Part shown: positions 1-64,000 of the stretch, piece by piece
How positions within the stretch are numbered: the first letter of the stretch is position 1
How the letters are laid out: the number at the start of each line of letters is the position of its first letter
From: Eukaryota sp. GEM-RC1
Taxonomy: Eukaryota
Length of the DNA: 64,000 bases
Direction of reading: 5' to 3'
NCBI GenBank assembly: GCA_040285855.1
Contig: JAUFOQ010000002.1
Span: 1,612,001-1,676,000 of the forward strand
Notes under the pieces: generated by a model
The model's input: the letters and a program-made list of their open reading frames with translations, nothing else
Told to the model about the DNA's origin: nothing
Database searches by the model: none
Program-made: the position numbers and the translations under genes

Positions 1-809
1 TACTATACTAGTAGCTATATTACTTTATAGTCCTAAATCAACCCCATACTCATACATGTATTTAATTCTACACTACATGTAGTAGTTTGGTACTGACATT
101 ATCAAACAACTTATCAGAATAAGGCAGGGAGGACTGATAAATATTTAAATAGATATGATATTGTGATTCGATGAAAATAAATATTTATTCAAACACCATA
201 TTTTGCAATAAATATTGCAATAGTTAAATAAATATGGATCTTAGTTGTGATGCCATTTAGTAAGACAAAAATACTGATTGACACAAACTTACTCATCAAC
301 CGATGTCTACAACTTCACCATCACAGCCTTTAGCTCTTCTTGTGTTAACAATGTATTCACTAGAGGAAAGTCCCAATACTCGCGGTTTTCATGGAGAAAC
401 AGATGTTTATGAAGACTGTCTGGCTTAACAAAAGGACGACGATGGATTTCTAGCTTTAGTTCAGCTTTACTAAACAGTCACGTGGCTCAGTTTCATGGTA
501 AGATTTATGGAAATACATTCCAGATACTTGTTATTTTACCTGTCTTCTTGTTGTTTTTTGCTGACACCGATGTGATATTGAAACAATTGATAAATAATTA
601 ACAACTTAATGTCGCTGAACAACGGCATTTCAGTTCAAATGTGTGTGTATTGTGCTCACCTCTAAGTGTTTGACTTCAATCATATTTATATAAATATTAC
701 AATATCAGGCAATAATTATTACACTTCCGAAACAGTCGAAAATACATATTTTTTGCAATATTTATTAGTCCTCTCTGGAATAAGGTGGGCTAGTATTAGG
801 TTAATTAGA

Positions 810-930
810 GTAGCTCTCGGTGTTTTTTGTGAAGAAAAAGCTGATGTGAGTTTTAATGGCAATGATTGTTGCTTTAATGATATTGAGTTCTAGTATTTGT
901 GTTATCTTAGTGTTTTTGTTTCATAAAGAT
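810..930. repeat. ~120-bp dispersed repeat, copy 1 (other copies ~12630-12726 inverted and ~21803-21930)
   Basis: Shared core CTGATGTGAGTTTTAATGGCAATGA..GTT.CTTTA.TGA.ATTGAGTT.TAGT seen at three loci; boundaries approximate. Confidence 0.8.
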
Positions 931-964
931 ACAGACAAAAAAATCAATTTTTTCTAACAAAAAA

Positions 965-1046
965 TGCACAGGACGAGACTCGAACTCGCGCGGCTCTCGC
1001 CATTGGGACTTGAATCCAACTCCTTAACCAACTCGGACACCTGTGC
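965..1046 (-). tRNA. tRNA-Leu(CAA)
   Basis: Reverse complement GCACAGG...CCTGTGCA folds as a cloverleaf: D arm GTCCGAGTTGGTTAAGGAG, anticodon loop TTCAAGT, long variable arm, T loop GTTCGAG; T-run terminator downstream. Confidence 0.92.
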
Positions 1047-2333
1047 CGCTGAAGTTCATCGCGAAATCCAGACTGCCTTCAGTTCAGTCCTACTAGGTTA
1101 AAGAGAAGAAAAATATTGCCGGCATACATCTTATCTCACATGCCTTCAAGCGGGTATGCTTGACGGCAATGTGAGAAAAGTGTATGGAACTAAAAGTGGA
1201 ATAAGGAAGCACGTAAAAGCCAAACATCTTGAGATTCCCATGATTAAGATCCTTAGGGTTTCTTGTCTTATGTGGTAATTTATCAAGGGAAAGTAAGTTC
1301 ACCATGAAAACACCAGGAAATCCCACTTCGTTTATATATATTATAGTCCAAACCGCCTGCAACATGTCTACCTACAAATTTTGCATTATCAGGTTGAGGA
1401 AGGAAAGTATCAATAAGTCCCTTACAGTCAGTGTTACCTGATGTGCTTCTGAACTCAAACGTTACATCTTCCAATTAGGCTGGTACAAGACGTGAGATTC
1501 ACTCAGCAACTACAAGTCTGAGTCTGAGTCTGGAAGTTCCACAGAATATGACTTGTAATAACGAATTTGTGTGTGGAGAAAAACACACAACAAGAAAGCA
1601 ACAAATAAATACAAACTATTAAACAAATTCTCAAACAAACTACCTACTAGTAATTCCGAAAAGTAGTTACTACCAAACAACATGGACAACACGGAATCAA
1701 CATATCTATACAGAGACCAAAAAATCGAGGAGCAAATGTACTCTTCCAGTACGATCTGATAAACTTCTTGCCAAAGTCTCAACACAAATTTTCAAACAAA
1801 ATTAACAACTCCCTGGTAGAAGAACCGGAATTACCGTGCAGTAATTCGTTGTTTCTAATTGCATTTCGACCACATTTGTAAAAGATGCGTAACTCTTTTC
1901 CAAAGCCAAACTTATACATGGTACTACTTGTTATTCGCTATCGAATGACCGTTGGGCGTCAATTGTTCCAGAAGATGAGCTTGTTGAAGAACAATTATGA
2001 ACCAAAAGTACATCTTCTATATCTAACCGCTTTAAGTATATTGCAATAGATTGACCAATAACCAAAATTAATTGGAAGAGCAAAACCAATACCAATATAT
2101 TCAATATTTTTTATATACCGGTATATGATGCAATACAGTATTTCTTTCCCCTGTCTTCAACTCAATGTTCACCTGTTGAAGAACTGTAAGTGAATGGTAT
2201 TTATTAGGTATCTCTGATTTTGAAAAAAGTAGTTTATAACACTTGGAAATCTTGAGTGCACTCTAAAATCAATAGCCCATTGCTTCAGTACCATTTTGTT
2301 ATGGGTGGGCATAAAGTCAATTTGGTAGGTTAA

Positions 2334-3381
2334 CCCGGTACTAAAAGTTAACTTTGGTGCACCAATTGGTGCACATACTTTGGTTTAACGTTGGTGTGAC
2401 TAATGAAATCAGAGATTAGTTTTCACCCGACTAATGACAGTTTAGTTTAGTTTTCACCCGACTAAGGAAATTAGAATTTAGTTTTCACCCGACTAAAGAC
2501 ATTTAGTGGGGGTTAACTCAAATTAAACTAATTTGTTTTTACATTGTAATGATGAGTCACTAATCTTATAATTTTGAGCTTCTAAATCAGATGTCTTACA
2601 TCTTCTTAACCTCATAACAACTAGTTCAATGAATTCACCATCTTCTATAAAGCCTCGTTTTATTGAGGTTGAGTCTGACACTGAGCCCGATAGCTCTTCT
2701 CTCAAAAAAGCCCCTCAAATTGAATCCAACCTACCTCTGTACCATGTTCAAGTGTTTTTGCTAGTACTGGTAACTTAGTATCGTGTAAGAGAAGTTGTCT
2801 TTCCAACACAAATGTTAGAAGTCAATTGTAGACTTGTGAATATGGACAATATGGAATTCCATTTCCACATTTTCCGTCTAGGTTTCTATTTCTGTTTCCA
2901 TTTCCACTTTTTAATAAAAAAAATTCGTTCCATATTATATATAGTGTGGAAATGGAAGTGGAATTCCAGATTTCGAATTCCACATTCGCAAGTCTACTAG
3001 TAGTCAATTGTTTTTGAAATTGTTTCTGGACGATGGGTATTGAGACGAGGAGATGATCGATATTGTACAATGTTGTTGAAGATGATTGATTATTGGTTTT
3101 AGTGTGATCTTATTAGTTCTTTGAATAACAGATGATTAAGTTTTTGTTTGAAGAAAATTGTAATTACAAATTATACAATTTTAGTTTAACGTACGTTAAT
3201 TCACACTAACTTTTGGTTTAGTGCACCAACATTCAATTTAGTTTAGTTTTCACCCGACTAAAGGAATCTGAATTTGGTTTTCACCCGACTAATTGCTTGT
3301 TAGTTTGGTGTTAGTGCAACTAATGAATTTACCGTTTCACTTTGGTGCGTCATTAGTCCAGTTTAGTTTGACTTTAGTGGG
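2334..3381. mobile_element. Putative piggyBac-like non-autonomous element or MITE cluster with subterminal TTAGTTTTCACCCGACTAA repeats
   Basis: TTAA|CCC at 2330-2336 and GGG|TTAA at 3379-3385 (also 2508-2516). Five copies of a 19-bp hairpin-like motif at ~2416, 2447, 2478, 3243 and 3273. Confidence 0.5.
2828..2997. mobile_element. 170-bp MITE with TIRs
   Basis: TIR GTAGACTTGTGAATATGGA versus reverse complement GTAGACTTGCGAATGTGGA; flanked by a 12-bp direct repeat TAGAAGTCAATT / TAGTAGTCAATT. Confidence 0.75.
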
Positions 3382-3416
3382 TTAAATTTTGCCCACCCCT
3401 ACATTTTGTACTTTCA

Positions 3417-3650
3417 ATGTCTCGATTTGTTTTTCTTGTTCTCTTTGCGTGTCTTTTATCTTCAGCGTCTGCCATCTACTGTTTCGATTGTGATAATTAT
3501 CGCAGGACTAACTGCGGATCCAATGCTCAATGTACTAAGTTTTGCGATCCCCTAAAGTCCAAGTTCATTCCCTCCTCATTCCGCTGTATGTACTGGCCTA
3601 CTACTAGAGGCGAGCTTGGTGGTTGCATGGCGTGTGGTACTCTTCGATAA
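3417..3650 (+). CDS. Small secreted cysteine-rich peptide, paralog 1 (77 aa)
   Basis: Signal peptide MSRFVFLVLFACLLSSASA followed by an 8-Cys mature domain; three paralogs in the window. Confidence 0.85.
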   Translation: MSRFVFLVLFACLLSSASAIYCFDCDNYRRTNCGSNAQCTKFCDPLKSKFIPSSFRCMYWPTTRGELGGCMACGTLR

Positions 3651-4087
3651 ATGTATATTTGTGTTCGTAATCACTGTTATGTTCATTGTGGATGTTGATA
3701 CAATACAGAAGTATTGAGCTCGGATTTCCCTGCAGTTCGTCAGGACTGCTCTATTAATGCCTCGTTTCAATTCATCCGGTTATATAGATATGCTCATCAA
3801 ATAGACTTCGTTGAAGAGCTTCATCTGCACGCAGCTGCATGATTGTACAGTACCTACAATTGTTTAGTTCGTCTTCTTACACCAACTACATAGTAGTAGT
3901 TTTTCTCACTGTTTCTACCAAAATTGTGTCGGTCAAGAATGACCTTCATTTGAGTTTTACTCGGTTGATGTTCCCAAAAGGCATATTTCCATACGTTTCG
4001 TGCGCCATTCGCCTTAGATCCATTGCACACGAAAATTTGGTTAAGGAACAACTGCATCATATACATGTTCAACATTTTGTTCAATCA

Positions 4088-4310
4088 ATGTCTCGATTTG
4101 TTTTTTCTTGTTCTCTTTGCGTGTCTTTTAGCCTCAGCTTCTGCCCATTATTGTTTCGATTGTGATAATTATCGCATGAGCGACTGTCGATACACCGTCG
4201 GATGCACAAAATGGTGTGATTCTCACAAGTCCAAGTTCTTGCCTTTCTCGTTCCGTTGTGTTTACTGGCCTACTACTGGTGGTTGCCTTGCGTGTGGTAC
4301 TCTCCAATAA
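4088..4310 (+). CDS. Small secreted cysteine-rich peptide, paralog 2 (one extra T in a T-run near 4101-4106)
   Basis: Same ATGTCTCGATTTG start and Cys pattern as paralog 1; removing one T restores the frame. Confidence 0.8.
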
Positions 4311-6355
4311 ATGTAACTGATATTTTCAATACTGTGCATAGAAGTATCGAGCTTCACTAAACACGAATCTTCATGCAGAAGAATCGCTACAGTAGTTTGA
4401 ATCCGTAGATGACCTCAATAGACAGGCCTCGATTATCAGCTTTATTTACACGTATGTTATTGCTACAATGATAGACTTATATGATTGACTTTCATTTCTG
4501 AGTCCTCAATCCTGTTTTCTCTCACCCAAACGTCTCTAGCACCACTAGAAGTGATTGTGTCCAACTTTAATCTCCATCTACTATCCTGTCAGATCTTAAT
4601 ACAGAAATATCACATACACCCCATCAATATCTGTCAATTCTCTCGGTTCTCCATTTTGTTTTCGTATTCTTGTGTCTATTATTAAGTATGTCGATACGCT
4701 TAGTTAGTTGCTGTCCTCTTTGGATGGCTGAATTTCTTATTACATTTGGCTATATCAATTGATGAGTGTAAATTCTGCGGACGACATACACCTTTCAATG
4801 TCGGGATCTGGAAATCCTGTTCCATGTCATTTAACTCAGAACCAGCACTCCAATCTATAAGTTGGGATTGGAAAAGAAGTAAAAAATAGGATAATATGGC
4901 TTTCCTTTTATTTGATATTCGAATAATAACCATGCCCAAAAAATCTGAATTTGTATAAGCAAATACAAAACACTTAGACTAAATCGAAGATTATGTTTTG
5001 AGACACTAGCTTTCACAATCAAAAGAGTAAAGTTCCTCAACTAAACGAGAGAAATAGAAAGGGATATTTCGGAAAATGGAAAGCACAACACGGTTTTTCC
5101 ATTGAGACAGTATAAACTTTAAACTTATGAGCACGTTTCTTTCCTTTACATACCACTTCAAAAACCTTGAAAAATAGTTCCTGTGTAGGACTAATCGATC
5201 CAAAAAGAGAGAAACAGAAAAAGGATGAACCATAAATTAGAAATATATTTAAGGAATATCTTCATACATAATCATATCCACATTATAAGAATCAAATATA
5301 ATCACACATCCACACAACCTTTTTCCACACCTAATGACTTCTAAAGAAGACTTAATCGATAATGAGTTGAGACATCTTAAAATATGACATGTGCTTTAAA
5401 CATGGAATAACAAGAATCACAAACATTATCATGAATAACTAAACGGAAATTGAATCAAATAATTATTATTGAGGTAACTTAAATTTTTACAACAATATTT
5501 CTTATACTATACTCCAATTTACTTAATACTAGCCTATACAAAACCATTACTAGCCCACTCCGTCTGACTAGTATTAGAATACGTGCGAGAATACCGTATT
5601 CTTACATAAACACGTGTTGCATTTCTTTTATCATATGGTTCATTACATTGAAACATTACACTGATGCTTTAAATGAGTTTTATGATTACAAGAACAAACG
5701 TAGCTTTTTCAAAAAACAATCATCATGGTAAGAAATGGAGAAATGTTCACCCAAATCTTTGTGGGAAAAAAATGGCTCACGAGATGGTGTTCTTCGTTCA
5801 GTACCAATCAAAATTGTAAGTCAATCAGCTGTCGAGAGAAATTCGATTGTGCACTCATCATTAAAACCAAGAAACGCAATAGGATGAAAGCTTCACTCCT
5901 GCATGATTTGGTATTTCTTTACGCCAATCAAAGACGATTATGAAAATCGCTGAAAAAGATCTTGTGATACCCTGGGTAATTGATCAGTTTATTGCTGAAC
6001 CTCAAGATTAGGACCATGACATTCTTAAAGATGAACCAGAAGACCATATTGTTGTGAATCCCTACCTTAATGAAGAGTTGTAGTTTTTGTTTCATCAATA
6101 GTATATTATAATATAATATAGGTGCTGGTCAACAGAAAAGAAAAGAGTTAAAAAGAAGAATTTATGCGACTAAATCTTAACCTCATTATGAGACTCACTC
6201 CTTTGTTTCCTTAGGCTACCTACAGGGTGTAAGAGACAAGTAGTGGCATCTGAAACGAATACGTTGGAATACAGTAAAATGAAGCCGCACGTATTCCACA
6301 CGTGTGCGTATGGAGTCCGTTACTGAACGTACCGCATTTCGAACTTTTCCCTTCA

Positions 6356-6589
6356 ATGTCTCGATTTGTTTTTATTGTTCTCTTTGCGTGTCTGTTAGCC
6401 TCGGCTTCTGCTCGTTATTGTTTCGATTGTTCTAGGGATCCTAATTTCAACTGTCGGTTCAGCGCCCAGTGTACTAAATTCTGTGAATCCAAACAGTCCC
6501 AGTTTGTTCCCAACTCGTCTCGCTGTGTTTATTGGCCTACTAGTAGCATCGAGCCTGGTGGTTGTATGACTTGCGGTACTCTCCGATAA
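6356..6589 (+). CDS. Small secreted cysteine-rich peptide, paralog 3 (77 aa)
   Basis: MSRFVFIVLFACLLASASA plus the same 8-Cys pattern ending CMTCGTLR. Confidence 0.85.
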   Translation: MSRFVFIVLFACLLASASARYCFDCSRDPNFNCRFSAQCTKFCESKQSQFVPNSSRCVYWPTSSIEPGGCMTCGTLR

Positions 6590-8515
6590 ATGTCAATAAA
6601 TTGTGTTCATTCCTATTGAAGGGTCTCCATTTCTGTTCTAAAAAACTGTCATGTTCAGTATTGTCTAGAAGTACGGAGCTTCGAACAATCACGGTGTCAA
6701 TTCAACTCATTAAGATCCTAGAGTTTGAACAAAGTACTAGTACAGTGTCAATCACAAAATGTCCTCAACAAACAGACCTCGATTAAGAGCTTTATCTGCA
6801 CGCAGCTGCATGATTGTACAGTGCATTATTGCCACAATGATGGGGTTCATCTTCTTGTACATCGTGTTTCTTGCTGTTTCTGATAAGAAGACATGATTCT
6901 CTATCAGTTTTCTGTCCTCAATCCCGTCTTCTCGCACCACCGTCTTCTCGTATAGCACCACTAGAATTGATTATGCCCAACCTCTTGACGGTTTCCAGTC
7001 TCTATCTTCTATCCTCTCAGATCTCAACACTGGAATTCCACACATACTCCATCACGGTCTGTTGATTCTCTTAGTTCTGTTTTATGTTGCCATGTACTTG
7101 TGACTATTCAGTATTGTATTAGTTAGTAGCGGTCACTTTTTGATAGCTGAATGTCCTAATATCTTTGGCTAAATCAATTGATGTATGTGAATATGACTGG
7201 AATCGGAGTATATACAACAAAAAATAAAAACTAGAACAAGAACATATACAAGTACACGTAAGTATAAACTGTTTTCAAAACGTCACGAGTCCATATCAGA
7301 CACATCACTCTGGATGTAGGTGATGTCAATTTCAGGAAACATTGAATACATGTTTATGAAAGTCGATTGTGATATAGGGTTTAACTGTGGTGTCCGGCTA
7401 TTCCGGAGGGATGTAGAGGAAAAACTACACTGTGATGAAGCAAGACTTGAAGGGAAGTCACGACAACGACAAACACTCATCTTTTGAGAACACAAATCAG
7501 GAGAAAATTGCACAATGAATGATAAGAAGATCACAGAAATGTTGGAGTTCCCAGGACTTTTGAAGAAATGACGTTTACATTATGAGTTTACCTCAACTAA
7601 CGTTGCACATTATACATGACCATCTTCAGCAGTCATACTCATTGCGCATTACATTGTTAGTATTCAATAGATTCTAATGATGAATGGAAAAATATTGTTT
7701 ATTTCTATAAACTTACACTAAAGAAAATACAATAGACAGATAAACCTACCCCATCACACAACCTTCACCACCAGCAAACAAACTTTTCAAGATATCATCA
7801 AAGTAATTGTTCATAGAACGAAATAGAGCAAAAACTAGCCGATCTCTCGAAAACCACTGTTGATATAATTCCACAATTGTAGTGGCGAGAATTGTTGCCT
7901 TAAAATGTACCAGTCGAATGAGCATCTCTCAATTGTGTTTGGAGGAAACAGTCGGATTTTTCTTCAGAATTTCGTTTCTTAATATATACCAATGACTGTG
8001 CAAAATGAACAATTATTTGTCCAAATTGAACACTTATATCGGTTGGAAACAAACTTTATCAGTGTTGTAAATTTAACTACTAGACACAGTCAGAACACAT
8101 TAGATCTTTATAAAATCGATCCAAATCGCCTTCTACGGTCAATATGCTGTTTTCAATTGTAACAGTGATCATTACAAACTAGAAGAAGTTACATACTAGC
8201 ACATATACTACTAGGACTTTCTGAACAACGGAAAAAATAATGTTTGTTAAAATAGAAAAATCAAAGTGTATTGGAAGCACCACCATGACTTCTAGAAAAT
8301 AACCAAGATCCACCATGCAACTCAGAAACTTCAATAAACAACTCAAAAGGGAGTAAATTTCAAAACACAATCAAAATTGACCTGGAAGCAAAAGCATAAA
8401 CAGTCCCAATAAAAGAGATCAAAAACAGGAACAAAAAGCAGGTCAGAAGTAAAGATCAAAACTAATCATACCACAAGACCTGACAATAACCCCCAATAAA
8501 TACTATAATACACAA

Positions 8516-10095
8516 CTAATCCCTTAGACTTTCAACAGACTTCCGTAGACTTTTGGTATGTTCATCCAACACCAGTGACTGTGATATGAGATCCTCAACG
8601 TCATCAATTGAGATTGAATCAGAATTACGTTGTATGGAGTCCTTCATCAGGCCATTCAGATACTGAATTTGAGTCCTGTGCTTTTGGGACAGTTCCTGAA
8701 GTTCTGCTATATGAACGTCATCTTTCTTGGCAAGTGATTGAGAGAGCTCAGTGAGGCGACTCTCAAGGTCATGATTTTTCTGAGAGAGATCAGCGTTTTG
8801 ACTCAGAAATGGCTCAAATTTATCTTGTATTGAGCTCACAACTGATTGACAGTAGAGATCAAGTTCAGCGACTTCTGATGACAGACAAGATCGTAGTAGA
8901 ATGTGAGTTCGTTTCAAATTATCCATATTACTTTTTAACAAACGACCACGTTGTTGAAACCGAATCACCGATTCTTGGAGAGAAGAAACTTCCTGAATGA
9001 GAGTCGACTGATCAGAGGAAAGTGATTCTAATTGTGATCTGTGATTACTTTCAATTTTGGAAAGTGTATCTTTTTGGATTTTGTAACACCTTTCCTCCGC
9101 TTCTTTAACAGCGTTGTTAACGATATTCTCGTGTTCACTAACAGAAATTGAATTGGTGATTGTTGACGTTAGGTTATTAACAGATTCCTTGAGTGATTCA
9201 ATGAGCTCACCTTGCCGATTAGTATCGAACTGTGATTTCAAACCTTCCATTTCCGATTTTAAACCCTGTAAAGCCTCTGAATCAGTCGTCACGGGGTAAC
9301 GACGTTTTAGTCGATGGATTTCCCTCACGTGATTGTCATTCTCTGATTTTAAGGTCGTCTCTCTTCGTTTGAGATCTTCTAATTCAGATGCTAGGGAAGT
9401 TGCTTTTCCCTTACAATGAAATAGACATTCTTCAAGATTATGGATTCGAGTTCTAGACTTTTTTAAAATATTTTCAAATGATTGTTGTCTGCTTTGAGTT
9501 TCTTGTTCTAAAACTTTACACTTGTTGGACAACAAACTGATTTCATTCTCATAATGTGAGGTCAATCCTTGGTTCTTTGCCAACAATTGACGTGCCTTCT
9601 CCAACTTTGTACTTAGGGTAGTATTTCTCTTCTTTTCATCAGACAGTATTGAGACTTTCCTTTCCAGTGATTGATTTGACTTACGTTCTTTTCTAAACTA
9701 GCTTTTAATGATGCAATTTGAGTCTGAGCAGATTTCAAGAGAGATTTTGATGACTCAAGTGAAGTTCGAAGAGTTTCGGAATCAGCAGTTTCAGGAGAAA
9801 AAGAGTGCATGAGAACATGTTTATCAGATAATTGTGCTTGAGCTGATGCCAGCTGTTCACGTAATTGAAGAATAGTTTTTGACTGATCAGAGCAGAGGCA
9901 TTCATTTGCAACTTCCATGATTCGGTCAAGAGCATGAGAAACAGTATCAGGTGATTTCAATAAAGTGTTTGTGAAGCGGTCTTTAAGAATTTTAGAGATG
10001 GTATCATGAAAAAGACAGCGAATTTGCATAAGGCGTTCATCATACGACTGTCGGACACAGTGAAGATGGTTGTTGAATGAATCCGATTGATCCAT
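8516..10095 (-). CDS. Long coiled-coil protein (two ORFs joined by a probable frameshift near 9660)
   Basis: 186-aa and 362-aa ORFs rich in E/K/Q/L/S heptads; the alternate frame reads KVSILSDEKKRNTTLSTKLEK through the junction; first ATG at 10095. Confidence 0.65.
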
Positions 10096-10174
10096 TCTGG
10101 GTGAGACCTCGAAAATTGAACTTTCAACAGAGTGAGAAAGCTGGGTTTTCCTCTTTTCTTCAAACTCTGTCAAA

Positions 10175-10698
10175 ATGGTGTGTTTCCTTTTGTATTCTTA
10201 TCAAAGGTCCGCATGTCTACTTTGAATGACGCGCTCAACTCCATTCTTAATGCCGAGCGCAAAGGCAAACGCCAGGTGATGATCCGCCCCGTTTCCTCTG
10301 TAATCATTAGATTCTTGCGCCAGATGCAAAAGCACGGTATGATTATTTTTCCTTCTTGTGTCTTGCTTGGGAAACTACTTTTGTAGCACTCTCTTGCATT
10401 ATGCTGATCAATGTCTTTTTCAGCTTACTTATCTTAGGTTATATTGGTGAGTTCGAAATTGTCGATGATCGCCGATCCGGTAAATGCGTCGTCGAACTTG
10501 TTGGACGTGTCAACAAATGTGCCGTTATCTCCCCCCGTTTCGATATCAAAGTAGACGAAATCGAACAATACGTTACCAGACTTCTCCCCTCAAGACTTTT
10601 TTGGAAAAATTATCCTAACCACATCTTATGGAATTATGGATCATGAAGAAGCCCGTCGTAAGCATACCGGAGGTAAGATCTTAGGTTATTTCTTCTAA
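10175..10698 (+). CDS. RPS15A: 40S ribosomal protein S15a (uS8); introns 10178-10206 and 10337-10437; +1 T error near 10600
   Basis: Spliced product [29 protein letters not shown]...[17 protein letters not shown]...[36 protein letters not shown]. Confidence 0.97.
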
Positions 10699-10772
10699 TT
10701 TTATTTGTTTTTGAACAAAACCGATCTAAAACGATAAATAGCATAATTTTTCTTTCTTTCAGTTCATGAATT

Positions 10773-11348
10773 ATGAAACAGTATCCACAACGCTTCTATG
10801 AAAATGCAAAGTCTTGGCAAACACTCTACAAACAGCTTATATCGATTCTGCCCCAAGTTGTAGCATGCTTCGACCGCTTCTTAGCTGCTGACGATTATCA
10901 TTCCTTCATTCCATTCTCACAGGATGCTCCTCTGTTTTCTACACCTATGCAGAGTGTTGTTGTCTGCCTACTTTCTACCAAACTAGATTCTTTGACAAAT
11001 ATCTGTGCCACTTCTTCAGATGTTGTTGTATCAACGTTTTCTTTACTCAATTCCTTTACTAGTGACATGTCAGTCTATAATTTTAATTCCAACAATATTA
11101 CTGCTGTTTCCCATATACTCCAGTCATGTCATGACATTTGTCTTTCTGTCCTGTTAATGTTCGATCAATCCGTTAAGCTTATGAGCCAAATACATTGTTG
11201 TGATGTTTCTTTCACTAGTATTACTGCATTGAAAACAATTGTTGTGGAACTGTTAACTCTCAATGATGGATCTATTGATAGTCTACTTCAGGAATATCTG
11301 CTCAGACTTAAGAGCTACACAACTGCCATGGAATCATTAGACCTTTGA
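10773..11348 (+). CDS. Hypothetical protein (191 aa)
   Basis: ATG-initiated open frame directly after RPS15A; no recognised motif; an upstream exon is possible. Confidence 0.55.
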   Translation: MKQYPQRFYENAKSWQTLYKQLISILPQVVACFDRFLAADDYHSFIPFSQDAPLFSTPMQSVVVCLLSTKLDSLTNICATSSDVVVSTFSLLNSFTSDMSVYNFNSNNITAVSHILQSCHDICLSVLLMFDQSVKLMSQIHCCDVSFTSITALKTIVVELLTLNDGSIDSLLQEYLLRLKSYTTAMESLDL

Positions 11349-12776
11349 TTTTGATACACTGACGCTTCTTAAGTGCATCAGAGTAGTTCTCTGATTAACA
11401 CCATCTCTAGTATTTGCCAATTGTAGTATTTACCGGTATACTACGTGTAGTGATTTGCTCCGCTTTGACAATCACTTTGACAATTTCCAAAAAAAACAGT
11501 TGAAAAGACTAAAAGTATTCTTGCATTTGTAGAAGGAGGAGCAGCTTTGATAGATTTGTTCTGTGACCTTGGAGTCAAGTAATATATCCAACAATCTTTT
11601 CAAGTGTCAACAACTTCAGTTCACTGTAGATATCTATCAAAGATTCCGTTTGACCTGCGAACAAGAGTTGTAGTGTACAATGCCTCCAATTGACTTCTCT
11701 CTCAATGTCTTCTTCAAATCAACCTTTGAATGAGTATACAGTTTCAAACACTTTTGATTTAGAGGACATGCTTAGTGATGTGTCAAGTACATTGGATGAG
11801 TCTGCATTTGTCTACTTGAAAATCAAAAGCTATGATTGCCACACAGTGGACTGTTCAACCAACAGAGCTGTTCGTCCACAAAGTACCACATTTCTCAGAA
11901 AGCAGAACAGTGGCTTGTTTAATGCTGTTCAAAAAGGGAAACTTTGGTATTTTCAAGATCATCTTTATGATGTGTTTCATACGTTGCCTAAGTCTCAAAA
12001 ACAACGTTGTACTGATAAGATTCTTCTCAATTTGAATGGATACAGTCAATTGTCAGTACAAAAGTTGAAATATCTGATTGCATCTTCTATTCTAGAATCA
12101 TGACTCGTAGTCTTTTTTTTCCTAGTTAGTTCATCTTAATACAGTACGAATTATCCTCATTTGTCAATGTCAATCAATTGCATTTTATCTAGACAAACAC
12201 ATCTGTTCTTCAACTTTCAAAAATGATAATAATCTACAATCGATAAAACGGAGATACAATATCGTGCTTGAAACGTAGACACTCTTAAATACCTTTAACT
12301 GAGCAGCTTTTTTTAAATGACCTTTGTTAATTCGGTTCTCACTTCCTGCAACGTACATTATAGTATAAGTCCTTTTCAACTACAGTATAATCTCTCCGAT
12401 TGAACACTCTCTCTAATTGAAAAAAAAATCCCATGCATCCTAGTTATTTAATACCAAATTGAATTTGAAACAAATGTTTACAGAAATCTCACCATTTTCT
12501 AGTAGATGTTCAATCCTCCTCAATAATAGGATTGTTTGGCTATGAACTCAATGATGTTGAAGTATACCTCAACATGGAGTGTATGATTTCTCTTTCTTTT
12601 CAGTCACCACAATTTGTTTAGTCAAGTTTAAGATAAGTGCAAAAACTAGAACTCAATGTCATTAAAGCAACATTCATTGCCATTAAAACTCACATCAGCT
12701 TTTTCGTCATAAAAATTACTGAGAACAAAAAAATACCTTTGTGATTGTATTCATTTGTCATAATTGGAAAAAGTTT

Positions 12777-12848
12777 CTCGGTCACGGGGAATCGAACCCC
12801 GGCCTCCCGCGTGACAGGCGGGGATACTCGCCACTATACTATGACCGA
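12777..12848 (-). tRNA. tRNA-Asp(GTC)
   Basis: Reverse complement TCGGTCATAGTATAGTGGCGAGTATCCCCGCCTGTCACGCGGGAGGCCGGGGTTCGATTCCCCGTGACCGAG is a canonical 72-nt cloverleaf. Confidence 0.95.
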
Positions 12849-13763
12849 TTCATGGCGGTAATACCGGTAGGTACATAATAGGTACTACATGTATATCGGC
12901 AGAGATAACGTTTACCGTAACGAAGTAGGGTAAGTCACCTTTTGTTTATAGACAATTCACATGATGTACTGTTCAAATCTGACATATGATATTCTTTGTG
13001 CTAAAATCTACTTTACCTGCGGAAAAGAATGTTGTGAATACCTGCTTGATCTTGAAGATAATAGAACGTTCAGTCACAACTGTTTGTAGTGTTTATCCAA
13101 ACATTATTGATTTGTCTTAGGTTGGGACCAATCAATAGGAATTTGTTAAGATTCTTCTAGTGAACCAAATTCATGAATCGTGTTTGCTATCTTTAAAGGT
13201 ATGGTCACTTCTGTATCTAGCGCTTTATTATCTCTTGGCAGACATTATGAGGATAAGGTAGGTGAAAATTTCCAGATAGGCAATCTGGACTTTGAAGATA
13301 TTGATTATTAGATGTAAGTACACTGTAGTGTTGTTGTCTATTACTTTTAGAATAAATAATTCGTTTCGAAAAAAAAAGTATTTAAGCGTACCTTTGTAGA
13401 CATGCATTTTCTGAATATTAACGTGTTTTATTTCAACGCGTAATTTTCTTAATAGTGTTTATTTAGTTGTTGTTTTCTTGTTGTGTGGTTTCTCCGTACG
13501 TAAATCCGTTTTTTCAACGGCAGAACTTATCATGACTCGGGAAAAAATTACGGTACTGGAACAATGGTTCACAAAAATTATCCGACAAATCCAACTAAGT
13601 CGAAACAGGAAACATTAGTGCTACTGAGTTATTAGTACTGCACTATTTCATTAATAATGTTGTACTATTAAATGTTGTTGTTAGATATGTTGTCAGTTTC
13701 AGTATGTCAAGATGTCACTGTAGACAACATCTATAAATAGTCTGAATTTATATTTGAGTTCAA

Positions 13764-16700
13764 TTGCTTGGAGAGATGTCTATGGATACCTGTGTCCTGA
13801 GATCTCTCTCCTTCTTCTTTTCATCAACCAAACACGATCACGTGTTTAAGGATATGCCAAGAGAACATATTTTCTCGAGGCGTTCCTTTGTTCTACCTTT
13901 GTTGCATGGTTTGTTTACTCACTTTTCGTCACTCAAACACGATCACGTGTTTAAGGATGTGCCAAGAGAACATATTTTCTCGAGGCGTTCCTTTGTTTAT
14001 ACTCTTCTTTCTAACTTTTCGTCACTCAAACACGATCACGTGTTTAAGGATGTGCCAAGAGAACATATTTTCTCGAGGCGTTCCTTTTTCTCTCATGGAT
14101 TCTCGAATTATTCTATGTTGTTTCTTCTTTTGTTGTTGTTAGAGAAATTCTTGAGTTCGTCTCAGTCGTTGTTTTGTTTTTACGATCATAAAGTCAGCAC
14201 TTGTATGGTTTTTCTACAATCAAGTCTCCAGTCATCACAGTTTCTCCGTGATTTGACTATGGACGGAGACATAGAGTCAAACCCTGGTCCTTTTGTCACT
14301 GAGGAAGGAATCACCACATTAAAGTGCTCCGTATGGCTCGATGATTCAGTTGTTGACTTTTATGGTGAGTACATCACCGAGAATAGTGAGTTATGCCAGT
14401 TTTTCCGTATCGGGAATCTTCATGCTGCAGTGAGTTTTGGCGATTTTGACACATTAGCTCTTGAATTTCTAAATGTTCAGAATTCAATGCGAGAGACTGG
14501 GAAAAGGTTTTTATTTATTCCAATAAACGATGGTGTCTTTCGTGGTACAGCAACTCATTGGACTCTACTTGTTTGTGACATTGATAGTACATCATTTTTT
14601 CACTTGATTCAATGTACACTGACAGTTCAACTCAACTTTCATTTGACGTTTCAACTCAAAATGATCAAGTTGTAAGTACTTTACAGGTATATTTGCGTGA
14701 TTTTGGTAATTTTTCAAATTTAGGAAAGCTCCCAGTTATTAAACATCAAACTCCCAGCGACTGTGGACCATATATCTTAATGTATATGCAAAGATTTGTT
14801 CATTTGGCATCATCATCTGACAATTTCCAGGAAATTATGTCTCAAGTCCAAGGTTATGTCGATTATGATGCTTTTGACATGAGAAAACAAGTTTTAAATC
14901 TGATAGCAACCACGCATCCTATTCCTTTTGCTATACTTGCTGTAAGTATTGTACATGAGTGCTTTTCAAACAACATTCAAGCACATGTTCAAGAACACAG
15001 TGCCATAGTTTATTCTACACATTTGCAACAACAAATGAATAGATCTGCTGGTACTTCTGAAATAGCCGAACATCCAACAGTAATTTTATCTCCTGATGAA
15101 ACTCGACAAGTGCCATTGACAATACCCAATCAACTTATAGACTCAAATCGTACAAGGAAAACTCGTAAATCTAGAAAATATCCTCCAAAAAAGAAGAAAT
15201 TTTCTCAAAAATATCACCTTATTCAACATCAACATCGTGGAACTCTAACACAATCTCGTCCTAGACCACTTTTACTAAGATCTGATCAAATTGACACACT
15301 GAAACCAAACGTACTGCTTCATGATTCTGCCATTGACTTTTTTTGGTCAGTACATTGCTCAAAAGAGTAATCTATGTGAATTCTTTGAAGTAGCGAACAT
15401 TCAAGATGCAATCAATCTTTCACAATATAACATAATGTTTGAACAATTTAGAGAAGTTCAATTATCAATGGAAAAATCCAGCAAAAGACACACTAAAAAG
15501 TGTAAGAAACGTTTCTTGTTTATTTCAATACATGACGGTCTCTTTGGTACAACAGCCACTCACTGGTCACTGTTAATCTGTGATATTGAAAACAAACAAT
15601 ACTTCTCTATTGACTCAATGTGTACAGAAGATCAACATTCTCAGTTTTCTAGCACTTTATCACGTATTGACAAAGTCATTTCACAATTACAGCAATTCCT
15701 GTTTATGGCAAATTTCAGCTATATAGCTAGAGTACCAGTTCAACAAGTCCAAACTCTTAATGACTGTGGTCCATTTATTCTAATGTATATGAATAAATTT
15801 GTCGAGAGTGAATCCACATCAACAAATCTTTTCGAAATTCTGTCTAAAGTCTCTAACTGTGTTGTTTATAATGCATTAGAAATGAGAAAACAAATACTGT
15901 CTCAAATCGTTACTACTCACCCTGATGAAGATCACCCTGATGAATACCGACAATATGTATGTACTCATGCTCAATGTATTTTAAATGAGTTTTATTCTGA
16001 TGAGATTGTATCACCTGTTAATCAACCTGTACAGTGTCAATCTGAAAGCTTAACTCCTGAAACAATGGTAGATGATAGTAGTTACAAAGAAACGGTGTCA
16101 AAGCTCACTTATCAAAACTTTCTCAAAAGTTTACCTGGAAATTTGTCTAATCGGAAGAAGAAACGTCTTTTGAAGTTAAAAATGATTGAACAAGCACTGG
16201 AAGAAGCTGAAGAATTGTTTCAAGAAAGTTATCATAACTTTAGTCGTCCAGAGTTGACAGATCTTCCAGAAATAAATTTACCAACTCCAAAAATAAATGT
16301 TGCTGCTTGTGAGAAACCTGATACAACAGAAGCAACAGAAGCAACAGAAACAGTTGAATCATCTGACACCACTGAAACAACAACAGCAACAGGAAATAGA
16401 AAAACAACAGTTGCCAAAAGGAAAACCACCAAACCAAAAGCAAGTGGAGTATCAAATGCGACAAAGAGTTTGAAACCTCCTAAAAAACAAATGATTGAGT
16501 TTCTCAAACATCCTCAATTACCAAATAACTCTAATCATTGTTCTATATTGTCTTTTGATATTGAAACTAGAGAAGTTGATCAAATCCCTGCAGAGACAGT
16601 TACACAGGAGTTGGACGATCAAAGAAAGAACGAGAATGAATCTCTCAAAATGAAAAGTGATGCAGAAAAAGAAGTGTGGATTCAAAACCAACAAGTTTTT

Positions 16701-19208
16701 ATGATTTCTGGGGTGTTTGGTCATTTTATAAAAGATCAATTTTACCTTCAAGACAATTTTGTTGCAACTTTAGAGTTGACTCATGAATCTGATGTTGAAC
16801 TGCCACCTGATTGTAGAAACCTTCGATTTTTTGAAAACGAAAAACAGTTACTAGAGTTTTTTGTCAACTATTTGAATGATAAAAATCCCTCAGTTTTAAC
16901 TGGATTTAACATAACTGACTTCGATAATGTTGTTTTAGGCAACAGGATTGTTACACTTGGAGTCGACTTTCCAGAACCAATGCTAGATGAAATAACAAAA
17001 TCTCATTTATCATCTCTATGGCAAAATGTTTGTTCTGAATGGGCTGGTAGAATTGTCTGTGATTCATACGTTTATGCTAAGCAATTTATTGTTTCAAAAT
17101 GTTCAAAGTCTTTAAGATCATTAAGTTGGTTTTTATTAAACGAATCTAAAGGACGTCTTCATGACGAATTTCACCACTTATTGCCTATTGATTGTGTTGT
17201 TGAAAGACCTCAAGAAGTTCTAAACTATTGCTTCAAAGATAGTGTAATAGCATTGAAGTTGTTTTTATTGTTTCAATCAAATAAAATCGTTCGTCCAACT
17301 TTTGTAACACATAAAACTACTCTAAAGTCTATTGTCAAACATTTTGGATTAACGACCTCCTACATTTAATGAAAACTTGAAAAACTTTGTTTTAGAAGAA
17401 TACAAACAAGTAATGCTCAACAATGGAGGAATTCCACTCTTTCCAGCTGCTCATTCCTCACGACTTATGGCAATGGTGGGTGAAACTATTAAATCGAATT
17501 TGGACACAAACATTAAAATGCGATATGCTCAATACATTGACAAATTTATTAATGTTTATTTTCAAAAGACTGATCAAGAAGAAACAATGTCAATAAAAGA
17601 ACAGTCTGTTTTTCGTTGGAGACTTAGACAAGTTAAAAATGTCTTTCTTGAAGGTAACAGAAATGACATTCCAAAAACCACTGTAGAAATTAAACAATTT
17701 ATTCAAAGATGTAATGCAGAAATTCTTCAAGACGACAGTAATAGAAGTTTGAACATTGCCAAAATTAAACTTCTGTGGGCAACTAACGACTATGTTGAAG
17801 GATTGTTTAGATATAGATATTTTATTGATGTTCTCTTCCCACCATCAATTGATATTCAAAATGCTAATGGTGTTTATAAAGAGAAAGTCGTTAAATCTCT
17901 ACTAAAATCAGTTCGTGAACATCCTCAATCCTTTATTAAATCTGCGATTCAAATAAATAACTATCTTGAAAGTGAAGGAGCAAGTGCTTACAATGTAATT
18001 CCTATTGTTCGACACGTCACACCAGGTTTCTTTGAAATAGACACACAAGGTCTTTGGGGAATATTACGTTCCACTTTGTCAACACAACAAGTGAATGTCA
18101 AGAAAAAAATGTCTGAGTGGAACACAAAAGTTGAAATTGAACACATGTCTCCTGCTGAACAAAATCAATTCTGGTCTTACTTTTTCAACTTTAATCGTCC
18201 ATTTATAAAGAAAGGTTATAAGTTTAACAATACCATTAAAACTGATGGTTTCTCTGCCTGTGTTGAACTTACTAGAGAGGACTGTGTGGGAATGTCCTTT
18301 AAACCAGATAGTGCAAAGTTCTCCAGTAAAGAAGAATATGTTCAAGACTATGATATTGAAGAGTTTTCACTGAAAACAAAAGTGTTTATTGACCCTGGAA
18401 AAACAGATTTACTCTATTTTTGTTCAGAGAAAGTAAATAGGCCATTTCCTGAACAAAAAGCCCGTGAAATGAGAAACAAAGAATACGAGTGGCTAAGATT
18501 GACAGAGACAGAATGGTCCAGATGGTCAAGGGTCCATCAAAAGTTTAGAAGGGGAAAGAAAAAAGAATTCATTCTCCAAGATGGAAAAACAGTTGAAGAA
18601 GAAGAGTCAACATTGTCCATAGAAAATTCGAAATCGACTCTTTATGACACATTCTATGACTATGTGAGTTCCAAACTTACAGTTATTGAATCAACATTTG
18701 ATTACTACTGTTTGATGATATGGCGCATTCAAAAATGCAAAGATACGTCCATATTCAAAAAACAGAAAGTAAGTTGTTGAAAAATATGACTGCAAAAGGA
18801 TGGAATAAAAACGACTGTGTATTGATGTTTGGTGACAATGGTAATAAGAGGCAGAACCTAAAACACCTCCGATCAAGTAGAGGTGTGGGTTGGAGAAAAC
18901 TTCTTTAGGAGAAATGGTTTTAACATAGTTCTTGTAGACGAGAGTTACACATCTTCAAAGTGTCCTACTTGTTGGAGGCCAGTTAAAGTGTTCAAAGAAA
19001 TCAGTAATCCAAAACCATGAAAAGAGAGAAGAAACCTCTGGTAAAGTGTCACACTTTGTTGAGATGCAAGTCCCAAGAATGTAGGGAAGAATGTCATGGT
19101 AGCGCCAAGATTTGGAATCGTAACAAGTTAGCATGTATCAACATCAAGACCATTGTGGAACATCATTTGGAGCGGGGTCTAGGAGTTAGACCCAGTTATT
19201 TGTCATAG
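13764..19208 (+). CDS. Probable polyprotein (frameshifted here): 2A motif - Ulp1/C48 protease x2 - PolB-type DEDD 3'-5' exonuclease - Fanzor1
   Basis: Six abutting or overlapping same-strand ORFs; most breaks are 1-nt slips in homopolymers. Motifs: GDIESNPGP; HWTLLVCD/QTPSDCGP; HWSLLICD/QTLNDCGP; FDIET/GFNITDFD/YCFKD; IDPG/FGD/VDESYTS/CPTC/WNRN. The true start is uncertain. Confidence 0.75.
13817..14087 (+). repeat. Three 73-nt structured direct repeats (13817-13889, 13922-13994, 14015-14087) separated by unique 32- and 20-nt spacers
   Basis: Units 2 and 3 are identical and unit 1 differs at about 4 positions. Each holds the hairpin AAACACG-ATCA-CGTGTTT and the stem AAGGA(T)GTGCC-AA-GAGAA-loop-TTCTC-GA-GGCGT-TCCTT. 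Confidence 0.9.
14238..14291 (+). other. 2A/StopGo ribosomal skipping motif QFLRDLTMDGDIESNPG|P
   Basis: Exact match to the consensus GD(V/I)ExNPGP with an upstream hydrophobic helical segment, immediately before the first protease domain. Confidence 0.85.
17296..19208 (+). CDS. Fanzor1 (eukaryotic TnpB-like RNA-guided RuvC nuclease) region; frameshifted, RuvC-III Asp reads as Asn
   Basis: N-terminal KTTLKSIVK; IKTDGFSACV; RuvC-I VFIDPGKTDLL (D 18391); rearranged RuvC-II (VLMFGD, then VDESYTSSKCPTC with E at 18940); zinc-finger CxxC...LLRCKSQEC; WNRNKLACINI (N 19122); C-terminal RPSYL. Confidence 0.88.
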
Positions 19209-19328
19209 TCATAGTCATAGCCTTTATTTACTACAGTGAATCTATAGCATTATTGAATCTTCAGATTCATGTGCTAAATTCTACATTTCTCCCCTTTAGT
19301 ACCCCTTTACAACATTATCTGATCTTCC

Positions 19329-19745
19329 ATGGCTCCACATTCCAAAACCAAACCTAAAAAATCCTCTCGCAAATATGGTGAAGTCAAATTTGATGAGGAC
19401 TCTCGCCGATCATATGTTTCTATAAGTTCCAGACAGAAGGCTAAAAATGAAAGAAAGTCAAAAGCCAAGATCATTGCCAGTAGAAAGCTTAGAGAAGAGG
19501 TTTTAGCTGAACGCAAACAACATCGGGACGAACTCAAGGCCCAAGTTGAACACATTGAACATCAACATAATACTCAAGATGATGCAGGTACTAGCGACGT
19601 GGAATCTTCTGACGACCGTTCTCACTCTGTTAGTCTCACTCCTAGAACTGCACCAAAAGTGAACATTCTGAGTTTACCTTCTATATCTGATGCACTGAAC
19701 TTTTCCACGCCAGAAGCTGAAGAAGAAGACCCATCAAGTCCATGA
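19329..19745 (+). CDS. Nop25/Rrp17/NOL12-like nucleolar protein
   Basis: N-terminal VKFDEDSRRSYV...RQKAKNERK resembles the Nop25 motif (VxFDxxxRxxY), followed by a basic coiled coil and an acidic tail. Confidence 0.55.
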   Translation: MAPHSKTKPKKSSRKYGEVKFDEDSRRSYVSISSRQKAKNERKSKAKIIASRKLREEVLAERKQHRDELKAQVEHIEHQHNTQDDAGTSDVESSDDRSHSVSLTPRTAPKVNILSLPSISDALNFSTPEAEEEDPSSP

Positions 19746-19798
19746 AAACCTACATTGTTACATTTTGTTTATTTACATAATGATGTGATCAAATCTTG

Positions 19799-20518
19799 TC
19801 AAGGCATCCGTTGAGTTGTTTTTGATTGTTGTTTTTCTGCTATCCACTTTAACATATTCTCTACCATTCGCGACAGAAAATGTTTCTCTTCTTCATGAAA
19901 ATGTTGACCCTTAAACTTTGGATCAGTAATTAAACCTAATATACTGAATAATCTCAATAAATGATGAACACGTAGTCTTTTTACCACAACATCGAACTCT
20001 TCGCCATTGACAGTAAGGGCATACTCATCAAATCCTTCCTTCTTTGGGTAGAATATTAAGGACAAATGTCTTCTAAGGATGTCTAAGAAGCAGTCCTGTA
20101 GAGTCAAGAGTAGTTTAGACCATGTTTCTTGTGAGATCTTTTCAAATGAGAAGTAAGGTATTAGAGGCTCTGACTCCATGTAAGCCTTGAAGATTTCAAT
20201 GATATTTGGACCACTCACCATTAGAAGGGATCCAGTTGAAGCAGCATAATGATCAGCCTTAACAAGTTCTTTTACGTCAGGGAAGAAATGTAAGGGTGAA
20301 TTGTTACCAAATACTACAGGTCGTTCTTTAGTAGCTTTATTCTTGGAATGAGATGTAGAGTGGGTCCTAGACTTGAATTTTGATTTGGGTGTTGCAAAAG
20401 GAGATGGTGTTGGAGATTGATGATGTTTTGCTCGAAGTCTGCTTCTAGTGGAAACAGATGCAGAAGGTTTACTAGTACGAGAAGTAGATCCAGGAGTGAT
20501 GGGTAGGGTTGGGGACAT
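19799..20518 (-). CDS. MRG-domain-like chromatin protein
   Basis: Low-complexity S/T/K N-terminus, then a helical domain with LVKAD, IIEIFKAY and HHLLRLF resembling MRG15/Eaf3 C-terminal motifs. Confidence 0.5.
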   Translation of the reverse strand: MSPTLPITPGSTSRTSKPSASVSTRSRLRAKHHQSPTPSPFATPKSKFKSRTHSTSHSKNKATKERPVVFGNNSPLHFFPDVKELVKADHYAASTGSLLMVSGPNIIEIFKAYMESEPLIPYFSFEKISQETWSKLLLTLQDCFLDILRRHLSLIFYPKKEGFDEYALTVNGEEFDVVVKRLRVHHLLRLFSILGLITDPKFKGQHFHEEEKHFLSRMVENMLKWIAEKQQSKTTQRMP

Positions 20519-22093
20519 CAACTAAATGCAACTTTTAAAAGTAATGTATCAATACTGTAATTGCACACATTCTTCGTATAGATGTGATTTACCGTCTCTT
20601 GAATTGAGACATGTATACGAGATGATGTGGAAGTCAGGCCCTCTCATAAGATAATTTAAAATAATTTGAACATCCAAAAGTGTCAAAAATAAATGTGAAA
20701 TAAATATAATTAAAACAAAACAAAATCCAAATGAAAACAAAATATTTTATTAGTACATCTAATCTGAGTCACTATCGATGAATACACAATCCATTTGATC
20801 ATCACTTTCTTGTCGAAGTAGGTTAGTTGAATTTTCTGCTTCGTATATGAGCTCTAACTGTGTCGTCATTCCATAGACATCTGTGGATTCTCAACATTAG
20901 TTCAATAATCAGCATCGTGAACGACTATGAGAATCGTTCACTCCCGGTTATAGTCGTTGGATTGGCTTAGAACACAGGTAAAGGCTCGACTGCATCTGTT
21001 AGGTTCGACATAGAAATGGCAAAGTTTGAGGCAAAATGTCTCAACTTTCATTTTTGGCTGAGCTTGATTATGTTCACACATCATGTTTCAAGTCAATCAA
21101 CAACCTTGAGTACTAAATTAACTCATGCACGATACAGATCAATGAAGTTTACTTTGCAGCATTTTATTTATATTTATTTATATTTTGTTTTATTTTCTTT
21201 TATTTGCATGATCGCCAAAAAGTCTCAAAAATAAATATAAATAGAAATAAAAATTATCTATTTGTACTTAACTTATTATGTGTTTTTCTCCGCACATAAA
21301 TCCGTTTTTTTTAAATAGAAATAAATAGAAATAAATAGAATTTATATTTATTTATGAGGAGCCCTGGTGGAAGTATTGGTGACTCTTTTGTTAATTTTGA
21401 TGATATTCTGTATTTGAAATTGTAAATGTAGGGCGTTGTTTCCTTGCAAAAGATGTCTAATCACAGAGAGTTCACTGTTTTTGATAAACAATATTGCTCA
21501 ATATTTGGTATGTCATCTAATTTGCTATTGAAACATCTACATGTATTTCGCAGCCTTACAAAATGTTGAGGTAATAGTGTCATTGAAAGCTCTGTTTGAA
21601 GGCAATGTGTGACATCTCCAATGTTTCATGCCAAAAAGATGGGAGTTTTCCTGCTATCATAATCACCAACTTAGGAAATATAGACAGTTTCAATTGAATA
21701 CGAGAAAACGTTTAGTAGGTTTCCGTTAATACGGCCTAGAAATCTGTTTTTTCTGTACGTACAGAAATCTTTCCAATGTTGGCGTACCGTATTTTAGCTC
21801 TATTAGCTCTCAGTGTTTTTTATGAACAAAAAACTGATGTGAGTTTTAATGGCAATGATTGTTACTTTAGTGATATTGAGTTTTAGTATTTGTGTTTATT
21901 TTAGTGTTTTTGTTCCATATATAAAAGATATTTTACGGTATTTACGGAAATTTCTACGGTGTATTCTATTAATTTAACAAATGACAATTTCCTATCTTGA
22001 TAATTGCTTTTAAATTACTTGACACAAATTAAGCAAATCAAAACATGCACAGACTTTTTTATTGCCGTTAATTTTTTCGATTTCCTTCTTCAA

Positions 22094-22991
22094 ATGTCTT
22101 CCGATGATAGAATTATTGCCAGTCTTTCAGATCTAAAGCGGGACCTGAGTCACGCCGTTAAGCTTATGGAATCTCTCGATCGAAGACTTACAGTGATCGA
22201 AGAAAATACGAAAGCTCTTCCATCCTTAGGACATGTTTCTTTTGCTAGAAGGCCTTCCTCAATTGCACCCGATACTCTTTCTCAATTCGAATCCATGGAG
22301 TCATTTCCCCCTCTCTATGAACATCCATCAGCATACACACCATCAAGACCTCATTCTCCCAGTGAGTTAATTCAAAAGTTCCGGAAACTTGACTTCCTAG
22401 ATGCTTCCAGTGTCTTATCTCCAGAAGATGCTGTTAAGCTGAAGGAAATGGTCACTGATGTTTTACATACTTCAGGACTCTTCAAACTGTTATACCGAGC
22501 TTCTGAACATGGATTCCGTGCTGTTGATTTTCACCACCATGTAGACGATCACCCTAATGTCTTAGTCATCGTCAACACTTCTGATAACCATGTCATGGGT
22601 GGATTCAGCCCGGTAGCCTTCGGAGGTTCTCCTGGTCACAAACCCAGTCCTGGAGCCTTCCTCTTTGCTTCATTCCCTCTGATGATGATGGTGTCACTCT
22701 GACAAAGCTAGATGGTGTAGGAATGACTGGAACTGCTGATCAGTTTGGTATCCTGCAAGATACTGAAATGGGACCCGTGTTTGGGGTTTCCGATTTGTAC
22801 ATGTTTGTCATTTCTTTATGATTCTTACTTTAGATGTGATAATTGTGACCGAGAAGGTGGTGGTAGTATAGGACTGGGTTCAGTATATTCTAGTCCTTCA
22901 ATTCCAGTAGATAATGGCCAACAAGTGTTTTCAGGGGGGATCGGTGTTTGGCGTTACTAATGTTGAGGTATTTGAGTTTGTTCAAAGATAG
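22094..22991 (+). CDS. TLDc-domain protein (intron ~22803-22833, frameshifts)
   Basis: LLYRASEHGFRAVDFHHHVD, VMGGF, AFLF, GPVFG and C-terminal VTNVEVF are TLDc hallmarks. Confidence 0.85.
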
Positions 22992-23088
22992 ATTCAGTAC
23001 AAGGTAAAATATATTTGCAAAACAACTAAAAAACAAACTAAAAAATATCTCAACGTTAAACAGCATAAACAACTCTGCTTTTGTTTAC

Positions 23089-24879
23089 TTAGAAAGGTCC
23101 CCATAGAGAATGTCTGCAGCCTGAGTCAGCATCACTATCATCGGAGAGAGAAAACAAATGCCAGGTTTGTCTTAGAGCTAGGTAATATCTTACAGTATAG
23201 TACACCATTCCAGTTAATAGAGGGATAAAGATTGGGAAAAAGTATTTCTTAGCATAACGATCCCAAACTAGTGGGAAAGCAGTCCTAAGATCTCTCTTGA
23301 ATCTTCTGTGTGATAAAAAGAAGAGGACAGAAACATCAGTTGCTGCATTTGTAATCAATTGGATGATCAAGATAGTAAAAGTTCTTGCATTGAGTCTCGC
23401 AGCGCCTCTACCGACTCAAACAAAAGATACGTGCAAATGTTCATGAAAAAAGTTAAAAAGATTGCGGATAAATCAAAAATGATATCAAAGAGGTTGATTT
23501 GATGATAAAAGAGATCAAAATCTGACAAGTCTTCTTCAGCAAATCTTTCGATATCAGCACAAGAAACCTTCCTAATCGGCGATTCAGATATAGAAGTAGT
23601 CCGACAATCAATAGCAACAAACTCATCACCTTCCAATACATTTACACTACTTCCTTCAGCTTCAGAGAGAACATCACTAACTTCAGAATCACAATCATCC
23701 ACGTCATCTTTCTTGACCCCCCTCATCAGTAGAGCTCTTGTTGGAGTGATCACTTTCCGAATCAGAAACTACCTCGTTGGGAGGAGAAACCGTCCCAATA
23801 ACAAGTTCATTAACTTGAGCAATAACAGGAGTTGAAGGTTCAGATCCAAAGTTTAGAGAAACGTTGTTGAGCTTACTAGGGCACTTTCTCAAAGTTTCCA
23901 GTGCGGTTGATGAACCCCTCTTTTGATCAGTTGCTTTTGAAGTGATGAACACGCGTTCAAAGAAATCATCACGTGCCCTAGTGGTGGTTTTCCAAATGAC
24001 TTCAAAAAAGGTAGAAAAGAGGATCATGAAGGTAGTCTCGGCGAATGATCCAGCATTGGCCACCAAAAGACGAAGGACAAGGAGTTTAACGACAGAATGA
24101 ATTGAGAAAAGGAGGGAGAAGGGCTTTCTCATAGACTTCATCGAGGCAGCAACACTTTGTTTGTCAGCTTCACGATCTTGCCAATTAGAGCAGATTCGAC
24201 GGATAGAGAGTCTGGCAAATGTTTCAGAGGTATAAGTCATGAAGGGAGCAACAACAATACGAAGCAGTAAACGAGTGGAATAGCGTTCAGAAGCGAAGTA
24301 GAACCGGATAATGACAAACTAGAGTTAAGAATAATAAAAGGGACAACAAACTTCCATTAGAAGAAGGGTGAGGATGAACGGTACGAATAAGGCTGTGAAG
24401 TATCTAGGTTTGATCAGCTCCTCTTTTTTGCAGAACTTAGCCATGGCAACAAGGTAAAAGACTTCAGCAAGATACAGAAGAACCAAAAGGTAAGCAGCGG
24501 GCACTCTGTCTCCAAGGGTGAAGGGCTTCAAAACTGAATATATACCAATAAAGGTTCCAAATAGATAAGCGTACCGACGGAAGTTTTTAGCTTTGTGCGG
24601 AAAGAGAAAGTAAATGGGCCAATAACTAAAGTAAGCTTAGCATATCTGAGAAACAAACAAGAAGGTCAGCACCAAAACGTTTTGGATACAATTCTCTAAA
24701 GCTAGCCAGAACCGATCATTCATGGTTCGTTCACTCGGTACACAGAACAGGGAGACACGCGAAAGTAATGTGAATGCAACATATAAAACTATGGGAAGAG
24801 CTACGACCAGTGCTTTGAGGACAATTTTAGGGTAGAGCAGAATGAGTTGACGCAAGGACTGAGATCGTATGTGATTCAT
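23089..24879 (-). CDS. Multi-pass membrane protein (fragmented by short introns and frameshifts)
   Basis: Five consecutive minus-strand ORFs with hydrophobic helices and an acidic S/D-rich loop. Confidence 0.6.
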
Positions 24880-25153
24880 GAAGTAGAGAAAATTGTGTGG
24901 GTTCTATTTTGGGAAGAATGGCAATTGGAAGAAGTGGAGCTCATTTGAGAAAAAGACAAAAGGATCACAATTTGATCCTGTCTCATGGGTGCATACCATG
25001 AATTGTGAGTGGTTTTGGAGACGTTACGCCAAATGTTTGACCTTCTGAGAGTATAAACGCGTATTCAATATGGTAAGTTCACCATTTTTACTGGTTACAG
25101 TCAATTACAGTTGTATTCCTATAAAATATTAAAAAGGGAATTCATGTGTGGAG

Positions 25154-25635
25154 CAGGGATCGAAAAAAATAAATTGTATTGCAATATATTGAAATAAATT
25201 TTATTGCAATATATAAGTTCAAACACGTGTATACATCACATCATAGGAACCATTAAAGTAAATAAGTAAAGAGCAAAGTAGAAAGATGAGTTGTGAAGTC
25301 TGAGTGTACATTATGATCAGAAGATGATCAAGATTTACAATAAGTTATGAATATTTGTCCACTGTAGTGTTGTTGTCAATAAAGCTTTTCAATGAAAAAA
25401 AATCATGAATATTCTTATGCATGTATCTGAAAGGGTAACCGACTAAAACAATCGTTGAATTTCAGTCAGTAGAATTCAGCAAAAACATCTCAATTTTCTA
25501 CATTTTCACAGACCAAATTTTACCCAAAATAGTGCAATATATTGCAATTATTTATTGCAATGATCACATTTTCCAATATATTTATTGTACATTTTTTATG
25601 CTAGAAATATATTGCAATATATTTTTCGATCCCTG
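25154..25635. mobile_element. hAT-type MITE
   Basis: TIR CAGGGATCGAAAAA / TTTTTCGATCCCTG; degenerate 8-bp TSD GTGTGGAG / GGGCGGAG; subterminal TATTGCAATA motifs. Confidence 0.8.
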
Positions 25636-26350
25636 GGGCGGAGACAAACATCCTATATGAAACTTTTATTTCAGACTACGGTTTTTGGACAAGAACGCTA
25701 AAGTGTACATATTAGTAGTACTAATATGAAAATATGAAAATTTAGTACAGTACATATATTAAACAATATCTTCAAAGTCCAAATTTCGTAGTTGGAAATA
25801 GTCACTAACCGTATCTTCATGATCCAATCCAAGAGAAAGTACAACGCTAAATAAATATGAAAAAAAAACTAAATGTAAGTAAATACTAGTAAAACAACCA
25901 ATCAAAGAACTGGAAAATTCTGACTTTTTTTAGTTACCACCAAACCAGTTGGCCAAATTTGGATCAACATACTGTATCTATACAGCGACTTAAGAATCGA
26001 AAAGGCAAATCTACTCTTCCATTACTACATGTTAGACTTATTACCAAGTACTGACATCAATTTGTCAAACAAATTAAGAAACCGCTTGGTTTATGAAACA
26101 AAATTTCCATATTTAGCTACAGCAACAGGCTGAAAGAGAATAATATTGTATCGTCGTGTGGTTAATGCAATAATTTGATGTACTTAGTTTGACACTGTTA
26201 CGTTTGCAGCGTCTTTCAGCTTATCGTTTGAAGTATTCAAAAGATTGGCAGTATCTGAATTGTTACAAGGGTCAAAGGTCGTAAAATCAACTACAATTTC
26301 CTGGCATGATAACCAAGGGCCAATAAAGGTACATTAATTGTTTTTTCCCT

Positions 26351-29300
26351 TCAAAATGAAATAGTGTAATAGTAAATGATGTATTTGACAAAACTCTGTG
26401 CTGACAAAATGCTCAGCCGTTTTACAGAATTTTTTATAAAAAAGACTGAACACGTAACTGAGAGATTCATTATGAAAAAAAATATATCGATATTAAACCT
26501 ACTAATTCGATAAACAAGAAAAATATTCGCTATCAAAAGTTCCAGAAAAGAAAGATTCCAGAGCAAGCAGATTTGGGTGAAAAGGAGTCCCAGCAGCGGG
26601 TTTAATCAAAGATGAAAGTTTAGATTGAATAAATGTCAAATCTAATTCAAAATTGTCAACTATAGATCTGTAGACAAATGCAACAAAATAGGAATCGTAA
26701 GTAGCTTCATCGATTTCTGGAATATCGACCTCTTCAACATTATTCAGGTCGAAAACAGATTTCAAATCGTCAATAACTTGTGTCTCAATTCGACTTTTGA
26801 CTGAAGCTAAATCAAAGTCTTGCCTGTCAATTAGAACTTTCGAAAACTTTAACAGCGAAATCATCAAACTATAACACGGAGACAAATCAAGTGAGACAAG
26901 TTGTGGAACAGTAGATAGAACCTGTTGTAGTTGATTGAATTCCAAACAGGCAGGGTCATTAGTTTGATTGATGATTATACGAATAATGAAGAGATAAGCG
27001 TCTATGGACAATTCAATAGACATCAAAATATTTGAGTCAACAATGGCTTGAATGACGTCAACAAAATGGATAAACTGATAACGTTGTTGTAACAAATAGA
27101 AAAATGTGGCATACAATGAAGGATTTGAAGAAACAAAGACAGAGAAAAACTTGAAAAACGCTGTTACTATCGACGTATTTGAAATTTCAAACATTTTTTC
27201 AATCAATTGTTGTATCTCCGATGAATCTACACTAAATTCCAAACTCTCAATATAACTTAGAGTGGGACTTTTATCACTGTTTGATTCACTTAGAATTGAG
27301 CCATTCAAAGCCATTTGATCATTAAGAAGAGATGCATTGATTCCATCATTGAATTCAGCATCGACGTGATCAAGTTCAAAACTCTGATTGATCAAAAATA
27401 GTACACGTTTAATTTCAAACAATGGAATATTGGCCAAGAATGAAATGCCAGTAAACAAATCATGAAATTTTTTCTTTTGATTTAAAGAAAGCCGTTCACT
27501 TAAAGCCAAAAGAGTCAGCAAATACCCGTGAATTTGGTTACAAGACTTGTCAACATTACTTAAATCGGTTAGAATTGATTCAAACATTTCTTCAATAAAT
27601 TCTATTCCACAAATAACTGCAAGAGCTTTAGCAGTTGCATTACGAATATAGACATCTCTAACTGATAGTAAATTACACAAACTGGATTTTTAGATCACGT
27701 GGAATCTCACAATCACACGTCATCCTTTGAAGAAGAGACAGGACTGATAGAACTTTGTTGGGAACATCATGATCTTCGTCAAAATTTTGCAAGATATTTA
27801 AAAACGTGGAGAATGATTTAGAAAACCTCTCCGTAAACACCATTAAATCAACAAAATTAGTCTTTGCAGTACCTTTACTTCCAAAAAACCGAGTGCTGAT
27901 GATAGCCATGCACCTAGCTGATGCTGAGCGACAATCCCATGACTCCGATGACGTGTGATTGACAATCAGGGGGCAAATATCATCAAGGTAATCAAGAATG
28001 AGAGAACTAGCTTTCAAATCATTAAGAACAGAAGTAAAGACGTTAAAACAATTAGAAAGCTGGGAGGTAGTAGAATCTGAATTATTTAAAATTGTTAAAA
28101 ATTTCGACATTGCCATAGACGTAGTCGCTTTAGAAGCCACAGAGTTATCAAGAACTTCTCCATGTAGTAAAGCTGAGACAAGCGTGGGAACACCAGCAGA
28201 CCTGCGTCTATGTGAAACGTCATCAGAAACAATCAGGTCAATAACTTGATTGAGTTTCGATTGTCGGTATGATTGACCAGAAAGTGATGACGTCGTTTTC
28301 AGAAGGGTAGCAGAATCGTACAAAACACCAACGTGTCTAACACTTGAGAGTAAGTCAAATGCAATATTTGAAATATTCTGAAAAACTGATTGGTCTAAAG
28401 GAGAATCATGGCGGAAGCAAACGATTTTGTAGAGAATTTGCAGAGCAGTTCGAGAGATATGAGGAGCATCACGAATAAATGAGGAATCACATGACCGGAA
28501 AGAGCTAAAATCACCGAGCTCTAAACCTTGGTGATCAATGTGACTGAGACAGATAGAAACATTCGAAAGCACCTTAAGACATAGATCTATAATATCAGAA
28601 GAGAAAGATTGGACAAAATGATAATCTTTTAATACTACTTGTAGAATTCCAGATAGAAAGGTATTGGTCTGATTTGAAATAGAATCAGAACAATCAGAAG
28701 TTAAATGAGGAGTATTAAAGGATAGAATCGACATTAATTGATAGAAAAAGTCAAATTTTCCTCTAGATCGGGTCCACTCAAGATCATAAATGTTGGATTC
28801 AAAATTGATTGAGAGATTAGAGTTAAATAACTTGTTTAAAAGATGAAAAAGTAACAAGAAACATCCACTCGAATCGGTAAATTTTAATTTTTGTTGAGAA
28901 AATGAATCTCTTAATAACGAAAAAAATTCGTACTGGCTTGATTGTAAAACTTTGAGAAATTTAAAATCTTGTACATCTATCGAAGTAAACAAATGAATAA
29001 AAACATCAATTACTTCAGAACGTGTTTTTCCCAAGAATTCAACAATCCATAATAAATTAAATAATTTAAAATTTTACTGGGTATTATACCAGTATCATTC
29101 AAAACAAAGTGAAACTCAGAAGAAGAATATCCAATCTTAGACGAAGAAATTAAATAATTAAAAAATTGAACTCCAAAGAAACGCCTAGATTGAGGACTTG
29201 AAGGATTTAGTAAAATTAAACAGAGTGAAAAGAATTTGTGATAAAAACAAGCATTTGCACAAACTTTAATTTTTGAACAAAATTCACCTAGAACTGGACG

Positions 29301-31145
29301 TAGAAAGTCAATCAACGTGTAACCGGTAAATTCATCTGATCCTGAATATAGAAAGAGTGAGTGGCACAAGAGATCAAAAACAGCAGATTCCAGAGCAGAA
29401 TTGACCTCTGAATATTTGAAAATATGAACTAAAATTTTGAGACAATCAAACTTTAAAGCCACAAGACAATTCGAGTTTAAACACAATTGAATAATTTCTA
29501 CCAATTGTTTCACATCAAAATTGATTTTGTCAAGGGTTTTACAATGATACTTGAAGAGAATTTCAAAGTAAGAAAACATGAATATGATGGAATTATCGAA
29601 CTTATCAGTCGGCATTGAAAGGAAACAATCACAGAAAGAATTTAAAATTTTAAAATTCTTGGGAAATGCATTAACAAGGGCAGTGAAAACTTGAGAAGCA
29701 AACAACGATAATCTTTCTGGATCGATCTCAGTAGAAGCAGCGTATAGAGCGGTGAAGAAAGAACTAATCCAATCAGTTTTGATTGATTGTGCTAGAATAG
29801 GAAAGTAGAAAATCAACAGGTCATCCAGCACATGACAGACATTAGGGTCGTTTCCTGCAGGAAGAGTTTCAGTTAAAAACGTAGCGTGATTAAAATTTGG
29901 AAAATATTTTAAAAAATCAGAAGGATTAGGCTTGAATATTTTAAAACACTGAGTTAAAGCGAGATATTTGTGATTATTAAGCTGTGAAACTGATAAAATG
30001 AAATTCAAAAATTCATCTAACATTTCTAAATATCCAGAATCTACAAGAAAATTAATCCATAATTTAAAATTACTCTGCCAAAGACTCCCATTAATTGACT
30101 CCCCGCCTGATGTTAAGACAATTTTAAAATGTTTCAGCATTTTACAATGAACTGAAGAAACTTTTTCCAGTTCATGACCACTACTTGCACGATTCAAAAC
30201 TCGATTCAGAGTGTTAGCAATCAAATAAACGGGAACGGAAAACTGGCGATCAAAATGTATGTCTAAAAGAAAAGATATTATCCTCAAAAATGAAGCGCGG
30301 AATACAGAAGAATCAATTATGGAGATAAAGCTTTTGAGAACAACTATTCTAGCTGGTAAACTTAATAATTTAAATATATTGAATAAATTCTCATGAGATT
30401 TAATTGAAATGAATTGAAGTGAAACTGATGACGATTTCGAATCATTGAGGTCAATCAACTGCTCTAACAAATCAAACTGAGTACTTTCCTTTTTGTGTAG
30501 ATCACGAACAATCAAATCAAACTGATTGACGGTCGAGATGGCGGCTGAAACAGAATCTTTAATAGCTATAAAATCAATGTCAGTCAATGTAAGTGCCAGA
30601 CAAGTTCCATGAATACCAGTGAAGCAAGCACATGCTGTACCAAGAAGTAACTGGTGAAGATCAGAAGAAGAATCACCATCAAAGAGAGATTGAAGTTCAG
30701 CTGTAGGACAGAATCGAAGGAAGTAGTGGAACAAACGAGAAAAAGTAGTAGACTCTTGAATAGTCTGTAGACGTGGATGAACTAGTTTAAGATAGTTAAG
30801 GAAACATGCGTATGGAAGGAATGACGAGAAGGGAGGTTGAAGGAGAGAAGACAATATGAGAATTATTGGAGGATTAGGTGTAGAGGAAGAGCAGATGATG
30901 TGATCCAAGTGGTTTTGAAGGGAAGATGAGTCTAGAGTGGGGTTTCTAGCAAAGAACTTTCTGATCATTTTGGCCTGTTTGATATGGGGTTCTGAACTAA
31001 CAAAAAGGAAAAGCTTTGTCAGCACATCGGAAGAGATGGCATCGTGAATGGAACTCGCATGAAGATATTCTAAAAATTCAGTATGAGAGAGTTTGGAGTA
31101 TCGGGTGGCAAAGTTCTCCAAAGAGGAGGTGGGATAATCAAACAT
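26351..31145 (-). CDS. THADA/Trm732-like HEAT/ARM repeat protein (DUF2428), split by frameshifts
   Basis: Consecutive 711-, 453- and 392-aa ORFs with RHVGV, HRRRSAGVP and WDCRSA motifs characteristic of THADA/Trm732; 3' end uncertain. Confidence 0.75.
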
Positions 31146-31186
31146 GGCAAGAAAGAGGGGGGATGAAGCAAAGTCAAATTGTGAAC

Positions 31187-33279
31187 ATGAAGGTCATTTG
31201 TTCGTTTTTCATGTCCTTCATCACGACTTCACTTTGTCTCTGTGTGTGTATTGCGGCAGCAGCCGCTACTCCATCTTGGTTGTATTGGAACAGTAAATCG
31301 GATGTTCGTTCATTCCAAAATATCACTTCCCTCGAATCCAACACGGACGCGTTCTCCGTTTCTTCAGTCCACTACAGCCAAGCCGATTGTGATACACTAG
31401 TTCTCTCTTGGATGGCGAATGGAAATCTCAATTACAGACTTTTTTATTGCTTCTTTAAGTATGGCTGGTTCTACCAAGAAAAAGGATTCGACCCATTCTT
31501 CTTTCTTATGGAACAACAACATTCTTATACTGTCGATTCGTTTGAAGGAATATCTATCGAAACCGCCAATTATAGTACTCTTAACTTCAACTCTGTTGAT
31601 GCACATCCTGCTACATTTGCTTTATCATCAGCACAAGATAGTAAAGGAATTGTCTTAGGTGTCAGCTCTTGTTGGAGTCTTCAATCAAATCTCTATGACG
31701 CTGAGGCTTGCATGGAAGATATTGTCTCTCCCCGTGGAGCAATTGTTGAATGTAGAAACACCTCTTTTGATGTTGATCGTGATATTCTAGGTAAATGTGA
31801 ATACCATTTGTATAGAAATGTTGACCTTCATGAGCCGAATCTTGGAGCTCTGGATTCTGACCAAGTTATAACTGCCTCTGAACAGATCTATTACTATAAA
31901 GATATCCCAGATCACGATGAGTCACCTCAACACGCCGATGCCACTCGTCACTTCATTCCTCATATGACTTCTACTCTCTTTGCACTGAAGGATTTAAGTG
32001 GTAATGGTTTTGTTGATGTTGTACTTGGGGGTATAGAGCTAAGACCAGTCACACTATGGGATTTCGGTACACTGGAAAGACCTTGTTGTCAAAGTGAACG
32101 GTCAATTGACTCTGGAAGTGCTGACGCTCAGGAAATCTTTGGTGAATGGGTTCCTGTAATCGTTAATCATGGTTTCTCAAGTCTTTCCGAAATTACTTCT
32201 GGAAATCCTGGATGGTTCATGGATCCAACTACTCAAAGAGTTCTCCCTGACGGTAGTTGGAGGCGACCTGGAAGAGGTTTCTACGATCCTTTGGACGAAG
32301 CTTTTGATTCTTATGATGCTGACATTGAATTTGAATGGGGTCTGGATCCTGCTCATGTTGGATCATTTGCTCATGGTGAAGCTGGGTTTATGTTTGGAAT
32401 GAACAGAGATTTGCGTAATTACTAGTATGTGTTTGGATTTCGTTGCTGACAGCAGTGTCTACATCATGGATAATCATAGGGCTTGTGGAAACGTACGCTA
32501 TAACTACCGGGAAGTTTTAGTCAAGGTAACCAATGGTGCAATGACGGAAATCGCCAATAATGACTTTCCTAATTTTTTCAGTGGTCAAAAGCACACTATT
32601 CACATCAAATTGACTGAAGGTGGATATATTACAATAGACAGAGATGGAAATCGTCGTTTTACTTACCAAGATACCTCGAATATTCATCATGGATCGTTTG
32701 TTTGCTTATTTTACTTACCCTAGATATGGTTTCTATGTTTGGGATCAACAAGGTGCCTATTTCGATGACATTCTTATTAATACTAGAAGTATTGCTGCCG
32801 ACCGCCCTATTTTGTCAGAGCCTACTGTATGGTCTGATACTGACAAGAATAACAAGTTTTGCCGGGTAAAGTTCTATGTTCACCGATATCTCAATGAAAC
32901 CGATTATGTTGCTCACGAAGTAGATACTTCTCAATTTCCTCCACTCTCAGGCTGTGCCAATCTCAATAGTCCAATCACGTGTACTAGCAGTTGGATTACC
33001 TTTGATTCTAACCCAAAACCAGATCTTCTTGTTCATTGTGTTGTTGGAACTTCTGTTCAGTACAGAGTTGGCTTAAATTGGGATGTTAATGGTCCTTCCA
33101 GTTGGCAAGTTGTAGAAGAAGGTGATTTGACTGTAGGAATGAATGGGAAAGCTGCATTTGTTCCAGTTGGTTTTGGTGGATATTCCTCTGTTGCCCACAA
33201 TGGAGTTCAGGTAGCACCAATAATGGTTGTCACTGAAGTCAATGGAGCATTGCGTTATAGGCATATGTTTAGAATGTAA
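31187..33279 (+). CDS. Large secreted protein, paralog A (introns 32425-32455 and 32696-32723)
   Basis: Signal peptide; FG-GAP-like DLSGNGFVDVVLG; beta-rich lectin-like segment. Splicing the two GT-AG introns restores the frame and matches paralog B. Confidence 0.8.
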
Positions 33280-34637
33280 ATTTGTAATTTGTTGTATTTG
33301 TGTTTCATAAAATCTCTAATTCTGATGAACTTCTGTCAAACCATTCAACTATTACTGGTCATGAATTTTTAACACAGTCTAATCTCTCGGTATTTGAGTT
33401 TCCTCAATTTTGTCCATTTAGATGATGTGCTGGCGATGATACACCTGCCTGTTCTTAGTTACTTCATGTAGATCGCTTTAGAATACTGTAATTCCTTTTC
33501 TGAAAAAACAGGAAAATTCAATAAGATCTTTGTCATACATAAAGCGACATCATCAATCATACACCAGGTTATTGATCCTATAATAAAATCAAATTGAGGA
33601 TCAAGATATCTTCATTGTATAACTGGATCAATAATGAGGCTTTACATTGTGTACATGGAACTTGGTCTGCACTAATGTATCCACCCATTGAAAATAACAT
33701 TGATAACAATTGTTTTTGATAAATCTGCGACAAACCAACCAAATCAGAACAAACCTGCCAATCCTAGCTACATATAAATCTTGACACTTGTTTGTACGAA
33801 AAAATATCAATATATTGGTTCTAATATTGACCTGTCAAAAGCAACAATCTGTGGTCCTAGAATCCTCTCAAGGATTATATTGAATTAACAATGAAAGACT
33901 GAGAAGTAGAGGTACTAATGCATGTGAATTGAATCATTGAATCGTTCATTTTATTTGGAGTAGAATTACTAGTACTAGGTTGGACTAGGATTGTGCAGGT
34001 TTGGGTTTCAAAAGTTTCAAATACCAAACCTGGTTTAGGTTTGGTTTGGTTTTCCAAAAATGGGTATAAGTTCAGCTAGGTTTTTAAGTTTTAGGTTTAG
34101 GTTCAGCTAGGTTTTGTAAAAAAAAGTTTAGGTTCAAACCTAGTAAACCCGATATGTATTATGAATTAAAAATACACTGTAGTTTAGTGGAACACTGTCA
34201 AAATAAAGTTGTTCTTACGGTAGTACTAGATAAGCTTTATTATTAATGCTCGAGTATCACAAACAACTACTAGTGGTGCTACCTTTCTATTGCAAAAAAT
34301 CGTCTCCAATTCTTAAGACTGACAAGTGCTTGGATACTTTCATCAGACAGAGAAGCTCTATATTCTGGAACTGTGCTCTGTCTTCACTCATCACTTCAAT
34401 TTCAGAAGAGTTCTCGTCAATAGAAGCGTTAAGATCGTTCATATTATTGAAATTAAATGTGTTTCATTTCCTACAGTTCTGAAGCTAAAGAATTAGGTTT
34501 GGTTTTATTGAAAAGGTTTAGGTTCAGCTAGGTTCAGTAAAAAAAGGTTTGGTTTGAAACCTAAACCCGAACCTGCACCAGGGGTGAGAAAAAATATATT
34601 TATATTGTATTTATTGCAATAAATATCTATTTATTTA

Positions 34638-35129
34638 GAGAGTTATTACGCATGTCCCCTCCCAATTTTAGGCATGTCCCCTAATTGTTTGTCATAAAGT
34701 CCAAGAGTTTTACGTGTACCTTCTGATCTTTGAACCACAATGCATGTCTGAACGCATCATTGCTTTTGAGAATGTCGTCAATGAATGTCAGAAATGGGTA
34801 TCTGATATCTCTTATCTGACCCTCAGTGATCAAGACTCGCAGACCTGAAACTTCTTGTCGTGTTGTTTGTGACAGAAGTGAGTGATATCTTTCACGAACA
34901 AGTGATCTTCTTCAACAAGGCCAAAGACTGGCAAAGATTAACGGTTTGTGACTGTTTCTCTGTTTCGTTTCTCCCATGGTCACTCCTTTGACATCGAGAA
35001 CAGTACGATACCTAAACGACAATTTTATTTCATATGAGCATCTCTGTAAGAGAACAGCGAGAGTTAAAGGTGAAAAAAGAAATTAAGGGACATGCCTAAA
35101 ATTGGGAGGGGACATGCGTAATAATTCTC
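34638..35129. mobile_element. MITE D with ~50-bp TIRs inside B
   Basis: GAGAGTTATTACGCATGTCCCCTCCCAATTTTAGGCATGTCCC and its near-perfect inverse at 35081-35129; 8-bp TSD TTTATTTA. Confidence 0.85.
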
Positions 35130-36747
35130 TTTATTTATTTATTGTTCTGCTGGTGTTTTCATTCGTAATGCATAATTCACCACTTTACTGAGTTTTCTCA
35201 CACCTTTTCACAGACATAAAACCTCTTTATTACGGCCTTTGAAAGTCTTCTGATGGCCTCTATACATAATTCAGCATCTTTTACACTTCAGTAGATGATG
35301 TTGGTTACATTTTCAGCATCTTTTTTGTTTCATGAACATGTTATATCTTAGCTTAGGCACCAACTTCGACTCTGTGATAGAATTTGAACATCAACTAGGC
35401 AATCTCCACGAAATGAAAGACTTTCTTGTTCGAAAAGTTTTCAATTTATCGATACTTATATCCTGTGATTGACTCTTTGCTTCGGGATCGAGGAAATCCA
35501 CCATCTCAGTGTTTCTCCAAACAATGATCTTTTTGATTCATGGACTATCTCTCTACACGGATGGGAACATGTGCTAAATTTTATAAGTAGCAGATTGATG
35601 GACATTTACGGTATCAATTGTTGATCTCTCTGTGCTATCGTGTAGTGACTATTTGGAATGATAAACTCTGACAATCAATAGATCTTCTTACATAACTAGA
35701 CACCAACATTAACTGATTGTCACAGTGTGACTAACTTGACAATTTGGGCCAGTAACTAAGCATAAGGACAACACTAAGATGTAGATCGATGCATGTCTCA
35801 ACAATGAATGTAGCTGGAAGGTGGATTTAGTCGGTTTGCTTCTGTTGGTGTATCAGAATTGTGAAACGTATTTCAAGCGATAGTACAGGTCATTGATACA
35901 ACATTTTATATTCAATCAGTTTTGGGATAGAAAAAGCAGTGGTTGACACTGATGAAGTAGATTTTGTACAACAGTAGGAACAGTGGAGTAGTATTGTCCA
36001 GGAGTTGGAACTTCTTTCATATGACTACTTGATTCAAGACACCAATAGATTTGATACAAGAGTTTATACAAACAGTCGATTCACGTCGATTCCAACAGTC
36101 TATGGGTCCCTTTATTGTAATGTAAGCTGCAGTATGTAACCCATGATGTTATAACAGAGCTTTATTTGCCGGAAAGATTTGTGTGAAAAATTTTTTGTGA
36201 AAAGTGAACTCTGCTCACATATGCATGAAATTTGCTCACACCAGTGTGAGTTATCGACAATATATTTATTGTTCGTCGAAACAATAAACAATATTATTGC
36301 AATATATTTAAATATATTGGTGTCCTAATATGTCTGTTTTTACAGTAATACATTGTGCCATTTTTGAAGAAATACAGTGTAAAGTGATCGATTGGAGGTT
36401 GCTGAGCACGATACAATTCTATCTGAGTCTTCTTTATTTTTGAACATAAGGAAATTGTTACCCACTACTTTTCAAATCTGTACTTGAAACGACTTGTCCT
36501 GCTTAATACGACGGAAACCCAAACTGTTCTGTTGTTGTGCAATTGGAGTTACTCCAAAAAAGTATCTTCAATCAGAGTCTTATTCACTACACAATCTATT
36601 GAGCTCCTTTAGGCCGATGACGAGTCTGAGGAACAATTGGTATATCATAAAAAATGGTAGAGCTGTTCTTGTCTGATTATTGACACATAGAAACTAAATA
36701 AAATTAACAATATTTATTGTTTTCGACAACAATAACAATATATTTAT

Positions 36748-38115
36748 GGAACGGGTTAAATAGGTGAAAATTTTTTCTATCTATCATAGGTGAAAAATGA
36801 TTGACCAAATTTCATTTTACTGATCAGGTGAAAATAAAACTAACTAGGTGAAAGTGAACACTATGCGCTTACTCCTAGACATGAACATTCACTCTTAAAC
36901 TCTGTACCTCGCTAGCAATGGTTGGCTGCATTGTAAACATATTCATAGACTCTTTCTTTGTAATCAATAAACCAGTAACACTACTCTCGTCATCGTAGTT
37001 CGGCAAAATGTCATCACTACACCTCTCGATTATATAGTGAACAGCACTCTTAGATCCACGTATGGTTAAACTTCCATTTTACATTGGAAATTTGCATTGA
37101 GGTCAATAGGAGCAGTTTGTCTGAGTTCTTTTCGGCAGAGAGTTTAAGAAAAGTAGTAAGTATTTTCTTGTTGATATGTACATGTAATTGTCCAAGGGTC
37201 TGTTCTGGAGATAATCAGCGACGCATCACCTCCGGAGAGGGAATGTGGGTTAAGTTCCTTAACCCAGGTTAGGTTGGCCGTATCAGTTCCTAATTCTCCT
37301 TGACGACGGGCGTATATGCTGAAGCCGCAGTTTGTACCAACTATACGTCTTTTTCTAGTAGTGGAAGTGCTTTCTGGCTTCCCTGAGGCATGACATTTGA
37401 AGTAAGCGTAACGTGCGTCTTCTGATCCACGCCGGGCCACCGAAAAACCATGTTGTGCAGCATATTCATTCCATCTTCTCTGTCCCTCCTCCAAAGTTGG
37501 GAATGAGTGCTTATCTTCTTCTAGAGGCCAAGGGACCTCGTAAGATTCATCAGACATCGATACAGTAATTGTTGTATGTTTTTGAGATGTTAAGTTATTG
37601 AGGATACTACTGTACAAGTAGTAGAATTTTCCCCTAGTTAGACATTTTTTCGAGAAAATTACAGAAATGCCCAGATTTGAGACATACACTTACAAAATTG
37701 CCCATACATTACTACCTTAGTTCATCTAACTGTGGTTTACCAATGACACTGAGCTGTAGAACTGCATGCTCTGAATAACCTCCTTCTTCAATGACGTCTT
37801 GATTGTTGATTGTATAGAGATGAAGTATGTTAAAGCACAGCCTAAACGATTCCTTGCTGCTTGTAAGTCCATTGACTCAGACAGAAGTGGCTGATGCATC
37901 AGGAAATCTGAATGGTGGTGATGACAGTGCTTCAAATGACGAAGATCAACTAACTTTTCGAAAGAGAAGATATACGTTTAGATGAGAGAGAATGTAGGGA
38001 GAAGTAGAAGAAACGAGTTATATGTTTTATATAGAGAATGAATCTGGGCAATTTCGTAAGATGAAGGAAGAAATCTGTCATCGTCCCCATTTTTTTCACC
38101 TTTTTATCGTTTTCC
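36748..38115 (-). mobile_element. Deleted Mutator-like element (MULE) E inside B, with a FAR1-type DNA-binding domain remnant
   Basis: Perfect 9-bp TSD TATATTTAT; imperfect TIRs GGAA...AGGTGAAAA; ORF 37144-37689 contains FPTLEEG..WNEYAAQHGFSV..FKC..TNCGFSIYA, a FAR1/WRKY-GCM1-like domain. Confidence 0.8.
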
Positions 38116-38183
38116 TATATTTATTTCTATCGAAAACAATAAACAATATATTTTTTTTAATAAATATTTTCACACCCCTGACC

Positions 38184-38889
38184 CAGTGATGTACAAAAAT
38201 AGTAGCCGTAAATACGGTACTTTTTCAAGTTTGCCGTAAATTATTTCCGTATTTTTACAGTTGCCGTATTTTACGGCAAGTTTGAAACGAAGTGAGAATA
38301 TGCAAAATGCGGAAAAATATAATTGAAACTGCAAAAACTAAGAGCAAATAAAGATCAAAACCATGATCCATCACTAATCAGAATCGGTATGTTAATATTC
38401 TTCCGAGTGTCCTGCATGCAGAACTGTTTCAACAGTGTCCAGCAGTTTCTATGTAGAGAAGAAAAAGTTGACGTCTTAAAGGTGTCCACTTCAAACGATG
38501 ACGATGATCAACATAATACGGTTTTTCAAGTTGTCTTAGCAGGATTATCACATTTGATTAATAAACACAATAAGGCTGTACCAGCTTCTAAGTATTGCAG
38601 CTCTTGTCGTGTATCCAATCCAGTCAATTCTCTTCTTTCAAGAAGTAATGCAACAGAGAATGGCTCAGTTGTTACAGAACTGATCAAAATGTTCAAGAAT
38701 GCTTTGATGTTTCGATTTACGGGGTATACAAAAGAGTATTTTATATTCTCACTACTGTAACATTTACCGAAATAATTTGCGTATTTTTATGGTTGCCGTA
38801 TTTTACGGATACCGAGTACAGTGCCGTACCGTATTTTACGGTAGTGTACGGCAAATAGTGTACGGTACGCTATTTTTTGTACATCACTG
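38184..38889. mobile_element. hAT-type MITE C inserted at the B/A junction
   Basis: TIR CAGTGATGTACAAAAA / TTTTTGTACATCACTG; perfect 8-bp TSD CCCTGACC; subterminal CCGTA/TACGG repeats. Confidence 0.88.
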
Positions 38890-38945
38890 CCCTGACCTGC
38901 ACAGTCCTAGTTTGGACTCATTAAAATTCGAATTCGACAAGATCA

Positions 38946-40983
38946 ATGCTTGTGATCTCCTTTTCATTCATCATATCATGTGTTTTAGTGATAGCGGCAT
39001 CAAATCCTTCTTGGTCTTATTGGGACATCAAGTCAGATGTTTGCTCCTTCCAAAACATTACTTCCATCGATTCAAACACAGATGCATTCTCGATGTCTAG
39101 ACTTCATTACAGCCAAGCCGATTGTGATACACTTGTTCTCTCTTGGATGGCCGATGGAAAGCTCAATTACAGACTCTTCTATTGTTTCTTCAAATACGGT
39201 TGGTTTCGTCAAGAGAAGGGTTTTTATCCCTTCTTTTCCTTTATGGAACAACAACATTCTCGTACTATCCACTCATTTGAAGCCCTTGTCATTGAATCAA
39301 CTGAGTTTGGAACTCTCAATTTCAGTTCTGTTGATGCACATCCTGCTACTTTTGCACTATCATCAGCTCAAGATAGTAAAGGAGTTGTTCTAGGTGTAAG
39401 CTCTTGTTGGAGTATTCAATCAAATCTCTATGACGCTGAGGCCTGCAATGAAGATTTTATATCAGCTAGAGGTGCATTGGTTGAATGTAGAAACAGCTCT
39501 TTTGATGTTGATCGTGATATTCTAGGTAAATGTGAATACCATTTGTATAGAAATGTTGACCTTCATGAGCCGAATCTTGGAGCTCTTGACTCTGATCAAG
39601 CTATAACCGCCTCTGAACAGATCTATTATCATAAAGATATCCCAGATCACGATGAGTCACCTCAACATGCTGATGCTACTCGCCACTTCATTCCTCATAT
39701 GGTTTCTACTCTGTTTGCACTGAAGGATTTAAGTGGTAATGGTTTTGTTGATGTTGTACTTGGGGGTATAGAGCTAAGACCAGTCACTCTGTGGGACTTT
39801 GGATCTGTTAATCGAACTTGTTGCCAGCAAGAAAGGTCAATTGACTCTGGAAGTGCTGATGCTCAGGAAATCTTTGGTGAATGGGTTCCTGTCGTGGTCA
39901 ATAACCGTTTTTCCAGTCTTTCCGAAATCACTTCTGGCAATCCTGGATGGTTCATGGATCCAGTTTCCCAGAGAGTTCTCCCTGATGGAAGTTGGAGACG
40001 ACCTGGGCGAGGCTTCTACGATCCCTTGGACGAAGCTTTTGATTCCAATGATGCTGATATTGAATTTGAATGGGGTTTAGATCCTGCTCATGTAGGATCA
40101 TTTGCTCATGGTGAAGCTGGGTTTATGTTTGGAATGAAGAGAGATTTACGTAACTACTACGTATATATCATAGACAATCATAGGGCATGTGGTAATGTTC
40201 GGTACAATTACGCAGAAGTTTTGGTCAAGGTTACTGATGGATCAATGAGAGAAATAGCCACCAATGACTTTCCTAGTTTTTTCAGTGGTCAGAAACACAT
40301 TATCAACATCCAATTGACTGAAGGTGGATTTATAACAATAGACAGAGATGGTGTCCGTCGTTTTACCTATCAGGACCCCTCTAATGTTCATCATGGATCG
40401 TTTGTTTACTTATTTTACTTACCCTAGATATGGTTTCTATGTTTGGGATCAACAAGGTGCTTATTTCGATGACATTCTTATTAATACTAGAAGTTCCTCA
40501 GCTGATAGAATTACTTTGTCAGAACCTACTATATGGTCTCATAATAACAAGAATAACAAGTTTTGCCGGGTAAAGTTCTATGTTCACCGATATCTCAATG
40601 AAAACGATTACGTTGCTCAAGAAGTAGATACTTCTCAATTCCCTCCTCTTTCAGGCTGTGCCAATCTCAATAGTCCAATCACGTGTACTAGCAGTTGGAT
40701 TACCTTTGATTCTAACCCAAAACCAGATCTTCTTGTTCATTGTGTTGTTGGAACTTCTGTTCAGTACAGAGTTGGCTTAAATTGGGATGTAAATGGTCCT
40801 TTTAGTTGGCAAGTTGTAGAAGAAGGTGATTTGACTGTAGGAATGAATGGGAAAGCTTCTTTTGTTCCAATTGATTTCGCTGATTATCCGCCTGTTCCCC
40901 ACAATGGAGTTCAAGTAGAACCAATGATGGTTGTCACTGAAGTCAATGGAGCATTGCGTTATAGGCATATGTTTAGAATGTAG
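38946..40983 (+). CDS. Large secreted protein, paralog B (single intron 40400-40427)
   Basis: Signal peptide; highly similar to paralog A along its whole length. Confidence 0.85.
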
Positions 40984-41718
40984 ATTTGTAATATTTGTTC
41001 TCACGAGTTTGTCCTTGTACTGATCATTTTAAATATCTTGAATCCATGGAAGGTGTTTGGTGTTAATCCACTGTAGGCTTGTTTAACAGTTTGTTTCAAC
41101 ATGAGAGTTCGTAGTCAATGTGTGGAATTGTTCTACACTGTACAGAACAGTACATGTAGTTTTTTGTGGAAATTTCGAACCAGTTTTGAGTCTCGTGCCT
41201 ACTTAAATGTAATTATACGAGAAATGAATATACCTGTATTTGACTTGATTGGTACAAAACTGGCAACAGTAGATCCAGCATTTTAGAAAAAATTAGAATT
41301 GTTGCGTTTACCCAGAGTCTGTATACAGTATACCTTCGATTTAAGGTCTGCCAATAGGGGGTACTAAATCTAGTTTTTTCATCTCCCATACTATATGACT
41401 TTATGGAAATTTGGGAGTTTCCTCTTTGAAAAAATTGCGAAAACAATTCAATGACAATTATCACAGAGAAGAATATTACCTCTTAGAAAAGGGAGGTACA
41501 TTCATGACCTATTGACTGGACTCAATCATAGTCAGTTTGCTTGCATTCTTCTCTAATTGGCCCCTAATTTAAAAATACTTGAGTCTTTGTAAAACAACTA
41601 CTTTTACTTGTAGGACGTGTTTTGCTTCTACAACTATAAACCAATCATTGAAAATACCGTAAGATGTACCTAAGTTTCGGATCTGGTAAGCTAAATTCGA
41701 TCTAGATTCTTATGTCTA

Positions 41719-41784
41719 TGTTGTCTGTAGACATGGGAGAAGGTAAAGTAAATTTATTTTAAGGGTACTGTACCAGTACTAACA
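41719..41784 (-). repeat. 3' LTR (66 bp)
   Basis: Identical to 48309-48374; TG...CA termini. Confidence 0.95.
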
Positions 41785-44700
41785 CTACTTTTTCCCCTTT
41801 CTCGAGGACCTGGTCCTCTTGGCAGGTGGAGAGGCACGGCTGGTACTACCCTGAACACTTCGTTTCTTTCTAGTAGACGGCTTATATGAGGGATTAGATT
41901 TAATAAACTCAGAATAAGCTTTCGTATTCTTTATTTGATCCAAAGGTACCTCGGTGGTGTCACCATCGAACCAGACGACTGAACAAACAGGTCCGGAGGG
42001 TGAGTCGGATTGGGATAGCACCTTAATCACGATCATTTCCTCAGAGTCACAGGATGCGACTGCTTTGTGGAACTCATCAGACGGGTGTTTGTCAGTGAGG
42101 TATTTCTTACATTGGTGAACACTTGATTTGAACTGATGTCCAGTGATAATGTTCTGTAAGGTAAGAGAACTTGCGGTGGGCGTGTCGATGACCAGGAAAG
42201 GACCTTCGAGCTTGCCGTGAAGCTTCTTAGTTTTGGAGTTAGTCTTGAGGACTAAGTCTCCACTCGAGTACAGGGACGACGAGGTTGGTTCGGCAGTTAT
42301 CACGGGTTGAGCGGAAGATTGGTTGATCTCTGCCTCTTCCCGGTTTTTCAAAATTCTTTGAATTTTAGATTGATAATCTGCCAGGAAGGAATCCTCTGAT
42401 TGGCTTTCCTGCGAGAGACAAGCTAGGATCTTGCTAGGGTCGCTACCAGGGCTGGTGGCTGATCCAAACATGAGCTGGTATGGGGTGAAGCCTGTCACTC
42501 TACTCTTAGTTGTGTTAACTAATAGTTGTACAATTGGAATGTACTTGGACCAGTTGTCGTAATCATTAAAATCGATAAGCATCTTTCTTAGTGACTGCAG
42601 GATGTCTCTGTGGCGACGTTCCACTAATCCGTTGCTTTGCGAAAAACTGGGGATGGATTTCTCCGTATCGATATCGAAAGCCTGACACACGCCATTAAAG
42701 ACATGGTTGGCAAACTCCTTGCCATTATCGCTATGAATCAGATGGGGTATACCAAAGATTGCACATACATTACACACTAGTGCATGAGCGGTTTCTTGGG
42801 CATTGAGCTCCTTCAAGGGACATAAGACTGTATAACGGGTAAACGAGTCTATGAATACAAGAAGGTGACAGTTCCCGGAGGTGTCTGTCGGCAAAGGTCC
42901 AATGGTATCAGCATTCATTTTGGCAAATGGTTTGTCTGCCCAAAGGTTACCTGATGGTTTGATTTTGAGTTTAGCAAGGGGAGCTGTCTTTTGACAAGCT
43001 GGACATTGCATGCAGTGTTTCTTCATATCTTTGGCCATCTTAGGCCAGAAATAGTCACTAGAGTTTAGCCGATCAATGCTGACTCTTAGGCTAGGGTGGC
43101 CTGCGTGAGGAAAACCGTGGATGTGGTTCATCGTGGTATTCCGAAGACTCATAGGGATGAGGATCTTACCATCGCTATTTAGGAATAGCTGGAGCTCGTC
43201 GTTGTATACAGCAGTGGGATGCTGAAACAGTACGTCGTTGTTGTTCTTGGCTTCTACTTGTGTGGAGCGTATCTTCGATAGCCAAGCGTCAAAGATTTTT
43301 GACTTGTTGATTAATGGTTCACTAATTGATGGTTCACTAATCATGTTGATTGACTCGGAGGTCAGTGATTGATATTCCATATCGTCATCAGTACGACATA
43401 GTCCATCGACTCTAGAGAACATCGGCTCGGGGCAAGATGTGACTAGGTTTATGTTTTCGGGTTGAGAGGTATCGATGTTTCGGGATAACATGTCTGCCCA
43501 GTGGTTGTCTTCTCCAATGGTGTGTATCACCGAGAATTGGAATTCGCTTAGGATGGGTATCCAACGCTTGACTACTCTGTTTTTCTCGGGTGCTGAGATG
43601 AGGAAAGCGAGGTTTCTATGATCTGTAAAGATGGTTAGGTCCCTGCTTAGGAGGAATGATGACATGGGGGATTCTGTTAGGATCAGAACGATAGCGTACA
43701 ACTCTTTCTGAATTGTTGCCCAGTTTTGTTGAGATTCCGTTAGGAGTTTGCTGTAGAAAGCTAGTGGGATAACTTTCCTGTTGTTCAAAGGAGTTCCATC
43801 TTGTGCGTTAGGAGGTATTTCTTGCCAAATGACACCACCTACAGCGATATCACTGGCGTCTGCGCTAATCAGCACGCGTTGATCCCTGTCTGGAAGACTG
43901 AGAGGCATGTGATTGATGATCTTCTTTCTGATTGTCTCGAAATTAGATTGATGGAGAGGTGTCCATTTTACTGAACGAGCGTTGTTCTTGACTAAGTTTA
44001 TGATTGGAGCCAGAAGATCTGACGCACCTGGAATAAAGTCTTTTATGTAGTTAATCGAACCCACGAAGCTACGAACTTCTTTGATTGTTGTTGGTACGGG
44101 CAACTCTAGGAGAGCTGTGATACGCGACGGGTCAATACTGCGTGTATTGTTAACGAACTTACTGCCCAAGATCTTTAGTGGGTGTTTCTTTGTCACAAAA
44201 TTGCATTTGGGTAGGCCAAGGTTGACTCTACGTGTTAATGCTTTAGTCAGAACGAATCGTATTCGGCTCATAAATTCTTCGAATGTACGGCCTACTATGA
44301 TGATGTCATCGATGTAAATGAATATGCCCTCATGGTCGAATATTTCATACATCAAATTTTGAAATATCGCAGGGACGTTCTTGAGTCCAAAACAAGCTCT
44401 TTTAAATCGGATGGCTTTGCCAGGGATTACTAGAGTTGTCTTGTCTCTGTCCTTTTCTGCGAGGTTCAATTGCCAGAAGGCTTTCGGAAGATCCAAGGTC
44501 GCTATGAAGTTAGCTTCGCTCAGAAATTCCAAGATGTCGATGATCTTTGGAAGATTCGGTTCGACAACTCGGGTCAATGCGTTGATTCCATCGGAACCAC
44601 TGAAGTCTCCCGTAAGGCGGGGCTTACGTTGATCGGGATAGACCACCAGTACTACCGGTGAACTGAACTGTCCGTTGGGAGTTGTTAACTCAGCAAAGTC

Positions 44701-47700
44701 CTGTCGGACAAGTTCATCAAAAATCTCTTCGGCAATCCGTTGTTTCATTGGATTGAGCCGTCGAGGTTTCCGTCTCACAGTGGACTCTTCATTGTAGAAG
44801 TCGATCGCCATGGGAGGACAATCGATGCCATCTTTGTGAGGAGCTGTCGAAAATATTGAGGAAAACTCCTGAAGCAGGCTCAATAAGCTCTTAGCTCTGT
44901 TATCATCATCTAGTTTGATAGTGCAACCTGAATCGAATACATGTTTATTAAAGTCTACAATGTTATCAATGGAATGGCTACGGGGAGGTTGTATGATACG
45001 TGAGTCGAACTCAGACTCGTCGTTCACGGTGGCCAGGATGGCCTTGTCAATCCGGATGACTAGTCCGTCTTCGGTCAGTAGTCCTAACTGTTTCATCAGA
45101 TCGATTCCCAATAATAGTTTGTTGGATCCTGGTATTATTGGTAACGTCTTATCCACATGTGTTAGGTACGCGATGCTACTGGTGTCGAAGGTCAAGATGC
45201 CCTGGGCGCTACCCAAGGACCGGGACTCAACATTGTTTGCAGATGTGAAGCGAACATTTTTGTTGACGGGCGTCATGTTACACTTCGTAGCCAGGTCTTG
45301 TGTGATGACGGACATGGTTGCTCCACTGTCCCAAAAACCTTGAACCGGAATTCCGTTAATCATCAGTTTGCAGCTGAGAAGAGGGAGTGGGTTCTGACTA
45401 CTTATGCTGAATATGGAATTCAGGCTTTGTGAGTTCGTATTACCATTGGCAGAACTGATGTTGCTCAATGGATTTAAGAATTGATTGGTTTCAATCAAAC
45501 TGGGATTTGATTGACTAGATGTGATGTTATCAGCTATATCTACAAGGCTGTTAATATGTGCTGAATTTGCATTGAAATATTTAGATTTTTTATGGGACGA
45601 GTGTTTCTTGCTATGACTACGAGATGGTTTTGAGGTGGAACTCTTGACCTTACGTTGCTCTAAAGGAAGCTCACTACGTTTACATTCGGGATCCGGACAT
45701 TGGAGGATGGAATGGCCCTTTCGCCACAAAATCTACAGGCGTCAGGGTCTTTCTCTTCAGATCGAGGCTTCTTCGAGGGTGGCTTGGAGCTGGATGCCGA
45801 TCTACGAGATCTACCGGGTTCACTAGACTGAACCGGGATGAGGGGGCGAGAAGTCCAAGATTTGGGGAGGTCTTCCCAAGTAGCTGTATCTCTAAGATGA
45901 GCTATCTCGGCAATTCGTTGTTCGTTCTGCACGTTGGCTGGAGCAGATTTCCATCTCTCGCACCAAGTGTCATAACGTTCTTTGACATCGGATATTAATC
46001 CTTGGATATCTGGAGAGTCTTGGTAGAGAGGCCAACATTCGATCCAGATGGATACGATGCCTATGTTCGAAAGAATAGCTTTAACAATGGCTTTGTCTGG
46101 TAACGCAGTCATTGGCTTATTCTTCGGCTTTATGGCCTGGGTTCTTTGTAGAACGCGGTGCAACCGTGATATGAAATCACTCCATCGCTCTTCAGGGTCT
46201 GTGATGGACCACTTCATCTTGATCTTGTTCAGCTCATTTAAAGCAGTGGTCTCGTCTGGGAACTGAGTACGCTTGAGGAGAGCTAACCATAGGGTGAGAG
46301 GGTTCTTACCATCCCACTCCTTTGCATAGACAGCTGGGTCTGTAAGTCGAACTTTACGAAGCGTTGGATGTAAGAAGGATCAGCGTGTGCTGCAGCAGTT
46401 CGACTGAAGTCGAAAAAATGTCTTGGCCATCCGAATGGAGCCCCTACCGGTGTTTTGTGGTTAGGGTCCATCACGCTCCATTGAAGGAAGTCTTGAGCAA
46501 ATTCAATGATGTCGTGTGGTTTCAAACTCGAAAGCATCTTGGGTTGAAGCTTGGAGTTCTTCATAGAGTCGAGGGGGACTTTCTGTTGGAAAGTGACAAC
46601 ACTATGGGACATTGGGGAACGTTGTTCCACAACCGAATTGGATGCTGACGGAGCCAGGGGGGGAAGGAGGTCAGTTGAAGGGGGAGGTTGATGTCGTGCT
46701 AAGGTCACTCAAGGAGAGACCAAGCTGGTGGACATCAGTTGGTGGGTTTGATTGATCGGAAGGTGATTGATAAAATTCGGAAATTTCTTTCACTTTAGAC
46801 TTCGGATTTGCATTTGCTCTACGAGCGAGTTCTTCTTCATATTCCACTCGAGCTCGGTATTTCAATGCTGTGGGTTGGATAACCACTTCATCAGTCGGGG
46901 TTGTGGTGCTCTGGATGGCTTCGGGAAGCTGAGAGGAGATGTGATCTGATGAGCGAATTCTTTTGTCCGAATTCGACTTTTCGAAAGTTCGACCTGTCAA
47001 TACTTCCTGGACCTTTTCCCAGCATTTTTTAACAGGAATCATGGTTTCCGGTATACTAGGGTCCATCAGGATAGTATGGGGTCTTCCTCGGTCATCAAGG
47101 ATGGTGTAAGTTCCTTCAAGCGGCATAACTTCGTCGTTAAATTGTCTCCTTATCAGTCTTATGGCTGCCTGAGCTGGTCTAGGATAGCGGTTTCTTAGGT
47201 AGTCCGTTCTATCTTTGACTCCATGAAGAAAATCATGTACCATTTGGCGATCTGATGGGAACATACGATGTTCTACTCGTTTTAGTTCCTCTTCTGTTAA
47301 CCCTTGTTGAAAAGGTCCAGGAGGGGCCTGGAATAACTCTGAGGAACCCGTCTTAGTGGACCTGACAGGATAAAATCCTTGGACGGGAATAATAGGTTGG
47401 GGTTGGAACCCTCTCTTGTCCCTGACAGGCCTCGACGGAGGAGGTTGAGGATGGTCAGATGGGCCTTTGGCAGGCGTCTGACCAGACTCTTCATCATCAG
47501 CTACGTCAAAGTCGCATAGATCTTCTAAGTCAGGGTCCGCGGCGGGATTGACGTGAGAAACTATGGGTGTTTCACCAACATGAGGAACGGAATCCTGGGC
47601 ACGTGGAGTAGACGAGGCATCAACTATAGGAAGTGATGAGGGAACGGAACCCTTCTGAGATTTTTTAATGGGGGCACTTTTGGAAGTGGCTTTTGGCAAA

Positions 47701-48324
47701 GGCTTAGATGGAGGGAGACCTAAATCTCGTTCCGCTGCAGAACTTGAACCCCTCTTGTCGCGACGTGGGAGTTGCAAAAGAGGAGAGTTGGAGAGTGGGA
47801 AAAGGCTTGTTCGGAGTTGGTGCTCCGCTGAACATAGCTCTAATCCTCTCGAAGGCAGGATTCGTTGGAGACGAAGTGTCTTTCGGAGGAACCATATCTC
47901 TCGGAGGAGATAAATCCTGATAATTGATCTGGACAGTGGAGGAGGGGCTCTGAAGGGTGGAACCTTCTGGAGGGCTATCCTCTTGAATGGTTATCACTTC
48001 CTCTTGAGGTTGGGAAGGAAGGGCGGAACCTTCAACCACAGGAATCCTTTGAAGGACGGAACCTTCTGAGGGAGTTTGCTGGGTTTGAGGAGTAGGGACG
48101 GAACCTGCAACCTCGGAAGTTACTGGAAGGGCGGAACCTTCAACAGAGGAGGGACTTTGAAGGGCGGAACCTTCTAAAAGGGATGTAGTTGTTCCTTGGA
48201 GGGCGGGACCATCCGAGAAGAAACGACTCATTGTGGGGTCCTGGGACCTTGGTGAGTGCGGGGGCACTCTGTCACAAGGCGCAGCACCACATGGGACACA
48301 ATAATTATTGTTGTCTGTAGACAT
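41785..48324 (-). CDS. Gag-Pol polyprotein (pol ORF 41785-45729; gag region split into 4 ORFs by 1-nt slips)
   Basis: FWDSGATMSVI protease; LDLPKAFWQ and YIDD RT; ADAS/ELYA/TDH RNase H; HHCC plus D,D,E integrase; the knuckle CRFCGEKGHSILQC is restored by one base at ~45720. Confidence 0.9.
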
Positions 48325-48374
48325 GGGAGAAGGTAAAGTAAATTTATTTTAAGGGTACTGTACCAGTACTAACA
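48309..48374 (-). repeat. 5' LTR (66 bp)
   Basis: Identical to 41719-41784; contains the gag ATG at 48324. Confidence 0.95.
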
Positions 48375-48903
48375 TCTAGCATTGAACAAAACCCACAGTC
48401 AAGAACAAGTTAGCTTGTATATATACTGGGGTTCTGTTCGGTGATCAGAATCAGCTCGTTAACAGTCTGAACTAAACCGAAGTGGATCGGAACCACAATG
48501 TCCATTACACCATCTACCCCGTTGTCATTACTTTAATTCATAGCTGTACATGACACCAACTACCTCACTGTCATGACGTCAATGGCTCCATGACATTCAT
48601 AACATCATTACACCCATAATTGAAAGATATATATGGGCGAAACAAAATACAGATACAACTTAATAGAGTCTTATGCAAACTCAATTGGTTATCTTAGTGA
48701 TTAGCATGCTGAAATATTGATTGTATATCAAAAATGTCAAACAACTACACTGTTGAACGATTTACCGATGTTACGTATGTCATGTCATGACATACACTGG
48801 CAACTCTGCCGTGACGACATTCCAGAATGTGATGACATCAGCTATGTTCCTATTGCTGCATGCAGCACAATTGTTTTGAAACTTCAACAGTAGATTTTCT
48901 CTG

Positions 48904-50250
48904 ATGATCATCGAATGTTCAAAGATCATTTCATCTCTGTTTGGCGAGCCACTATTTTTTGATCAGACTATTATCTTTGGCGAAAGAACTTATCAAGTTT
49001 CCAAGATCGTATTGGCAGCAAGTTCCACTTTCTTCCGCAATCTTTGGTTCCTAGAGTTTAAGGATCAGAATGAGAATCCCTCAGACTTCTCACAGCTACC
49101 AGTATCCGTTGAATCCTTCTCCTTCATCATTGACTCTTTTTATGGCGTGGAGGTCAATGTCACTGTTTGCAATTGCTTTGATATGTACTATCTTGTCCAT
49201 TACTTCCAAGTCGAACTACTCATCACTCAAATCGAATCTATCCTCACTGAAAACCTCTGTGACTGGTCTTGGTTGAAGAAGTTTGTCATTTACGCTAATG
49301 AAAATGACGATATTCGTGCCCTAAAGTTCGCTGGTCCTTTCTTCATCAAAGCCTCAGAACTTAGTTCAACTGATGTAGTTGCTTTAAGCACACAGTCAGT
49401 GAATACTTTGGTTGAATTCTGCACAAATCGTCAATCAATGTCGTGGCTAATCCAATCAATGGTCAAGTCAATCAAGTCATCGTGTTTTGATTTAGATGAG
49501 TTTTCATCCACTCTTTCTCTCTTTGCTATTGATACCATTGGCTACAAGGAATGGGACGAGTTTCTTCTTGAACCACTTCAAAAGGAGACGACACTGAAAT
49601 CTTGTTTAATGGAGTTTCTGTTTGACAAGCTCAAGCTAAAGTTCTTTGATAGTTTAACTGGGGAAGTAGGCCAGTTGAGGAGAAAGGTTTCTGAATTGGA
49701 AAAGGAGAATGTTGAGTTGAAAACAAGGAATGAAGAATTAATTGAAAAAATGAAAACATCTACATGTAAGTTACCTTTTGAAGTAAAAATCTCTACTGTT
49801 AGTAAACATGATGGTATTATTGTCAGTTCAGATCAGAAGTCAATCAGTTTGAGTGAAGAGTTTGAATTACACAAATGTGCTCTAGGAGAACTTCCACTTA
49901 GTCCAGGTCAAGTTTATCAATGGAAGGTTTCTCATACTGGTAGCAAGTGCTGTGCAATTGTTGGGGTTATTGATGCGTCTCTGTTCAGTTCAACTTCTGA
50001 TTGTTATCAAAATTGTCATGGTTTTAATAACAATGCTACTTTGTATGGATGTCTTAGTGGAATTACAAAGAAGTGGACACCTGGAGCTGTGATCACTGTC
50101 AAGGCTGATTTGATTAATTATCTATTGACCATAGCTTCCGACGATAGTTCAATCAATGTGACTGGCACACTGCCATCGTTGTCTGGAAGTAATTATTTCC
50201 CTTTCTTCAATATTTGGCACAAAGATCAAACAATTAAATTAATTGATTAA
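48904..50250 (+). CDS. BTB/POZ - coiled coil - SPRY-like protein
   Basis: SKIVLAASSTFF and YYLVHYFQVELL (BTB); heptad region; YQWKV..AIVGV..YFPFF (SPRY). Confidence 0.85.
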   Translation: MIIECSKIISSLFGEPLFFDQTIIFGERTYQVSKIVLAASSTFFRNLWFLEFKDQNENPSDFSQLPVSVESFSFIIDSFYGVEVNVTVCNCFDMYYLVHYFQVELLITQIESILTENLCDWSWLKKFVIYANENDDIRALKFAGPFFIKASELSSTDVVALSTQSVNTLVEFCTNRQSMSWLIQSMVKSIKSSCFDLDEFSSTLSLFAIDTIGYKEWDEFLLEPLQKETTLKSCLMEFLFDKLKLKFFDSLTGEVGQLRRKVSELEKENVELKTRNEELIEKMKTSTCKLPFEVKISTVSKHDGIIVSSDQKSISLSEEFELHKCALGELPLSPGQVYQWKVSHTGSKCCAIVGVIDASLFSSTSDCYQNCHGFNNNATLYGCLSGITKKWTPGAVITVKADLINYLLTIASDDSSINVTGTLPSLSGSNYFPFFNIWHKDQTIKLID

Positions 50251-50442
50251 ATGCACATCACCTTTGTTGTGGTTGTGACCAATTCTATTGTGATAAATCC
50301 TCGATGAATCGCCTGTATTTCGTAAGTTGACAAAACAAAAAGAGAACAACACATACACATTCACTTTACAGTAAAAGCAATAAAATTACACCTACTAGTA
50401 CTAGCAGACATAATCAAAGACTACACTAAACTCAATATACAG

Positions 50443-51417
50443 CTACTTACCCTTCTTTGCTTGCTCAATTGCTGGTAACAACTCATTCCTCTTGGCCAAA
50501 GTCTCCAACAACTTAGCCAAAAAAGGTGTGTAATCATGTCTTCTCCTAATATTATCTATCTTCCACTTATCAAACAATCGATCCTCACTCTGAACAAAGT
50601 CAATCAGACGAGCTCTTTTTGATCTCAACGACAGCAACTGATCCTTATTCAAATCAGGATCCCTTTCTAACTCTTCAATCTGTTTCTCCAGGTCACTAAT
50701 TATACTCTGACATTCTTCTCTTGGATCAGCTACTACTGCCAACACACTAAAACGAATCTCCCGTTGACTAAACTTAGAGATACGTTCTTGAATGTAGGGT
50801 ACCGCTATTGACGCCCAGTTATTCTCGGGAACGTCATCAAGGACGACAGGTCCGTGTTTTGACAGACCATCTAGCTCATAAACTTTGTTTCTATGGGGGA
50901 GGTAAGCAATGAAATGAAACACATCATCTTCTTTACCGGCAGCTGAAGTGTCAGTTACCATTGGAGAAGGACGTTCGAATGAGCGGTGAGCTTCAAGTAG
51001 GAACGGGCTATTGCTGATTGCAACACCTTTGGCGTCAGCATCATAGAGGAAAGTTGTGTGTTTGAATTCAAGAAGTTGGTCAGAGAAGATAACGTGATGA
51101 GAACCAGGTTTGTCAGCTCCAATACGGTCTTCTGGGATGTTCATGATGATATTAATGAGAGCTTGAGTTGCACATGTATTAGAGACCATTTGACGAGCAA
51201 AGTAGAGGCCTTCGTCAATGGGACGGATAGTTGGGCGATAGTCTTGTTCCCCAGGAGCCCATTTGTAGAGAAAGATGAGTCCAAAGCAGTGTGGAAGAGC
51301 AGTAATGGTAGCTTCATCAAGAGAATAGAGTTCCTCAACTTTGAGTCCAGAGACTCCCATCCGTTGCAGTAACTCGGTAAAGACACCAGGATCTGATTCT
51401 ATTGTAGGCCAAGACAT
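50443..51417 (-). CDS. UCHL5: Ubiquitin C-terminal hydrolase UCH37/UCHL5 (peptidase C12)
   Basis: WPTIESDPGVFTEL, QMVSNTCATQA, FHFIAY, YELDGL and the C-terminal NIRRRHDYTPF tail. Confidence 0.93.
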   Translation of the reverse strand: MSWPTIESDPGVFTELLQRMGVSGLKVEELYSLDEATITALPHCFGLIFLYKWAPGEQDYRPTIRPIDEGLYFARQMVSNTCATQALINIIMNIPEDRIGADKPGSHHVIFSDQLLEFKHTTFLYDADAKGVAISNSPFLLEAHRSFERPSPMVTDTSAAGKEDDVFHFIAYLPHRNKVYELDGLSKHGPVVLDDVPENNWASIAVPYIQERISKFSQREIRFSVLAVVADPREECQSIISDLEKQIEELERDPDLNKDQLLSLRSKRARLIDFVQSEDRLFDKWKIDNIRRRHDYTPFLAKLLETLAKRNELLPAIEQAKKGK

Positions 51418-51479
51418 CAGCTAATACTAATGTCAAATAATAGTGATCTGTTTAGATCACTAGAGGGAGAGAAAATTAT

Positions 51480-51944
51480 TAGGGTTGTTAAAAGTTCAGG
51501 TCAAAGACCTGAAAATCACAGGTCAGATCAGGTCAAAGGTCAGGTCAAGCTAACGAACATCAGGTCAAAGGTCAGGTCAAGGTCTTACCATTCAGGTCAA
51601 AGGTCAGGTCAAGGTCAAACATTTGGCAGTTTATGTGTGAGTTTCTTGTTTTAAATGATCAAAATTAGATTAACTTACGCCAGTTACTCTTAGTATACAC
51701 TAATATTCAAGAAATTATTACATTTGACTTTGTTTATACGGATTTTCGATAGTTAAAGAATAAAGTAAATTGTAGATTTCAGGTCAAAGGTCAGGTCAAG
51801 GTCAACTGATTCAGGTCAAAGGTCAGGTCAAGATCACATAAATCGGGTCAAAGGTCAGGTCAAGGTCCACAGTAACAGGTCACGGGTCAGGTTAAGGTCA
51901 TCAAATGAATTGACCTGACCTGTAGGTGACCTTTAACAACCCTA
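51480..51944. mobile_element. hAT-type MITE
   Basis: TIR TAGGGTTGTTAAA / TTTAACAACCCTA; perfect 8-bp TSD AAAATTAT; many CAGGTCAAAGGTCAGGTCAAG subterminal repeats. Confidence 0.9.
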
Positions 51945-51950
51945 AAAATT

Positions 51951-54830
51951 ATGCAGAAGCTCCTCTTCAAGGTCTCTTCAAAGGTTCTGGTCAACCATTT
52001 CCTCTACATGATCATCTGCAATAAGAATCATGTTTATGTTTAACACAGCGTTAACGTTGCGGTTCCAAAAAAATCCACACTTTCTGCAAGTAATCCATGT
52101 CTTTAAACCGTTGGTGTTTTTGTTCTTCCCTCTTCCATCATCATTATTGACATGAATTCAAGAAGCATTCTATGGCAAACAGTTCTTCCCTGACAGGCAG
52201 AATTTCTGTTAGTACTTTGCAGAATTCATTTGTTTTGTGAACACTTTTTTTAGTAAATTGAATTTTTTCTCTGTCCATTGCCTGAAGAGTAAAAGGGCTC
52301 ATGGATCGTGACAACCACTGATACAGCTCATGATTGTCTAGGGTTGCCTATACTGATTAACAGTAAACCCTTTCAGAAATTGACAACCATGTGACATCAA
52401 TTGACGAATAATTTCTGAAACTTCGCCAAAAAGTAATAATTTACACAAACCCGATTTTTGTTTTTAAAAAAAAGGCAAAGTACAATTTGATCTTTGAAAA
52501 ACTGACAAAAGTTTTACAGTCAGATTTACATCTTTCATGCGGTAGGTGACTAATTCAGCTCTTCCTTCAGTGGTTTATATTACAGTGAAATAGAATTTGT
52601 TCAGTTTAGATTTTTCTTCAGTTAGAATACTTAAGCAAACACTGTTTAGACTGTTATCAAATTTCCAAGTTGAATTACTCTTGGCAAAAGAACAGCAGTC
52701 TAAGGAAGTGGAATTACCAAATTTATGAGAGATGGTAGAGGTCCAAGAATTGAAAGAAAAGGGTATGAGATCAGCAATGTAAAAATATCTTATTGTTATC
52801 TTTCTGTTTTTCTGACATTCAATTTATTGGTTATCTTGAATCAAAACAATGAATATATCTTCAATAACGACAGTAAACAAATCACTAAGAACCAGAATTT
52901 GATCACATTCATCAATTGTAGCCTGATTAGATTGAGGTGTAAGATACTATATTACATTTTTCAAATAGAAGTTTGATCCCATAGATCAACATTGTATAAT
53001 TGTATAAGAAGAACAGTTGTTTTTCCTAACGCTTTTGAGTTCAAATTTGGTTTAGTGTTTCCTGAAGTCCTTCTAAGCTAGACTGAAAAGCGTCCCATCT
53101 TCATTTCTAGTTGCAGGTATCCAACTTGATTCTATATAGTATCGATCTTGATTAACTTATTGCTGATTACGTTTGTTCAATCTTTAATTTAAGCCAATTG
53201 ATTCTCTGTTACCTTAAGTTCAAATGCTTTAACACAATCCTACTTTATTCTGAATTGACATCAAGAAAAAATCAGGTTAGAGCAAGAAAAAGAATGTTCT
53301 TGAATTATCTTATCTTATTGAAATATATCGTATATTGTTGAGTTTTCAAGATAAATATATTGTTGAGGGAGACGTCACAATAAGTATTCACAAAATAGTG
53401 TTAAAAGTGTGGAAATTTGAGAATTTGGTTTAAATATCTTGGCTGGAACGTCAACTTAAGGTGTTGCTTCTACTGTTACATCTGGCTTAACACTACAAGA
53501 TTGCAAATTGGGCACAGTGTTCCCACCTCCATATTCACTTGGAAAATATGTAGGTTTTCGGTATTTCAGATCTGGAGAATTCTTCATCACACTCTGAAGA
53601 AGAAACATAATAAGTTTTAGAAAACACTATACTGCAAATTGTAACCCAGAGGAGAGACTCCCTTCAAGAGTCTGGGTTAACTTAATTAATATCAAGCACT
53701 TCAAGATTTTTTTAATGAGCCCTATTTTGCCGGGTCTTTTAAACTCAATTAATATCAAAGAACTTAGGCTCCAAAAGTGTAATTTCACTAAAGAATCCTT
53801 CACTGCATTGTGTGATTTAATGAAATTGATGATCGTTGTTGTAACTTAATCAATGCAATTCAGTCCAACTCTCGTTTAACTAAAGTTACTTTCCCTTATA
53901 CGTATGATCTTAAAATTCTACTCACTAACTTTGAATTGGTTTCAACTAAACAATTAATCTCAAGTATTGATTTTACACCTCATTCTTTTGATGTTGCTCT
54001 TGGTTCTATTTTTTACGATAACGACGTTAGTAGTGATGACTTAATGTCGCTTTTAGAAGCATTACATTCCAAAGTTTTTATAACACGTGTTGATTGTAAA
54101 GGCTGTCGATTTTTAAATTTAACTGGTCTTATTGCTTTATTTGAAATTCTTTCCTTGAACAAATCCGTTATTGATCTGGATGCGTCTCCTCATTTAATTG
54201 ATGTTGATAATGGTTTGTTTTACTTTTCACAAAAGAATTCTACCGAACTAACTACCGAGGAAATTTCAAAATTACAGAGTTTATTGAAGAATTTTAATAT
54301 CAAAGAGCTTAGTTTAAGAGGGTGCCGTTTTACTGATCAGACAATTACTGATATTTGTGATTCAATTAGACTTCTTAATTCGTCGACTTCTGTTGAATTC
54401 CGAGATTGTGCATTGTCTGATCATGCATTCATGAATATCATAAGTGCTGTTGAGGTCGACTCTTATCTGAAAGTTATTGATTCACATAGTACAAACATTG
54501 AACCCAGAAGTATCTTTTGCTGTAACCGAATTTTCAAATGCCATGCGCCGATGGCCTATGGGTCATGGCTTTCGGACGCATGGCGAGAAAATAAATAATA
54601 ATGTGGCCTTTGTAATCACAATGTCGTTTCATTACTTAAGGTTCTGCGGAATAGTTCTTGTTCAAAGCTTACTACCATCAATCTGTCAGGAAATTCTATC
54701 AATAATGAAGGTGCGTTGGAATTGATGGAATTTTTAAAATTTGAATGTTCAATTGCAAAGGTTAATCTTCAAAGTAATCATTTTGATTCTGGAAACAAAG
54801 GAATTTATTAGAAAATTCTCAATGAATACA
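51951..54830 (+). pseudogene. Degenerate RNI-like leucine-rich-repeat gene
   Basis: ORF 53936-54598 has NIKELSLRGCRF and LDASPHLID repeats; similar LRR fragments up- and downstream are broken by many stops; boundaries approximate. Confidence 0.55.
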
Positions 54831-55044
54831 TGTACTGTATTTATTTAATACAATATGTTCTTAGATTGGTTTTTAACTTATAAGTGAGAATTTTTCAAGA
54901 AAGTTTTTGAAAAAGATCAAAGATCGATCAGAACATGACCATAATTTAACTTCAAATTTAAATTTAAAAGAAGAGAACTGATAATTAATACAATTGATTC
55001 AAAGATCAAAAAGAATCAGAATAAAACAAAACTAAATACTGTAC

Positions 55045-56335
55045 TTATTTAAACCAAGGAATGGCTTTCCTGTCCTTAGGGAAGTACCAATCGTAAGACA
55101 GGAAAACTTCCTCGTCCTTCAGAGGTCTAAGAGCATACAGACCAACCAGCTTCTCCCCATTGACATCATTAAAGTCCTTTAAGTAAGCATTATGCTCGGG
55201 GTGGTAGTTGGCGAACTTGCCCAAGCATATAGCATTAGTTCCGTCAAGGTACATCCCGTCTTTTCTTTGGACAATGTAGCTAGTAAAGGATCGTTTAGCT
55301 AATTTCTTTGAGATCTGAACACCTCGCCAGTAGGCAATGAGATCATGTGGAATGAGAGTCTTAGAAACGAAAAGACCGTTTCCTGCATTAGTTAAAGTTG
55401 AAGGAGCCTTGTAGATTGAGAAAGGGCGTCCAGTAAGTAAGGACTTGCATGACACTAAAATGAATTACAAAGTTGAAACAAACTCAAACCATCTTCGTTC
55501 ATTGTTCTTCCGATCCACATTAGAGAGAGATCGCTCACTTCCAAAGTCTTGTTTTTCATAATCTTCTTCTTCTCATCGTGTGCTTTCTAGGATTAGAGTA
55601 GTCGATCCTCAACATACCAGCATGACGCATTCTTCACACACAAATGCAGTTCCTGTGTCCCATCTGTTTTCCACACATTCTACATGGAATGCCCATTTGC
55701 AGAATCCTTCGCAGAAGACAATGTCCTTGACCTTTGCACTGGCCTCTTCCTCACAGATAGGACAACTAACTCCATACTCAACTCCTTCTGAGTCTGAGCT
55801 GGAATCTTCGAGGTAGTATTCTCTTGCAGATGGTGTACTCTCACCTCACCAGTAGGGAGGTGGATGCAGGTTCGTTCCTCAGGGGATAGGTCAGCGTGTA
55901 CTTTGATGGGTTGGGATGCATAGAAATTTAGGTGCTTCCACATGTTGTTAATTGCTGTTATTAGTAAGCAGAACACCACATACTGGTAGTTAAGTATTCG
56001 CACCCCGGAACTCCGCATTGATACTGGTGATCAGGTTTGGAGTTCAGAGCCTTACAGCTTTTGCGGTGGGCAGTGAGATCTCCTTTTAGGGTAAAGCGTT
56101 GATGACAACCTTCACACTCGTGGGGTTTTTCACCCGTGTGGATAAGCATGTGGTCCCTCAGGTTGCTAGCTGAATTCAATGTCTAGGATTAGTTTGTGGT
56201 TAAACATACCTTCAAACATTCACTGCACTGAAACTTAGTTGAATGCTTGGCGTTCACGTGGCCCCTTAATCCATCCTTGGTTCTCAAAACTGCATCACAG
56301 TCCTTGTAAGTACAAGCATACCCTCTTGTGGACAT
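55045..56335 (-). CDS. C2H2 zinc-finger - PHD - SET domain protein (short introns, frameshifts)
   Basis: C2H2 fingers with an HTGEKPHEC linker; C4HC3 PHD CPICEE..FCEGFCKWAFHVEC..VCEEC; SET motifs GNGLF, FANYH and EEVFLSY. Confidence 0.8.
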
Positions 56336-57205
56336 GTGAGAAGAATTAATGCCGGTAGAAAAGTGAATTTCGTCTGTTACACTTCATTTCCATGTGTGTA
56401 GTCAGAATTCTCATTTCCCCTTTTCTTACATCTTTATTTCTTCAATGTTTCTTCTTTGTGTCTACTTTTGCTGCTTCATTTGTCCAATCTGTACTGTCAT
56501 TCTCTTCGAACAAAAGGGAATGACAGTACTTCAATGGTTTGTGTTTTCATATTTATATTGGTGTCATTTTGCAAGTAAAAATGTGTATATGTCTCTTATT
56601 TACTTACTATTGGCTAGAGTCTTGGTGTTGCTCTTAGTTGAATAGGGTTTGAACCCAGAAGTATCTTTGAAGATTTACTTCGACTCTCTGTCTGAAAGAG
56701 ATTTTGCATACTGATTAATAATTATTCAATTTTCAACGGTGAATTAAGCTTTATTAGCTGTGAATTCCTTTTATGAGAACATATCGATAGTTGTTGTAAA
56801 CACTGGAATGTGTGTTTTAAATTAAAACTTTCAATGATATCTTTATTTAGTTAAATAGTTTATGGACGAAGAGAGAGAAAACTTTATTCGGCACCCAATA
56901 AGGTAAGCTTCCTACAAAACTATGAAATTGTAAAAACAAACAAATAATCCTAGATTAAATCGAATTTTTGACTAATTGATCATAAACCTGGTTTTTCTAC
57001 ATTATACCAGTACTAAAGTTGCAGCAGATAATATTGTCAATAAATATATTGATTTATTGTGATGCTCGACAATATCAATATATTTATTGCAAGCCCACAC
57101 AATATTTTGTTTATTTAAATATATTTTTTAACATCCCTGATTCAATGACCAAGTTTCTCTCCAATTTAACCTTTGCAACATCTTTGGAACGATGACTTAG
57201 CATTA

Positions 57206-59141
57206 ATGTTGCTCATTCTCTTTGTCCTTTTGTTCTCGCCACTATTCTCAGTATTGTTACTGTTTTAGATACATCTCTGTTCAGTGTCTCTCCAGATCTA
57301 CCTACTGACATCTACACTCCTCTTTACAGCCCTCTGGTTGATCACGTTTCCATCATCTTAATAGATGCTCTTCGCTATGATATGATCCATCGTCTTTCCA
57401 AAACCTTTTCTCTTCTTCCTACAAATGGTGTTTCTTATCCTTTCATCTCCAACTTTCCCACGATAACTTCACCTCGAGTCGCCACCCTCATGACCGGGTT
57501 TCCGGGATCTTCTCCAAATCCATCTCCTCCATCAGAATCCACCTTCTCTTCACTCAAGGGAGCTGGGTTAAACACGTGTGTTGCAGGGGATGACACGTGG
57601 CAGACTTTGTTTGGTCCAGATATTGGCAAGTCTTCGTTTGCATATTCTTTTAATGTTTTTGATTTTGACTCCGTTGATGACGTTGTTTTTGATTTCTTTG
57701 AGAATAATAGTTCTAATTGCCATCTCAGAGTTGGTCATTTACTTTCAGTTGATCACGTTGGTCATGTTTTTGGACCATTTTCTGACAAAATGACTGAACG
57801 ACTGACAGTGATTGACGACTTTGTTTACAACACTTTTCAAAATCTTCCAAATAATTCGTATTTATTCGTGATTTCTGATCACGGAATGACTGATGAAGGA
57901 AACCATGGAGGTACGACTAAATCAGAAATAGAAGGGTCTATGATTGCAATCAAATCACGTGATATTTCTGATCATTTTCCTAATTCGGAAGGGGAAGTTC
58001 CTCATGTTAACTTTGCCTCTACATTGGCTTATCTCTTTGGAGTTCTTCCCCCAAGGAGTAATTTAGGTCTGGTTGAGACTAAATTACTCTTGAAAGGATT
58101 TCATTCTCAAAATGAGACTGATCTCAGTAATTCAAATAATAACTGCTGTTTTGAATATGGTCTTATTTCTCGTTTTGTTGAAAGTATGTCTTTGTCTTAT
58201 TTATTTGATTTTAATAATTCTAGTTGCTCAGAGCAACAATGTCTGGATTTAAAGAGGTTTATCTTTGATCTTCAATCAAAGTTCTTGTCAGGATTCAAAC
58301 ATTCATTCTGTTTGTTTGCTATTTTAATATTTTCATTGGTTTTCATTCTTTCAGTTTATTGTAGTAAGATTAGTTTATCTTTTGGAATTATTCTTTTTAC
58401 TTTCTCTGTTTTTAGTGCAAATTTACTGGAAATTTCTGATGTTGTTGTTTTATTCTTCTTGGTCTTTTACTTAGTTCAAAGTTCTTCCAGTGTACGCTAC
58501 TTTATACTATTCTCTTTACCCTTATTTATACCGATTTTAAATACTGAATATTTAAATTCTTTTCCATCAACTTCAACGATCGTTATCATTGTTTTAGCTT
58601 TGTTGTTTTCATTTTTCAGAACAACAACTTTTCTTTTGTTTTCTCTATATTGTTTTGTGGTTTATATGGTTGTATTTCTTCCTTACCGTCCTTTATCCGC
58701 TTGATGTGTATAATGATCTCGTTGTCTAACAAACAGCTCAAGATTTCCCCATCAATTTTGTTTTTTACTTCTTTGTTTGCCTACTTTACAACCTCTCATT
58801 CGCTTTCCTTTTCCGGAATTAATGTTTTGGGTGCTTTTAAATTTACTAAGAGTTTTTCAATTTTTGGCATCTTTGTTGTTGTTTTGGAACATGTTTTACC
58901 TTCATTCATTGTTTCGTTTTCAATTGGTGGTACGTTTCCAATCATTCATTTTATTTTTCAAAGTTGCTGTCTTTTAAATATCTGTCTTTTAGTTTTAGTT
59001 TTAGTGGAACACTCTAATGCTGTTTATTTTTCAATTTTTCTCCCATCACTTGTCATTTACCATGTACTCGGATTTATGACCTTGATTGGTTGTCTAATTC
59101 GACGTTCTCTTTCACTAGTAAAAAAGTCCCTGTTTCAGTAA
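57206..59141 (+). CDS. GPI ethanolamine-phosphate transferase (PIG-O/PIG-G family), frameshifted
   Basis: IDALRYD, PTITSPRV, GDDTW, HLLSVDHVGH and SDHGMTDEGNHGG motifs followed by multiple TM helices. Confidence 0.88.
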
Positions 59142-59695
59142 AAGTCATCTTCACCTTCACTAAAGAGAAGAAAAAGCGGCAGCAAATGAAATGATGGACA
59201 AACCCACAAGAATATGGGCTTTAGAGAACTCTGACGAGTCCTTCAGTTTGGAAAGATGTACTGCAACGTCCATGTTTCGAAGAGCAAGTTCTTTCTTTAG
59301 GGTAATCCTTGATTGTTCGAAACAAGTGCAAAAACAATTGATAATATTGGAGTTGATAATATTATTCTAGTCTACTCCTAGGTTAAAGGAACTAAATCAA
59401 TTCATAGTTTTTGCTTTCTAGGTGATGTGAGTTGGCACTTGAAAAACAAAATAAACTCAAAAACAGTCTACGGTAGATATCAGTAAGTAAATTACATCTA
59501 CTGATTATGTGACAACTGAGTATCGGATTGAATCAATGTACTACAAATGTTTTGTCATGTTAATGTTAAATGAATCTTCGACATTATCACTATTTAGATT
59601 ACAAAAGATTGTATTAGAACAACCCAAATAATAATTAGATAATTAAATAAACTAATTAAAAAAGAACACAAAAGACAAACACAATGAAGATACAA

Positions 59696-62418
59696 CTAAT
59701 CCATATCATCTTCACCTTGTTCTCCTCCAGCTTCATCATCCAGCGGTGTCGTGAAATAGTCCCAATCAGATTCAACATCGGCCCAGGCAAAACGATCTTG
59801 CAAGGATTTGGTGTAGAACTTTTTCAAGGAAATATCGTGTTTTTTGGAGAAAGCAATCACGATTCGAGGATCAATGTAGTTGGTTTTCGATGTAGTCAAT
59901 GAGACATTTTTCAAACTTTGCTTGGATTTTAGTTGGGTTTCAAGTCTAGCAAGTGACACCTGTGAATTGGCAATAGATTTTTGAATTGCGGATTCAGCTC
60001 TATGCTTCTTTTTCTTGGGTTTCTTTGGTTTCTCTTCTTCCATAGATTCCTCTTCAGCTTCAACTTTAGATTTTCTAGTTCTTTTGGTTTCTCTTCTTCC
60101 ATAGATTGGTCTTCAGCTTCAACTTTAGATTTTCTAGTTCTTTTTGGCTTTTCTTCTTCCATAGATTCGTCTTCAGCTTCAACTTTAGATTTTCTAGTTC
60201 TTTTTGGCTTTTCTTCTTCAACAGAATCCTCTTCTTTAACCTTTTCCTTAGGTTTTCTTACCTTAGGCTTCGTCCTAATCAGTTCAGGCATCTCAGGGGG
60301 ATCCTCTTCATTCTCCAAAGCTCTCAATTCGTCCTTATGATACTGCAGCCTCACCCTCCCCTTCTGAATCTTCTCTTCAATTCGAGAAACTTGGCTATCA
60401 AAAGACTTGGCAACTGCACGCTGATGATTACAGAGAACAGCCACCTTCTTATTACATTCATTAAAGAAGGCCACAAACAAAGCTTCCCTCTCTTTACCAG
60501 TAGTAGTGATAGAGTGGTGAGGCAGTAGAGAAGCTAGAGTGGAGGAGGCGTTGAAGGTACGGATAGACTTTCCAGAGATGTTATCAATCTTGGAAAACTC
60601 TTTTAGTGCATTGTTTACAAAGGTAGGGTTGATATCATAGAACAAATCACCATTGTCAGAATGTTCTTGGAAGTACAACAATCGATGCCATACTATTTGA
60701 TGTACACGTCTTCGTTGGAAGAATCTAACGGAATCTTTACCCAAGAAATCAAACACGACATAATAAGGAAAGACCCCATCTCGACCCTCATCATCACTCA
60801 AATCACCATCAACTTCCCTTTCATACCCAGAATACCCCATCAACGCATCTCCCCCCACTGAACCTCCTTCTTCTCCATCATCATTATCCTCTTCAAACTC
60901 ATATCTCTCCACCCCAGAACCATAGGGAGGAAGCAGAGGAACAGAGACTCCAGCCAGAGTACCCATAGAAGTGACAATCTCAGGATCTTTCATAGCATCT
61001 TCGTTATCAGACTGGATAAGGGGGGAATAAGCCTCTTTCTTGTTTATCTTTTGCTTACCAGGACCGCGTTCCCTCCACCAACGTTTACGTCTCGTCATCA
61101 TGACGTGATCAACTCTCAATGAGCAACACCCCACGGTGTCAGCCTCTTCATTACCCTTGGCATGACCAACTCTGAAAGCAAAGTGATCAATGAGATAGAG
61201 CACGACTCCAATCTGTTGTTCTCTGTGGACTGTTGATTGAATGTAGCTCCAATACTTCTGTCTAAACACATCAACAGTCTTTGCCAGCTTTCTAGCCACT
61301 TCAAACTTTGACAAATCTGACTGTCCCTTCCAAACTGAAGTGGCGGCGAGTCTAACATATTTAGTAAGACCAAACGTTGGCTCTGTCCAGTAGGCTAAGT
61401 ATTCCTTGTTATGAACATGCACGACATTCCCGTAACTTCTACCTTCATAAGGATGTCCAGGTTTAGGTACTTCTTCATCTTCACCTAGATTAATAGTAAC
61501 TTGTTCAGGCTCGATTCTAGCTTTAAACACTCCCATTTTAGGATGAGCACCTCTTCCTCTAAAGAGAACAGGAGGTTCTACACGGAAGTTAGCAATAGGT
61601 TCTATACGACCATCGACTTTAGCATATCCATACTTATCTTTCTCTTCCTCCTTTACCTTTTTCTCCTCTTCTTTTTCTTCTTTAGTTCGATTCTTTCGTA
61701 CCTCCCGATGAGCATCAATGTGTTGTTTAATAAGAGAGAAATCACAGTCTTTGAGAGACTTAATACCAAGACCTTTAATTAAAGGTTTCCAACAATCGAA
61801 AAAGTTGTTATTAAAGACTTCCTTCGTCTCCCAAGGAGTGCCCATAACTGTAGCATACTGAGTAGCCCACTCCTCAGCTGCAGGGGGGTAACACCAAGGA
61901 CTTCTTAGTAGGACCCACTAGGATGGGGATTCCGTGAGGTTCGTATAAAGGAGGGAAGACGACACCGTTGTGAGAGAGAGTTGTCCATTTGATCTCATCA
62001 TCTTTGGAAATCTTCGGTTGGGGTTCATTGTCAGAAGGAGCAGTACGTTTACGGGTTTTAGGTTTATCATCTTTTGACTTCTTTAGACGGGTGGATTTAG
62101 GTTTAGTTTTAGAAGTAGTTGAGGTTTTCTTCTTTTGGGTTTTGCAGAGGAGAGTTTGGTTTTACTAGACTGTGGTTCAGAGTCAGAATCAAAGTCAAGG
62201 TCAGATTGAAGTTCAGTAGCAGGGACTTTAGTAGTTTTAACACGAGTAGAACGTCGACGAGTGACAGTTTCAGATAATTGAGATAAAGGTAAGTCGTCGT
62301 CACTAGAGCCATCAACTAAAGACTTTTTGATAGGTTTTTTAGTCCTTGGAGAGGACCTTTGTGCTCTGGCTGCCAGTTGAGTAAGTGTTAGGCCATCATC
62401 AGGACTGGAAGAAGACAT
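59696..62418 (-). CDS. TOP1: DNA topoisomerase IB (frameshifted in assembly)
   Basis: KWTTLSHNGVVFPP, EPPVLFRGRGAHPK, FRVGH, ADTVGCCSLR, FDFLGKDS, LCNHQR and catalytic SKTNYIDPR. Confidence 0.95.
60025..60225 (-). repeat. 60-bp coding tandem repeat in the TOP1 linker (EEEKPKRTRKSKVEAEDESM, ~3 copies)
   Basis: Repeated CTTCAGCTTCAACTTTAGATTTTCTAGTTC with a period of about 60. Confidence 0.85.
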
Positions 62419-62439
62419 TTTCAACAAATTTTCCTTTGA

Positions 62440-63696
62440 ATGTTTCTTTATGTTGTTTTTCTCATCTCAATGGTTTCAGCACAGTCATTTTATCTAAATG
62501 AACTTAAGACCTATCTTCATCATAATAGCACATTCTCTGACACAATTATGTCTGGGGATATCCAACCGAAAGTTCCTTTAATTTCTACCAACACAACATC
62601 TCCACCACCCAAGCCTCAGTTTAATGCTGCCTGTGCAGACTTTGGAGCCAAACTGATCTCATTCGCTCCAGTCAAAACAAAACATCCTCAAAATGTTCTC
62701 TCCCGTTCTCAATCCAAGTATCTTACAGCCTCTTGTTCCTCACCAGTGATACTGGACATCGAACTAGCTGAAGAAGTCCTTCTCTCTTCCCTAGAAATCT
62801 CTTCCTTTGAATTCTATTCTGGAGCTCCATCTCGAGTTCACATTTTCTCATACAAAACCTCTCCCAACAAAGCTGCTTCACTGCCATTCTCTTTGGAGGA
62901 GACAGTCGCTGCTGGTTGGAAGAATCTAGGTAGTTTCAACGTTAGTACTCGCCACAAGAAGTCTGTAATCAACCTTCCTGATCATCAATGGTCTAAATCA
63001 ATCAGAATCGCCGTTTTAGACTGGGAAACCAATCGTAAATTCAAACTTTGCTCAATCACTTCAATCAAAGCCTTTGGTTGCACTCCTCTGGAACGCCTCC
63101 GACAAGAACTCGTAGCCTCCACTCTCTCAGAAGAAGCCCCCTTACAACCCGTAAACCAAGTCTTAATTGATAAGGATTTGGTAGATGCAGCTGTTACTAA
63201 GGACTCAGTTGATGATAAGAACGGATTTGTGAGTATACCAGTAGAGACAGGGGAAGGTCTGTTGTTAGCTTTAAGTAAGAGAGTGAGTGTTTTACAGGAG
63301 AGATATCTTTGGTATAAGAAGAATCTAGAGGTTTGCATGTCTTCCATTGAGGCGCTCAACTCTACAGTAGTGGATTTGGTTGATCAAGAAAACTCATTAT
63401 TATTAAGGTTGAAGAAGGTTGAGAGTACTGTGTTAGCACAAAGACATCACATATCGTTCTTAGCTCAGAAGATTGAGGAGATTGAAAGTGAACGAGTTTT
63501 GAATGAAGAAGTTTCTGATATTAGATTAGTACCTATAGTTGTTGTGTTTGTGTTTTTCTCTGTTTTGTATTTCTTTATTTCTGTAAGTTGTGCAAAGCCA
63601 ATTGATAGACCGGCTCGTTCACCTTCACCAACTGAGACGAAGCTTATAGTACCAGCAAAGGCTCCGATTAGACATATAAGGGCTCGTTCTCGATAG
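62440..63696 (+). CDS. Mid-SUN domain membrane protein (Slp1/SUCO-like)
   Basis: N-terminal hydrophobic segment; FNAACADFGAKL, SKYL, IELAEEV, EFYSGAP, WKNLG and CSITSIKAFG motifs; coiled coil; C-terminal TM helix. Confidence 0.8.
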   Translation: MFLYVVFLISMVSAQSFYLNELKTYLHHNSTFSDTIMSGDIQPKVPLISTNTTSPPPKPQFNAACADFGAKLISFAPVKTKHPQNVLSRSQSKYLTASCSSPVILDIELAEEVLLSSLEISSFEFYSGAPSRVHIFSYKTSPNKAASLPFSLEETVAAGWKNLGSFNVSTRHKKSVINLPDHQWSKSIRIAVLDWETNRKFKLCSITSIKAFGCTPLERLRQELVASTLSEEAPLQPVNQVLIDKDLVDAAVTKDSVDDKNGFVSIPVETGEGLLLALSKRVSVLQERYLWYKKNLEVCMSSIEALNSTVVDLVDQENSLLLRLKKVESTVLAQRHHISFLAQKIEEIESERVLNEEVSDIRLVPIVVVFVFFSVLYFFISVSCAKPIDRPARSPSPTETKLIVPAKAPIRHIRARSR

Positions 63697-63877
63697 AGTT
63701 GAACCAAGTTGTTGTGTTGAATAAGCGGTACCACTGGGATTGGATGTACTGATATTTATAAGCTTACCACACACAGTATTAGAGTGTGTTGTGCGTGGTC
63801 GGTTAAAGTATGTGTGAGTGTGATTAAAAAGTGTTGGATGTTTATGTGATGAACTATAATACAAGAAAGGTGACTCT

Positions 63878-64000
63878 CTAAAGGGAATTCAGAGTTCGAC
63901 TTGTCAGTGCTGTCTTCGTTAGTAAGTAGTTCCCTGCATTAGCTTCATAAAGCTGTTCGATTTGTTTGCGCGGTATTGATGGGAATTTCTTTGCCAAGAG
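63878..64000 (-). CDS. 3' end of a gene with a CUE-like domain (runs off the window)
   Basis: Open frame LLAKKFPSIPRKQIEQLYEANAGNYLLTKTAL...stop, with FP and spacing like a CUE domain. Confidence 0.5.
   Translation of the reverse strand, partial: LLAKKFPSIPRKQIEQLYEANAGNYLLTKTALTSRTLNSL

Follow-up and report, generated by a model that had tools for sequence, protein, structure and literature searches.

A multi-copy Fanzor1 element, seemingly of skoliomonad-type protists, with predicted fusion to a PolB-type exonuclease and SENP8-like proteases behind a folded repeat leader

Results

Organization of the locus

The features of the locus are listed in Table 1. Within the window, i.e. the whole stretch of 64 kb that was analysed, one strand (+) carries in this order folded repeats, a 2A motif, two C48 proteases, a PolB-type exonuclease and a Fanzor1. 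The frame opened by ATG 13776 runs for 172 codons without a stop, with the repeats lying inside the frame that leads into the 2A motif. It is preceded by a TATA-like box, assigned by the TATA consensus. An Rfam scan of 12500-20000 returned a tRNA and one weak tRNA-like match only.

The window copy is interrupted by six frame breaks (near 14597, 15340, 17352, 18733, 18903 and 19018), five of which resemble single-base indels, mostly within base runs. Breaks at three host-gene junctions were left aside as a gauge of assembly error, since introns and indels looked alike there. At the third, near 17352, ~67 codons of the Fanzor N-terminal lobe are lost. Hence this copy would give no full protein, even if the other five breaks were sequencing errors. 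An earlier note on this DNA had read the locus as one polyprotein, which applies to relatives with their single chains but not to the broken window copy. Its narrower claim that the exonuclease and the first Fanzor residues share one ORF was confirmed (ORF 15303-17369).

Table 1. Features of the element in the window.
Feature	Position	Strand	Details
TATA-like box, possible Pol II promoter (putative)	13732..13739	+	37 nt before first ATG; read from sequence
Interrupted 5' hairpin	13770..13811	+	overlaps start codon 13776; -22.3 kcal/mol, z -5.3, 0/200 shuffles
Open leader frame	13776..14249	+	158 codons without stop, through repeats into 2A
Repeat core 1	13830..13888	+	7-bp stem, 4-nt loop, then long interrupted stem; z -6.7
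Spacer alpha	13889..13934	+	46 nt, T-rich; last ~13 nt common to spacer beta; same in P0029, P0071, P0082
Repeat core 2	13935..13993	+	z -5.0
Spacer beta	13994..14027	+	34 nt, T-rich; present twice in P0071
Repeat core 3	14028..14086	+	z -5.6
2A/StopGo motif	14250..14291	+	predicted skip between Gly 14286-14288 and Pro 14289-14291
C48 protease 1, SENP8-like	14292..14915	+	His 14556, Asp 14606, Gln 14747, Cys 14762; break near 14597
C48 protease 2, SENP8-like	15270..15920	+	His 15561, Asp 15612, Gln 15750, Cys 15765; break near 15340
Low-complexity linker, basic NLS-like stretches (putative)	15921..16547	+	ORF translation
PolB-type DEDDy 3'-5' exonuclease	16548..17280	+	no polymerase domain; D16557, E16563, D16923, Y17226, D17238
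Fanzor1	17300..19208	+	RuvC-I D18391, RuvC-II E18940, C4 zinc finger, RuvC-III N19122
Candidate omegaRNA scaffold	19226..19276	+	after stop codon; 6-bp stem, 3-nt linker, interrupted stem

Relatives and copies

The relatives are labelled as skoliomonad metamonads, an anaerobic protist group, with three labelled species. Among 100 stored proteins, 19 join the exonuclease to the Fanzor N-lobe, 12 also with RuvC, and 4 add C48. The latter (P0002, P0007, P0014 and P0097; up to 1,905 aa) carry C48, exonuclease and the whole Fanzor1 behind 2A. The window copy is 84-95% identical to P0082, where the repeats, the 2A motif and both proteases lie in one frame; P0019 runs from the exonuclease into Fanzor uninterrupted across the position of break 3. 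The intact relatives thus bear out that Fanzor1, exonuclease and Ubl proteases are joined in a single chain, and on the sequences we consider this fusion almost certainly real. In the literature searched no earlier description of the combined architecture was found. An AlphaFold2 model of relative P0001, built from a 3-sequence alignment, reached a pLDDT of 33, too low for use.

The six frame breaks of the window copy could also be those of a chance chimera of decayed elements or of an assembly artefact. However, the same domain order occurs in one frame in several proteins of another labelled species as well as in close paralogues, which makes this reading extremely improbable. The intact relatives already refute it for the most part.

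Near-identical copies are located on many different contigs and the family comprises several deep subfamilies. The models P0003, P0015 and P0016 have an unrelated N-terminus and enter the element partway. Since many relatives are known as fragmentary models, much of the family may be dead. Nevertheless the family is very probably mobile or was so recently. A domesticated host gene family, serving defence or chromatin regulation and no longer mobile, would agree with the lack of a transposase and of clear ends and with catalytic sites conserved over deep subfamilies in three labelled species. Near-identical copies on many contigs, many of them broken, and the loss of ~67 codons in the window copy argue against it, leaving this a very improbable explanation. 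We instead regard the window locus as a copy, now damaged, of a Fanzor1 element that skoliomonad-type protists carry in multiple copies.

Relatives were also sought in metagenomes, viral contigs and prokaryotic genomes. By tblastn none of the 12 loci retrieved was a relative: 11 had no match and one had a match of 37-40 aa at the exonuclease motif.

Proteases and exonuclease

Both C48 proteases possess all four of the His, Asp, Gln and Cys residues reported earlier. Pfam C48 is matched with E 9.8e-9 by protease 2 and 0.0027 by protease 1, the weak score of the latter being due to the frame break that splits the domain. Protease 1 lies in one frame in P0082, P0051, P0067, P0068 and P0020, protease 2 in P0082, P0067 and P0022. 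The previous label Ulp1 had to be replaced by SENP8/NEDP1-like as the best match is SENP8 (9.2e-12; Ulp1 4e-6). Among relatives covering the respective site, His is conserved in 40/41, Asp in 34/38 and Cys in 35/35. The proteases are optional, with 0, 1 or 2 per subfamily. Self-processing at Gly-Gly sites was considered and is unsupported; a Gly-Gly before the exonuclease is found in one subfamily only.

The exonuclease, previously described as of the PolB proofreading type, indeed matches Pfam with E 3.5e-14 and is closest to Pol delta. It shows the complete DEDDy signature (ExoI D-x-E, ExoII D, ExoIII Y-xxx-D), which is conserved among the relatives covering these sites (ExoI D 28/28 and E 27/28, ExoII D 29/29, ExoIII Y 26/26 and D 26/26). 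In a tree with 15 PolB matches, a branch with 100/99 support sets the 26 element exonucleases apart, and these form deep subfamilies.

Fanzor1

The C-terminal part was assigned by a profile of three intact relatives, which matches SpuFz1 (2.9e-32), PpFz1 (2.1e-28) and GtFz1 (2.1e-5) and agrees with the Fanzor1 call made before; the window's own 475-aa piece alone yields E 0.025. The similarity spans the long N-terminal lobe as well as RuvC, in two stretches against SpuFz1 and PpFz1, and the relatives are matched by PF26935 (DUF8286). Neither Fanzor2 nor TnpB chains are among the 47 PDB matches.

The Fanzor1 motif reads D-X(125-275)-[TS][TS]-XX-C4 zinc finger-X(5-50)-RD (PMC3627910). Across the frame breaks, the window copy retains D18391, the two Ser/Thr positions and the four Cys, the final residue being Asn, not Asp. 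The RuvC-II Glu relocated to six residues before the zinc finger, a Fanzor1 trait (PMC13565253, excerpt), corresponds to E18940. Among relatives covering the respective site, the Asp is kept in 23/23, this Glu in 19/20 and the Asn in 19/19. Since GtFz1 is active with D-E-N and SpuFz1 gained activity through D606N (PMC11423790, excerpt), we rejected the idea that the Asn marks a dead enzyme or a sequencing error. With Asp-Glu-Asn retained by all relatives and active in GtFz1, proteins of the window type are probably cutting nucleases. Of the RNA-guided targeting protein with effectors proposed earlier, the fusion stands, but the protein is probably more than a targeting module. Judged by their sequences, intact members are likely to be active RNA-guided nucleases.

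The folded repeat leader and 2A

The three 59-nt repeat cores (starting at 13830, 13935 and 14028) fold with z -5.0 to -6.7, and none of 200 shuffles was as good (+ strand). The repeats had been described as structured with unique spacers. The structure was recovered, but the spacers recur: they differ within the window copy, yet both occur in the same order in three other copies (P0029, P0071, P0082), and in P0071 the second one is found again further upstream. A fourth other copy has a single repeat unit only. The window leader thus shares structured repeats at regular spacing with CRISPR-like arrays, whereas locus-specific spacers are replaced by ones that copies share and duplicate. If CRISPR-like is taken to mean spacers that are unique and acquired, the term does not apply to this array.

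The leader is free of stops in only 2/2000 shuffles, or 14/2000 if repeat cores 2 and 3 are omitted. An internal repeat is present in 16 of 26 leaders of at least 60 aa (one being the window's own model, three marginal) and in none of 25 downstream control pieces; the sequence of the units differs between subfamilies. The 2A motif claimed before is in frame, recurs in 36/100 stored proteins and is placed 0-234 aa from the start in the gene models. Skipping at 2A varies with upstream context (PMC3708506, excerpt).

By analogy, the hairpin units resemble Fanzor1 guide scaffolds with their 7-bp stem and long stem. The leader could accordingly represent an omegaRNA array, in which each unit provides a scaffold (7-bp SL1 plus SL2) and a fixed 15-20 nt guide, is cut from the mRNA and is loaded into Fanzor. 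The element would thereby have more than one hard-wired target, be it a rival element, a virus or a locus of the host, and the exonuclease would chew the cut to make the damage permanent. A 7-bp SL1 is found in all three solved Fanzor1 omegaRNAs and a single SL2 before the guide in two; the window unit matches that shape and size. The repeats are moreover a family trait, as the control comparison shows, with units varying between subfamilies. In a loose back-translation test, not codon-coupled and with a loop rule picked after seeing the peptides, 5/12 units (one of the window type) allow a stem with A-N-N-A loop beyond shuffles (p<0.05). However, 7/12 fail, including all 5 of the other species, and only 2/12 pass a general stem test. 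The spacers are inherited, T-rich and repeated rather than acquired per copy, and SL1 abuts SL2, in contrast to the 6-nt linker of SpuFz1 that contacts RuvC (PMC10432273, excerpt). Nine spacer-side 15-mers match the 64-kb window at chance level only (0-2 matches with 2 mismatches each), the units match no Rfam family and a canonical 3' candidate exists as well. We therefore consider the omegaRNA array doubtful. The complete scenario, a guide array in a translated leader whose peptide is shed by 2A and which sends nuclease, exonuclease and deNEDDylase/deSUMOylase to several programmed DNA targets, appears unlikely.

Element ends and 3' scaffold candidate

In SpuFz1 the scaffold corresponds to the 75 nt after the stop codon (PMC10432273, excerpt). 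The candidate at the equivalent site of the window is weak: 2/200 shuffles fold as well (z -2.8), the opposite strand folds equally well (z -3.2) and there is no clear sequence in common with the leader repeats. By analogy we nonetheless hold it somewhat probable that the guide comes from the element's 3' end.

The longest end match is an 11-bp inverted pair (13654-13664/19308-19318) without duplication, which may be chance. No 30-nt inverted repeats were found at the window element, nor was a poly(A) tail or a target duplication seen. A 6-nt unit occurs three times at the stop codon. In line with the earlier note, Pfam detected neither transposases (DDE, HUH, YR or SR type) nor RT in six window pieces of the element and nine relatives, and no APE either; no candidate for a mover turned up. 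A helicase was detected in one of the relatives' models. Short repeats at 12629-12724, 13214-13316 and 13442-13517 have further occurrences in the window away from the element and were dismissed as its left end.

Movement via RNA would make the element a passenger of a LINE-type RT acting in trans, with the leader units as 5' monomers or RT-recognition signals; the Fanzor might cut for insertion. The 6-nt units are like the microsatellite tails of some LINEs, and the models beginning inside the element look as 5'-truncated copies would, though they may be gene-prediction artefacts. 2A is known from the N-terminus of non-LTR retrotransposon ORFs (PMC3708506, excerpt). Against this, the pieces and relatives scanned lack RT and APE, neither tail nor duplication is seen and known Fanzor1s reside in DNA transposons (PMC13565253, excerpt; PMC3627910). 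We regard such movement as improbable.

Discussion

Proposed mechanism

We give even odds to a Fanzor1 element without own transposase that would spread selfishly by RNA-guided cutting, end trimming and copy-in repair. One mRNA would begin behind the TATA-like box and ribosomes would traverse the folded leader, whose peptide would be discarded by the 2A skip. The leader would consequently be free to hold RNA structure and to vary in repeat number if it stays in frame; its hairpin units may be cis-acting RNA or ssDNA signals growing by tandem duplication. The freed protein, roughly 1,700 aa long, would take up an omegaRNA consisting of the ~75 nt after the stop codon and a guide from flanking DNA, as in SpuFz1. 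Fanzor1 cuts 14-21 nt into its target (PMC10432273, excerpt), and the loaded protein would cut the element-free allele at this distance from the junction. The cut would leave a short non-homologous 3' tail. Its removal by the fused 3'-5' exonuclease would allow repair synthesis to be primed on the element-bearing template. Precedents for tail trimming are T4 td intron homing and Pol delta proofreading. That the exonuclease trims tails for homing seems less likely than not; restorative homing is a proposed role of OMEGA systems (PMC13565253, excerpt). A 3'-5' exonuclease could equally destroy the 3' ends needed by homologous repair. Where present, the optional proteases might remove NEDD8 or SUMO from proteins of the host, close to the break or on chromatin, and thereby steer repair or relieve silencing, in keeping with familiar roles of both modifiers. 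Whether they act on host Ubl conjugates seems evenly balanced.

Comparison with known systems

SpuFz1 (Spizellomyces punctatus, Spu-1 element, PDB 8GKH) and PpFz1 (Parasitella parasitica, PDB 9CF0) resemble the window family from the N-lobe to the C-terminus, with the Glu beside the zinc finger and no transposase inside the element. The window also offers a candidate with two stems within the ~75 nt that follow its stop codon. With 638 and 849 aa (Table S3), SpuFz1 and PpFz1 stand alone and have a D-E-D triad; in the window family, protease, linker and exonuclease add ~1,000 aa ahead of the Fanzor, behind 2A and a folded repeat leader. GtFz1 (Guillardia theta, PDB 9CER) shares the active, non-canonical Asp-Glu-Asn triad but only distant similarity (E 2.1e-5) and lacks fused enzymes.

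Dada DNA transposons (Laccaria, Ectocarpus) likewise contain a DEDDy 3'-5' exonuclease in their main protein. It has all four catalytic residues and is proposed to process cleaved 3' ends (PMC3706591, excerpt). In Dada, however, this domain is part of a DDE transposase, and that excerpt aligns it with enzymes of the RNase D/WRN type, while ours is PolB-derived and fused to Fanzor. APE-type non-LTR retrotransposons (L1Tc, Ingi, CR1, Crack) have 2A 40-80 aa into their main ORF (PMC3708506, excerpt); in contrast, the window element has no APE/RT after 2A and structured tandem repeats in its leader. SENP8/NEDP1 (PDB 1XT9) and Ulp1/SENP (Pfam PF02902) share the C48 fold with His-Asp-Cys and Gln. 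Unlike these, the proteases here are tandem, element-borne and optional, with a specificity predicted from the sequence match. CRISPR and TIGR arrays also place repeated structured units and intervening sequence next to an RNA-guided nuclease, but the array of the window sits within a leader that is translated, its spacers are inherited and duplicated instead of unique, and machinery for acquisition was not seen.

Significance

The Fanzors characterised so far stand alone, as nucleases of about 400-850 aa, and their role in biology is not yet settled. A naturally occurring Fanzor whose exonuclease is conserved and, by its residues, catalytically intact would inform on the fate of DNA ends after the cut, and the fusion makes the homing model testable by one point mutant. 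It parallels engineered exonuclease fusions such as TREX2-SpCas9 and indicates that the Fanzor1 N-terminus tolerates large enzyme fusions. The family moreover provides D-E-N triads from nature; in SpuFz1 this form had the higher activity. If the leader units were guide RNAs, they would constitute a natural multiplexed guide array in a eukaryote, and if the array reading were true, a protist would here have gone one step beyond a homing Fanzor, in the direction of a CRISPR-like system with arrays. In a sequence atlas, Fanzor-like clusters appear only as leads (score 0.76).

Organisation and origin of the Fanzor element

From 5' to 3' the element comprises a TATA-like box, a hairpin over the ATG at 13776, three 59-nt repeat cores (spaced by 105 nt, then 93 nt) and a 2A motif. 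These are followed by two C48 proteases, a low-complexity linker, a PolB-type exonuclease, Fanzor1 and a stretch with two hairpins. The Nop25 gene starts ~120 nt 3' of the Fanzor stop codon. The flanking genes are eukaryotic throughout (tRNA-Asp, Nop25, an MRG-like ORF, Trm732/THADA, a UCH protease, a BTB protein and an LTR retrotransposon). Neither a transposase nor an RT was detected by Pfam in the pieces of the window element and 9 relatives, and no clear element ends were found in the window.

The nearest proteins, with 80-96% identity, carry the NCBI label Eukaryota sp. GEM-RC1, while remoter relatives are labelled TZLM3-RCL and TZLM1-RC. Skoliomonas species with matching names are free-living metamonads whose assemblies were built from Nanopore reads and corrected with Illumina data (10.1101/2023.05.03.539051). 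We infer that the window DNA stems from this skoliomonad group. The element is multi-copy and is carried by protists with at least three different species labels.

Coordinates of the element and of further features in the window
Feature	Position	Strand	Characteristics
Parts of the Fanzor element	13732-19276	+	sequence, Pfam, repeat and fold analysis
Candidate 3' scaffold	19226-19276	+	6-bp stem, 3-nt linker, interrupted stem; z -2.8
LTR retrotransposon	41719-48374	-	intact 1,315-aa pol frame
Direct repeats of the LTR retrotransposon	41719-41784, 48309-48374		identical, 66 bp
Trm732/THADA gene	26502-31193	-	spread over three overlapping frames (introns or indels)
Dispersed family fragments	1553-1808, 13214-13517, 21254-21310, 25751-26080	both	one adjoins the left side of the element
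~100-nt dispersed repeat	811-925, 12629-12724, 21804-21919		3 copies, 84-91% alike
Paralogous short ORFs	3378-3650, about 4070-4310, 6278-6589	+	cysteine-rich ~75-aa peptides, hydrophobic N-terminus
Duplicated ~2-kb gene pair	31270-33293, 39005-40999	+	85.5% identical, signal-peptide-like start
Inverted repeat	34637-34686, 35081-35130		50 nt, 96% complementary, arms 394 nt apart
Small arrays	51496-51931, 2376-2496, 3234-3323, 34031-34142		31-32 nt period

Exonuclease and Fanzor share one chain

The earlier note had proposed a single polyprotein, and single-frame chains in relatives bear this out. Among 100 stored proteins (named here by P handles), a set with 15 ordinary PolB matches and many fragments, 36 contain the 2A core and 19 join the exonuclease to the Fanzor N-lobe. 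All 19 are labelled TZLM3-RCL and 12 additionally contain RuvC. C48 domains are added in four chains, two each in P0002 (1,846 aa) and P0014 (1,905 aa) and one each in P0007 and P0097. Moreover, the close paralogue P0082 presents repeats, 2A and both proteases in a single frame. Judged from these predicted proteins, the fusion of Fanzor with exonuclease and proteases is real. In the models P0060, P0028 and P0035 the 2A leads directly into the exonuclease without any protease. On this protein evidence the family core consists of 2A, exonuclease and Fanzor1, with the proteases being optional.

The window copy itself shows six frame breaks. Five resemble single-base indels, three of them in T or A runs and the other two at short doublets. 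The exception is the third break, a loss of ~67 codons in the Fanzor N-lobe: relative to the close paralogue P0019, which is continuous over this site, the upstream piece aligns with residues 1-121 and the downstream piece from 189. All six sites are read through in relatives. Several close paralogues are broken at the break sites of the window, or at one common site that is intact in the window. Such common sites are compatible with systematic errors of long reads in repeats that polishing cannot correct, or with hotspots of mutation.

The catalytic residues were counted in alignments in which many rows are near-copies and hence not independent. Among relatives covering the respective site, the exonuclease retains ExoI Asp in 28/28 and Glu in 27/28, ExoII Asp in 29/29, and ExoIII Tyr and Asp in 26/26 each; for RuvC, the numbers are 23/23 (RuvC-I Asp), 19/20 (RuvC-II Glu) and 19/19 (RuvC-III Asn). 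The 48 aligned C48 domains show His in 40/41, Asp in 34/38 and Cys in 35/35, gaps excluded. The enzymes of the element thus look to be under selection for activity.

The RuvC-III Asn was considered as a lesion and this was rejected, since the DNA-cutting GtFz1 shares the D-E-N triad and D606N increased the activity of SpuFz1; the reverse change weakened GtFz1 (PMC11423790).

In the tree, which comes with a long-branch warning, a 100/99 branch separates the 26 element exonucleases from 15 PolB sequences. The element exonucleases form deep subfamilies with near-identical copies within each. One further model, P0016 (2,027 aa), joins a DEAH-type helicase to a 5'-truncated exonuclease-Fanzor copy, which is either a host-gene insertion or a gene-prediction join.

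Relatives and precedents

Among solved structures, the Fanzor part matches SpuFz1 and PpFz1 best, and the exonuclease is closest to Pol delta (about 1e-7). For the proteases SENP8 scores best (9.2e-12), ahead of Ulp1 (4e-6). When the ORF 15303-17366, which spans protease and exonuclease only, was searched exhaustively against 1.84 billion representatives, 34 matches were obtained. Of these, 19 are not plain PolB, and 15 of the 19 are labelled GEM-RC1, TZLM3-RCL or TZLM1-RC; no relatives under other labels were found among these 15, for which labels were checked. Word-based searches with the Fanzor part returned solely TZLM3-RCL clusters, which is weak evidence of absence elsewhere.

Full-text searches of openly accessible literature, with the matches judged by title and abstract, yielded no description of this architecture. 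Term searches within PMC10530073, PMC3627910, PMC13565253, PMC10432273, PMC12846837, PMC5718144 and 10.64898/2026.06.03.729735 gave no Fanzor that is naturally fused to an exonuclease or a protease. Proteins of the element could appear uncommented in subscription journals, supplementary Fanzor catalogues or Repbase entries. DnaQ-like exonucleases have been named as accessory domains of LTR elements (PMC6338049). The element is a real and apparently undescribed Fanzor1-element variant whose single chain combines 2A, optional SENP8-like proteases, a PolB exonuclease and a Fanzor1 with the D-E-N triad. It also bears a structured repeat leader.

The repeat leader and the putative guide RNA

In each repeat, a 7-bp stem capped by a 4-nt loop directly precedes a long stem with interruptions (z -5.0 to -6.7). 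Folding is marginally better on the + strand. At the same time, 158 leader codons can be read without a stop into the 2A; shuffled versions are free of stops in 2/2000 cases, or in 14/2000 if two repeat cores are omitted. Both repeat spacings are divisible by three.

The spacers had previously been described as unique, which does not hold: those between cores 1 and 2 (alpha) and between cores 2 and 3 (beta) are common to P0029, P0082 and P0071, with beta present twice in P0071. P0051 has a single unit. As spacers are repeated or inherited among copies and the number of units varies, the array expands and contracts through tandem duplication.

Of the 26 leaders that are 60 aa or longer, 16 contain an internal repeat (one of the 16 being the window's own model and three marginal), versus 0 of 25 downstream controls. 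The sample is biased to open leaders, because only predicted proteins are visible. At the protein level, internal repeats are a trait of the family, and the unit sequences are unrelated between subfamilies. In a loose back-translation test, with the A-N-N-A loop rule set post hoc, the A-N-N-A-loop stem reached p<0.05 in 5/12 units (window type included) and the general long stem in 2/12; the leader units of the other species failed. A leader shape conserved across subfamilies is hence a lead, not a result.

All three solved Fanzor1 omegaRNAs contain a 7-bp SL1, and those of SpuFz1 and PpFz1 (90 and 75 nt in total) have one further stem ahead of the guide (PMC11423790, Table S3). The leader unit, with its 7-bp stem and one more stem, matches this outline but lacks the 6-nt linker of the SpuFz1 omegaRNA (PMC10432273). 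We consider a guide function of the array rather unlikely and favour the candidate 3' scaffold as the working guide source, with a probability of roughly 60%. It occupies the same place as the SpuFz1 scaffold, which is formed by the 75 nt 3' of the stop codon (PMC10432273). Its opposite strand folds equally well, and it has no clear sequence in common with the leader units.

Proposed mode of spread

Fanzor1 cuts 14-21 nt into its target (PMC10432273), and a role proposed for OMEGA systems is to reinstate their own element at the empty site via gene conversion (PMC13565253). A cut at this position would leave one end with a short tail without match at the element junction, and this tail would need to be removed before copying starts. 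The fused proofreading-type 3'-5' exonuclease would be suited for this step. T4 exonucleases act in td intron homing and Pol delta acts in tail removal. Dada transposons possess an intact DEDDy domain, for which a role in processing 3' ends after cleavage has been suggested (PMC3706591).

The proteases are optional and therefore more likely accessory. They could, for example, be directed against repair choice or silencing that depends on NEDD8 or SUMO. The predicted 2A skip would separate the enzyme from the leader peptide, the sequence of which would be dictated by RNA structure.

Further features of the window

The LTRs of the retrotransposon are unusually short, and the insertion is probably recent. 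The dispersed family fragments probably derive from a host gene family that has expanded, or from a small element. For two of the three copies of the ~100-nt dispersed repeat, the 3' end of a tRNA gene is no more than ~50 nt away. The cysteine-rich peptides are possibly secreted; two of their ORFs were scanned without a Pfam match, as were two pieces of the duplicated gene pair. The inverted repeat is likely a MITE. The small arrays combine a constant part of ~17-25 nt with a short variable part, their period being near three helical turns.
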